This document shows, piece after piece, positions 1 to 64,000 of a stretch of 64,000 bases of DNA; position 1 is the first letter of the stretch, and each line of letters begins with the position of its first letter. The DNA lies in assembly GCA_002269645.1 (NCBI GenBank), contig NIVC01000836.1, forward strand, positions 1 to 64,000. The letters are read 5' to 3'. The DNA is from Macrostomum lignano. Its lineage: Eukaryota. The notes below the pieces were generated by a model, which saw nothing but the letters and a program-made list of their open reading frames with translations, was not told the DNA's origin and made no database searches. The position numbers were made by a program, and so were the translations under genes.

Positions 1-1868
1 TTGCATGCTGCATGTGGGAGAGTTGGATCTACTCCAAGTGTAGGCCAATGGACCAAGAAGGGGGGTCAGAAGTTTGGGCAAAAATAGAGGACTTTTTGTG
101 TTACAACTATAAAAGAACCTCTTTGCATTGCAACTTTAGTTTTTTGCATTTTGAATTTTGTGAGATTATAGATAACCAATTTTCAAGGAAATGTTCTCCT
201 GTTTTTAACCTAAATATATTCAATTATTTTCAGTTATTAAATTATCTATGTCTCTTAAATTTATATACAATACTTGCTTCAAAAATTATAAGTGTCACAT
301 CATGTTTTAAAATTATATTAAAATGAAGCATGCCAAAAGAACTTTGCTAACTCCTTGCTATATGCTGTGCATGCAGTACTTGTTGCATGCAAGAATTTTC
401 TCTTAAAACATCTTTAAGAGTATAGATCTATTAGTGTTACAACAATACATGGCCTTTTTATATTGCAACAATAAATAATGACCTTTTGGGTTGCATAAAA
501 GACCTTTTTAGCTAATAATTTGATGGTAGATTTTTTATTTGTTTGACTTTCTATATTGTTCTATTCTAAATATATATTGTTATATTATTTTATTCTTTAT
601 TTATATTGTATTATTACTTTTAATATGTTGATTTTTTAAGAATTGTGGCATTTCTTGTATATATATAATAGGCTAGCTGCTTTGCAAATAAACAAAGCAT
701 TATTGGCATGCCAATGTGTAGATAATATTGTTGTTTTTGGCATAGTACTGTGGGAGAAGCATTGCAATAAATAATTGATAATAACAGTTTTTTTACTTAT
801 AACTAAATAAAAAAATTAGATAATATTTATTTAGCTAGCATTACTTAAATAAGGCTTATTTTTTAGCCAATTTCAGTCAAATATAAGTTCATAGCAATTA
901 AAGGTCAGATAGTGTCTTGATTTTGATCCCAAAGTCCTGGAATCTTGACTCTAAAATGAGAATAAAAATAGGTTTTGATGATTCAAAATTGATAAAATTA
1001 GTAATTATTTAAATTCATTTTATTTCAACTTTTAGTTGTTACTTTGTTTACTACTATTGTTTTTACTTTTTGATTTTAATCTTAACCATATGGACCTACA
1101 AACTGTGGTACAAAAGACCTAATCTCAATTCCTTAATCCTAATCCCAAACTCAAGAAAAAAATTATTCATAATCCTAATCTTGCCTGATGACTTAAATCC
1201 TATCTGATCTCTATTAACAATGTCTGTTCAATCAAAGTTATTCAAAATTGATTGAACAATATAATTAAACAGGTTGAGATTTATGAAAAGCAATTGAGCC
1301 ATAAAGTCCATCATTTTGATATTTTTAAAGATTTATGATAAATAGATATAGGCAACTCGTCTTTAATTTACTATTTATAATTTTTGGCATATACTATTAT
1401 TCAAGGTATGACATTTTACTATGCCATAAAGTTGAGCTAATGATGTAAAAAATAATTTAAAAACTTTTTTGGAAAGCAAATTTGGATTTTATATATATAT
1501 AATAGGCAATAAGACTTTCTTTATTATTGTTATATTCCAATTCAAGCATTTCTAAGCACCTGCAAAAGTGGAATTTTTAATATGCACAATATGCTTTTTC
1601 AATGTTTTAATAGTGTTACAAAATTGATTGTATATACAGTAATATACTTATAAAGAAAAGTGTTATATTAGCATTATATGTAAATAAAACTGTAGTGTCT
1701 TTAGATATTGCTTTTAAATGTAAACAAATTTAAATTTTTTGCACTTATTTCAGCTGCAGTGTTATATTTAATAATAATTTTCTTTTTATAATATTTTGTC
1801 ACACACATTGCAGTATTTCATAAAATAATTATCCACCTGTCCCACCACCGCTGCTTCTTCGCAGAAAC

Positions 1869-4800
1869 ATGGGCACCAGCGCCGAGGATGTCAGTCCTAG
1901 TCGGCCGCAGCTTTCCTGTCCGTCTGTTTGTCCTCTGTGCGGCAGCGGAGTTCGCATAGCTCAGTGCGGCTGGATGCGAGCAATGCCAGTGTGCGACAAT
2001 GCCCAGTGTCTGTACCCTATGGTGTCCGAGCTGCCTGCGCCAAACCTAGCCAGGCCCTACACAGACATGCCAGCTAGTCCGCCAGCTGCTAGTTCATCTT
2101 CTCCGACAGCTAAATTAGATCATTCCGATGCTGACAGCCAGGCTGTATCTATTGAATCAGTTAGCCATCTGCCAGTGGAACCAGATGAAGTGTTTGTTCA
2201 CACAATGACCGAGCCTGATCGGTCTGGTCCGTTTACTGCCGCCGCGCTAACTACTGTTCTCTGCGGTCCTGTCCAGCGGCGAGCCAGTGCGGCAGCTTCA
2301 ACTTCATCCGGCACCCTGGCCGCGTGCAGCCGCGCCTACGCTAAAGCGCTGCGACTAACCAGAGCGTCGTTGCACCCGGCGCAGGTCTCCTCTGGACGAG
2401 TTTCAACGAGGCGTCAGTTTCGCAATTTGGAACTTGTCGGCCTGGCCGATATTGAGCGGTCGGTGCTGCGCGAGCTGGACTCGCTAGATAGATTAGTGGC
2501 TAAGCCACTCTCCCTAAGCGTCAGCGATGTTCGCGACGATTTTTATGAGACCGCGCATCGGCTATTGAAATCCGACAAGCGATTGGCTAAACAATTCCAG
2601 TCTGTTCACACCCTGCGCCAGGTCTGCACTGTGTGCTTTAAGCAGCACGTTAGCCGGTAAGTAGATGAATAATTTTTGTTTTTTAACACACATGCCCAAT
2701 AATTAGAAAGTCAGTGCGCTGACGCCTGTGTGTGCTCAGAAGTTAGCAGAATGAGTAGAATTGCCTCGGCGCTGAGAGTTCGTTTTCGTGTGAACAATTA
2801 CAGCAATTGTGATTTTGGTCCAGATCAAGGTTTTAGTCTAGTAAGATTCTTAGACAGTGCTTAACAAAAACTTAATGGCCATTTTTGTGTTTCTGAGAAC
2901 ACAGCGTTATTAACGCTCGTATTGGGTTTGTTAAGCGTCAGAATTGCAGTGCCATTTGGCATCCTGGGTCCAAGTTCAGATCTTTAAACAAGTTTCAAAA
3001 TTCAAAATCAAACAAAATATCAACACCTCTCTACCTCTACCCTTTACACTGCTAAGTCTCCAAGTCTCTTTGACAATTGATAGAAGTCTTGAAAATCCTA
3101 AAATCCATATAATTATAGAGTTATTAATGCCTGAAACAGAGGTTAAAATACAAAAAATATATAATTTAAACCAAATAATATCCAGCTTAGAAAAAAACAG
3201 GGTGCCAATGTTTAACCCAAGGTTGAAATTTAGGATAACAAAATTAATTTAACGCACGCTATGACAAAAAGCCAGTGTAAGACAGAGCAGTACTTCATTA
3301 ATTTATTACCGTTTCGTATTCGCAATAATAAAAAAATGCACAACTACTCTCATTTGTTAGACAAAAAGCCACCGTACTACGATTAAGCGATCCGGCTACA
3401 GATTTCGATCTATTTGATCCCAACAAGCGAGTTTTTTGCGGCCTTGCCAACACTGCAGGGCGCCGCAGCAGCGCGTTTTGTTGCGCTGGGAAAAGTACGC
3501 GTTGAACTTATGTTGACTAATAATTTAATGTATTTGTTTGAGACAATGGGATTTTAATTGTCAAGTCTTGTAATTTTTCTCCAGATCCTCAGACGGCCGC
3601 CAGCCAATCTCGGACGCAGTTTTCCTAGAGGCCCGCGACGGCTTGCCCGGCCCAATCCAGCTGAATAAGAGCCTGCGCACGCACGATGGCCTGGCCCTGA
3701 TACCTACGGCTGCTGTGCAACGATTGACTCGTAGCAGCCAATCTAACAATCAATTTTATTACGTTATTTGGCTATACAGTCGGGACAGTAAGTTTTGCTT
3801 TAATAACTAGCCGACTCTAGTGTGCTTGCGTGTGTGGTCTGACTGGACTCGCAGATACTATACTAGACCTGCCACTTGGCCAAATTGGCCATTTCAAAAT
3901 TTGGAGAGGACGCAATCGTAAAAGTTGTTAGAGCAAGAACAAAACTAGTCGGTTAACTGGTTAAAAATAATAAAAACGGGTCAAACTGTTTTCTAAGCTA
4001 AATACTTTCTACTGTACTGAAAGTAGTTTGGTGTGTAGCACGTTCTAGAATCCATTATACTAAAATTTCCATTTCTGTCTTTTATTAGGGTGTGTCTAGT
4101 CTAGTGTCTAGTCTGTGTGAATGAATATTATACTTGTGCCTGTTTTCTATCATAGTGTTTTAAGTACAAGTATTGATTATATAAATGCTATTGTATGTAT
4201 ATTTGTAGACAGTCTTTGTGTCTTACCACTTTAGGGCAAGCCCGCATCGGTGATCGAAGTGTTATTAATTCGATTCTTGTCGAAAATAGCACTTATTGTG
4301 CTGATGCGAGATTGCGATATACTTATAGTCAGGTGTGGACTTTGCAGAAAAGAAAACGAAATCTTTACGGCTTGCTAAAACAAAAAAAATTGTTTAATCT
4401 ATTGAGAATTACATATAAACTATAAATCTGAATTGAAAATCAGTTATGCAAAAAGAACCGAAGTTCACAGCTAGAAACCGACTTTACGGCTTACCAGCAT
4501 TACCTAGTCCTAAAAATCCAGTCAGAAACCGACTTTGCGGCTTTCCAACATTACCTAAAAATCCAGTCAGAAACCGACTTTACGGCTTACCAGCATTACC
4601 TAGTCCTAAAAATCCAGTCAGAAACCGACTTTGCGGCTTACCAGCATTACCTAGTCCTAAATATCCAGTCAGAAACCGACTTTACGGCTCACCAGCATTA
4701 CCTAGTCCTAAATATCCAGTCAGAAACCGACTTTACGGCTTACCAGCATTACCTAGTCCTAAAAATCCAGTCAGAAACCGACTTTGCGGCTTTCCAACAT

Positions 4801-7800
4801 TACCTAAAAATCCAGTCAGAAACCGACTTTACGGCTTACCAGCATTACCTAGTCCTAAAAATCCAGTCAGAAACCGACTTTGCGGCTTACCAGCATTACC
4901 TAGTCCTAAATATCCAGTCAGAAACCGACTTTACGGCTCACCAGCATTACCTAGTCCTAAATATCCAGTCAGAAACCGACTTTACGGCTTACCAGCATTA
5001 CCTAAAAATCCAGTCAGAAACCGACTTTACGGCTTTCCAACATTACCTAAAAATCCAGTCAGAAACCGACTTTACGGCTTACCAGCATTACCTAGTCCTA
5101 AATATCCAGTCAGAAACTGACTTTACGGCTTACCAGCATTACCTAGTCCTAAATATCCAGTCAGAAATCGACTTTACGGCTTACCAGCATTACCTAGTCC
5201 TAAATATCCAGTCAGAAACCGACTTTACGGCTTACCAACATTACCTAAAAATCCAGTCAGAAACCGACTTTACAGCTTACCAACATTATCTAAATATCCA
5301 GTCAGAAACCGACTTTACGGCTTACCAACATTATCTAAATATCCAGTCAGCAACCGACTTTACGGCTTACCAACATTATCTAAATATCCAGTCAGAAACC
5401 GACTTTACGGCTTACCAACATTATCTAAATATCCAGTCAGAAACCGACTTTACGGCTTACCAACATTATCTAAATATCCAGTCAGAAACCGACTTTATGG
5501 CTTACCAACATTATCTAAATATCCAGTCAGAAACCGACTTTACGGCTTACCAACATTATCTAAATATCCAGTCAGAAACCGACTTTACGGCTTACCAGCA
5601 TTACCTAGTCCTAAATATCCAGTCAGAAATCGACTTTACGGCTTACCAGCATTACCTAGTCCTAAATATCCAGTCAGAAACCGACTTTACGGCTTACCAA
5701 CATTACCTAAAAATCCAGTCAGAAACCGACTTTACGGCTTACCAACATTATCTAAATATCCAGTCAGAAACCGACTTTACGGCTTACCAACATTATCTAA
5801 AAATCCAGTCAGAAACCGACTTTACGGCTTACCAACATTATCTAAATATCCAGTCAGAAACCGACTTTACGGCTTACCAACATTATCTAAATATCCAGTC
5901 AGAAACCGACTTTACGGCTTACCAACATTATCTAAAAATCCAGTCAGAAACCGACTTTACGGCTTACCAACATTACCTAAAAATCCAGTCAGAAACCGAC
6001 TTTACGGCTTACCAACATTATCTAAATATCCAGTCAGAAACCGACTTTACGGCTTACCAACATTATCTAAATATCCAGTCAGAAACCGACTTTACGGCTT
6101 ACCAACATTATCTAAATATCCAGTCAGAAACCGACTTTACGGCTTACCAACATTATCTAAATATCCAGTCAGAAACCGACTTTACGGCTTACCAACATTA
6201 CCTAAAAATCCAGTCAGAAACCGACTTTACGGCTTACCAACATTATCTAAATATCCAGTCAGAAACCGACTTTACGGCTTACCAACATTATCTAAAAATC
6301 CAGTCAGAAACCGACTTTACGGCTTACCAACATTATCTAAAAATCCAGTCAGAAACCGACTTTACGGCTTACCAACATTATCTAAAAATCCAGTCAGAAA
6401 CCGACTTTACGGCTTACCAACATTATCTAAAAATCCAGTCAGAAACCGACTTTACGGCTTACCAACATTTTCTAAATATCCAGTCAGAAACCGACTTTAC
6501 GGCTTACCAACATTATCTAAATATCCAGTCAGAAACCGACTTTGCGGCTTACCAACATTATCTAAATATCCAGTTAGAAACCGACTTTATGGTTTGCTAA
6601 TAATACCAAAAAATCCAGTCAGAAACCGACTTTACGCCTTACCAGCATTTTTTGTAAGAGAACTTTACAGCCTACAGAAATAATTTTGGATTAGAAAATT
6701 TTATTGCCTTTAAAACTAAAAAAACGATTCTTGTATAAAGTATAAAAGATCTAATTAAAAACCACGCGGTGCCTAAAATCATTATAAATCAAGAGTCTTC
6801 CCAGTGAGAGACTGACTTTACGGCTATATAGTTGCGAATGATAATTATTAAGCACAAAGGAAGGAGCCAGTGCGGCTTGGTGGCGGCTCGCGAATCAACT
6901 TCAAGAAGGTTCGACTAAGGTAAAATGCTCCTTCCTGATGAGTTGCTTACTTGCTCTACATATAGTTTGATTAAGTCAGGCTCCCACTGAACAAATGGTC
7001 TTGAAAAGTTAGCCATTAATCGCGTGCAACAAAACTCATTGAAAAGTTGAAATTCAAGTAAGTTCCGACCCGACTTATCTGCAAGCATCCAGTTTCGTTA
7101 ATAAACCGTAGATTATAGTTTTAATAAGTAATTTTTGCTCCCTTTGATGCCGTCTGGGTTTCCTTTACACTCACTCTAATAATCTCGTGACTAAAAAATG
7201 TGCCAAGCAATAAACAGTATATCAAGCGTCAATATAAAAATGCCAATCTAGAGGTGAAATTGATTGATAAGTCGGGTAAGTCTGGCTATCGACCATAGAC
7301 AAAACGAATGACTTCTACACTGGCACCACAGGTTGGCATTCTATGTTTACGCTCGATATTCTATGGTAATATCTGGTCTGACCTGTCAATAAAGTTAAGC
7401 ATACGTAATTGGTACAGTCAACAATTAGCTCATATTAAAAACAGGTAACAGAATTTAGTCTCCTTTTTAGCCCAAGCTGCTTCTCTTAAACTGTGCCATT
7501 TTAACCCTACCAGACCGATATCTGTCACTATATATTAATCTGTAGATGCCCGCTGGATGCGCCTGGGTCCAAATAGCGACTCTGCTCTGCCGGCCCTGGC
7601 CTGCCATGACATTACCTCGGCGCCGAACTTTCAGTCTGGCGAATTAGTCGCCGCACTGTTTGAACGCGACTGTCCAGCTGGCGACGCTGGCGGCACAGAG
7701 CCGTCTAGTAGCTTTACTAAAACCTGCGACGGGTCTGGGCGGAGCTCGGCCGCTCTGCCTCCAGTTTATCGACAGCCACCCGCTGCTGCTGCTGTGACCG

Positions 7801-8336
7801 CTCCGCCAGTTGCTGCGACCGCCGATGCCAACAATGACGAGTTGGACCTTCTAGACGAATTGTTCGGCACGCCTCCGCCGCAGTCCACAGTAAGCCCCAG
7901 CGCCAACCTTCAATCAAGACTTCGTTCCGTGATGGCAAAACGTCGCGCCGATTCGGCCGTTTCGTCAGCGTCGGCGTCTGTCGGTGCAGCCTCGGTTCGT
8001 TCGGATCCGACAGTTTGCGGCCAGCTGCCGCTGCCGGCCAGCTCCGGCCGCGGTTTTGTACTGTCGCGTTTCCTCAGCTCCGCCGCTAAGCCGGCCGACG
8101 ATCGACGACTGCCGGCTTACAGCGAGGACCGACACCTGCTAGCGCCGGCTGACGAGCAGCCGCGCCGGCGACGGCGACCCGGCTCTGTCGGCGAGGAGGA
8201 ACAGGAGCAGCAGGCGGCTGAAGCATCGGCAGCGCTACGGGCCGAGCCGCAGTTGAAGCGGGTGCGCACAGCGGAACAGGGACTGCAGGTGGATGCGCAG
8301 CGGGCATCGCTACTAGAGTTGGCCAAGTTCAAATAA
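1869..8336 (+). CDS. USPL1: USPL1-like SUMO-specific isopeptidase homologue, probably catalytically inactive; 4 exons, with one apparent 1-nt frameshift in exon 2
   Basis: Exons 1869-2656, 3361-3494, 3585-3787, 7546-8336, all GT-AG, phases 2/2/1. Motifs are collinear with human USPL1 as I recall it: CPLC...VCDNAQCLYP (vs CPAC...LCEDLQCIYP); LLKSDKRLAKQF...VCTVCFKQHVSR (vs LLKLETHIEKLF...ECSQCGHQYQNR); FLRPCQHCRAPQQRVLLRWEK (vs HFGPCNNCNSKSQIRKMVLEK); SDAVFLEARDGLP (vs SPIFMLHFVEGLP); NNQFYYVIW (vs NNHFITW); ARWMRL...SGELVAALFER (vs GSWLEC...ASEIHIVIWER). Exon 2 needs one extra base near the CCC at 3419-3421 to stay in frame. Confidence 0.8.
4460..6650. repeat. 36/42-bp minisatellite inside intron 3 of the USPL1-like gene
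   Basis: Unit CCAGTCAGAAACCGACTTTACGGCTTACCAACATTATCTAAATAT-like. The 5' part mixes 42- and 36-bp variants with a 240-bp higher-order duplication; the 3' part is homogeneous 36-bp. Confidence 0.97.
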
Positions 8337-9102
8337 ATTATAAATATTAACCCTATAGTTTGGACACCCAAACAGTGCTCCTTTGCCGTAATGCGCCGTC
8401 TATTTGTATATAAGCTTGTTCTGTTCTCTTAATGTCAGTTATGCAGCCTGTGCGGTCTTTGTGTGTTTAACTATTTGCTTGCTAGAAGCATTATCTGAAT
8501 ATAATAAAATATAATGCAAAAAAACATTTTGCTCTATTTTCTCTGTTCAGGAATGCTTAGTAATTAATGCTGTATTGTTCAAATCTATCGAACGGTAAAA
8601 TTTGCTTTGTAATTATTTTATATATTAAAGTACAAGCAGAGATTAAAGTACATAATAACCGATAAGCCGCTGGTAAACGTGCAAAGTACATATACAATCG
8701 TACATATTGCTAATTTCAAATATCGGTGCACTAGTACTAGATTAACAGTCAGCCAGATTAGTTTATCTTAGTTTCTGATAAAACAACAAAAAATTAAATT
8801 GATTTTTAGAGGGTAGAAAAAGCACGCAGAGAACTACTGTAGGTGTACATGTACATGGCGCACGGACAACTGCAGTAGCAGGGTGGTACACTTGATTTTC
8901 TTGGAAATGAGCTAGAGGCTGATTAGGAACGTTTAATCGGATTTTTCTCGACTGAATTTGTCTATGGCAAATTTGTTTTGTTTTGGCCATAGACATAAAT
9001 AAACGGGAGACTATTTCCAATTGGCCCGGTACTTTACTGAAATCGACTATCAATCAAATATACGATAGCTGATAATATCAATGAAGTTGTCAAAGCGTTG
9101 TC

Positions 9103-12100
9103 TTAGCCTGGCTGGGACTGGACATCCCAGTAGGCCGGAGGCGGCGGCTGCTGCGACAGATTAATCGGGTATGGTGGCGGCTGTTGCTGCTCCTGTCCGT
9201 AGTAGTTTAACGGCTGCTCAGTCGGCTTGTTGATCAAGTCATTTGAAGCTGGAGCCAAGGTCGGCCGATTATCATGGCCACCCGCGGCTACAACAATCGG
9301 TTCTGCTACTTGAACGTTTGAAATTTGTAGCGCCGGATTGGTGTGCGCCACGGATACTGAGGCGCTTTGCGATTGGCTGAAATTTAGGTGTACATGGCAT
9401 ATTACATGTACACATGATTGAGTCTTGGGCGGATTTTGACCTCCGTTGGTATTGTCAGATTCGATTATGACTACTGAGAAAAGTATACAAATAAAGATTT
9501 GAATCGTAGAATGTATCACATATCGCAAAGATGTCACGAAACGTCTGTGCACACAGAGTGGTGGGAAAGTACGATGTGTGATAATGGCCGACTGACAGAG
9601 GCAAACCAAGCCAGAAACCGGTCTCGGTATGCCTGCATGAAGTTTGACCCATTTTTTAGTATCACAGGTAAATTGAGTGCGAATGATTCATCATGTCAGA
9701 ATTTCTCTATTGATAAGTAGAAAGTATGGAGTGTAGCGCGAAAAATCTATGCAATGAACATACTAGACGTTGTTCAGCGCTAGCCTAGCTCACACATTGG
9801 ATGGAGCCAGTTGAGGGCAATATCACACCCAGGTACATGCCATGTACAGTTGTACACGACAGAACTGACGATTTTGGCCCAAGGACAGTTATTTTACAGG
9901 AAAACTATAGCTATTGAAGGTGATCTTCTAAACTATTAACATTAACTTTAACGGTAAACTCTAACTTTAGCTGGTTCATTTTTGTCACTATAGTTTCCCA
10001 AAAGCTTGAAACATTAAGCATCTTCAACTCGAGAAAATGTTTTATGATATAATCTACCTTCACGAACTTTACGCACCTGTTCTTGTGCCTTTTGTAGCCC
10101 TTGTAGCATCGGTCAGCGATGTAGACGCAGACGCAGCAGCCCAGCACCACGCCAACGCAGAGTCCGATGACTCGGCCGCTGCTGCAATTGACGCATGCGA
10201 ATTTGTACTTTTACTTTGACCTTCTCGTATCTTAATCTTACTTTAAGCTTACTCATGATTCATATGAGCTTGATCTCATGATTGTTATGAGCTTGATCTC
10301 GTGACTGTTATGAGCTTGATCTCATGATTCATATGAGCTTGATCTCATGATTGTTATGAGCTTGATCTCGTGACTGTTATGAGCTTGATCTCATGACTGT
10401 TATGAGCTTGATCTCATGATTGTTATGAGCTTGATCTCATGATTGTTATGAGCTTGATCTCATGATTGTTATGAGCTTGATCTCGTGACTGTTATGAGCT
10501 TGATCTCATGACTGTTATGAGCTTGATCTCATGATTGTTATGAGCTTGATCTCGTGACTGTTATGAACTTGATCTCATGATTGCTATGAGCTTGATCTCG
10601 TGATTGTTATGAGCTTGATCTCGTGATTGCTATGAGCTTGATCTCATGATTGCTATGAGCTTGATCTCATGACTGTTATGAGCTTGATCTCGTGACTGTT
10701 ATGAGCTTGATCTCATGATTGTTATGAGCTTGATCTCGTGACTGTTATGAACTTGATCTCATGATTGCTATGAGCTTGATCTCGTGATTGTTATGAGCTT
10801 GATCTCGTGATTGCTATGAGCTTGATCTCATGATTGCTATGAGCTTGATCTCATGACTGTTATGAGCTTGATCTCATGATTGTTATGAGCTTGATCTCAT
10901 GATTGTTATGAGCTTGATCTCGTGATTGTTATGAGCTTGATCTCACGATTGCTATGAGCTTGATCTCATGATTGCTATGAGCTTGATCTCGTGATTGTTA
11001 TGAGCTTGATCTCATGATTGTTATGAGCTTGATCTCGTGATTGTTATGAGCTTGATCTCATGATTGCTATGAGCTTGATCTCATGATTGCTATGAGCTTG
11101 ATCTCGTGATTGTTATGAGCTTGATCTCGTGATTGCTATGAGCTTGATCTCATGATTGCTATGAGCTTGATCTCATGACTGTTATGAGCTTGATCTCATG
11201 ATTGCTATGAGCTTGATCTCATGATTGTTATGAGCTTGATCTCATGATTGCTATGAGCTTGATCTCATGATTGCTATGAGCTTGATCTCATGATTGTTAT
11301 GAGCTTGATCTCATGATTGCTATGAGCTTGATCTCATGATTGCTATAAGCTTGATCTCATGATTGCTATGAGCTTGATCTCATGATTGCTATGAGCTTGA
11401 TCTCATGATTGCTATGAGCTTGATTTCACTCTTCACATGAGCTTGATCTCATAATTGCTATGAGCTTGATTTCACTCTTCTCATGAGCTTGATCTCATAA
11501 TTGTTATGAGCTTGATTTCACTCTTCTCATGAGCTTGATCTCATGATTGTTATGAGCTTGATCTCATGATTGTTATGAGCTTGATCTCATGATTGTTATG
11601 AGCTTGATCTCATGATTGCTATGAGCTTGATTTCACTCTTCACATGAGCTTGATCTCATAATTGCTATGAGCTTGATTTCACTCTTCTCATGAGCTTGAT
11701 CTCATAATTGTTATGAGCTTGATTTCACTCTTCTCATGAGCTTGATCTCATGATTGTTATGAGCTTGATCTCATGATTGTTATGAGCTTGATCTCATGAT
11801 TGTTATGAGCTTGATCTCATGATTGTTATGAGCTTGATCTCATGACTGTTATGAGCTTGATCTCATAATACTTATGAGATTGATCTCATGATTTTTATGA
11901 GCTTGATCTCATTATTCTTATGAGCTTGATCTCATGATTTTTATGAGCTTGATCTCATGATTCTTATGAGCTTGATCTCATGATTTTTATGAGCTTGATC
12001 TCATGATTGTTATGAGCTTGATCTCGTGACTGTTATGAGCTTGATCTCATGACTGTTATGAGCTTGATCTCATGATTGTTATGAGCTTGATCTCATGATT

Positions 12101-15100
12101 GTTATGAGCTTGATCTCGTGACTGTTATGAGCTTGATCTCATGACTGTTATGAGCTTGATCTCATGATTGTTATGAGCTTGATCTCGTGACTGTTATGAA
12201 CTTGATCTCATGATTGCTATGAGCTTGATCTCATTATTCTTATGAGCTTGATCTCATGATTGTTATGAGCTTGATCTCGTGACTGTTATGAGCTTGATCT
12301 CATGACTGTTATGAGCTTGATCTCATGATTGTTATGAGCTTGATCTCGTGACTGTTATGAGCTTGATCTCATGATTGTTATGAGCTTGATCTCGTGACTG
12401 TTATGAACTTGATCTCATGATTGCTATGAGCTTGATCTCATGATTGCTATGAGCTTGATCTCGTGACTGTTATGAGCTTGATCTCATGATTGCTATGAGC
12501 TTGATCTCGTGATTGTTATGAGCTTGATCTCGTGATTGCTATGAGCTTGATCTCATGATTGCTATGAGCTTGATCTCGTGACTGTTATGAGCTTGATCTC
12601 ATGATTGTTATGAGCTTGATCTCATGATTGTTATGAGCTTGATCTCGTGATTGTTATGAGCTTGATCTCATGATTGCTATGAGCTTGATCTCGTGATTGT
12701 TATGAGCTTGATCTCGTGATTGCTATGAGCTTGATCTCATGATTGCTATGAGCTTGATCTCATGACTGTTATGAGCTTGATCTCATGATTGTTATGAGCT
12801 TGATCTCATGATTGTTATGAGCTTGATCTCGTGATTGTTATGAGCTTGATCTCATGATTGCTATGAGCTTGATCTCATGATTGTTATGAGCTTGATCTCG
12901 TGATTGCTATGAGCTTGATCTCATGATTGCTATGAGCTTGATTTCACTCTTCACATGAGCTTGATCTCATAATTGCTATGAGCTTGATTTCACTCTTCTC
13001 ATGAGCTTGATCTCATAATTGTTATGAGCTTGATTTCACTCTTCTCATGAGCTTGATCTCATGATTGTTATGAGCTTGATCTCGTGACTGTTATGAGCTT
13101 GATCTCATGATTGTTATGAGCTTGATCTCGTGACTGTTTGAGCTTGATCTCATGATTCATATGAGCTTGATCTCATGATTGTTATGAGCTTGATCTCGTG
13201 ACTGTTATGAGCTTGATCTCATGATTGTTATGAGCTTGATCTCATGATTGTTATGAGCTTGATCTCGTGACTGTTATGAGCTTGATCTCATGATTGTTAT
13301 GAGCTTGATCTCATGATTGTTATGAGCTTGATCTCGTGATTGTTATGAGCTTGATCTCGTGACTGTTATGAGCTTGATCTCATGACTGTTATGAGCTTGA
13401 TCTCATGATTGTTATGAGCTTGATCTCGTGACTGTTATGAACTTGATCTCATGATTGCTATGAGCTTGATCTCGTGATTGCTATGAGCTTGATCTCGTGA
13501 TTGTTATGAGCTTGATCTCATGATTGCTATGAGCTTGATCTCATGATTGTTATGAGCTTGATCTCATGATTGCTATGAGCTTGATCTCATGATTGCTATG
13601 AGCTTGATCTCATGATTGCTATAAGCTTGATCTCATGATTGCTATGAGCTTGATCTCATGATTGTTATGAGCTTGATCTCATGATTGCTATGAGCTTGAT
13701 CTCATGATTGCTATGAGCTTGATCTCATGATTGTTATGAGCTTGATCTCATGATTGCTATGAGCTTGATCTCATGATTGCTATAAGCTTGATCTCATGAT
13801 TGCTATGAGCTTGATCTCATGATTGCTATGAGCTTGATCTCATGATTGCTATGAGCTTGATTTCACTCTTCACATGAGCTTGATCTCATAATTGCTATGA
13901 GCTTGATTTCACTCTTCTCATGAGCTTGATCTCATAATTGTTATGAGCTTGATTTCACTCTTCTCATGAGCTTGATCTCATGATTGTTATGAGCTTGATC
14001 TCATGATTGTTATGAGCTTGATCTCATGATTGTTATGAGCTTGATCTCATGATTGCTATGAGCTTGATTTCACTCTTCACATGAGCTTGATCTCATAATT
14101 GCTATGAGCTTGATTTCACTCTTCTCATGAGCTTGATCTCATAATTGTTATGAGCTTGATTTCACTCTTCTCATGAGCTTGATCTCATGATTGTTATGAG
14201 CTTGATCTCATGATTGTTATGAGCTTGATCTCATGACTGTTATGAGCTTGATTTCACTCTTCACATGAGCTTGATCTCATAATTGCTATGAGCTTGATTT
14301 CACTCTTCTCATGAGCTTGATCTCATAATTGTTATGAGCTTGATTTCACTCTTCTCATGAGCTTGATCTCATGATTGTTATGAGCTTGATCTCATGATTG
14401 TTATGAGCTTGATCTCATGATTGTTATGAGCTTGATCTCATGATTGTTATGAGCTTGATCTCATGACTGTTATGAGCTTGATTTCACTCTTCACATGAGC
14501 TTGATCTCATAATTGCTATGAGCTTGATTTCACTCTTCTCATGAGCTTGATCTCATAATTGTTATGAGCTTGATTTCACTCTTCTCATGAGCTTGATCTC
14601 ATGATTGTTATGAGCTTGATCTCATGATTGTTATGAGCTTGATCTCATGATTGTTATGAGCTTGATCTCATGATTGTTATGAGCTTGATCTCATGACTGT
14701 TATGAGTTTGATCTCATGATTCCTATGAGCTTGATCTCATGATTTTTATGAGCTTGATCACATTATTCTTATGAGCTTGATCTCATGATTGTTATGAGCT
14801 TGATCTCATGATTTTTTTGAGCTTGATCTCATGATTCTTATGAGCTTGATCTCATGACTTTTATGAGCTTGATCTCATGATTTTTATGAGCTTGATCTCA
14901 TGATTCTTATGAGCTTGATCTCATGACTTTTATGAGCTTGATCTCATGATTTGCCAGCAACTCACTCCTCCCAGAAGCTGCAGCACCTCTGTCCATCCTC
15001 CTCCCCGCAGCAGTACACCTGGTCCTCCCGGCCCGGCTCGATCGGGCACACGAACAGGCCATAGACAGTTCGGTTCCGGTAGAGCCACGGCTCCACCACA

Positions 15101-16419
15101 GAGCTGTTGTGCTCAGCCGGCAGGTCGTCAATCACGTTGAAGCAGAGGGTGGCGCTGTCGGAGTAGTCAGAGTGGCGTCTCCGCCAGTGCCAGGAGGAGA
15201 AGAAGATGCCGCTGGTGTAGGCGCGCCTGTTCACGCGGTAGCTGACATAGTTGGGGGAGGGGGTGTACAGGGGGTAGTCACGACTATATTTAGCTTTCAA
15301 AGATAACCTAATTTAGGACGGGAAACTTCGTTTCTTAGAAAGTCATGAATGTTGGTTCTAAGCGTCCTTTCCGTGACTGGCCATTTTTATTGTTTCATTA
15401 AAGTGAAATTCAAATACTTTTCAAGAAACTATAATTGTCACGTCCTTTGCTTTTACGAGTACACAGGCCATCCTGCGTTACAGGTGTTTAAGATTCGAAC
15501 TCACGAGAATCGTTTGCTGACCAGTAGAGACATAGTGCTGTAGCCACTGCCTCTAGAAGAGCCATAGCGACCGCTGCTCCTACTGCCGCTGTACCTACTG
15601 CTGTACCTGCCGCCGCTGAACCTGCCACCGCCTCTGGCACCTGAGCTGCTACCGGCTGCGTGTGATCGAGGAGAGGCGATTTTAATCATGACAATCTACC
15701 TGACTCACTGCATGACAATCTACCTGACTCACTGCATGACAATCTACCTGACTCACTGCATGACAATCTACCTGACTCACTGCATGACAATCTACCTGAC
15801 TCACTGCATGACAATCTACCTGACTCACTGCATGACAATCTACCTGACTCACTGCATGACAATCTACCTGACTCACTGCATGACAATCTACCTGACTCAC
15901 TGCATGACAATCTACCTGACTCACTGCATGACAATCTACCTGACTCACTGCATGACAATCTACCTGACTCACTGCATGACAATCTACCTGACTCACTGCA
16001 TGACAATCTACCTGACTCACTGCATGACAATCTACCTGACTCACTGCATGACAATCTACCTGACTCACTGCATGACAATCTACCTGACTCACTGCATGAC
16101 AATCTACCTGACTCACTGCATGACAATCTACCTGACTCACTGCATGACAATCTACCTGACTCACTGCATGACAATCTACCTGACCCACTGCATGACAATC
16201 TACCTGACACACTTCATGACAATCTACCTGAATCACTGCATGACAATCTACCTGACTCACTGCATGACAATCTACCTGAAACTGCATATCTATCTACCTG
16301 ATACTGTACTACAATTCTGTGCACATTAAAGAACCTGGAACAACCGCAGCAACTGGAATCTTACCAATAGCCAGCAGAAGAATGAGGACAATAAGACAGT
16401 TGATAAGCTCCAGTTTCAT
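9103..16419 (-). CDS. Shisa-like/STMC6 (CX-type) single-pass membrane protein, paralogue A; 5 exons
   Basis: Exons 16419-16365, 15655-15505, 15241-14966, 10181-10077, 9376-9103; all GT-AG, phases 1/2/2/2, continuous frame. Signal peptide MKLELINCLIVLILLLAIAG; G/S/R-rich segment; 6-Cys ectodomain C..C..CC..CC (TLCF, VCP, YCCG, RCC); TM helix VIGLCVGVVLGCCVCVYI; cytoplasmic PPPY and PPAY motifs. Confidence 0.88.
10250..14950. repeat. 23-bp quasi-palindromic satellite filling intron 3 of paralogue A
   Basis: Unit TCATGATTGTTATGAGCTTGATC, about 200 copies. Variant blocks (GATTTCACTCTTCACATGAG) recur as higher-order repeats. Confidence 0.98.
15686..16285. repeat. 24-bp near-perfect minisatellite in intron 1 of paralogue A
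   Basis: Unit CATGACAATCTACCTGACTCACTG, about 24 copies, almost invariant. Confidence 0.98.
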
Positions 16420-17084
16420 GTTTTACGATCAGCAAACAATCTTTGCCACACTGCAATCTTCAGCTTTGCTGAACTCTAAAAAGGAAAAAAAAGTTCTTCA
16501 CTCAACTACTTGTATGGGACACCTCCCTGCCCTCTTCAGCAATTCTATAGCGGGGAAGGGGCAGAATCGATAATGGCTGCTCTGTCCCCTGGGGTGAGAG
16601 TTATAGAGCTGTTGTCATGACAACGGAGTCGCCCTCCCCTCTCACTGCACTCTCGTCCTCCTGGTTTCTCTCCACGTCTCACTCGCTGTCCTTCCCTGTT
16701 CCCCAAAATAAAATGGGAGTACAAAAACGCGAAATAATACATTTACAAAAGACTTAACGCTTTAACGAACATTATATTTTTTTTCGTTGATTTAATCTAC
16801 CTTACTAAAAAATATGGTTTCTTTTCACAGAGACAGCGCTATGCAAATGCTGCTAAGCCAATGGGAGAAGCAAGTTTGGTTTTTGATTTGAGCGATAAGA
16901 CACGGCTGGAAAGGGAAGGAGTTTTAAAATAAAGCACAAAAATTAGCGTACGACTGAATATTTTTTAAATACAAAAGTGATACACGAGGCTAAATTATAT
17001 ATTCGAGCCTGATGCTACTGCAACTTGACTCTCAAACTATAGTTCAGATCACCGAGGATCGTTGGGGACCTCTGAGGATTATTG

Positions 17085-18210
17085 GGGATCTCTATGAAAT
17101 TTCTTTGAGAATCTCTGAAGATCTCTGAGGATCTCTGAAGATCTCTGAGGATCTCTGAGGATCTCTAAAGATCTCTGAGGATCTCTGAAGTTCTCTGAGG
17201 ATCTCTGAAGATCTCTGAGGATCTCTGAAGATCTATGGGAATCTTTGAGGATCTCTGAAGATCTCTGAGGATCTCTGAAGATCTCTGAGGATCTCTGAAG
17301 ATCTCTGAGGATCTCTGAAGATCTCTGAGGATCTCTGAAGATCTCTGAGGATCTCTGAAGATCTCTGAGGATCTCTGAAGATCTATGGGAATCTTTGAGG
17401 ATCTCTGAAGATCTATGGGAATCTTTGAGGATCTCTGAAGATCTCTGAGGATCTCTGAAGATCTCTGAGGATCTCTGAGGATCTCTGAAGATCTCTGAGG
17501 ATCTCTGAAGATCTCTGAGGATCTCTGAAGATCTCTGAGGATCTCTGAAGATCTATGGGAATCTTTGAGGATCTCTGAAGATCTATGGGAATCTTTGAGG
17601 ATCTCTGAAGATCTCTGAGGATCTCTGAAGATCTCTGAGGATCTCTGAGGATCTCTGAAGATCTCTGAGGATCTCTGAAGATCTCTGAGGATCTCTGAAG
17701 ATCTCTGAGGATCTCTGAAGATCTATGGGAATCTTTGAGGATCTCATATATTTCTAGAGATATCTCTAAGGATCGCTAGGTATCTCTGGGGATCTCAAAT
17801 ATTTCTAGAGATATCTAAGGATCGCTAGGGATGTCTGGCGATCTCATATATTTCTGGGGATATCTAAGCATCGCTAGGGATCTCTGGGGATTTTTTGGGG
17901 TCTCTAGGTATCTCTGGGGATCTCAAATATTTCTAGCGATATCTGAGGATCGCTAGGGATCTCTGGGGATTTTTTGGGGGTTTCTAGGGATCTCTGGGGA
18001 TCTCAAATATTTCTAGGGATATCTAAAGATCGCTAGGGATGTCTGGCGATCTCAAATATTTCTGGGGATATCTAAGGATCGCTAGAGATCTCTGGGGATT
18101 TTTTGGGGGTCTCTAGGGATCTCTGGGGATCTCAAATATTTCTAGGGATATCTAAAGATCTCGAGAATATTTGGGTAACTCTGAGAATCTCTGAGGATCT
18201 CTGAGAATAT
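17085..18210. repeat. Intergenic 10/20-bp GATCTCTGA(A/G) satellite followed by a degenerate longer-period tail
   Basis: GATCTCTGAAGATCTCTGAG tandem to about 17750, with GATCTATGGGAATCTTTGAG variants. It continues as degenerate GGGATCTCAAATATTTCTAG...GGATCGCTAGG units to about 18210. Confidence 0.93.
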
Positions 18211-18348
18211 TTTAGCAAAATGACATAAGGATTTCTGCTGACTAGAGTGTTCCAGAGAAATCAAATCCTTGAGAATTCAAAAACCTCGGCCTACCCTGCC
18301 CGAGTCCCTGAAGATCCTGTCAAGTCGCTCAGCTAATTGCTGAGCGCC

Positions 18349-21300
18349 TCATCTCCGACTAACCGCCCAGTAAGGAGGCGGCGGCGTGGTGGGTTGTAGC
18401 GGATAATCGCCATCCATCTGCTGGCGCCGCTGCCTCTCGTCCCACATCTCCTCTAGCACTGTGTCGTATCTTGGCGGAGATTCTGGTTTGTCATCTTGAG
18501 CTGCTTCTGGTGCTGCTGCTGCAGACGATGATGATGAAGCTGCTGCTGCACCAGCTTCAGCTGCAGCCGCTGGTTGCTCTGCTGTGGCACCTGGATTGCC
18601 TCCAGCACCTGCCGAATGCTCTTCGACTTGGTTTCTGCGCGAAGAAGATGATTATTTATGACACATGCATGCGGTACGAGTAGTATGGATCATTCCTGCC
18701 TCTAAATTCTGTCTCAAAGTTAAATATCAAAAAAATTCCCTGTAAATTATGCTTTTAGAAGCTCTTAACTTCAAACTTCTTGTACATGTACTAACCAACT
18801 TCCAAAAGCTTAAAAGATGCCTAACTTCATATTCCTCCAAGCTAAACATTCCCCAAGCTAAACATTCTCCAAGTTAAACATTCCCCAAGCTAAACATTCC
18901 CCAAGTTAAACATTCCCCTAGCTATAAACATTTCCCAACTTCATACTTCACTATCAAGTTTTAAAATATCCCAAAAATTTGGTCAGTTTACAACCAAGGA
19001 CCACTAGGAACTCTTCGATGTAGTCTAGTCTGTCTAGTCTAGTAGTCCTTGGTTGGAAATTTTACGAACCTTCTGACGCCGCGGGACCTGACGCAGGCCT
19101 GCCAAAGGCGGATCGAAGCCACGAAACCGGAGGCCAAACCGCACACCAAGCCGAAGGTTGCCGAAGCGACCCGGGACGCGCTGGGTGGTTGGGTGGAATC
19201 AAGTGTGAGTCAAGTGTGAGTCAACTATGAGTCAAATGTGAGGAAACTGTGAGTCAACTATGAGTCAAATGTGAGGAAACTGTGAGTCAACTATGAATCA
19301 GGTGTGAGTCAAATGTCAGTCAACTATGAATCAAGTGTGAGTCAACTATGAGTTAAGTGTGAGTCAATGTGAGTCAAGTGTAAGTCAAGTGTGAGTCAAC
19401 TATGAATCAAGTGTGAGTCAAGTGTGAATCAAATGTGGGTCAACTGTGAGTCAACTATGAGTCAACTATGATTCAGATATGAGTTTAGTCTAGTGTAAGA
19501 TAGCTCTGAACTCACTCCTCCCAGAAGCTGCAGCACCTCTGTCCATCCTCCTCCCCGCAGCAGTTCACCTGGTCCTCCCGGCCCGGCTCGATCGGGCAGA
19601 CGAACAGGCCATAGACAGTTCGGTTCCGGTAGAGCCACGGCTCCACCACAGAGCTGTTGTGCTCAGCCGGCAGGTCGTCAATCACGTTGAAGCAGAGGGT
19701 GGCGCTGTCGGAGTAGTCAGAGTGGCGTCTCCGCCAGTGCCAGGTGGAGAAGAAGATGCCGCTGGTGTAGGCGCGCCTGTTCACGCGGTAACTGTAAGGA
19801 GGGGGGAGAGCAGGGCAGCTCAGCGGTACGGGGGTTCGATTCCGTGCGCAACCACAAACAGTTGGCCAGGCGGTTGTAATGCAATTCGCAACCATGAGGG
19901 CCAGCCCCCAAGGCACAGAGAGTGTACATGCCTGACGATTAGAAAGTCAGGGCTGCTGTAAACCCTGTGTGAGCGTGTGTATGAGTGCTGTGCCTGCGTA
20001 CAGCATTGGCGCGCTTGTATGCTCAGGAGCCAGCGGAATGGCGGTATGAGTGCTTGTCTTCTAGCTGGCCCCAGTCCCCACTAATCCAAGGTCATCAAGC
20101 ACCCAATGAAGTTCACTCACGGAAATTTGCTACTAACAAACACAGACACACTTCCGGAGCTACGGAAACTGGAGCGGCTGCTCCGACTGCCGGTTGAGCT
20201 CTTGCCAATCGCGGGGCAAAGCATCAGCTCTGCGTGAGTTGCGTGGATGCTTGGGCTGAGTTTTTCTAAGTCCATGATAGATGGAATTTCGGGTTAAGGA
20301 AAAAAGGAGAGAATAAGGAGAGTGAGAGAGATGAGAGATAGAGAGAGGAGAGAAGGAGAGGAGACAGGGAGAGAGGAAGAGAGAGGAGGGAGGGAGAGAG
20401 GATAGATAGAGGAGAGTTAGAGGAGAGAGTAGAGAGGGAGAGAGAGGAGAGAGAGAAGAGAAAGAGAGGAGAGAGAGGAGGGAGGAGATAGGGAGAAAGG
20501 GAGAGAGAGGAGAGAGAAGAGAGAGGATAGAAGAGAGAGGGAGAGAGAGAGAGGAGAGAGAAGAGAGAGGATAGAAGAGAGAGGGAGAGAGAGAGGAGAG
20601 AGAAGAGAGAGGATAGAAGAGAGAGGGAGAGAGAGGATAGAAGAGAGAGGACAGAAGAGAGAGGGAGAAAGAGGAGAGAGAAGAGAGAGGGAGAGAGAGA
20701 AGAGAGAAGAGAGAGGATAGAAGAGAGAGGACAGAAGAGAGAGGGAGAGAGAGAAGAGAGAAGAGAGAGGACAGAAGAGAGAGGATAGAAGAGAGAGAAG
20801 AGAGAGGATAGAAGAGAGAGAAGAGAGAGGATAGAAGAGAGAGAAGAGAGAGGATAGAAGAGAGAGAAGAGAGAGGACAGAAGAGAGAGGATAGAAGAGA
20901 GAGAAGAGAGAGGATAGAAGAGAGAGAAGAGAGAGGATAGAAGAGAGGGAGAGAGAGAAGAGAGAAGAGAGAGGACAGAAGAGAGAGGATAGAAGAGAGA
21001 GAAGAGAGAGGATAGAAGAGAGAGAAGAGAGAGGATAGAAGAGAGAGAAGAGAGAGGATAGAAGAGAGAGAAGAGAGAGGATAGAAGAGAGAGAAGAGAG
21101 AGGATAGAAGAGAGAGGATAGAAGAGAGAGAAGAGAGAGGATAGAAGAGAGAGGGAGAGAGAGGAGAGAGGATAGAAGAGAGAGGGAGAGAGAGGAGAGA
21201 GGACAGAAGAGAGAGGGAGAGAGAGGAGAGAGAAGAGAGAGGACAGAAGAGAGAGGGAGAGAGAGGAGAGAGGACAGAAGAGAGAGGGAGAGAGGGAGAG

Positions 21301-21464
21301 AGAGGAGAGAGGACAGAAGAGAGAGGGAGAGAGAGGAGAGAGGACAGAAGAGAGAGGGAGATGCAGATACGCGGTAGAAGGCAAATATATCAAGCGATCT
21401 TACCAGCAGTGATAGCGATGCAGAGTGCCCAACTCACAGCAGAGATATTTCTGTTGCAAAGCAT
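18349..21464 (-). CDS. Shisa-like/STMC6 (CX-type) single-pass membrane protein, paralogue B; 5 exons
   Basis: Exons 21464-21404, 20229-20121, 19791-19516, 19180-19070, 18634-18349; GT-AG, phases 1/2/2/2. Signal peptide MLCNRNISAVSWALCIAITAELMLCPAIG; S/R-rich segment; the same 6-Cys ectodomain as A; TM VASATFGLVCGLASGFVASI; tail with PPRY and PPPPY. Confidence 0.87.
19195..19490. repeat. Degenerate 10-bp (GAGTCAAGTGT/GAGTCAACTAT) repeat in intron 3 of paralogue B
   Basis: Tandem TGAGTCAA-core units. Confidence 0.88.
20295..21362. repeat. GA-rich polypurine array in intron 1 of paralogue B
   Basis: AGAAGAGAGAGGA(T/C) units; nearly pure purine on the + strand. Confidence 0.96.
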
Positions 21465-21849
21465 TGCAACTCCTTAGAAGAGAACCGAGGTATTCCCAGC
21501 CACAGGAGAGAGGATGCGTGTTGATTACAAGAAGCATGCTTTAATCCACTGAAAGGTGGGGGTCAAATGCTTCTCTCTCTTGTCGTCATGGTAGCCGTTT
21601 TTTTCACTTGGTTCAGAGCACGATCCAGGAGAGAATGGGAGGCCTGTACATTCTTAGTGAATGCCCTGTGCGTACAGCAGTGTACATTCTCGTAAGTGCG
21701 TAAAAGTAGCTTTTGAAAAGTGAATTGAGACGGGAAGGGGCTGGGATAGAGGGGTGAGATTGAGGGAGACAGTAGGGAGAAGCTGATTAGAAGTAGATAA
21801 GGCGGGGTGAGTTCAGATGAGACAATATGAGAGAGTAGATGAGAAAAGG

Positions 21850-22430
21850 TGGGAGAGTAGATGAGACAGGGTGATATCAGATGAGACGGGGGTGTGAGAT
21901 AGCAGATGAGATAGGATGAGAGAATGTAGAAAACGGGGTGAAAGATTAGCTGAGACAAAGTGAGAGAATAGATGAGACTGAGTGAGACTGAGTGAGATCA
22001 GATAAGATAAAGGGAGATCAGATGAGATAAGGTGGGATCAGATGAAATAAAGTGAGATCAGATGAGATAGGGTGAGATCAGATGAGATAGGGTGAGATCA
22101 GATGAGACAGGGTGAGATCAGATGAGATAGGGTGAGATCAGATGAGATAGGGTGAGATCAGATGAGATAGGGTGAGATCAGATGAGATAGGGTGAGATCA
22201 GATGAGACAGGGTGAGATCAGATGAGATAGGGTGAGATCAGATGAGATAGGGTGAGATCAGATGAGATAGGGTGAGATCAGATGAGACAGGGTGAGATCA
22301 GATGAGATAGGGTGAGATCAGATGAGATAGGGTGAGATCAGATGAGATAGGGTGAGATCAGATGAGACAGGGTGAGATCAGATGAAATAGGGTGAGATCA
22401 GATGAGATAGGGTGAGATCAGATGAGACAG
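21850..22430. repeat. 20-bp minisatellite
   Basis: Unit GATGAGATAGGGTGAGATCA, homogeneous from about 22040 to 22420, with a degenerate left flank. Confidence 0.95.
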
Positions 22431-22696
22431 GAGTGTGTGAGAATGATATTAAGCAAGTTAAGTGGGTTTCGTGGCAAGCTAAGAGTAGGTCAGACTTTCA
22501 TCAGAATTTTTTTATTTTAAACGCGATTTTGCGATCAAAACGGTCTATGCGATCAAAACAAACAAAGAATGTTATTGATACGGAAAAGGTCACTTGCAGC
22601 TTTCATGTAGGTCCGTAGAAATTTAATTTATTTGATAAATAAACAAGCAAAAAATAACATGGGTTCAAATGATCAGCTTTAACCTTATTAGTTTTT

Positions 22697-25330
22697 CCCA
22701 ATCCTCAGGTGCGTCATCTTCTCAATCCTCAGGTGGGTCATCTTCCCAATCCTCAGGTGCGTCATCTTCTCAATCCTCAGGTGGGTCATCTCCTAATCCT
22801 CAGGAGGGTCATCTCCCAATCCTCAGATGGGTCATCTCCCAATCCTCAGATGGGTCATCTTTTCAATCATCAAGTGGGTCATCTCCCAATCCTCAGATGG
22901 GTCATCTTTTCAATCATCAAGTGGGTCATCTCCCAATCCTCAGATGGGTCATCTTCTCAATCCTCAGGTGGGTCATCTCCCAATCCTCAGATGGGTCATC
23001 TTCTCAATCATCAAGTGGGTCATCTCCCAATCCTCAGATGGGTCATCTTCTCAATCCTCAGGTGGGTCATCTTCTCAATCCTCAGGTGGGTCATCTTCTC
23101 AATCCTCAGGTGAGTCATCTTCTTAATCCTCAGGTGGGTCATCTTCTCAATCCTCAGGTGGGTCATCTCTCATCCTCAGGTGGGTCATCTTCTCAATCCT
23201 CAGGTGGGTCATCTCTCATCCTCAGGTGGGTCATCTTCTCAATCCTTCGGTGGGTCATCTTCTCAATCCTCAGATGGGTCATCTTCTCAATCCTCAGGTG
23301 GGTCATCTCCCAATCCTCAGATGGGTCATCTTCTCAATCATCAAGTGGGTCATCTCCCAATCCTCAGATGGGTCATCTTCTCAATCATCAAGTGGGTCAT
23401 CTCCCAATCCTCAGATGGGTCATCTTCTCAATCCTCAGGTGGGTCATCTTCTCAATCCTCAGGTGGGTCATCTTCTCAATCCTCAGGTGGGTCATCTTCT
23501 CAATCCTCAGGAGGGTCATCTCCCAATCCTCAGGTGGGTCATCTTCTCAATCCTCAGGTGGGTCATCTTCTCAATCCTCAGATGGGTCATCTCTCATCCT
23601 CAGGTGGGTCATCTTCTCAATCCTCAGGTGGGTCATCTCTCATCCTCAGGTGGGTCATCTTCTCAATCCTTCGGTGGGTCATCTTCTCAATCCTCAGATG
23701 GGTCATCTTCTCAATCCTCAGGTGGGTCATCTTCTCAATCCTCAGGTGGGTCATCTTCTCAATCCTTCGGTGGGTCATCTTCTCAATCCTCAGATGGGTC
23801 ATCTTCTCAATCCTCAGGTGGGTCATCTCTCATCCTCTGGTGGGTCATCTTCTCAATCCTCAGGTGGGTCATCTCTCATCCTCAGGTGGGTCATCTTCTC
23901 AATCCTCAGGTGGGTCATCTCCCAATCCTCAGATGGGTCATCTTCTCAATCATCAAGTGGGTCATCTCCCAATCCTCAGATGGGTCATCTTCTCAATCCT
24001 CAGGTGGGTCATCTTCTCAATCCTCAGGTGGGTCATCTTCTCAATCCTCAGGTGAGTCATCTTCTTAATCCTCAGGTGGGTCATCTTCTCAATCCTCAGG
24101 TGGGTCATCTCTCATCCTCAGGTGGGTCATCTTCTCAATCCTCAGGTGGGTCATCTTCTCAATCCTCAGGTGGGTCATCTTCTCAATCCTTCGGTGGGTC
24201 ATCTTCTCAATCCTCAGATGGGTCATCTTCTCAATCCTCAGGTGGGTCATCTCTCATCCTCTGGTGGGTCATCTTCTCAATCATCAAGTGGGTCATCTCC
24301 CAATCCTCAGATGGGTCATCTTCTCAATCATCAAGTGGGTCATCTCCCAATCCTCAGATGGGTCATCTTCTCAATCCTCAGGTGGGTCATCTTCTCAATC
24401 CTCAGGTGGGTCATCTTCTCAATCCTCAGGTGGGTCATCTTCTCAATCCTCAGGTGGGTCATCTTCTCAATCCTCAGGAGGGTCATCTCCCAATCCTCAG
24501 GTGGGTCATCTTCTCAATCCTCAGGTGGGTCATCTTCTCAATCCTCAGGTGGGTCATCTCTCATCCTCAGGTGGGTCATCTTCTCAATCCTCAGGTGGGT
24601 CATCTCTCATCCTCAGGTGGGTCATCTTCTCAATCCTCAGGTGGGTCATCTTCTCAATCCTCAGATGGGTCATCTTCTCAATCCTCAGGTGGGTCATCTT
24701 CTCAATCCTCAGGTGGGTCATCTTCTCAATCCTCAGATGGGTCATCTTCTCAATCCTCAGGTGGGTCATCTTCTCAATCCTTCGGTGGGTCATCTTCTCA
24801 ATCCTCAGATGGGTCATCTTCTCAATCCTCAGGTGGGTCATCTCTCATCCTCTGGTGGGTCATCTTCTCAATCCTCAGGTGGGTCATCTCTCATCCTCAG
24901 GTGGGTCATCTTCTCAATCCTCAGGTGGGTCATCTCCCAATCCTCAGGTGGGTCATCTTCTCAATCCTTCGGTGGGTCATCTTCTCAATCCTCAGATGGG
25001 TCATCTTCTCAATCCTCAGGTGGGTCATCTCCCAATCCTCAGATGGGTCATCTTCTCAATCCTCAGGTGGGTCATCTTCTCAATCCTCAGGTGGGTCATC
25101 TTCTCAATCCTCAGGTGGGTCATCTTCTCAATCCTTCGGTGGGTCATCTTCTCAATCCTCAGATGGGTCATCTTCTCAATCCTCAGGTGGGTCATCTTCT
25201 CAATCCTCAGATGGGTCATTTTCTCAATCCTCAGGTGGGTCATCTTCTCAATCCTCAGGTGGGTCATCTTCTCAATCCTTCGGTGGGTCATCTCCCTCTC
25301 CAATACTCAGGTAGGTCACTTCAAACTCTT
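22697..25330. repeat. 24/23-bp satellite just downstream of the paralogue C stop codon
   Basis: Unit CTCAATCCTCAGGTGGGTCATCTT, with 23-bp variants that shift frame. This explains the overlapping SSQSSGGS/LLNPQVGH/ILRWVIFS ORFs. Confidence 0.98.
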
Positions 25331-25378
25331 CAGATCGGTCATCTTCCCAATCCTCAAATGCGATCAATTCGGCCGTTG

Positions 25379-28300
25379 CTAGGCCGTCGTCGGCGGACCC
25401 TTCCGTCGCACTCCGACCTTCCGCGGCGCCGGTGCCCCCGACGACGAATACGAGCACTCCTCAGGACCAGTTGGCAGAGAAGCCGCTTCGTCCATTGCTT
25501 GGTTGCGAGCGCTGAATAAGCTGGCCCGGCTGCCCGCTCCGCTGAATGGGACGGGCAAAATTATGGTTTAATATGCTGATAGGTTTTCAGCTGCCTATGG
25601 TGAATGAGACAGGGAGAGAGTAGATGAGACAGGTAGAAGAGTAGATGAGACAGGGAGAGAGTGGATGAGACAGGGAGAGAGTAGATGAGACAGGTAGAAG
25701 AGTAGATGAGACAGGGAGAGAGTGGATGAGACAGGAAGAGAGTAGATGAGACAGGTAGAAGAGTAGATGAGACAGGTAGAAGAGTAGATGAGACATGGAG
25801 AGAGAGTATGAGACCGTGAGAGAGAGTAGATGAGGCAGGGTGACAGAGCAGATGAGACAGGGAGAGAGAGTAGATGAGGCAGGGTGGCAGAGCAGATGAG
25901 ACAGGGAGAGAGAGAGTATATGAGGCAGGGTGACAGAGCAGATGAGACAGGGAGAGAGAGAGTATATGAGGCAGGGTGACAGAGTATGAGACAGGGAGAG
26001 AGAGAGTATATGAGGCAGGGTGACAGAGTATGAGACAGGGAGAGAGAGTAGATGAGGCAGGGAGAGAGAGTAGATGAGGCAGGGAGAGAGAGTAGATGAG
26101 GCAGGGAGAGAGAGTAGATGAGGCAGGGTGGCAGAGCAGATGAGACAGGGAGAGAGAGAGAGTAGATGAGGCAGGGTGACAGAGCAGATGAGACAGGGAG
26201 AGAGAGTAGATGAGGCAGGGTGGCAGAGCAGATGAGACAGGGAGAGAGAGAGAGTATATGAGGCAGGGTGACAGAGCAGATGAGACAGGGAGAGAGAGAG
26301 TATATGAGGCAGGGTGACAGAGTATGAGACAGGGAGAGAGAGAGTATATGAGGCAGGGTGACAGAGTATGAGACAGGGAGAGAGAGTAGATGAGGCAGGG
26401 AGAGAGAGTAGATGAGGCAGGGAGAGAGAGTAGATGAGGCAGGGTGGCAGAGCAGATGAGACAGGGAGAGAGAGAGTAGATGAGGCAGGGTGACAGAGCA
26501 GATGAGACAGGGAGAGAGAGAGTATATGAGGCAGGGTGACAGAGTATGAGACAGGGAGAGAGAGAGTATATGAGGCAGGGTGACAGAGTATGAGACAGGG
26601 AGAGAGAGTAGATGAGGCAGGGAGAGAGAGTAGATGAGGCAGGGTGACAGAGCAGATGAGACAGGGAGAGAGAGAGTATATGAGGCAGGGTGACAGAGTA
26701 TGAGACAGGGAGAGAGAGAGTATATGAGGCAGGGTGACAGAGTATGAGACAGGGAGAGAGAGTAGATGAGGCAGGGAGAGAGAGTAGATGAGGCAGGGTG
26801 ACAGAGCAGATGAGACAGGGAGAGAGAGAGTATATGAGGCAGGGTGACAGAGCAGATGAGACAGGGAGAGAGAGTAGATGAGGCAGGGAGAGAGAGTATA
26901 TGAGGCAGGGTGACAGAGTATGAGACAGGGAGAGAGAGTAGATGAGGCAGGGTGACAGAGCAGATGAGACAGGGAGAGAGAGAGTATATGAGGCAGGGTG
27001 ACAGAGCAGATGAGACAGGGAGAGAGAGAGTATATGAGGCAGGGTGACAGAGTATGAGACAGGGAGAGAGAGTAGATGAGGCAGGATGACAGAGCAGATG
27101 AGGCAGGGAGAGAGAGTAGATAAGGTAGGGCGAGAGAGTAGATGAGGCAGGATGACAGAGCAGATGAGGCAGGGAGAGAGAGTAGATAAGGTAGGGCGAG
27201 AGAGTAGACTAGACAGGGAGAGAGTAGGTTAGACAGGGAGATCCAATCATTGCACTCGCTCACCTTCTCCAGCTCAGCTGTCTCCTGGACCACCTAAACA
27301 GCCATGCGGCGAACACTGAGCAGCTGATGCCAGCCAGGGCAACTCCGACAACAACTGAAGACAGCCGACTGAAGCTGCGGGTTTTCCATACAGGATTCTT
27401 CATCAAATTGGGGGAAATTATTAGTTAGAAAACAAAGAAAATAATGCATGTATTACTTACTCATCCCAGAAGGTGCAGCACTCCTGACCGTCCTTGAAGC
27501 CGCAACAGTACACCTTGTCCAGTTGGTTATCCAACGGGCAGACGTGTAGGCCGAGTACCGTACGGTTCTGGTAGAGCCAGGGCTGCATTACTGAGTCATT
27601 TAGCCAGCTGGGCAGGTCGTGTCGCACGCTGAAGCACAGGGTCATGCTGTCGCTGTACTCTGGATGGGCTGCTCGCCAGTCCTTTGAGGCCAGAATGATG
27701 CCGAGGCGGTAGGCTGTGTACTTGGCTAGGAAGCTGGGTATGGGATTGGGTGGGTCTGTTTTGAAGCTTCCTGATTGGCTGTGGAGTTGAACTAGCCTAC
27801 GCCTAGAGTAGTGAGGTGGGTCTCTTTCCAATGGAGCTCTCTGATTGGCTGTGGAGTTGAACTAGCCTACGCCTAGAGTAGTGACATGGGTCTCTTTGCA
27901 ATGGAGCTCTCTGATTGGCTGTGGAGTTGACTAGCCTACGCCTAGAGTAGTGAGGTGGGTCTCTTTTTAATGGAGCTCTCTGATTTGTTGTGGAGTTGAA
28001 CTTGGTCCAGGGGTATGTAGAGAGGCGAATGATATTATATTTTAGGCTAAATCAGGTGGGTGTTAAAATGATTAATATGAGTACTGCTCACGAGAACCGA
28101 CTGCGGATGAGCATTGGCAGCGAGGAGAAGCCGCCGCTTCCGGACGAGCCGTAGCGGCTGTTTTTCCGAGTGCTGCCGCCGGCTCGGCTGCCTGCGCCCT
28201 TCGTACGGGGAACTCCTTTGCTGTACAAGGGGCTCGCGGCTGAAGAGCGAGTGAGATTTGTTTCAATCTGGGGGCTTCGAAAGTGTTCTTGGCACAAGCT

Positions 28301-29980
28301 TTCCTCTTTTGCCAGCCTTCTCCTCTCTCCCTCTCGACCCTCCTCTCTCCCTCTCAATTCTCCTCTCTCCCTCTTAACCCTCCTCTCTCTCCTTCTCAAC
28401 CATCTCTCTCTCTCTCTCTCTCAAACCTCCTCTCTCACTCTCAACCCTCCTTTCTCTCTCTCAACCCTCCTCGCTCTCAACCCTCCTCTCTCTCGCTCTC
28501 AACCCTCCTCTCTCGCTCTCAACCCTCCTCTCTCGCTCTCAACCCTCCTCTCTTGCTCTCAACCCTCCTTTCTCTCTGTCAACCCTCTCTCTCGTTCTCA
28601 ACCCTCCTCTCTCACTCTCAACCCTCCTTTCTCTCTCTCAACCCTCCTCTCTCTCAACCCTCCTCTATCCTTCTCAATCATCCTCAGTCTCCTTCTCAAC
28701 CCTCCTCTCTCGCTTTCAACCCTCCTCTCTCTCAACCCTCCTCTCTATCCTTCTCAATCATCCTCAGTCTCCTTCTCAACCCTCCTCTCTCGCTCTCAAC
28801 CCTCCTCTCTCTCAACCCTCCTCTCTATCCTTCTCAATCATCCTCAGTCTCCTTCTCAACCCTCCTCTCTCGCTCTCAACCCTCCTCTCTTGCTCTCAAC
28901 CCTCCTTTCTCTCTGTCAACCCTCCTCTCTCCTTCTCAACCCTCCTCTCTCGCTCTCAACCCTCCTCTCTCTCGCTCTCAACCCTCCTCTCTCGCTCTCA
29001 ACCCTCCTCTCTCGCTCTCAACCCTCCTCTCTTGCTCTCAACCCTCCTTTCTCTCTGTCAACCCTCTCTCTCGTTCTCAACCCTCCTCTCTCACTCTCAA
29101 CCCTCCTTTCTCTCTCTCAACCCTCCTCTCTCTCAACCCTCCTCTCTATCCTTCTCAATCATCCTCAGTCTCCTTCTCAACCCTCCTCTCTCGCTTTCAA
29201 CCCTCCTCTCTCTCAACCCTCCTCTCTATCCTTCTCAATCATCCTCAGTCTCCTTCTCAACCCTCCTCTCTCGCTCTCAACCCTCCTCTCTCTCAACCCT
29301 CCTCTCTATCCTTCTCAATCATCCTCAGTCTCCTTCTCAACCCTCCTCTCTCGCTCTCAACCCTCCTCTCTTGCTCTCAACCCTCCTTTCTCTCTGTCAA
29401 CCCTCCTCTCTCCTTCTCAACCCTCCTCTCTCGCTCTCAACCCTCCTCTCTCTCGCTCTCAACCCTCCTCTCTCGCTCTCAACCCTCCTCTCTCGCTCTC
29501 AACCCTCCTCTCTTGCTCTCAACCCTCCTTTCTCTCTGTCAACCCTCTCTCTCGTTCTCAACCCTCCTCTCTCACTCTCAACCCTCCTTTCTCTCTCTCA
29601 ACCCTCCTCTCTCTCAACCCTCCTCTCTATCCTTCTCAATCATCCCCAGTCTCCTTCTCAACCCTCCTCTCTCGCTCTCAATACTCCTCTCTCGCTCTCC
29701 TTCTCCCTCTTAACCCTCCTCTCTCTCCTTCTCAACCATCTCTCTCTCTCAAACCTCCTCTCTCACTTTCAACCCTCCTCTCTCGCTCTCAACCCTCCTC
29801 TCTCCCTCTCAACCCTCCTCTCTCTCCTTCTCAACCCTCCTCTCTCGCCCTCAATCCTCCTCTCTCGCCTCCTCTTTCCCTCTCATGCATGAATCCTTCC
29901 CCGCTAAGCCAGGCTTGCAAAAATTCCTTACCAACTGAAAGCAGCAACAAAATCTGCAGAATTCTTCGAGTTCCAAGCAT
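25379..29980 (-). CDS. Shisa-like/STMC6 (CX-type) single-pass membrane protein, paralogue C; 5 exons
   Basis: Exons 29980-29932, 28239-28092, 27733-27461, 27374-27264, 25541-25379; GT-AG, phases 1/2/2/2. Signal peptide MLGTRRILQILLLLSVA; G/S/R-rich segment ending RSRFS; ectodomain YSDSMTLCF...PWLYQNRTVLGLHVCP...VYCCG..DGQECCTFW; TM LSSVVVGVALAGISCSVFAAWLF. The last exon is less certain and has no PPxY. Confidence 0.83.
25603..27240. repeat. GA-rich minisatellite filling intron 4 of paralogue C
   Basis: GAGAGTAGATGAG(A/G)CAGGG and GTGACAGAGCAGATGAG units with higher-order structure. Confidence 0.96.
27770..28005. repeat. About 70-bp tandem repeat (3+ copies) in intron 2 of paralogue C
   Basis: CTGATTGGCTGTGGAGTTGAACTAGCCTACGCCTAGAG... 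starts at 27771, 27841, 27911, with a partial copy at about 27980. Confidence 0.93.
28315..29885. repeat. CT-rich (CTCTCAACCCTCCT) array filling intron 1 of paralogue C
   Basis: Tandem CTCTCAACCCTCCTCTCT units with TCAATCATCCTCAG variants and block duplications. Confidence 0.96.
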
Positions 29981-30409
29981 CGCCGATTTTTTTAACCTGT
30001 AGTTCTATTAATTTAATGCATTGTGTATTTGTACTAAACGGTCTGCGTCTTGTGCGGCCGGTCAATTCTCGCCTAGAGAAATGGGCTCAAGTTTACAGTA
30101 TGTTACTAAAGTTTAAATGTTTGTCGTTGCTAGGATCCACGTCTCCCATTCTATCCTATTCTCTATCCTTTCCTTTGTTATCACTCGTACGTGTTTTCTT
30201 GTTCCTGTACAGTATACATGTACTCACTAGTCTGCAGATCCCCACCGCCGCGGGCTTAGATGAGGCTGACAGTTTCCAAATTCAAGAGAGACTGGAATAA
30301 GCTAAAGACAATTGCAAGTACTGCACAGTGTACGTGTGCTGTGCAGAATCCAGTATGTAGCATACGGTTGGGGCGGAAAGGGAGGCGATGCTTTGGAGGG
30401 AGGGGAAGA

Positions 30410-30575
30410 TTGAATGGGGGAGAGGAAGGGGAGAGGTAGAGAGAGGAGGGTTGAGAGGGAGAGAGGAAAGCTGAGAGGGAGAGAGAGGAGGGTTGAGAGG
30501 AAGCTGAGAGGGAGGGAGAGATAAGAATGAGAGGGAGAGGAGGAAGCTTAGAGGGAGAGGATGAGGTTGAGAGGT
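30410..30575. repeat. GA-rich tract containing inverted copies of the paralogue C intron-1 unit
   Basis: GAGAGGAGGGTTGAGAGG is the reverse complement of CCTCTCAACCCTCCTCTC. Confidence 0.75.
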
Positions 30576-31073
30576 AAGGGTGAGAAGTACAGAAAGATGA
30601 TATGGAGAGTGGAATCAATTCCTATTCATATATGAGAATGTTTTTGCTATAAAATAAGAATTTGAAGCTCATTTGAAGAAGTCCAATTGTCAGGACTGCA
30701 TATCGAGTATGGAGAGGCGCCTTGCTCAGCCGCAAGAGAATGAAAGCGTCATTAAACCAATCAACCAAAATTTAAAATCGTGAATACAAAAAGGCTAAAC
30801 TAAAAACCAAGAATTGCAGCCTTCAAGTGGATTTGCAAGCGTTTATTTTTTTTAGTTTTCGTAAAACCTTTCGCTAAGTCGAATCGAATGTAAGAATTTT
30901 GAGACACAGAATCTTACAGTACATGACTACTGAGTACGGTTTATTACAAACGATATATAATTTTCAGTAGTGCTGGACTAATAATAATGATAATTTAATT
31001 TGCTAATTCGCCTACTACAAGTAGCCGGATGAGGGAAAACGAAACAGTCTAAATAATGATAGTAATTGCATCG

Positions 31074-34000
31074 TCAGCGACTGGCGGACAAGTCGGACAG
31101 GCCGGCCAGAGTCTCCTGGTCGAACTTGCCGCGCTGCGGATTCGCCGAGGTGACCAGGGCGTCGCCCAGTTCGGCCAGCAGGCGCTCGCCGATGTCCTCG
31201 GCGATCTGGTCGTGCTGCCTGAACGCGGCCAGCTCGTGCTGATCCAGGTGCTCCAGGCACTGGCGGCGGCCCTTCACCCGGACCTGATGGATTCGCTCCA
31301 TGTGCCGCTCCCGGTTGGACTTGGTCGAGAAGGCGTGCTCACAGCGGGTGCATGCGTACGGCTTGTGGCTGGTGTGCGTGATGATGTGCCGCTTCAGCGA
31401 TGACATCCAGGGGAAGGCCTGCCGGCAGGACTCGAACGGGCAGTAGATGAGGTTCGGCGCCTCTTTGTAGGAGTTTTTGCGAGACTTTCTCTGCTCGGCC
31501 GATTGCGAATGCCGACGCCCGTCCTGGTCGATCATGTCGACGTCCACGTCGACGTCGATGTCAACAGCGTCGTCGGCTGCGTCGCTAAGGTCTCCAAGGG
31601 TGCAGTCGTTGCTGCTGCGGCTCTGGTGCTCGTCGGTGTCGTCGGCGCTGACGCAGCCGGGAGTCGGCGTCGAGGTTGCCGCTTTGCCATCTGGCTGCGC
31701 CAGCGGCGGAAATGTCGGCAGCATCGGCTGCGGGGCCTGAGGCTGCTGACTGAGAGCGGACAGCCACAGGTGCTGCTGGCTGCTGCCGGCCAGGGCAGCC
31801 AGGTGGTGCAGGCTCCACGGCCAGGGAAGGCAAGCGGCCGCGGCGGCTGCGGCGGCTGCTGCGGCAGCGGCTGGCCAAGGCTGAGCAGCAGGCGTCGCGA
31901 GAGTCTGGCGAGGCGGCGCCAACGCGGCGGATGAGCTGGGAGCAGCGGGGATCGTTGCTGCCGACTTCTGCACTGTCAGGTCCAGCGGCTGGTCGGTGGC
32001 GGCCGACTGAGCAGACGGAGCCACCCGGTCGGAGCTGGACCGCTTCAGCGCGCCTTTCAGCCAGACTGGCGGAGCCTCCTCCAGCTGCGCCTCCTCGCCG
32101 CTGTCGTCATCAAACGCCGCTACGGCGTCAGCGGCCGCCGGCGCTTCCTCTGTCGCTGTCGTTGAAGAATCGCCGACACCGCCGCCGCCGCCCGGACGAC
32201 GTCCGCGACGTCCGCGACCTTCGCCGCTGAGATGGCGGTCGACCTGGTCGGCCAGGCCGGGATCATTCCGGTGGGTCTGCAGGTGCCGCCGCATGTTGCC
32301 GTTGGTGGTGAAGGCGGTCGGGCAAAGCGGACAGGCGAACGGCCGCTCGTCTGTTGGGATTTGGGAGATTTTTCTTAGATATTTTGAAAGATGAAGGATG
32401 TGGGAGCAGATGAGACTGGGACTGCTGTGCGAATTGGGAAGCGAAATTGGAAACCGGGAGAGAGGAGAGTGGAGAGGGGAAGCGGGAGAGGGGGAGCGGG
32501 AGAGGGGGGAGCGGAAGAGGGGGAAGGAGAGGGGGAAGGAGAGGGGGAAGCGGGAGAGGGAAAGCGGGAGAGGGGAAGCGGGAGAGGGGAAGCGGGAGAG
32601 GGCAAGCGGGAGAGGGCAAGCGGGAGAGGGGAAAGCGGGAGAGGGCAAGCGGGAGAGGGGAAGCGGGAGAGGGGAAAGCGGGAGAGGGGAAGCGGGAGAG
32701 GGGAAGCGGGAGAGGGGAAAGCGGGAGAGGGCAAGCGGGAGAGGGGAAGCGGGAGAGGGGAAGTGGGAGAGGGGAAGCGGGAGAGGGGAAAGCGGGAGAG
32801 GGAGGAAGAGAAAAATCAGAGTCAGAGGATGGTTGACAGAAAACTTCTACCTCAACATACTACTCATGCGAGTAGAAATAATAGTAAATGCAATATTTAT
32901 TTAAAACACTCACCCGAATGCGTGAGCATGTGCCTATCTAGCGAGGACTGCGAGCTGAGCTCCTTGCTGCAGATGGCGCACCTGTGCTGCCCAACTGAAT
33001 CGCAATCCCGATTGTGCGTCCTCAGGTGGGCGGTCAGCTCGATTTTGCTTCTGGCCAGCACCTGCCTGCCGTTCTGGTCGCAGAGCGGGCAAACGAACAC
33101 CTCCTGACCATTGAGCAGCTGTTTCGGCAGGACCTGTCAATTCCAGCGGGAATTTCGGTTGAATTTTTTTTCGATACGGCGGCGGAGATAAGAGATAAGG
33201 ATAAATAGGTTTACATTTTATACAAAATTTTCCCAAGTGTGTTTTATGACTGGCAAGCATACCACCTGCACCATAGGAAGAACTCGCCGCCCTAGCAACT
33301 GTCCAGTATCTCTGCCAAGCTTCATCTTCATTTCTATGCGCAACCAACGAATGAAAAAAACTTTGTGATACCAAAAAAGTGCCTCCGCTTTGAGTGCCCG
33401 CCTCCTAACACCCGAAATCCCAGATGGGGGAGGGGATGGGAGTCTGCACGGTCAAGGATCGACGCCGAGAATAAAAGTCTGGTAGGGGGGGGGGTCATCC
33501 AGGGGTCAGCCATGATTGTGAGGCAATCATATCATTGACTGACTTGTCTGCAGTTCTATGGGACTTGACCGCAGTCTCCTTGGATCCTCTTCTTTATCTA
33601 TAATAACTTTATTGCTCGTTTCCCGTTCCCACCAAAAATAAAAAGTTAGATTTCGAGTCGAATATGGACTGCGAGTTGTGTCCCGCATGCAGATGCAGAT
33701 GAGGCTGAGGCTGGCTAGACAGGCGCCGGCAGCGGTTATATAAAAATAGGAAAAGAAACTAAGACTCCAAAGCTAGAGTCTGTGTAGTCTGTGTTACCCT
33801 TTACTTCCTCTATACTAGTTTGTTTACATCTTTTTTTTTCAGAGACCCATGAATGTGAGAAGGCAAACCAATCCAATCAACAAAGGTGATTGACACTGGA
33901 TCGGGTAGTTCAGAACTCAAATTGCACTAAAAATCCTAAAGTTAAATAAAGACTTTGAGTTCGGTATAGCTTTGAACTCCTGTCATTCTTTGTCCCCACT

Positions 34001-34515
34001 CTTTTGCTTCCAGAAAATTTGCTTCCACAAATCAACAATAGGGGACCTCAGGTGTTTTGCGTTTGCACCTTATGCACACTTAATTTCAGTTTGATAACGA
34101 CCAAATGCGAGCGTACAGCCATAAACCAGCCGGTTGGTAAACAAAAATAAAATAATTAATTAATATCGCACCTTAGTAGCAGAGCTCCTCCGTCCACTTC
34201 CGCCGGGCAGAGTCTGCAACTTCTTCTGTTGCTTCTGCTTTTGCTGCTCTTGCTGCTCTGGCTGATCAGGCCGCAGCAGATGCAGCTGATTCGACGCGAA
34301 ATTCGATGTCGACCAAGTCAGCCCCATGAAGCTCTGGCGCTGATGAGAGGCTGCAGTGTGATGCAAAGTTAACAGTTCAAAGTTCCCAGTTGAATGTTAT
34401 TGCAATTTCTAGGAAAATAAGTATGAATTATTAAATTACCAAACGATGCAGGCCGCAGCAGAGCATCAGCGCTGCCAAATTCGTCCTTGAACTGCTGATG
34501 TTGCAGTAGAGTCAT
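31074..34515 (-). CDS. RREB1: RREB1/hindsight (pebbled)-like C2H2 zinc-finger transcription factor; 4 exons, 5 fingers
   Basis: Exons 34515-34440, 34350-34172, 33133-32914, 32350-31074; phases 1/0/1, continuous frame. Diagnostic fingers: [63 protein letters not shown], matching the RREB1/Hnt signatures SSLDRHM, TTNGNM.RH, F.W.SSL.RH and STKSN.ERH. There is also a CtBP-type PLDLT motif. Confidence 0.92.
32455..32810. repeat. G-rich ~14-bp repeat in RREB1 intron 3
   Basis: (GCGGGAGAGGGGAA)n on the + strand. Confidence 0.95.
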
Positions 34516-34853
34516 GGTTCGAGTTTAATCTCGAAGCTCTGCAGACTATAGACTTGGGAGTTTGGTAAGCTAGGATGTGGGAACTAAGATGATGATATTG
34601 TGCGAGTCGATTCCCACTGTTTAAATAGCGATGGTGGAGCAGTCAGGCAGGAGGCGGAGGCCGGAGGGGGAGGGACATCCTCTTTGGACCGGAGCCAATT
34701 CCTCCCTGAGAGAGTGGCTATTGGGGGATTGAGCAAGCTCACCCGAGCTCCTGCTCTCATTGGCCCGGGGGGCGGCGGCGGCGGCGGCTGCGGCCCACGC
34801 TGATTACGTGAAGCCGAGGGAGAGTTGAGCAGGAGTAGGGGGGTTGGGTGAGA

Positions 34854-36605
34854 CAAGGACTTCTCTATATAGCATCTGGACTGGAAGCTTCGCAATTTTT
34901 TTTCCGTCTCTATACCTCACAGGGGCAAAAGAAGAAAAGACCCAGAAGGAGGAAAGGAGACAGGAAAAATTTAACTGTCAAGCTGGCCATAAACATGACA
35001 AAGACACTGTACACAGAAAAGAAGCAAAGTTCAGGGGCATGCAGGGAAGAGCTCATGGGGTAAAGTTTATCCCCCAACAATGAATCTTTAACATGTACGT
35101 TTATCTTGAAAACTAGTCTGCTATTCGGACTGAGTCATGACTGGAGGTGATGAGTGGGAGTCCCACTCCCACGTTCTATATATACTGACGAGCTGGCTGT
35201 ACTGTACAAATGAAAAAGAAAATTTTGCCTTCAGTGCCTGCCTCATCAATTTCACAATACTGCTACAGTTGCTTCAAGCACTGACAATTTTGTTCCAACA
35301 AAATGGTTAAGTCGTGCTCAGCACAGGGCTGCGCTAATCGAGCCTCCTCGGACAAGCGAATGAGCTTTCATGGCTATCCTATGCACAATGCAGTCCTTCT
35401 TGAACAATGGAAGCGAGCAAATCCAAGGCAGAACTTCGAGCCTACCAAGAGCTCAACCATTTGCTCTGCGCACTTCCACCCCAAGACTTCGTGGAAAACT
35501 CTCTGGACACCAACGCCAACGCGAACCGCAAGAAGAGCCGGGACCAACTGTCGAGGCGGTGTCTGAAGCCAGGGACGGTGCCGTCTATCTTCCCGAATAG
35601 ACTTATCTCTCTTCTTATCTCTCTTCTGCCGGTCAACTGCGGCAACATCAACTCAGCGCTTGGAGAGAAAATACTGCACTGCAAGGCCAAATTGATGAGT
35701 TCCGAGATGCGGACTCAATCGTTGACGACTACCTTGATGAAGTGCAGCTAAAACTGAATCGAGAGGAAGGAAAACCGGCAGGATTTCATACCACCATGCT
35801 TGCTGACCAGCTGTATCTACACGCTGAACATGGAGCCTTCCTTTCATGTCTCCTGCTACATCTACATGGATAAAGACCACAGCATCACTATTGGAGTCAA
35901 CTGAGTGTTGCTAAAGCCAACCCGACTCAGAGACTTACTTTCGGACGGGAAAGTATCGACTCTCAGTCAACTAGTCAACATAATATCCAGAGTCAAGAAC
36001 TGGGAGGTAGACACTGACAGTGCCAAAGCTGAAGGCAAGGCCAACCGTATGCTTGACATGGCCCAAGATCTTCTGGAAGAAGCGGAGAATCTTGTTAATA
36101 ATCGCACTGTTGGCTTCATTTTGGAGCAGCTGAAACTCAGCAGGCAGCCGAGCTGCAGAAGGAGATATTCACAGCAGCTCATGATCTTCGCTTATGTTCT
36201 GTACTCCACCAGCGCTTCGGCTTATAAGACAATACTGGAGCAGGACGTCCTCTGTTTTCCATCTGATCGAACCCTTCGGTCTGCTTCAGCCAAAGTTGGT
36301 TCAAAGAATGGTCTAGACATCGAAAGCTACCTTCAGTTGAGAGCATCGAAGTTATCGAAATTTATCGAAATCGAATCGAAAATCGAAATTTTTAATAATC
36401 GAAATTATTAAAAAAAGAAATCTAAATCATTCTGAATGAATTTTTATTAAGCTCATGATTTATATAACAATATAAGTGCATAATGGCCAGCTATCTAATA
36501 TACGATGTAACTAGGATCTAAGCTATTTTGGGAAGGGCTTTTGCCCCTCTAAGGTATATGCGGGTGGGGAGCTTCCAGTCCAGATGCTATATAGAGAAGT
36601 CCCTG
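34854..36605 (+). mobile_element. Internally deleted, non-autonomous P-superfamily (THAP9/P/Galileo-like) DNA transposon
   Basis: 36-bp TIRs with 1 mismatch: CAAGGACTTCTCTATATAGCATCTGGACTGGAAGCT at 34854-34889 and its complement at 36570-36605; CA...TG termini. TSD GGTGAGA at 34847-34853 and 36606-36612 (an 8-bp reading GGGTGAGA is also possible). It encodes a THAP domain and the transposase N-terminal region. Confidence 0.92.
35303..36411 (+). pseudogene. Frameshifted, truncated THAP/P-element transposase
   Basis: THAP domain MVKSCSAQGC...FHGYP...W...ICSAHF, continuing in another frame to LKPGTVPSIF. Next is FILEQL...RRYS...FAYVLYSTSASAY...FPSDRTLR...YLQLRASKL, which stops just before the expected first catalytic Asp of the RNase H domain and runs into TCGAAA low-complexity sequence. 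Confidence 0.88.
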
Positions 36606-37569
36606 GGTGAGAGAAGGCAGGACCACCCCTGCCTGTGTTGGTTGCTATGCTCAGCTCTGCCCCATTCATTTCGTTTTATATCCCATACCCTCACTCGGAC
36701 TCGGAATTCCTGTTGTTTAGTCTTTGTTGCCAGCGGCCCCTTCGCGGTGCCCGACACACTTTGGCGTCGAGCCAAAAGCACCGCTTTATCTCTGCTCACC
36801 AACCCCAATCTCATAGCTCAGGCTCCTCCTCAACTCGGTCCCGCAGGCTCAGAAATTCACGTCACATCATCAAACATCCCACACAAGCAGCTTTCCCACG
36901 GACAGCCCGCGGTCTTTTTGGCGGGCTTCCAGTTTAGTATCAGAGACAGACAGTTAGTGCAGTAAGTGATACTGCAATATGGCCCGCACTCCCCTTCCCG
37001 ATATCAACACATCCCTCCCTCACCCACTGAACTCCTTCAAGCTTTTTTCCCACGTTCTTTTCTTGGCAAGCCGACTGACTGACTGCATGGTATCTTTGTG
37101 TTGTTTACTGCCGACAGGCGGCGGTAGCAATATAAATATATCAGTGTATGAATGCAGGCATTATCTCTGTATAAGTATCAGATAAAGCTTGCCCGGCCTG
37201 GCCTTAAAAATCTTTTTAAAAAGCCACTATATTTCTGCGCTGTTGCTTTCACAAGAGCACGCGTGCCGCAACCGCCATCCCCTCACCGCGTCAAGAGGGG
37301 CTGAGACTCGAACTTGCCAAAAAGTTCCCATTACAGTGCGGTGTGGGATTGTTTTTCTAGGAAATAGATAAAAATAATATTATTCCCATGCTTAGTATTA
37401 TGGGGTTGGGGGTCCCGAGATTTCTAAACCAAGGATGCTTTATCAAATTTGCGCTGCCGAGCTGAGAAATTGACCTTAGATATCATTTTAATAACAGATG
37501 TGACCAAACAGCATTAAAATAATGCATGTAATGAACGAAACTGCTTATGACTGAACATGAGTCTGCTAT

Positions 37570-40300
37570 CTCTCTGATCTCTATTAGATCTCACTCTGAA
37601 CTCTATTAGATCTCACTCTGAACTCTATTAGATCTCACTCTGAACTCTATTAGATCTCACTCTGAACTCTATTAGATCTCACTCTGAACTCTATTAGATC
37701 TCACTCTGAACTCTATTAGATCTCACTCTGAACTCTATTAGATCTCACTCTGAACTCTATTAGATCTCACTCTGAACTCTATTAGATCTCACTCTGAACT
37801 CTATTAGATCTCACTCTGAACTCTATTAGATCTCACTCTGAACTCTATTAGATCTCACTCTGAACTCTATTAGATCTCACTCTGAACTCTATTAGATCTC
37901 ACTCTGAACTCTATTAGATCTCACTCTGAACTCTATTAGATCTCACTCTGAACTCTATTAGATCTCACTCTGAACTCTATTAGATCTCACTCTGAACTCT
38001 ATTAGATCTCACTCTGAACTCTATTAGATCTCACTCTGAACTCTATTAGATCTCACTCTGAACTCTATTAGATCTCACTCTGAACTCTATTAGATCTCAC
38101 TCTGAACTCTATAAGATCTCACTCTGAACTCTATTAGATCTCACTCTGAAGTCTATTAGATCTCACTCTGAACTCTATTAGATCTCACTCTGAACTCTAT
38201 TAGATCTCACTCTGAACTCTATTAGATCTCACTCTGAAGTCTATTAGATCTCACTCTGAACTCTATAAGATCTCACTCTGAACTCTATAAGATCTCACTC
38301 TGAACTCTATTAGATCTCACTCTGAAGTCTATTAGATCTCACTCTGAACTCTATTAGATCTCACTCTGAAGTCTATTAGATCTCACTCTGAACTCTATTA
38401 GATCTCACTATGAACTCTATTAGACCTCAATGATCTCTATTAGATATCACTCGGAATTCTATTAGATCTCACTCTGAACTCTATTAGATCTCACTCTGAA
38501 CTCTATTAGATCTCACTATGAACTCTATTAGATCTCACTCTGAAGTCTATTAGATCTCACTCTGAACTCTATTAGATCTCACTCTGAACTCTATTAGATC
38601 TCACTCTGAACTCTATTAGATTTCACTATGAACTCTATTAGATCTCACTCTGAACTCTATTAGATCTCACTCTGAACTCTATTAGATTTCACTATGAACT
38701 CTATTAGATCTCACTCTGAACTCTATTAGATCTCACTCTGAACTCTATTAGATCTCACTATGAACTCTATTAGATTTCACTCTGATCTCTATTAGATCTC
38801 ACTCTGAACTCTATTAGATCTCACTCTGAACTCTATTAGATTTCACTATGAACTCTATTAGATCTCACTCTGAACTCTATTAGATCTCACTCTGAACTCT
38901 ATTAGATCTCACTATGAACTCTATTAGATCTCACTATGAACTCTATTAGACCTCACTCTGAACTCTATTAGATCTCACTCTGAACTCTATTAGACCTCAC
39001 TCTGAACTCTATTAGATCTCACTCTGAACTCTATTAGATCTCACTCTGAACTCTATTAGATCTCACTCTGAACTCTATTAGATCTCACTATGAACTCTAT
39101 AAGATCTCACTCTGAACTCTATTAGATCTCACTCTGAACTCTATTAGATCTCACTATGAACTCTATTAGATCTCACTCTGAACTCTATTAGATCTCACTC
39201 TGAACTCTTTTAGATCTCACTCTGAACTCTATTAGATCTAACCCTGAACTCTATTAGACCTCACTCTGAACTCTATTAGATCTCACTCTGAACTCTATTA
39301 GATCTCACTATGAACTCTATTAGATCTCACCCTGAACTCTATTAGACCTCACTCTGAACTCTATTAGATCTCACTCTGAACTCTATTAGATCTCACTCTG
39401 AACTCTATTAGATCTCACTCTGAACTCTATTAGATCTCACTATGAACTCTATAAGATCTCACTCTGAACTCTATTAGATCTCACTCTGAACTCTATTAGA
39501 TCTCACTATGAACTCTATTAGATCTCACTCTGAACTCTATTAGATCTCACTCTGAACTCTTTTAGATCTCACTCTGAACTCTATTAGATCTCACCCTGAA
39601 CTCTATTAGACCTCACTCTGAACTCTATTAGATCTCACTCTGAACTCTATTAGATCTCACTATGAACTCTATTAGATCTCACCCTGAACTCTATTAGACC
39701 TCACTCTGAACTCTATTAGATCTCACTCTGAACTCTATTAGATCTCACTCTGAACTCTATTAGATCTCACTCTGAACTCTATTAGATCTCACTATGAACT
39801 CTATTAGATCTCACTCTGAACTCTATAAGATCTCACTCTGAACTCTATTAGATCTCACTCTGAACTCTATTAGATCTCACCCTGAACTCTATTAGACCTC
39901 ACTCTGAACTCTATTAGATCTCACCCTGAACTCTATTAGACCTCACTCTGAACTCTTTTAGATCTCACTCTGAACTCTATTAGATCTCACTCTGAACTCT
40001 ATTAGATCTCACTCTGAACTCTATTAGACCTCAATGATCTCTTTAGATCTCTCTGATCTCTATTAGATCTCTATGATCTCTATTAGATCTCACTCTGAAC
40101 TCTATTAGATCTCACTCTGAACTCTATTAGGTATCACTCGGAATTCTATTAGACCTCACTGATCTCTTTAGATCTCTCTGATCTCTATTAGATCTCTATG
40201 ATCTCTATTAGATCTCACTTTGAATTCTATTAGATCTCACTGCCCACTGATCACTATTAGCTCTCTCTCTGCTCGCAATTAGATCTCACTGATCTCTTTA
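37570..40300. repeat. 22-bp satellite
   Basis: Unit CTCTATTAGATCTCACTCTGAA, about 120 copies; the left part is invariant and the right end is degenerate. Confidence 0.98.
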
Positions 40301-40847
40301 AGTTTCTCTCCGCTATCTTCATCTCTCCTCTACTTGCCTTCTCAGTGTTTTAATTTCTTATTATTTCCCAGAATTTTTCTCTACTTTCTGTGTTTCGAAT
40401 CAACCCAGTCTCCTCTATTATCTTTCCTGGAAATTTTGCTCCTTTTGCGTGATGTGCTCGCAAATATGGTTATAGAAGCGATTATAGGAATGACCTTTTC
40501 TATTCCGAGCTTCATTCTTGACTCAAACAAAGAATTAGACAGGTTCGCACGTTTTCCGAATACTTTAATCGTCAAGGGGGATCTGAGCTTGGTCTGGGAT
40601 AAATCAAAGTCTAAGAATAGAATCTTATTAACAGGACGTGATTGACCGGTCGTTTTCACGGATCAAACGATAGAAAGAGGATGAAAGCAGCATACTGAGG
40701 ACTTGAGGGTTGAGCAAGAGCTCAATCAGATGGCTGCATCCTGTGTGTCACACTGCAAATTGCGACACCATGGTGAAAATCAGAAAAAAATTTATAGAAT
40801 ATTTCTAGATCGAACGAAAAAAAGCTGAGAAGATAAATACATTTTTG

Positions 40848-41478
40848 CAAAGTGTCCAGTTTGTGAATTGTCCAGTTTGTGAAGAGTCCAATCTGTGAAG
40901 TGTCCAGTTTGTGAAGTGTCCAGTTTGTGAAGTGTCCAGTTTGTGAAGTGTCCAGTTTGTGAAGAGTCCAGTTTGTGAAGAGTCCAGTTTGTGAAGTGTC
41001 CAGTTTGTGAAGTGTCCAGTTTGTGAAGTGTCCAGTTTGTGAAGTGTCCAGTTTGTGAAGAGTCCAGTTTGTGAAGAGTCCAGTTTGTGAAGAGTCCAAT
41101 CTGTGAAGAGTCCAGTTTGTGAAGAGTCCAGTTTGTGAGGTGTCCAGTTTGTGAAGAGTCCAGTTTGTGAAGAGTCCAGTTTGTGAAGAGTCCAGTTTGT
41201 GAAGTGTCCAGTTTGTGAAGTGTCCAGTTTGTGAAGTGTCCAGTTTGTGAAGTGTCCAGTTTGTGAAGAGTCCAGTTTGTGAAGAGTCCAGTTTGTGAAG
41301 AGTCCAATCTGTGAAGAGTCCAGTTTGTGAAGAGTCCAGTTTGTGAGGTGTCCAGTTTGTGAAGAGTCCAGTTTGTGAAGAGTCCAGTTTGTGAAGTGTC
41401 CAGTTTGTGAAGTGTCCAGTTTGTGAAGTGTCCAGTTTGTGAAGTGTCCAGTTTGTGAAATGTCTGTTTTGTGAAGCG
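40848..41478. repeat. 16-bp minisatellite
   Basis: Unit TCCAGTTTGTGAAG(T/A)G. Confidence 0.97.
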
Positions 41479-42034
41479 ACTCCCCCGAGGAAAAGTGGTG
41501 TGAGTTAATGAGGATGTAGAAGAAAGAAAAGCCTCAAAACAATAAAGCCCCTAGAAAGATCCCACAGCTTCAACTAAAGCAAAAAGAGCAGCTGAAATAA
41601 AAACTGAAAAAACGAACGCACTTTGAATTTTCCCACAGTCCGTCTGCGGGAGGGGAATTTACTTGTGCTTGCAGTAAATTGCACACAGGCCTGACAGTTT
41701 GTGATTCTCTTTATTGTGGAGTTTGCAGATGGAAGTTGCGAGGTCGTGAGAAAGGGGTACAAATAGCAGATGCTGCATTTGATCGCGCCATCATGCTTAA
41801 AAGTCCCGAACTCAGTTGTAAAACTCGAGTTCGAGCTTTGAAGATCTGTTTTTGAATAACAGAGGTAATGACCGCTGGCTCATATACAACATCGGGCGCA
41901 TAGGAGGTAGGAGGCTGGAGCTTAAATAATATAAAGTTACTATATATACATAGTATAATACTGTAGTATATTACTATCGTACATAAAGTTAATAAACTCA
42001 AAGAGGGGGCGGTGTGTTAAATTTGATGGGGTTG

Positions 42035-44420
42035 CTAGTAGAGGGTCATAGCGGGTGCCAAGTGGTAGTAGAGAGTCATAGCGGCTGGTAGTAGAGAGTC
42101 ATAGCGGCTGGTAGTAGAGAGTCATAGCGGGTGCCGGGTGGTAGTAGAGAGTCATAGCGGCTGGTAGTAGAGAGTCATAGCGAGTGCTAGTAGAGGGTCA
42201 TAGCGGCTGGTAGTAGAGGGTCATAGCGGCTGGTAGTAGAGGGTCATAGCGGCTGGTAGTAGAGGGTCATAGCGGGTGCCGGGTGGTAGTAGAGAGTCAT
42301 AGCGGTTGGTAGTAGAGAGTTATAGTGGGTGGTAGTAGAGAGTCATAGCGGTTGGTAGTAGAGAGTTATAGCGGTTGGTAGTAGAGAGTTATAGTGGGTG
42401 GTAGTAGAGAGTCATAGCGGTTGGTAGTAGAGAGTTATAGTGGGTGCTAGTAGAGGGTCATAGCGAGTGCTAGTAGAGTGCCATAGCGAGTGCTAGTAGA
42501 GGGTCATAGCGAGTGCTAGTAGAGGATCATAGCGGGGGCTAGTAGAGGGTCATAGCGGCTGGTAGTAGAGGGTCATAGCGGCTGGTAGTAGAGGGTCATA
42601 GCGGCTGGTAGTAGAGGGTCATAGCGGGTGCCGGGTGGTAGTAGAGAGTCATAGCGGTTGGTAGTAGAGAGTTATAGTGGGTGGTAGTAGAGAGTCATAG
42701 CGGTTGGTAGTAGAGAGTTATAGCGGTTGGTAGTAGAGAGTTATAGTGGGTGGTAGTAGAGAGTCATAGCGGGTGGTAGTAGAGGGTCATAGCGAGTGCT
42801 AGTAGAGGGTCATAGCGAGTGCTAGTAGAGTGCCATAGCGAGTGCTAGTAGAGGGTCATAGCGAGTGCTAGTAGAGGATCATAGCGGGGGCTAGTAGAGG
42901 GTCATAGCGGCTGGTAGTAGAGGGTCATAGCGGCTGGTAGTAGAGGGTCATAGCGGCTGGTAGTAGAGGGTCATAGCGGGTGCCGGGTGGTAGTAGAGAG
43001 TCATAGCGGTTGGTAGTAGAGAGTTATAGTGGGTGGTAGTAGAGAGTCATAGCGGTTGGTAGTAGAGAGTTATAGCGGTTGGTAGTAGAGAGTTATAGTG
43101 GGTGGTAGTAGAGAGTCATAGCGGGTGGTAGTAGAGGGTCATAGCGAGTGCTAGTAGAGGGTCATAGCGAGTGCTAGTAGAGTGCCATAGCGAGTGCTAG
43201 TAGAGGGTCATAGCGAGTGCTAGTAGAGGATCATAGCGGGGGCTAGTAGAGGGTCATAGCGAGTGCTAGTAGAGTGCCATAGCGAGTGCTAGTAGAGGGT
43301 CATAGCGAGTGCTAGTAGAGGGTCATAGCGAGTGCTAGTAGAGTGCCATAGCGAGTGCTAGTAGAGGGTCATAGCGAGTGCTAGTAGAGGATCATAGCGG
43401 GGGCTAGTAGAGGGTCATAGCGAGTGCTAGTAGAGTGCCATAGCGAGTGCTAGTAGAGGGTCATAGCGAGTGCTAGTAGAGGGTCATAGCGAGTGCTAGT
43501 AGAGTGCCATAGCGAGTGCTAGTAGAGGGTCATAGCGAGTGCTAGTAGAGGGTCATAGCGAGTGCTAGTAGAGGATCATAGCGGGGGCTAGTAGAGGGTC
43601 ATAGCGAGTGCTAGTAGAGTGCCATAGCGAGTGCTAGTAGAGGGTCATAGCGAGTGCTAGTAGAGGGTCATAGCGAGTGCTAGTAGAGTGCCATAGCGAG
43701 TGCTAGTAGAGGGTCATAGCGAGTGCTAGTAGAGGGTCATAGCGAGTGCTAGTAGAGGATCATAGCGGGGGCTAGTAGAGGGTCATAGCGAGTGCTAGTA
43801 GAGTGCCATAGCGAGTGCTAGTAGAGGGTCATAGCGAGTGCTAGTAGAGGGTCATAGCGAGTGCTAGTAGAGTGCCATAGCGAGTGCTAGTAGAGGGTCA
43901 TAGCGAGTGCTAGTAGAGGGTCATAGCGAGTGCTAGTAGAGGGTCATAGCGAGTGCTAATAGAGGGTCATAGCGAGTGCTAGTAGAGGGTCATAGCGAGT
44001 GCTAGTAGAGTGCCATAGCGAGTGCTAGTAGAGGGTCATAGCGAGTGCTAGTAGAGGGTCATAGCGAGTGCTAGTAGAGTGCCATAGCGAGTGCTAGTAG
44101 AGGGTCATAGCGAGTGCTAGTAGAGGGTCATAGCGAGTGCTAGTAGAGGATCATAGCGGGGGCTAGTAGAGGGTCATAGCGAGTGCTAGTAGAGTGCCAT
44201 AGCGAGTGCTAGTAGAGGGTCATAGCGAGTGCTAGTAGAGGGTCATAGCGAGTGCTAGTAGAGTGCCATAGCGAGTGCTAGTAGAGGGTCATAGCTAGTG
44301 CTAGTAGAGGGTCATAGCGAGTGCTAGTAGAGGGTCATAGCGAGTGCTAATAGAGGGTCATAGCGAGTGCTAGTAGAGGGTCATAGCGGGGGCTAGTAGA
44401 AGGTCATTGCGGGAGCTAGT
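42035..44420. repeat. 23-bp satellite with ~350-bp higher-order repeat
   Basis: Unit CTAGTAGAGGGTCATAGCGAGTG. The variant CGGGTGCCGGGTGG block recurs at about 42270, 42625 and 42977. Confidence 0.97.
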
Positions 44421-45639
44421 AGAGGGGCCATAAACACAACATCCGCAATACAAAAGATATCCCAATTCCCAACTGTAAAGTCCCAATCAACCTGAGCATT
44501 AGCCAAGACCTCTGCTCCTCCCCAAAAGCCTCGCAGTTTCAAATCAGACCCCTCTAAGGCAGGTGTTTTTCAACCGGTACCCAGGGCCCCCATACCGAAC
44601 CGATCCCTAAGCATGCATTCATTGCCATTTCGACTCCTCAAATTTAGCAAGCAAATCTGGATCAATTCTGGGCCAGTTCGTGTCCTGGCGCTGGTTGAAA
44701 CAGCTTGCAAAATTTTAGGATTTGGGATAATATATTTTTTAAACGTAAATCCTCATTCTCAAGCCCACATTTTAAAGCCCCCCAATCATTGTTGCTTCAT
44801 TGTTGATCGGGTAGATGAGCCTACAGTCTAACACCAGGCAATCAATCTCCCCCTACGCCTCTTTCCCGCAATAGCAGTTGCAGCTGTCCCAGCTGCAAAT
44901 CCGCCTGCTAAACTGCTGTAGATAAGTTTTGGGAGTAGAGAATGGAGTTTAGAAAAAATCCCCGTTTCAAATGAGGGTCCAAGACTGGACGCGGGGGGAG
45001 GGAAGAGAGTGAGAGTCAGGTAGTGTGCGGGCTGCAGAAGAGAATTAATCAGAATGACGGTGAATGGCGGCAGCTGCACCGAGGTGGGCCGCGGCTGCAG
45101 ATGTTTCCTGCAGCTGACGACAGCAAAGTAGAACGGAGGAGAGCTGGGCACGAGCTGCTGCCGCTGCCCAGATCCCCCCGATCGAGCACGGACCCCCATA
45201 GTCCGCCCGCAGCCTTGTTGGTCTCCCTCGCCTGTTGCAGCTGCTGCCGCCGCGGCAGGAGGGGAGAGGAGGCTGCTCAATGACTTCCACAGCTGCGGAT
45301 GAGCTAACCGAAGCCTCTTATAAACCCTCCACCCACCTCACCGCCTTGTCTGTCTGTCTGAATATGTCTTCCACTTATTCTCCGGTTTTGTGTACACAGT
45401 TGCGATCGGGGGCGGCAGTGCTCGCGTTCACACGGGGCTGAGTCAAGGACTCCTAAAAACCAAACTTCTGGGAGTGGTTTTTCTCATGAAACTTTTTTGT
45501 AGAAATCTGAATAAATTCTCCCAATAGTTTGGTTAAAAATATCATAGCTTAACAAGATTTTTTTTAAAATTGCGTCAATTTTTTATTCTAGATGCCAAGT
45601 AGGATACAAAGAAGTCGTTTCGTTTTGAGATTTTAGCTT

Positions 45640-46562
45640 GTGCCACTTTAGCGCGCCGCAGTTGAGATTTTAGCGCCATTCTAGCGCCGCAGTTGAGATT
45701 TTAGCGCCATTCTAGCGCCGCAGTTGAGATTTTAGCGCCACTCTAGCGCCGCAGTTGAGATTTTAGCGCCACTTTAGCGCCGCAGTTGAGATTTTAGCGC
45801 CACTCTAGCGCTAGATTTTAGCGCCACTCTAGCGCCGCAGTTGAGATTTTAGCGCCACTTTAGCGCCGCAGTTGAGATTTTAGCGCCACTCTAGCGCTAG
45901 ATTTTAGCGCCACTCTAGCGCCGCAGTTGAGATTTTAGCGCCACTCTAGCGCCGCAGTTGAGATTTTAGTGCCACTCTAGTGCCGCAGTTGAGATTTTAG
46001 CGCCACTCTAGTGCCGCAGTTGAGATTTTAGCGCCACTCTAGTGCCGCAGTTGAGATTTTAGCACCACTCTAGCGCCGCAGTTGAGATTTTAGTGCCACT
46101 CTAGTGCCGCAGTTGAGATTTTAGCGCCACTCTAGTGCCGCAGTTGAGATTTTAGCGCCACTCTAGTGCCGCAGTTGAGATTTTAGCGCCACTCTAGTGC
46201 CGCAGTTGAGATTTTAGCACCACTCTAGAGCCGCAGTTGAGATTTTAGCGCCACTCTAGAGCCGCAGTTGAGATTTTAGCGCCACTCTAGAGCCGCAGTT
46301 GAGATTTTAGCGCCACTCTAGAGCCGCAGTTGAGATTTTAGCGCCGTAGTTGAGATTTTAGCGCCACTCTAGAGCCGCAGTTGAGATTTTAGCGCCGCAG
46401 TTGAGATTTTAGCGCCACTCTAGAGCCGCAGTTGAGATTTTAGCGCCACTCTAGTGCCGCAGTTGAGATTTTAGCGCCACTCTAGAGCCGCAGTTGAGAT
46501 TTTAGCGCCGTAGTTGATATTTTAGCGCCACTCTAGTGCCGCAGTTGAGAATTTAGCGCTAC
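45640..46562. repeat. 31-bp minisatellite
   Basis: Unit CAGTTGAGATTTTAGCGCCACTCTAGCGCCG. Confidence 0.97.
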
Positions 46563-47744
46563 AGTTGCTGCGCTATTTCGGATTTTCAGGAAGAGTTGGC
46601 AATCCAGATTCTCCCTCTAAGATCGCTTTGACTCCGGTGAGTTAGGGATGAAGTTATTATCCCCCCCCCTAGGAGGGGAGAGGAATCCCCGGAGCCGCCC
46701 CTATTTTTCATTGTGCCCCGAGCTCCCTGGGAAACAGCTGCAGTTGTTAAACACAATCGGCCTTTAGTTGGTAAGGACTGGGGCGGGCGGGCCTTCGTCT
46801 CCACTTAATTACCCAGCAGAAGAGCGGATGGCCCACTCCTGCTCAAGTGACCCCCGGGTAGAAGGGAAGCTTACTCAACAGCTATCACGCCTTCAGCAGA
46901 CTGGCGGGCCATCTCCCAACCCCAGTTCAATAAGAAATTTTCACCTGTTTGCTCAGGCTGCAAACCTTTACAGCAAAGCATTATTGAGCCCCATATTGGT
47001 ATCCTGTTACTTCCGACTTCCTTATGTGCTCAAGCGAGCCACTCCACTGCCTGCTTCAGGCCGCGGTGTCTCTCTCTAGTTTTGAAAGTTAGGAGCGCGC
47101 CACGCTTCGCTGTCAAGCTGATTCGATCCGATTCCGTGTGTGATCAGCGGGCCAAAATATTCCCAGGGCATCCGTTTGCGCCCGAGCTGCAAGAGGCTTT
47201 GATCTATTTTTAGCATCGCTTCAATTCGTGTCAATAATTGCCTTCATTGAATCATCGTAGGAATGACTAGGGGGGGGGGGGTTCAGGGGGTGGAGGCGGC
47301 AGCAGACAACCGTAAACTTACTGCGTATTCGACTGAAGTTCCCATATGAATGTAGATAATGTGTCGCTTTCATACCTTTGGAATAATTTTTTTTATTGAT
47401 AATCGATATTGTTTTTTTAATTTGATCTTTTCGGGGAAAGCAAAATGGTGCAGATAGCCGCGGATAGGGGGCGGATAGGAGGCGGATAGGGGGCGGGGGT
47501 AGGGGCGGATAGAGAAGCGGAAGGCGGATAGACGCCGGTTTGTTGCGGATAGATTTTTAGTTTAATAGCGGAGCGGATATAGGGGGCAGACAGAGGAGCG
47601 GATGCGCTCTCGATAGTCGGGATAAATATTTGCCGTATAGTCAACACAGAAAGCGTATGTAGATTATAAGTTATAAGTAAATTGGAATTCAAAATTCAAA
47701 TATTGAACTACCTTTTAGCTGGTTTCCTGAAGGCGTTTTAAAAG

Positions 47745-48298
47745 CTCGAAACTTCTCAAGCTCAAAACTTCACAATCTTGAAGCTTCACAAGTTCGAAAC
47801 TTCACAATCTTAAAACTTCGCAAGTTCGAAACTTCACAATCTTGAAGCTTCACAAGTTCGAAACTTCACAATCTTGAAGCTTCACAAGTTCGAAACTTCA
47901 CAATCTTGAAGCTTCACAAGTTTGAAACTTCACAATCTTGAAGCTTCACAAGTTCGAAAGTTCACAATCTTGAAGCTTCACAAGTTCGAAAGTTCACAAT
48001 CTTGAAGCTTCACAAGTTCGAAAGTTCACAATCTTGAAGCTTCACAAGTTTGAAAGTTCACAATCTTGAAGCTTCACAAGTTTGAAACTTCACAATCTTG
48101 AAGCTTCACAAGTTCGAAACTTCACAATCTTAAAACTTCGCAAGTTCGAAACTTCACAATCTTGAAGCTTCACAAGTTCGAAACTTCACAATCTTGAAGC
48201 TTCACAAGTTCGAAAGTTCACAATCTTGAAGCTTCACAAGTTTGAAAGTTCACAATCTTGAAGCTTCACAAGTTTGAAAGTTCACAATCTCGAAACTT
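47745..48298. repeat. 32-bp (2x16) minisatellite
   Basis: Unit AACTTCACAATCTTGAAGCTTCACAAGTTCGA. Confidence 0.96.
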
Positions 48299-48728
48299 GG
48301 CATCGGTCTACTAAGATCTTGCTAGTAGCCACTTCTGCTAGCTCAAAATTTAAAAGAATTTAACGAAGGGAAATCTCAAGGTTTTAAGAAGAACCCAGTA
48401 GCAGGGTTAAATGATTAAGTCATCAAGTTGTTTCACTTCAATTTTACAGCTTCCGCAAATTTTCAAACTTGCGTGTTAGGCTTGTTGTTAAATTACAACA
48501 ATCAAGTGAAACAGTTTTTTTTTGCTTGCGCTTTTGCATTCTAATGACAGACTACTGATAGTAGCTATAAAAGCAATTATAATAATTTGCTTACTAACAG
48601 TAGCAGAAAACAATATCGTAAAAATTATATACAAGTCCCAGTGACCGCCCCCATTCTCACAAGGGACAGCCTCTTTAGATATACTACTTATTAATGAGTA
48701 GTTAGTTTAACAACAAAAGGAGCGCCCG

Positions 48729-49379
48729 TCACTTGACACCGAAGCCCTTGAAGCCGAACAGTTTCTCGATATCTGCCTGGCCATCCGCGTCGCCGTCGTC
48801 GTCACCGTCGACGTCGCCGCCGCCACCACCGGCAGCGCCGGACGACGAAGCGGCGGCTTTCTCCTCTTTGCGCCGGCGTTTCCGCTCTTTCCTAGCCCGC
48901 TTGGCCCGCTCCTCGGCGGCCTCGGCCTCTTTCACGCGATCCTCAAAGCTGTAGGCCTTCTCCTCGGCCTCTTGGCGCCGCTTCAAGCTGCTGAACTTCG
49001 ATTTCACATCGTCCAGGGTGGCGCGCTTTACTCGCATCGACATGCCGAGATTGCGCTGATGCTTCTTGCCGTTGATGTGGTCGAGGAAATTAATTGAGTC
49101 TTTCACTACACAGTCGCACACGTTGCAATAATAGCCAGCGTCAGCTGACGGCTTGTTGCTGGTCTTATTGATCACCACCGACCTGTTCAGGTTGGCCTCG
49201 AGGTTCGGCGTCTCCAGTCTGGGCCGCAGCTCTTCGCGTTTCACGGCGGCGCCGCTACCGCCGGCCCGGGACCTGGCGCCGCCGCCGGAAGAGCGCGAAT
49301 CGCGAAGTTCATCAATTTCGCGCGACACCCGCTCCTGGGCGAGCCGCTCGAACTCGTCCCGGTCCCACTTGCGCCTGTG
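48729..49379 (-). CDS. ZMAT2: Zinc finger matrin-type protein 2 (U4/U6.U5 component Snu23); start codon or first exon not resolved
   Basis: HRRKWDRDEFERLA...GYYCNVCDCVVKDSINFLDHINGKKHQRNLGMSMRV...FGFKGFG closely matches the ZMAT2 signature. The open frame extends 5' of the supplied ORF; there is a candidate acceptor CAG at 49375-49377. Confidence 0.95.
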   Translation of the reverse strand, partial: HRRKWDRDEFERLAQERVSREIDELRDSRSSGGGARSRAGGSGAAVKREELRPRLETPNLEANLNRSVVINKTSNKPSADAGYYCNVCDCVVKDSINFLDHINGKKHQRNLGMSMRVKRATLDDVKSKFSSLKRRQEAEEKAYSFEDRVKEAEAAEERAKRARKERKRRRKEEKAAASSSGAAGGGGGDVDGDDDGDADGQADIEKLFGFKGFGVK

Positions 49380-49474
49380 ATCGGACAGGAATGGCGGAGT
49401 TGAGCGGCTGCTTGTTGGACAGCTGTCCCAGTTACTAAGGATGGGAATGGCTGGCCCAGTCAGGGAGGGGCGGC

Positions 49475-50460
49475 TGATCGATCAAAGAATCAGAGGGGGG
49501 GGTAGTCGATCGATAATCAGAGGGGGTAGCCGATCGATAATCAGAGGGGTAGCCGATCGATAAGAGTCAGAGGGGGTAGCCGATCGATAATCCCAGGGGG
49601 TAGCCGATCGATAGTCAGAGGGGGTAGCCGATCGATAAGAGTCAGAGGGGGTAGCCGATCGATAAGAGTCAGAGGGGGTAGCCGATCGATAAGAGTCAGA
49701 GGGAGTAGCCGATCGATAAGAGTCAGAGGGGGTAGCCAATCGATAAGAGTCAGAGGAGGTAGCCGATCGATAAGAGTCAGAGGGGGTAGCCGATCGATAG
49801 TCAGAGGGGGTAGCCGATCAATAATTAGAGGGGGTAGCCGATCAATAATTAGAGGGGGTAACCGATCGATAAGAGTCAAAGGGGGTAGCCGATCGATAAG
49901 AGTCAGAGGGGGTAGCCGATCGATAGTCAGAGGGGGTAGCCGATCAATAATTAGAGGGGGTAGCCGATCAATAATTAGAGGGGGTAGCCGATCGATAAGA
50001 GTCAGAGGGGGTAGCCGATCGATAAGAGTCAGAGGGGGTAGCCGATCGATAAGAGTCAGAGGGGGTAGCCGATCGATAAGAGTCAGAGGGGGTAGCCGAT
50101 CGATAAGAGTCAGAGGGGGTAGCCGATCGATAAGAGTCAGAGGGGGTAGCCAATCGATAAGAGTCAGAGGGGGTAGCCGATCGATAAGAGTCAGAGGGGG
50201 TAGCCGATCGATAAGAGTCAGAGGGGGTAGCCGATCGATAAGAGTCAGAGGGGGTAGCCGATCGATAAGAGTCAGAGGGGGTAGCCGATCGATAGTCAGA
50301 GGGGGTAGCCGATCAATAATTAGGGGGGGTAACCGATCGATAAGAGTCAAAGGGTAGCCGATAAGAGTCGGGGAGGGGGTAGCCGATCGATATAAGAGTC
50401 ATGGAGAGGGTAGTTGATTGATAAAAAGAGTAGGGGAGGGGGTAGCCGATCGATAAAATA
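49475..50460. repeat. 27/24-bp minisatellite immediately 5' of the ZMAT2 coding region
   Basis: Unit GATCGATAAGAGTCAGAGGGGGTAGCC. Confidence 0.97.
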
Positions 50461-51439
50461 GTCAAGGAGTGGTGGCCGAAACTAATTCGAATCAATAATA
50501 AATATAAACACATGTGTTTGGCAGACAGAATCTGAGAATAAGAGCGTATACTTTAAATAAATAAATTTTGAATACAAGCTTTTCTGCACTCAGACTCCAA
50601 GAGAATCGTTCTCCTAATTTTCGATTGCCAACACAATAAAGCAATTTGCACATATAAATATTAACTATTAACAGCGAACCGCCATTCAGAGTTTTACGCA
50701 AAAGAAGAAAATAATGTCCCAGTTACTAGACTGTCTCAGAAGCCAGACCGGAAATAAAATAGAAAAGCAGAAGAAACCCAAAGGCTGACACGAAGTGAAC
50801 AAATGAAAATAAAAGAATTAATAAAAACAAAATAAAATAAAACCGACACAAATCATTGCGACATACATTAGGAATCCTTTAATAATAAACAAAATAAAGC
50901 ATAAACTTGCACAGCTGCGTTACTATGAGTAGCAGTAATTGCAAATAAAATTCAGAAATTAAGAATCACAATTAGTCACTCTTGCAATATTATATCTGTT
51001 AAGTCAGGGAATGTCACTGAGATTTTCCATTGAGATAAAATGATTAGTTAACTAACTAATATTACAATACTAGATTAGTAAGCTTCAATTAAAGTGATAA
51101 ATATGAAGAGTCAAGGTGTCAGACATTGATTGCATAATTTACAAAGAAATGCGCAGCGAAAGTAGTTTTTTTCTAAGAATTTATAATAAACTATCAATAT
51201 GCAAAAAAGCGTTACATACTACTCACCAAACTTTAATGGGAATACAGATCTGAAAGGCTCTACTAAGCTGATTTTTAGTAAAAAATATTCAAGCATTCAA
51301 ACATACAAACCTTTGAGATTTAGTATATTTAGATTGAACAAGTATTAAATGGATATTTTTATAAAAGTTATTTCGACTTTCCCAGTTAATTTGATTACAA
51401 TTCTTTTTCTAAGAGGCTTAACAGGCAAGTTGCCCGGGT

Positions 51440-51742
51440 TTTAAAGGCGACTCTGATAAAAGTACAAGGGGCGATTTCGGTTGTGTCAATGGCGATTCTG
51501 ATAAAAGTACAAGGGGCGATTTCGGTTGTGTCAATGGCGATTTTGATAAAAGTACAAGGGGCGATTTCGGTTGTGTCAATGGCGATTTTGATAAAAGTGC
51601 AAGGGGTGATTTCGGTTGTCAATGGCGACTTTGATAAAAGTGCAAGGAGCGATTTCGGTTGTGTTAATGGCGATTCTGATTAACATGTACAAGGGGCGAT
51701 TTCTCTGGGTTTTAATGGCGACTCTGATAAAAGTGCGAGGGG
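51440..51742. repeat. About 45-bp tandem repeat
   Basis: AATGGCGATTTTGATAAAAGTACAAGGGGCGATTTCGGTTGTGTC, about 6 diverging copies. Confidence 0.92.
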
Positions 51743-51843
51743 CAATGAATGCTTGCAGTGTCCCACAGCAGACACAAACGCAACAGGGTCACTAATACGG
51801 AATAGCACCTAGTGAAGAAGCATCTCTATACAGGTGTCGCTCC

Positions 51844-54800
51844 TCAGTCCTCAGCGTTCGCCGACGATTGGCAGGCGGCAATCCGACGCAGCGACTCAAT
51901 TTCAGCCTGCAGACTGGCGACTCGGTCTTCTAGTTCGGCGACGCGGCGGGAGTCGGAGCCGCACAGCTGGCAGACGGTGCCACCTCCGCCGCCACTGCTG
52001 GCGCCTCCGCAGCAGCCGGTAGGCGTGACGACAGCCGAAGTTCGACCATCGTCAAGCAGCTGCCTGCGCAAGCGGAGTAGCAGAGTCTTCACCCCGGTGA
52101 CATCGTGAGCCAGGTGCCGAAGGTCCGAGCCGGGTAGAAGGAGCAGGTCACCCTGAGGAGACGACACTGATCGCGGACGGAAGCGCATGGAGCTGGCGGC
52201 CAGAGACAGAGACAGCGGCGGCTGCTGCTGGCGGCGAAGATGCCTGGTGAGGCTGTCGGGAGGCAGGCTGGCGGTCATCAGGCTGCCGACAATGTCAGCA
52301 CAGGCTGCGACACCCGCTTGGTTGTCGTCCGCGTCTTCCTGGTTCACTTCGTATTCCTGGGCGAGGAGAATGGAGAATGGAGAAAGTGATTAACTATCCC
52401 TTTCATATAGCATTGACACCTGCCTGTCACTGTCCTTTAGCATCCATACTCAATTATGTCACTCCACAGACAGCGGAAGACAACACGAATCTGTCACTCC
52501 CCAGACAGCGGAAGACAACACAAATCCGTCACTCCCCAGCGGAAGACAACACGAATCTGTCACTCCTAAACATCAGAAGATCACACGAATCTGTCACTCC
52601 CCAGACAGTGGAAAACAACACGAATCCGGCACTCCCCAGACAGTGGAAGACAACACGAATCTGTCACTCCCCAGACAGTGGAAGACAACACGAATCTGTC
52701 ACTCCCCAGACAGTGGAAGACAACACGAATCTGTCACTCCCCAGACAGTGTGTAGTGTGAGCATCTTTGCGTGTATTTTGTTGTAAATTGACTGCATTAG
52801 TTTCTATATTGTTATTGAATTGTTATTTTGCTTTAGTTTAGTCACGTTTTTGGTGTACTTTTTCCTTGTTAGTTGGAATCAATTTTGTGTAAACAGGTTA
52901 GAGTTAGACGCCGTTGTGACTCAGCGGAGGGTTGAGTTTTGTCTGCGAACCCCAGCTTTGCGCGGCCAGCCAATCAGAACCGGCCTGGACCCTGGCACGC
53001 GGCAAGTTCCAATTTTACCCGGCGCCGCGGGCACAGTGTAATTCGGCTTAAGCAAGCGGCCGGCCAGACGACCACCACCCGGCTTGAGGGGGTTTTGAGG
53101 GGTTGTGACTCTGACTATATATGAAAGTGTGTTTTGGCAGTCGGATCTCGCTTGCTCCCTTTCCCCGGTTTTGTCTTGTCCAGTTCCCGGTCGGTGGCCC
53201 GATTTCTCCTCTCTTGTTGGTTCGCGCTTTGAGGCGCCTGAATTCATCACCCCCGGTCCATATTTTTGTTCCCGCCCAACCGCAGTAGTCTTGTGGCGTA
53301 ACGTCTACGGCAAATTCCTGTCTGAAGTCGTCGCTATCAAGCGCGGTTAGATAGAGACTGTCGGATCTGATCAAGTACGCGGCCTCGACCCCGAGGGCCT
53401 CAGTGTTACACTGAAGGGCAGTGCCGATAGAATTTAGTCGGTACTCCGTTGAACGGTCGATTCGGCAGGGCTCTCGTTTGAGAGTAGGTTCTGGCTTAGG
53501 CCAGGGGTTAGGAGTCTTTCTCCGTGGTCCTGTGTTCGGTGCCTTCTCCTTCTTCTTCTTCAAGCTGAGATCCGCTTGTCAGTGCGTAATATAATCATTG
53601 TTATTAATCGTTACTATTCGTTATCATCAGTCTAATTATCTGCGTCGCGAGTTTGCTTGAATCCTGTAACTTGAGTAATCAAATTAAATCGTCTAGCCAA
53701 TTATCAGTTGTATCACATAGGATTATCACTCTCTAAATCTTTCGGGTTGTGTTCCCTCGTGTTCTTTATTTTCTTGTACTGTACCTGCGGCTATTGGAGA
53801 AAGACTGGTAGGACTCGCCGACCGGCGATAGGCGATTAGGATTAATAGCTTTAAAATCTCCAAACGCTCCAAGTAGGTTTGTCTAGGGCCTAAATAATTG
53901 CTTACCGTGCCTATTTATCACAAGTGGAAGACAACACGAATCTGTCACTCCCCAGACAGTGGAAGACAACACGAATCTGTCACTCCCCAGACAGTGGAAG
54001 ACAACACGAATCTGTCACTCCCCAGACATCAGAAGATCACACGAATCCGTCACTCCCCAGACAGTGGAAGACAACACGAATCTGTCACTCCCCAGACAGC
54101 GGAAAACAACACGAATCCGGCACTCTCCAGACAGTGGAAGACATCACAAACCTCCTCCTCCCTGATCAAGCAGTCGGCGAGGTCTGTCCCAGCCCGTGAA
54201 GTGGTCAGACTGGCTCCGCCGCATGTGTCATCGTCTCCTCCAGCTCCGCCGCCGCCTCCAGTGTCGTGTTCGCAGTCGGTGTCGCAGTCCGTGCCCAGCA
54301 TGAGGTCGTCAGAGTCCAGGCTAGACGCACCGGAGGCCAGACGGGAACGGCGATAAACAGAGGTGGCGGCTGCAACTGGGGCAGCAACAGATGGCTGAGA
54401 CGGAGATCGGCTGCGGGAGTTGCAATTATGCGATCTGTAAGAGATCCTGACATCCAACAAAGATCTTAACAAAAAACACTGGATGAGTTGTGTTTGAATG
54501 GAGTTCCAATGATGATTATGATTTTGTTGAATTAAACAAGGACGACTTAAGTGGAAGGACTGGAAACCTCGTTTCTTAGAAAACATTACGGAGATAGGAA
54601 GTTTTCATTTTTTCAGCACAAAAATTGTTATTGTTTTTGATAGGAGGCAGACCCAGTGTTCACCTTTTGATATGTTGTGCCTTTCTTATTGCCTCTATCG
54701 ATATTCATAAATCTTTTCATTCAAATAATTAGGATTCTGTGTTAATTTCTTATTCTACGTACAATTGAATATGTCCAGTGCCTAAAAACTATTAAAATAG

Positions 54801-57001
54801 CACGGCTCAGCTCTTTAGTTTTATGAACCTATTTAATCATTCTTAGCTGACTGTGTACCAATATTTGTAACTGAGATGATAAAATAGATTCATAAAACCA
54901 AAGATTGGAGCTGTGTCATGCATTTTTATGATTGTTAGGTACAGGAAATGTACGTAGAATAAACAATTAACACAGAATCCTAATTATTTGAATGAAAAGA
55001 TTTATGAATATCGATAGAGGCAATAAGAAAGGCACAACATACCAAAAGATGAACACTGGATCTGCCTCCTATCGATAGTCGCATTTGAGGCGAGCTACAA
55101 TGACTCACTCAACAGGCAGACCGCTAGCCTGACTATCGTTGTCAGTTGACGGGCAGACTTCGCTATAGGTAGTGACAGTGTCAGGCCTGTCCTCGCCCGA
55201 CCGCACTGCGGGCAGCTGGGCATTGGCTGATGCGGAATGCGGAGGCAGCTGCGGGGCCTCCGTCATGGGTGCCGATAATTTGTCCGGCAAACGGTTGCGC
55301 AACGATGGACGCAGCAGAGCGGCTGCCGAAGTTGCCGACGGCTCCGGTTGGAGACTTGGGGAACTGAAAAATTTGCGCGATCAAATTGTAAATGCAGTGC
55401 GGACTGCTTTTGTGGTAATGAGCGCTTGGAGCAACCAGGAAAATGACAGGCAGATTCAATGAGCATCAAGGCAGATTCAATGAGCACAGGCAGATTCAAT
55501 GAGCACAGAGACAGATTCAATGAGCATAGATGCAGATTCAATGAGCATAGAGGCAGATTCAATGAGCATAAAGGCAGATTCAATGAGCAGAGGCAGATTC
55601 AATGAGCATAGAGGCAGATTCAATGAGCATAGAGGCAGATTCAATGAGCATAGAGAGGCAGATTCAATGAGCATAGAGGCAGATTCAATGAGCACAGAGG
55701 CAGATTCAATGAGCACAGAGACAGATTCAATGAGCATAGAGGCAGATTCAATGAGCACAGAGACAGATTCAATGAGCATAGATGCAGATTCAATGAGCAT
55801 AGAGGCAGATTCAATGAGCACAGAGGCAGATTCAATGAGCATAGAGAGGCAGATTCAATGAGCATAGAGGCAGATTCAATGAGCATAGAGGCAGATTCAA
55901 TGAGCACAGAGGCAGATTCAATGAGCACAGAGGCAGATTCAATGAGCACAGAGACAGATTCAATGAGCATAGAGGCAGATTCAATGAGCACAGAGACAGA
56001 TTCAATGAGCATAGATGCAGATTCAATGAGCATAGAGGCAGATTCAATGAGCACAGAGGCAGATTCAATGAGCATAGAGACAGATTCAATGAGCAGAGGC
56101 AGATTCAATGAGCATAGAGGCAGATTCAATGAGCATAGAGGCAGATTCAATGAGCAGAGGCAGATTCAATGAGCATAGAGGCAGATTCAATAAGCATAGA
56201 GGCAGATTCAATGAGCATAGAGAGGCAGATTCAATAAGCAAAGAGGCAGATTCAATGAGCATAGAGAGGCAGATTCAATGAGCATAAAGGCAGATTCAAT
56301 GAGCAGAGGCAGATTCAATGAGCATAGAGGCAGATTCAATGAGCATAGAGAGGCAGATTCAATGAGCATAGAGAGACAGATTCAATGAGCACAGAGGCAG
56401 ATTCAATGAGCATAGAGAGACAGATTCAATGAGCATAGAGGCAGATTCAATGAGCACAGAGACAGATTCAATGAGCACAGAGGCAGATTCAATGAGCACA
56501 GAGGCAGATTCAATGAGCATAGAGGCAGATTCAATGAGCATAGAGAGGCAGATTCAATGAGCACAGAGGCAGATTCAATGAGCAGAGGCAGATTCAAATC
56601 CCGTTACTCAAGAAACCACCGACTCACTCGTCAGACTTGGCAGCCAGATTGAAGTTATCAATGGTGACAGACCGCACAGGCAGCAGATCCTCGCTAGCCC
56701 GCGAACCGGATGGCGATCGGTCATCAAGCAGAACTGGCCGACGATCTGGCAGGGGCGGAGCGGACTTGCAGGCAGCCGGCGTGGAAGCGTAGGACGCGGC
56801 CAGGCTGTCAGCGTCGCCAGAGAGCGGCCGACGGCCCCGATCTGACCGGTGCTGCTGCCGACGCCAGGGCGATTTGAATGCGGCAAAGCCGAAGCTGTGC
56901 GCCCGTTTTGGCGATTTGGCGGCGTGCTTCTGCTCTGGCTGGCGCTGCTGCTGCTGCGACAGTTCGTCTTCTGGCAGCTGGCGCGACACGCAGGCGCCCA
57001 T
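51844..57001 (-). CDS. CCSER1/2 (FAM190)-like serine-rich coiled-coil protein; 4 exons
   Basis: Exons 57001-56628, 55363-55109, 54434-54152, 52356-51844; GT-AG, phases 2/2/0, continuous frame from MGACVSR (in-frame upstream ATG at 57013). The motifs SLDSDDLML and DVTGVKTLLLRLRRQL plus a C-terminal coiled coil resemble CCSER-family motifs as I recall them. The gene model is more secure than the family call. Confidence 0.65.
52445..54142. repeat. 36-bp minisatellite split in two (52445-52750 and 53923-54142) by an LTR insertion
   Basis: Unit ACTCCCCAGACAGTGGAAGACAACACGAATCTGTC-like on both sides, in register. Confidence 0.95.
52751..53922. mobile_element. Probable solo LTR (Gypsy-like), 1172 bp
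   Basis: Termini TGTAGTG...TATCACA (TG...CA); 4-bp TSD AGTG at 52747-52750 and 53923-53926, duplicating part of the host monomer CAGACAGTGGAAGAC; no recognisable retroviral ORF; candidate AATAAA on the - strand near 53765. Confidence 0.8.
54643..55069. mobile_element. Foldback MITE with TA TSD (Tc1/mariner-like) in intron 2 of the CCSER-like gene
   Basis: Termini GGAGGCAG...CTGCCTCC, flanked by TA on both sides. The arms are near-identical inverted repeats over about 130 bp and remain alignable almost to the centre at about 54850. Confidence 0.9.
55452..56597. repeat. 21-bp minisatellite filling intron 1 of the CCSER-like gene
   Basis: Unit GCAGATTCAATGAGCATAGAG, with 19- and 23-bp variants. 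Confidence 0.98.
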
Positions 57002-59639
57002 TAGGCGATGCATGGCTGCAACTATTGGCACCGCTGGGATGTGGCGGAATTAACATCATTCACTGGGCTGTATCCGCTATAGATAAGATGTATAAAGTCA
57101 GGGACTACTAAAACACGGGACAGGAAACTGGCCAGATCATGCAGAAAAAAGTTGGAGGCAGCTATTTCTAAGGCTCTGTAAAGTTTATTATTGAACGTAG
57201 AAAGCTGGTTTCTTTACCATCCTGTACAGAATTTATCCCTCTACAAGATGCACAACTCTACATCAGCATGCTCGGTATCAGAGAAATCGCTGAGTAAATT
57301 TCAGAGTAATAACAAGGAAATTTGTATGTATCCCTCACTTGCCCTGGGCGAACGTCTATGGTCTCAGTGTAAATTCCATTTATTTGCATTGGTGCAAATA
57401 AACGGTTTATTTCATTTGCCCAAAGACAATATTAAAACGCCGTTTCTAACTGCTCACTTGGCTACATAGAGAGAATTGACTGAATTGTATAGAAATTCTG
57501 CTATAGACCATAGACATTGAATCATTTAAAAAAATTATCTTTAACGTTCTTAAGGCTTCGCATCGGTCAATAAACTGGTCACTCAAGCATTTATTGCCCT
57601 AGCACGGGTATAAATGGGGAATATTAAAGATTAAAGAGCTATCAAAGACTAATTTCGTAATTTTCAGACAACACAGCAGAAGCAGCAGCTACAAGCTTAA
57701 CTGAATAGCGATGATGCTTGAGCAGAAACCCTCAGGCATTTCTTTAACCTTTTCGCGCCGGAGCTAGAAGTACAAGTTCTTTCCGTTTCTTCCCTTCTTT
57801 GGCCCGAATTATTCGGCTGAGAGCTCGTATCTTGGCCGAGGCGCAGCCGAGGCCTAGAAGCGAGCTCGTAGCCGTGGACTTTGGGCCATAGACAGAAAGA
57901 AACGGAAAGAATATATTTCTTCCAAACTTGGACCGGGCCAAAGAAATGATAGGCCTGGCCAAAGAAATGAAAAAAAAGCATTGAACCATAGACAGACACG
58001 GCTCAGCTAAGTGGGAAAGAAATACAAAAGCTCCGTTCCTGCTGACATGGTCAGCTGGGCTGGCCATAGACTATAGCTGGAATCGTAACGCGCCCTGTGC
58101 AAAGCCTTTATAGCCAAGAAGGGAGCATTTTATACTTGGCTTGGACAAATCTAGGGTCGAAAAAAAGCTGTTTCAAAGTGCATTTTAACTTAATGCTCTC
58201 TATATAGATTATGCAGTGTGTACACTACTCGATATCTAGCAATAGACACTACAGTTCACTTTAAAATCTGCAAACAGGCATTTTTGAAAGAGAAAGCACT
58301 GCACCTCCTTAATAAGAGTAGTGCATCATTTTATTGAAAAGTAAATCAGCTACAACCATGGAAATTTTGCATGGAAATTCTGAGATTGATGATGTCATCA
58401 CAAAAATGCTGAATTCCATTCAGATAAGTAGGATTTTTTCACCCATTTTTTGTATGATCAGCACTGCTGACCATGCTTGGCTGGAACAGCTACTATGTAA
58501 CACATAACTTTTCTTTTACCATAGACTCCAAAAAATATCAGCAGTAAAGGTTGTTTGTCCATGGTTAGCTCTGCTGACCATCCGGCAGCTTAAAAATCTA
58601 AATTCAATAAAAAAATCTAAGGAGCACTAGAAATACCAGCCTCTAACTATTTTCTACATCATCTGGGTAGTTTCCCAACATATTTTGGTGGCCATGCACA
58701 GCACTAGTGGCCAGGGGCAATCTAGCCAATGTATAATAATCAGTCAAATTACTTCAAAGTGTCCTCAAAGCTTATAGGCTTTGATTTGACAATCAAATTC
58801 TAAATTTGATTTTGGGATTTCAGAGACAAAAACCTTGAAACTCTTTCTAATCTAACCTATCAAGCAGATGCAGAGCTTAATAATTGGTGCAAAGACTAGA
58901 TATAAGTAGTATACGGTAAATAGACAAACTAACTTATTAAAGTAGCCTTTTAAATTTATACTGAAGAACCAAGTGCAAAAAAGCCATAGTTGAGGTAAAA
59001 AGTTTATGCTTTTTCATTTGTTTTTATTTTATTCCATTTTTAGTAATTTCTATAATATAGAAATAGAGTTACATTAAATATTAGATATTCTTTAATTATA
59101 CAAGGTACAATGAGATTTCAAGTTTGTTTAATAATTTTATGATTTCTTATGATTTTTTATGATAAATCTTATTTGCCCAAATAAAAAAACATTCTAGTTT
59201 TAAAAATTGGTCAAATAAATTATTAAAAAATTACAAAAATGTTTTATAAATTTTTTTAATATTTTTATAATGCTTTTTGCCAGTTAAGTACTATGGCATG
59301 ATCATTTTTTCCTAAATACAAACTTGATTTTTACTAATTATTTTTAACTTGAAATTTTTAGATATAACAAGCTGTTGAAACCTGCAGGTTTTGAACCTAG
59401 GGAATTCCAATGCCCATAACTATTTTTGCATGTATTCTAAAATCTGAGGCCATCCTAAAACAAAAACTTGTTAATAGTTAGTAGGATAGAAGTAAACATA
59501 AAGTAGAGTACATTTGTGTAAAATTAGGGTTTGAGGCAAACATTTGATATTGTTGGCTAGGGTGCTACACAAAATGTCAGACAATGTCAGTCTGACTCTA
59601 AAATATGTATGGCAAACTGTGGCCTCTGCCTCTGACTCC

Positions 59640-60065
59640 CCCTGTCTCTTGGATCTTTTAAAACTTCTATCTTCTCTTCTATTTCCTTTCTTTTCTCTTA
59701 TCCCCTGTCTCTCTTCTCTTCTCTTTTTCCTCTTATCTTTTCTCTTTTTTCCTTTCTCTTCTCTCCTTTCTTTTCTCATATATTTTCTCATAGTTCTCTT
59801 CTCTTTCATCTCTCTTATCTCATCTTTTCTCTCTCCTCTCCACTCTTCTCTCTCTCCTCTCCACTCTCCTCTCTCTTCTCTCCCCTCTTCTCTCATCTCT
59901 TCCTTCTCCTCTCTATTCTTTTCTCTCTTCTTTTTCTCTCTCATTCTCATTCTTTTTCTCATTCCTCACTCTCCTCTCTCTCAACACTTCCTTCTTCTCT
60001 CTTCTCTCAACTCTCTCTTCTACTCACTCTCTTTTTTTCTTATCCCCTCTCTCGCCGCTCCTCTT
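59640..60065. repeat. CT-rich low-complexity tract
   Basis: Polypyrimidine TCTC/TTCTC runs. Confidence 0.9.
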
Positions 60066-61328
60066 TTTTAAATTGTTTATTCATTCTTCTTTCTACTCTC
60101 ATCTGTCTCTCAGCCATGAACTAGATTATTTATCTAGCCTTGGAGATAAAAGTCTGTCTATCCTTGCTTGGAAAGCCAGTTTGTGGAACGTAGTACTCTC
60201 ATGGTTTTTTCATGCTTTGAGCATATCATCTTTCTTCCCAATTTGTAGCTCCAAAAGGAATTTGTATATCTTTAGCTCCATTACAATCTGCATCAGTCTA
60301 ACAACCAAGGAAATATGCATTTCTTAGGAGGCCATTTAAATTTTTAAGTACCTTTAAGAAAAAATTGAAACTTCTATGGTATGACTAATTTAGTAGGGTT
60401 GCATTGCATCGTATTTGCATTAGAGGAATTAGGGTTGCATCATATCACATTTGCATTGCATCAAAAATGCATTGCATTGCATTTTCAGAAATCTTTTACT
60501 TTTACAAACCATGCTAGGGTTGCCTTGATTTGCCAATTGCCATCCACTATAAAACTGCTATAGAGTTTCTTATACAGAGGGCAATGGTTAGAATTACTTA
60601 TTAAACTGTTATAGCTAAACATGGCCTCACCATGGGGGTGCAAAGAAGGCTATAAATAAAGCTATTCCAAAACAATGTATATTGCTATTATATTCAGCCT
60701 TATCACCTAACCCTTATTCTGGCTTTGGGTAAAGGATTAAGTAAATGGCACATTTAATAGAAAAATCAGACAACTTTGCATGCTTATAGTTTTTGTCTTG
60801 ATTGAGTTATAGACAGAGTTGAATCTTTACATTTGGACAAAAAATGAATCAATGAAGAATTTTCAAGTTTGAAGTCAATTGCTTTATGTGGAACAAGCTT
60901 ATGGCAGCCAAAACTTAGTCAATTTTATAACCCTTTTTACATATCTAAGACCAGATTAAAAGAGTCAGGCAAAGGTTAGGATAGCTGCCTTACTAACAAA
61001 AAAATCTAAATTTAAAAGTGCATAGCACCATTTAGGATTGACTTTGAGACTCATGATTTTTTTGAAATGTCAAAGTGTCGAAATAGATGAAGATTATTAT
61101 GTGTCAAATTTGAAGACAATTGATAAAATTGGAGCAATGCTATGGAAGGTATAGTGAAAAATTGCACATTTTGAGCAGTTTTGTTTTGCACTTTTAGGTA
61201 AGAAGACTTAGACTTATATTTTCTCTATCAAATGATAAAATTAATTTAATGCTAATTAGAATTTGCTATTTTTTAGCCTTTTTAATTTTATCTTTTATCT
61301 AATATTAATAATAATATTGATAAACATA

Positions 61329-61540
61329 CTTGTATAACTTTTGCCAACACATTTTCAGAGATCTTCCAACACTTTTTACAACACTTTTTGCGACATTTTA
61401 AGTGTCATAAAGTGTCAAAAGATCTGTCTGAAAATGTGTCGGTGAAAGTTAACTGTTACGACACTTTTTGCAACATTTTAAGTGTCATAAAAAAGTGTCA
61501 GAAGATCTGTCTGAAAATGTGTTGGCAAAAGTTATACAGG
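61329..61540. mobile_element. Small MITE (212 bp) with TA TSD
   Basis: TA|C(T/C)TGTATAACTTTTGCCAACACATTTTCAGA ... TCTGAAAATGTGTTGGCAAAAGTTATACAGG|TA; about 30-bp TIR and an internal direct duplication. Confidence 0.8.
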
Positions 61541-62473
61541 TAAAGACTTCATTAGTAGATAGCCTGCAGAAGACTGCCGGACTCATAGCCATTAGAAAAC
61601 AGGTTCCAGTGCCGGAACTCTAGCCATTAGGCCTAGGCCTACTGCAAACTTGCAAAGTTATTCATGTGCCAAAATCCTCATTTTTATTCAAATTTGGCTT
61701 CTGCATGCATATTGGCAAGTCTGCAAGTCATGGGATGATGGAACCCTCGGCCTGACTGCTCTGAAGTCCCTAGTTTACCTACAGTAGCCTAGCCTTTGCC
61801 CCTTGGTAGGCCTACTACTACTAGCTAACTAAGCTAGGCCCTACAATACAAAGTAGACAAGACAATGACAATGACATCATCACATCATCTACTTTACCTT
61901 TAGGTTTAGTTCACTTAATAATAAAGGCGTAAAAGTTCAATAGAATACGTTTCGTTAATTTAAAACGTACTTATTTCATTAGCTTAGCAAAAACCACTGC
62001 GTGCAAATATGATCAATGCATAGGCCAATAGAGGACTGGGCAAGTGAAGTTGAGCACTAAGACTGGGACATTTATGAAGAAAACCCGGCAATAAAAGATG
62101 TGTTCAAATATTTTTTCTATCTTTAAAAAAAATAATCATGATGTATTTTATTCATTTTTTCTAATTAAAACGATTATTTTTTGCTTAAATTAAGGTACTT
62201 TTTGTTAAAAAGAAATATATGTTTAAAAAAAATTTAAGATCGCATTAAGTTGTGAATTGTCAAGTAAGTTTATAAAAAAGTGAAAACAGTAATTGATTTC
62301 TACGATACAGCATAAATACTTTATTCGAAGAAAAAATACATACTTGACAAGTTAGTTAAATAGTCCTTTTGTTACAATCACATTAACAGTGAAACAGAAC
62401 ATACATAAAGCATTATTATCGTATATTATTTGTTTTATAATTATCTGTGAGTACTTTTCACTTAAAATTTGCC

Positions 62474-62560
62474 ATGGCTGCCTCTGAATCCAGCCTAGAA
62501 AAGCTATATGATGTAATGAAGAACATTGAGATGAACAAAAAAACTGGAAAAAACATGGAG
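62474..62560 (+). CDS. Probable first coding exon of an unidentified gene continuing downstream
   Basis: Strong Kozak context GCCATGG, 29 open codons (MAASESSLEKLYDVMKNIEMNKKTGKNME) and donor GAG|GTATGC in AT-rich surroundings. I found no convincing next exon. Confidence 0.4.
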
Positions 62561-62974
62561 GTATGCTATATCAATTTTTGCTTTTTTTGCTACTGCCTAC
62601 TTGCTAGTTGCTAGCCTACTACAAACAATACAATTGTCTGGAATCTAAGTAATCATTGTTGTAACTTATATAAAAATTTTTGTAGTTGATGTTCATTTTG
62701 TCTGCTGCCAGTTTGTCCACAACTCTTATCTGCAAAAATAAGATGTCATTTTGTCTACCTCTACTACAAAATATTAAATATGATATAAAAATTATAAGTG
62801 ACAATTGTTATAATATAATGAGATAGTGATAGATAAAATACTCATTTTAATACGACCTAGTGATAATGGACAACTGTATTATTAGAAGTATAAACATTCT
62901 AAAAAATAATAGTTAGACATAGGCGAGTGGCCATGTGGTAGGCCCCCCTAACTAGTCATTTCACCTATATATAA

Positions 62975-63535
62975 ACTGTTTTGGCCATGGCCATTTTGCC
63001 CTTATACCATTTCGCCCACAGACCATTTCACCCATAGACTGTTTCATCCATAGACCATTTTGGCCATGGACCATTTCTAAACTTTACAGTTTTAAACTCT
63101 ATGTTTTGATTTTCAATTTTGGTGAAAAAATCTTAAATTCTTTTAGTATTTCAAGCTTTATCTTGCTTTTATCTTGCTATAACCAAAAACCCTTTCTCAT
63201 CCTCAGCTGTTCAAATTGGCTTTAATTGTCATACTTTCAAAAGGAATGACTTTTAAAAAACTCGTTATAATTCATAATCATAATAAACAAAATTGCAATA
63301 ATGCAATTGTTGTAGCAACAATTCAGATCATAGTTTTTTACATATTAAAACTAAAAATTAGCATTGAAAAAAAGAAAATGAAGATACATGTATAGTTGTA
63401 TCTCTAGTAAATACATAATACATAAATACCTATGTCTAAATTGGAGGCAAATAGTCTATGGCCAAACTGGTTTATAGGCAAAATGGTCTAAAGGTGAAAT
63501 ATCCATGGCTCAATTGGTTTGGGGACAAAATAACT
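62975..63535. mobile_element. Degenerate MITE-like element with inverted arrays of 16-bp subterminal repeats
   Basis: Left units are CCATTTCACCCATAGA-like (62975-63080); right units are their complement, TCTATGGCCAAACTGG-like (63450-63535). Confidence 0.55.
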
Positions 63536-64000
63536 GGAATTTGGCTGTCTATCTTCTATAATGCAAAAATTTATAACTTTTAATCTAAATAGTTTAAAAA
63601 TAGTTTTTTTTAGTGAAAATATTTAATGTTTATATTTTTTGCCTTTTAAGTTTAATAAAATAGCTCTTTGAGGATTTTGGATAAATAATTTTTTGTTAGG
63701 ATGCTACAATTTTAGCATAAAAAGATTAAAATTAGAATCCCAATTATCATTCATTATAATATATGGGTATTATATATTGTTAAAAAAATTTATAATTAAA
63801 AGTTTTTTAGACTGTCTAATCTATAATACAAAAATATTAAAGAGACCCTTAAGAAAGCTAGTTGCTTCTACAATTCCCTACATGTTTAGTTTGCAATCTC
63901 TATTGTAGCCAAGGTTTGAACTGTGCTTGACACCTTTTCCTACACTAGACACTACCAGTTTACCAGACTGTCTATACTACTTGGGGCTAATCTGTGCTGT

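Follow-up and report, generated by a model that had tools for sequence, protein, structure and literature searches.

Probable exon-confined gene conversion between two diverged tandem Shisa-like genes of Macrostomum lignano

Introduction

How do two neighbouring genes come to have one exon in common almost base for base when the rest of their sequence has diverged to saturation? The question is raised by contig NIVC01000836.1 of Macrostomum lignano, of which bases 1-64000 (hereafter the window, 64,000 bases in length) carry a tandem array of Shisa-like genes, C, B and A in that order, all three on the minus strand and with five exons each. A prediction made earlier from the bare sequence (hereafter the original prediction) ascribed the likeness of A and B to exon-limited gene conversion. 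Concerted evolution limited to a segment of a gene is documented (PMC2720389; PMC5701461; PMC2832619). Here, we weigh this explanation for A and B against selection, assembly artefact, an RNA template and exon replacement.

Results

Three tandem genes with a common exon plan

The features of the locus are collected in Table 1. The predicted product of gene A (286 aa) comprises a signal peptide, a Gly/Ser/Arg-rich stretch, the ectodomain, a transmembrane (TM) segment and a tail with the motifs PPPY and PPAY. Our five-exon model agrees at every residue with the NCBI protein BOX15_Mlig028763g3 (P0140, 286 aa) and is also backed by tblastn of P0122 and P0124; both P0122 and P0140 hold the 92-residue exon-3 peptide verbatim. 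The reading frame of gene B is open (280 aa), with the intron phases of A and a tail containing PPRY and PPPY; its sole annotation support is the prediction P0121, from the ML2 assembly, and a transcript-based NCBI model is absent. For gene C, UniProt A0A1I8HBP1 (P0123), whose start falls inside C exon 2, matches our model with 100% identity over exons 2, 4 and 5 and 98.9% over exon 3, the only exon-3 mismatch being the codon split by the exon 3/4 junction. With that codon excepted, the exon boundaries and reading frames originally proposed agree with these proteins. The five exons, the intron phases and the family motifs at exon ends (...RFS, DxSRV and PPPPxYW) are common to A, B and C; thus, B would already have been a family member, which received a homologous replacement.

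Table 1. Genes and sequence features of the Shisa-like cluster (positions in the window)
Feature	Position	Strand	Description
Gene A (Mlig028763g3)	9103..16419	-	exons 16419-16365, 15655-15505, 15241-14966, 10181-10077, 9376-9103
A intron 2	15242..15504	-	263 nt, unique; not alignable to B intron 2 (Smith-Waterman 12 vs shuffles 9.5±1.4)
A exon 3	14966..15241	-	276 nt, phase 2/2; whole Cys-rich ectodomain core (YRVN...CCSFWE); inside BOX15_Mlig028763g3 (P0140)
Maximal identity tract in A	14959..15244	-	CAG + exon 3 + GTGAGTT, 286 nt
23-bp minisatellite, ~204 copies	10252..14951	.	fills A intron 3; starts 15 nt past exon-3 donor
Gene B	18349..21464	-	exons 21464-21404, 20229-20121, 19791-19516, 19180-19070, 18634-18349
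B intron 2	19792..20120	-	329 nt, unique; last 36 nt deleted in genome copy g1
B exon 3	19516..19791	-	276 nt; 4 positions unlike A exon 3; reproduced in P0121 with B-specific variants 47, 193 and 227
Maximal identity tract in B	19509..19794	-	CAG + exon 3 + GTGAGTT, 286 nt
11-bp minisatellite	19199..19475	.	fills B intron 3; starts 41 nt past exon-3 donor
Gene C	25379..29980	-	exons 29980-29932, 28239-28092, 27733-27461, 27374-27264, 25541-25379

The near-identity of A and B is confined to exon 3 and extends to synonymous sites

An ungapped comparison of the minus-strand segments showed exon 3 to be identical in A and B at 272 of 276 bases (98.6%). The four differences, the same bases as in the original prediction, lie at exon positions 1 (C in A, T in B; window 15241 and 19791), 47 (T/A, Ser to Thr), 193 (G/C, a synonymous Val codon) and 227 (T/A, Tyr to Asn in the VYCCG motif). 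Upstream, the identity takes in a further 3 nt (CAG), and downstream a further 7 nt (GTGAGTT), all inside the splice consensus; beyond these it falls to the random level, so that exon 3, far more similar than the sequence around it, is sharply delimited at either end. The exon-3 alignment scores 41.7 SD over shuffled sequence.

Purifying selection alone, or an overlapping element constrained at the nucleotide level, might be held to keep the two exons identical, the ectodomain being the most conserved part of the family. The synonymous sites, however, are nearly identical too: exon 3 has a dS of 0.017 and a dN of 0.009 between A and B, with one synonymous difference in 58 sites, against a pS of 0.5 between exon 3 of A and exon 3 of C under the same protein constraint. 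No Rfam match to a structured RNA was found in the window. The comparison of synonymous sites effectively refutes this reading, to which we give next to no probability.

Outside exon 3, A and B have diverged as the original prediction held. Their other exons score only 2.4-4.6 SD over shuffles, with an identity of 47-61% against a shuffle expectation of 45-54%, and at a pS of 0.78 the synonymous sites of exons 1+2 and 4+5 have reached saturation; the longest exact run that A and B share, in exon 3, measures 145 nt, against 7-12 nt elsewhere in the coding sequence. In Smith-Waterman tests, neither introns 2, 3 and 4 nor the flanking sequence on either side of the genes aligned better between A and B than shuffles did. 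The high identity in other exons or introns by which a plain recent duplication would be recognised is therefore absent, and the proposal of exon-limited conversion between otherwise diverged paralogues is borne out by the contrast between exon 3 and the saturated exons around it. It had also been suggested that the tract is bounded by divergent intronic repeats; this holds on the 3' side, where an array begins shortly past the donor in either gene, but not on the 5' side, where intron 2 is unique in both. The minisatellites differ from intron to intron, and a common origin of the intron-3 arrays of A and B, when tested, was not significant.

Exon 3 of C (27733-27461) is about 68% identical to that of A and of B at the nucleotide level and 54% at the amino acid level; between A and C this exon has a dS of 0.87 and a longest shared run of 10 nt. 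Exon 3 thus groups A with B, whereas in exon 2 A appears closer to C (z 7.8) than to B (z 4.0); the remaining exons are too saturated to resolve the grouping. The GC content at third codon positions (GC3) of exon 3 is 0.89 in A and 0.88 in B, the highest among the 15 exons, although the excess over C exon 3 is modest (82 of 92 vs 70 of 91 codons). Such a high GC3 is compatible with prolonged GC-biased conversion. Since exon 3 is GC3-richer than the remaining exons in both genes, GC3 carries no signal of the direction of transfer.

The tract is reproduced in a second assembly

An assembly artefact, in which one exon-3 copy was made or polished from reads of the other in a three-copy neopolyploid genome, has to be considered: the Mlig_3_7 assembly is described as error-prone, and its three paralogous genome copies are about 2% apart (PMC10733133). 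Contig NIVC01003002.1 ends one base past B exon 3. In the genome copy on contig 169 (g1), 208 bp are missing, corresponding to the last 36 nt of B intron 2, with the acceptor, and the first 172 nt of exon 3; this deletion is of the microhomology type, with a 2-nt junction, and the last 104 nt of B exon 3 are joined to the B-specific intron 3. Moreover, the A exon-3 copies in g1 and in a further genome copy, g2, carry single-G deletions in G runs that look like consensus errors. The error-prone state of the assembly at this very spot, with the end of contig 3002 and the gap of contig 169 both at B exon 3, counts against the conversion reading.

However, B exon 3 has variants of its own at positions 1, 47, 193 and 227, and three of these (47, 193 and 227) recur in P0121, predicted from the independent ML2 assembly, in which B exon 3, B exon 4 and A exon 3 follow each other in the same order, with the variants proper to B and to A. 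Position 193 is again C in the g1 copy of B exon 3. In addition, B-specific introns are contiguous with exon 3 on both sides, and an artefact would not be expected to respect splice sites and reading frame. A collapsed or chimeric copy, by which the original prediction could have been undone, is thus very unlikely, three of the four A/B differences being reproduced in a second assembly. P0121 was also considered as a chimeric B-to-A transcript, which would favour a route through RNA; we rejected this, the UniProt entry being predicted from the indel-rich ML2 assembly and not from cDNA.

The template and the route of exchange

In cDNA-mediated gene conversion and RNA-templated break repair, known from experiments in yeast and in human cells, tracts would end at exon junctions, and cDNA-mediated recombination typically removes introns. 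The original prediction had allowed for such a route, in which a break in exon 3 would be repaired from the mature transcript of the other gene or from its reverse-transcribed copy, a template with exons 2 and 4 at the junctions. That the identity breaks off at the acceptor and at the donor, give or take the splice consensus, agrees with this, as does the lack of any co-converted intron base in spite of intron 2 being short, unique sequence in both genes; the route would also explain identity restricted to a whole exon between genes perhaps too diverged elsewhere for ordinary recombination. Repeats are abundant in M. lignano and the window holds a P-element-like fragment; a reverse transcriptase was not observed there. 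A genomic template, however, predicts the same boundaries: since the introns are already non-homologous, a DNA-templated tract must also end at the exon edges, and nothing here calls for RNA or cDNA as the template. On the boundaries, the two templates are indistinguishable here. Introns 2 and 3 are kept in both genes, so that the intron loss that is the hallmark of cDNA-mediated conversion is absent; exons 2 and 4, which are the neighbours of exon 3 on a cDNA, bear no trace of conversion; A and B are unlike in the very first base of the exon; and the sole sequence in which B exon 4 appears 'spliced' to A exon 3, P0121, is a gene prediction. We therefore regard a spliced template as quite improbable.

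Replacement or shuffling of the exon without homology is about as improbable. Here, an exon-3 copy of some 280 bp would have been inserted by template switching or microhomology-mediated repair, with displacement of the old exon. Had the prior B exon 3 been as diverged as that of C, it would have shared with A runs of at most 10 nt, too short for homologous recombination, and the g1 deletion shows that breaks and end-joining do occur at this exon. Against this, no relic of an older exon 3 was found in B introns 2 and 3, where the best tblastn match had an E of 0.54 (window 19993-19868) and Smith-Waterman scores equalled those of shuffles; the copy preserves the reading frame and the phases, has a working splice site at either end, and shows neither junction scars nor a duplicated flank. 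Homologous exchange yields so precise a swap far more easily.

Discussion

DNA-templated interlocus gene conversion, probably recurrent, with a tract that ends where homology ends, at the borders of the exon, is in our view the likely explanation and the best one for the identity of exon 3. C, B and A would be old paralogues in tandem, belonging to a Shisa-like family of spiralians whose members appear to be single-pass membrane proteins with a signal peptide, a Gly/Ser/Arg-rich stretch, a Cys-rich ectodomain, a TM segment and a proline-rich tail. After the duplication, the introns, unconstrained and subject to minisatellite turnover, would have escaped conversion, and so would the exons of only 55-151 nt and the tail exon with its weak constraint, whereas the 276-nt exon, under purifying selection, would have stayed similar enough to go on recombining. 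Non-reciprocal homologous recombination between A and B, 4.5 kb apart in direct orientation, would overwrite exon 3, the heteroduplex or annealed region reaching the exon edges and stopping at unrelated introns. The tract would equal the exon because the exon is the sole homology remaining between A and B, so the outcome would be the same whichever copy broke.

Where the original prediction spoke of a recent event, this holds for the last homogenisation, but less so for a one-off transfer. A single recent event would imply a recipient about as diverged as C exon 3, with runs of 10 nt and hence too little homology, which makes long-running, exon-confined concerted evolution a likelier origin of the present state than the one-time rescue of an exon that had long diverged. 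Site 193 offers a hint as to dating, being G in all three A exon-3 copies and C in both B copies and in C exon 3, while sites 222 and 227 are each specific to single copies; the last homogenisation would be about as old as the split of the three M. lignano genome copies. DNA-templated concerted evolution over a long term usually carries flanking intron along, and the zero shared intron bases past the splice consensus count against our explanation; the criterion for concerted evolution used in PMC2720389 required a homogenised intron.

Since that last homogenisation, B would have gained copy-specific damaging changes. In the window copy, Asn stands where the family otherwise has an invariant Tyr; together with the g1 deletion and the absence of a transcript-based model, this suggests that B may be partly decayed.

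As to the family itself, the label 'Shisa-like' fits the relatives better than A and B. On the Pfam profile Shisa_N (PF13908), whose gathering cut-off is 22 bits, the score is 18.9-20.6 bits for A and 15.9 for B, and C goes unmatched; the relatives P0125-P0128 reach 23.9-26.6. The match extends over no more than positions 7-40 of the 50 in the profile. In UniProt the proteins carry the label 'CX domain-containing'. A search with a family profile matched proteins of M. lignano and molluscs only. In Mlig001147 and Mlig020245, two solitary paralogues, the ectodomain again lies in a single exon; no tandem paralogue was found near either within the flanks checked (up to 10 kb). Likeness to the Shisa/STMC6 proteins (Pei and Grishin, 2012, as cited in PMC11399591) extends to the signal peptide, the Cys-rich ectodomain with YCCG...CC, the one TM segment, which in A, B and C is the hydrophobic exon 4 directly after FWED, and the proline-rich tail with PPxY; it is a likeness at the sequence level, and the sub-threshold Pfam scores and the long Gly/Ser/Arg-rich stretch before the domain set the present genes apart. 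The PPxY motifs of STMC6 recruit NEDD4-type WW-domain E3 ligases, and A and B may likewise act as PPxY adaptors; the tail of C has no PPxY motif.

Old tandem paralogues in the same orientation, with one stretch near-identical including its synonymous sites and the rest diverged, are known from BMP8A/B, DDX19A/B and TUBG1/2 (PMC2720389), and the mosaic divergence of tandem paralogues (bioRxiv 10.1101/2025.10.29.685298) is segment-limited concerted evolution of the same kind. The present case differs from the mammalian ones in being limited to a single exon, with zero intron past the splice consensus and the rest saturated, whereas there the adjacent introns were homogenised too (PMC2720389). 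A ligand-binding ectodomain exon made common by conversion, with differing TM and cytoplasmic exons, is also found in the paired immune receptors SIGLEC11/16 (PMC5701461), SIGLEC5/14 (PMC4042635) and the CEACAM1 paralogues (PMC2832619; PMC7042247); in such pairs one partner is often a frequent null or pseudogene allele (SIGLEC16P), and B may be a similar partner. The tracts of Siglecs and CEACAMs, however, include introns, and A and B do not belong to the Ig superfamily. Nor are A and B an opposed receptor pair, given two PPxY motifs in each tail; with the same type of motif in both, opposite signalling is not evident. The proposal that a single ectodomain is shared by two receptors whose other modules differ is accordingly true to the letter for the predicted proteins, with the reservation that the tails carry the same motifs and that B shows signs of decay.

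Exon 3 of A and B would thus represent a known kind of event, a clean but ordinary gene conversion. For annotation in a three-copy neopolyploid genome the locus is a warning, in that exon-level identity breaks contigs and yields fused predictions such as UniProt A0A1I8FEP8. With 4.5 kb between the copies, in an animal ready for transgenesis, this small locus would lend itself to measuring how short a homology still allows ectopic conversion in a flatworm, and could also serve to test RNA-templated repair. As a natural case of one-exon conversion it is unusually clean, 98.6% identity standing against complete saturation and the tract ending at both splice sites, and it illustrates that purifying selection together with minisatellite turnover of introns can shrink a block of concerted evolution to a single exon.

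Gene models and the extent of the shared exon

The three tandem Shisa-like paralogues, A, B and C, are formed by five exons each and lie head to tail in the order C, B, A; all of their introns are AG/GT, and the intron phases are 1, 2, 2 and 2 in all three genes. The model of A is identical to the 286-residue, transcript-based NCBI protein BOX15_Mlig028763g3 (P0140), and that of C agrees, over exons 2 to 5, with UniProt A0A1I8HBP1 (P0123), which starts inside exon 2. B has an open frame of 280 residues, and no transcript-based model for it was found among the database proteins traced. The predicted layout is shared by the three: a signal peptide, a Gly/Ser/Arg-rich stretch, the ectodomain (exon 3), a hydrophobic TM segment (exon 4) and a tail (exon 5). 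PPxY motifs are present in the tails of A (PPPY and PPAY) and B (PPRY and PPPY); C has none.

Coordinates of the annotated features (window numbering)
Feature	Position	Strand	Remarks
Gene A	9103-16419	-	
Gene B	18349-21464	-	
Gene C	25379-29980	-	
A exon 3	15241-14966	-	276 nt
B exon 3	19791-19516	-	276 nt
C2H2 zinc-finger exon	31077-32300	-	directly upstream of gene C; probably belongs to a 582-aa gene annotated in a paralogous contig (L001)
ORF	35905-36411	+	P-element transposase HTH domain match, sub-threshold (21.2 bits, cut-off 23); probably a transposon remnant
ZMAT2/SNU23 gene	48729-49328	-	single exon; 98% identical to M. lignano BOX15_Mlig031251g3
Minisatellite	4400-6600		
Minisatellite	10252-14951		
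Minisatellite	15687-16301		
Minisatellite	17102-18205		
Minisatellite	19199-19475		
Minisatellite	20316-21361		
Minisatellite	21992-22431		
Minisatellite	22695-25356		
Minisatellite	25614-27224		
Minisatellite	28320-29871		
Minisatellite	37500-41300		
Minisatellite	49500-50350		
Minisatellite	55400-56600		

As originally noted, exon 3 of A (A3) and of B (B3) differ at four positions only: 1 (C/T), 47 (T/A; Ser to Thr), 193 (G/C; synonymous) and 227 (T/A; Tyr to Asn in VYCCG). Their alignment scores z = 41.7 against shuffles, with a longest exact run of 145 nt, as compared to 7-12 nt in the other exons. A BLAST search of the window with exon 3 revealed a single further copy, exon 3 of C (C3; about 71% identity over 198 nt), whose longest exact run in common with A3 is at most 10 nt. 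The match between A and B runs on through CAG upstream and GTGAGTT downstream of the exon and is random beyond, in line with the claimed loss of identity near both splice sites. Since these flanking bases are splice consensus, and GTGAGT is found at four of the 10 other donors of the cluster, the tract of identity may correspond exactly to exon 3.

Outside exon 3, the exons of A and B are 47-61% identical, against 45-54% expected from shuffles (z 2.4-4.6). By Nei-Gojobori estimates, exon 3 of A and B has a pS of 0.017, a dS of 0.017 and a dN of 0.009, whereas synonymous sites are saturated in exons 1 and 2 (pS 0.78; dN 0.49) and in exons 4 and 5 (pS 0.78; dN 0.94); for exon 3 of A and C, pS is 0.52, dS 0.87 and dN 0.39. 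Introns 2, 3 and 4 of A and B align no better than shuffled sequence, and neither do the regions that flank the two genes. Thus, the introns are non-alignable and the other exons diverged, as claimed, and the comparable identity elsewhere that would mean a plain recent duplication was looked for and is absent. For exon 2, the alignment of A with C reaches z 7.8, that of A with B only z 4.0; judged from these alignments, B would be, if anything, the most diverged of the three outside exon 3.

Almost every intron and spacer carries its own minisatellite, with units of 11-30 bp and lengths of up to 4.7 kb. In intron 3 of A, a 23-bp unit is repeated over 4.7 kb, starting 15 nt past the donor, and in intron 3 of B an 11-bp array begins 41 nt past it; intron 2 of either gene is unique sequence. 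The suggestion that the tract is bounded by divergent intronic repeats hence holds for its 3' side but not for its 5' side. The minisatellites of the window also give rise to long spurious ORFs in all frames.

Exon 3 in other assemblies and genome copies

The inbred DV1 genome contains three paralogous genome copies, set apart by SNPs at about 2.2% and by numerous indels, which makes the assembly error-prone (PMC10733133). One of the two exon-3 copies could therefore be an assembly artefact. We retrieved M. lignano proteins by an exhaustive profile search and traced their sources. One of them, UniProt A0A1I8FEP8 (P0121), was predicted from ML2, an older and independent assembly, and joins exons 3 and 4 of B to exon 3 of A and the first part of A intron 3. 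Although noisy with indels, it has Thr versus Ser at site 47, CSS versus CSC at site 193, and GELLRG versus RTRCTAAG at site 227, so that three of the four differences are recovered, and their order is that of the window. The database name of this entry is 'C-type lectin domain-containing'; the entry is a mis-annotation that results from the tandem near-identical exons.

In a second genome copy of the Mlig_3_7 assembly, on contig NIVC01000169.1 (g1; L002), C, exons 1 and 2 of B and the entire A are 99.6-100% identical to the window, as compared to about 97% from B exon 4 onwards, up to a point slightly upstream of A exon 1 (window ~16420-19180); this mosaic suggests, from the identity levels, an exchange between genome copies with one edge beside B exon 3. 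In g1, 208 bp of B are missing relative to window 19620-19827 (L002 4908/4909), namely 36 nt at the 3' end of intron 2 and the adjoining 172 nt of exon 3, with 2 nt of microhomology at the junction, and the leftover 104 nt of B3 adjoin the B-specific intron 3. Either B has a null allele here, or the consensus is in error. The contig of a third copy, NIVC01003002.1 (g2; L003), has as its first base the second one of B intron 3 (window 19514); this contig end lies one base past B exon 3, just where the identity to A3 begins. At precisely B exon 3, the locus is thus either difficult for assembly or polymorphic in structure; the gap in g1 and the contig break in g2 count in favour of an artefact. 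Even so, two exon-3 copies, each with its own variants, are reproducible, and given their recurrence in the ML2-based prediction we regard an artefact or chimera as highly improbable.

At site 193, the three A3 copies all have G, whereas both B3 copies and C3 have C; site 222 (Q to R) is private to B of g1, and site 227 (Y to N) is private to B of the window. From the A3 copies of g1 (L002 11541-11815) and g2 (L003 6515-6789), one G is missing in a run of Gs, at a different place in each (exon positions ~272 and ~239); these deletions are probably PacBio consensus errors and account for the frameshifted NCBI proteins P0122 and P0137 (PAA88926.1, PAA53914.1).

Probable gene conversion, its template and its timing

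Selection alone, as the cause of the likeness of A3 and B3, is in effect ruled out, because the identity includes the synonymous sites. Exons 1, 2, 4 and 5 of B are typical of the family, with the family intron phases and junction motifs; B's own exon 3 was therefore replaced homologously, and the event is a gene conversion in the broad sense. We consider DNA-templated interlocus conversion to be its likely form. Synonymous saturation elsewhere, against a dS of 0.02 in exon 3, implies that intron homology was gone long before the last event, and the sharp, exon-limited boundaries follow from introns that already lacked any homology: heteroduplex or annealing could reach the edges of exon 3 and no further. 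A spliced RNA or cDNA template, as also proposed, predicts the same outcome, so that the boundaries cannot tell it from a genomic one; however, the retained introns and the unconverted exons 2 and 4 lend cDNA no positive support, and such a template is improbable.

The central puzzle is the prior homology of exon 3 before conversion. An old B3 as diverged as C3 would have left ordinary recombination no substrate, a point in favour of non-homologous replacement of the exon; a search of introns 2 and 3 of B for a relic of the displaced older exon 3 found none left, and we hold this route to be improbable. Since a C3-like old B3 would have been useless and no relic was found there, recurrent conversion, in a long-running, exon-confined concerted evolution, is favoured. 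Conversion would have been escaped early by the introns, by the exons of only 55-151 nt and by the tail exon, which is under weak constraint, while the 276-nt exon 3, under purifying selection, would have remained within the reach of recombination. The GC3 values of A3 (0.89) and B3 (0.88) are the highest of all 15 exons (C3, 0.77), which agrees with GC-biased conversion, though as no more than a hint. Site 193 distinguishes the loci, and sites 222 and 227 distinguish the genome copies; the last complete homogenisation would accordingly be no younger than the divergence of the copies that were compared. Of the recent exon-limited gene conversion originally proposed, the confinement to the exon and a last event at low dS are retained, and long-running conversion is held more likely than a one-off event.

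Status of B, family context and known systems

The 13 other family sequences aligned, including those of flatworm, oyster and pearl oyster, all have the Tyr of YCCG; Asn is found only in B of the window. Together with the missing exon-3 acceptor of B in g1, this suggests that B may be a decaying partner. The idea of two receptors with one ectodomain on different modules is right as to the near-identical exon 3, but is weakened as to two working receptors by the possible decay of B, and as to opposed modules by tails with the same type of motif.

The Pfam Shisa_N profile scores 18.9-20.6 bits for A and 15.9 bits for B, both under the cut-off of 22, and does not match C; the relatives P0125-P0128 score above it (23.9-26.6 bits). 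Family proteins are named 'CX domain-containing' or 'Shisa N-terminal domain-containing' in UniProt. The architecture of the predicted proteins agrees with that of Shisa-like/STMC6 transmembrane adaptors, in which E3 ligases of the NEDD4 type are recruited by PPxY motifs of the tail (PMC11399591); by analogy, A and B may be PPxY adaptors with the same function. Mlig001147 and Mlig020245, two solitary paralogues with no tandem neighbour in the fetched flanks of up to 10 kb, likewise encode the ectodomain in one exon. The mollusc homologues P0127 (Pinctada imbricata) and P0128 (Magallana gigas) each contain, in one predicted protein, two full units of GSR stretch, ectodomain, TM and tail. The family is probably arrayed in tandem in these species too, with units fused by prediction or read through.

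Segment-limited concerted evolution is established (PMC2720389), as is conversion of ectodomain exons in paired receptors, for SIGLEC11/16 (PMC5701461), SIGLEC5/14 (PMC4042635) and the CEACAMs (PMC2832619, PMC7042247). Compared with these cases, A and B are unusual only in the one-exon tract, the lack of intron co-conversion and the total saturation of the surroundings, and the locus is thus a new and very clean example of such conversion.
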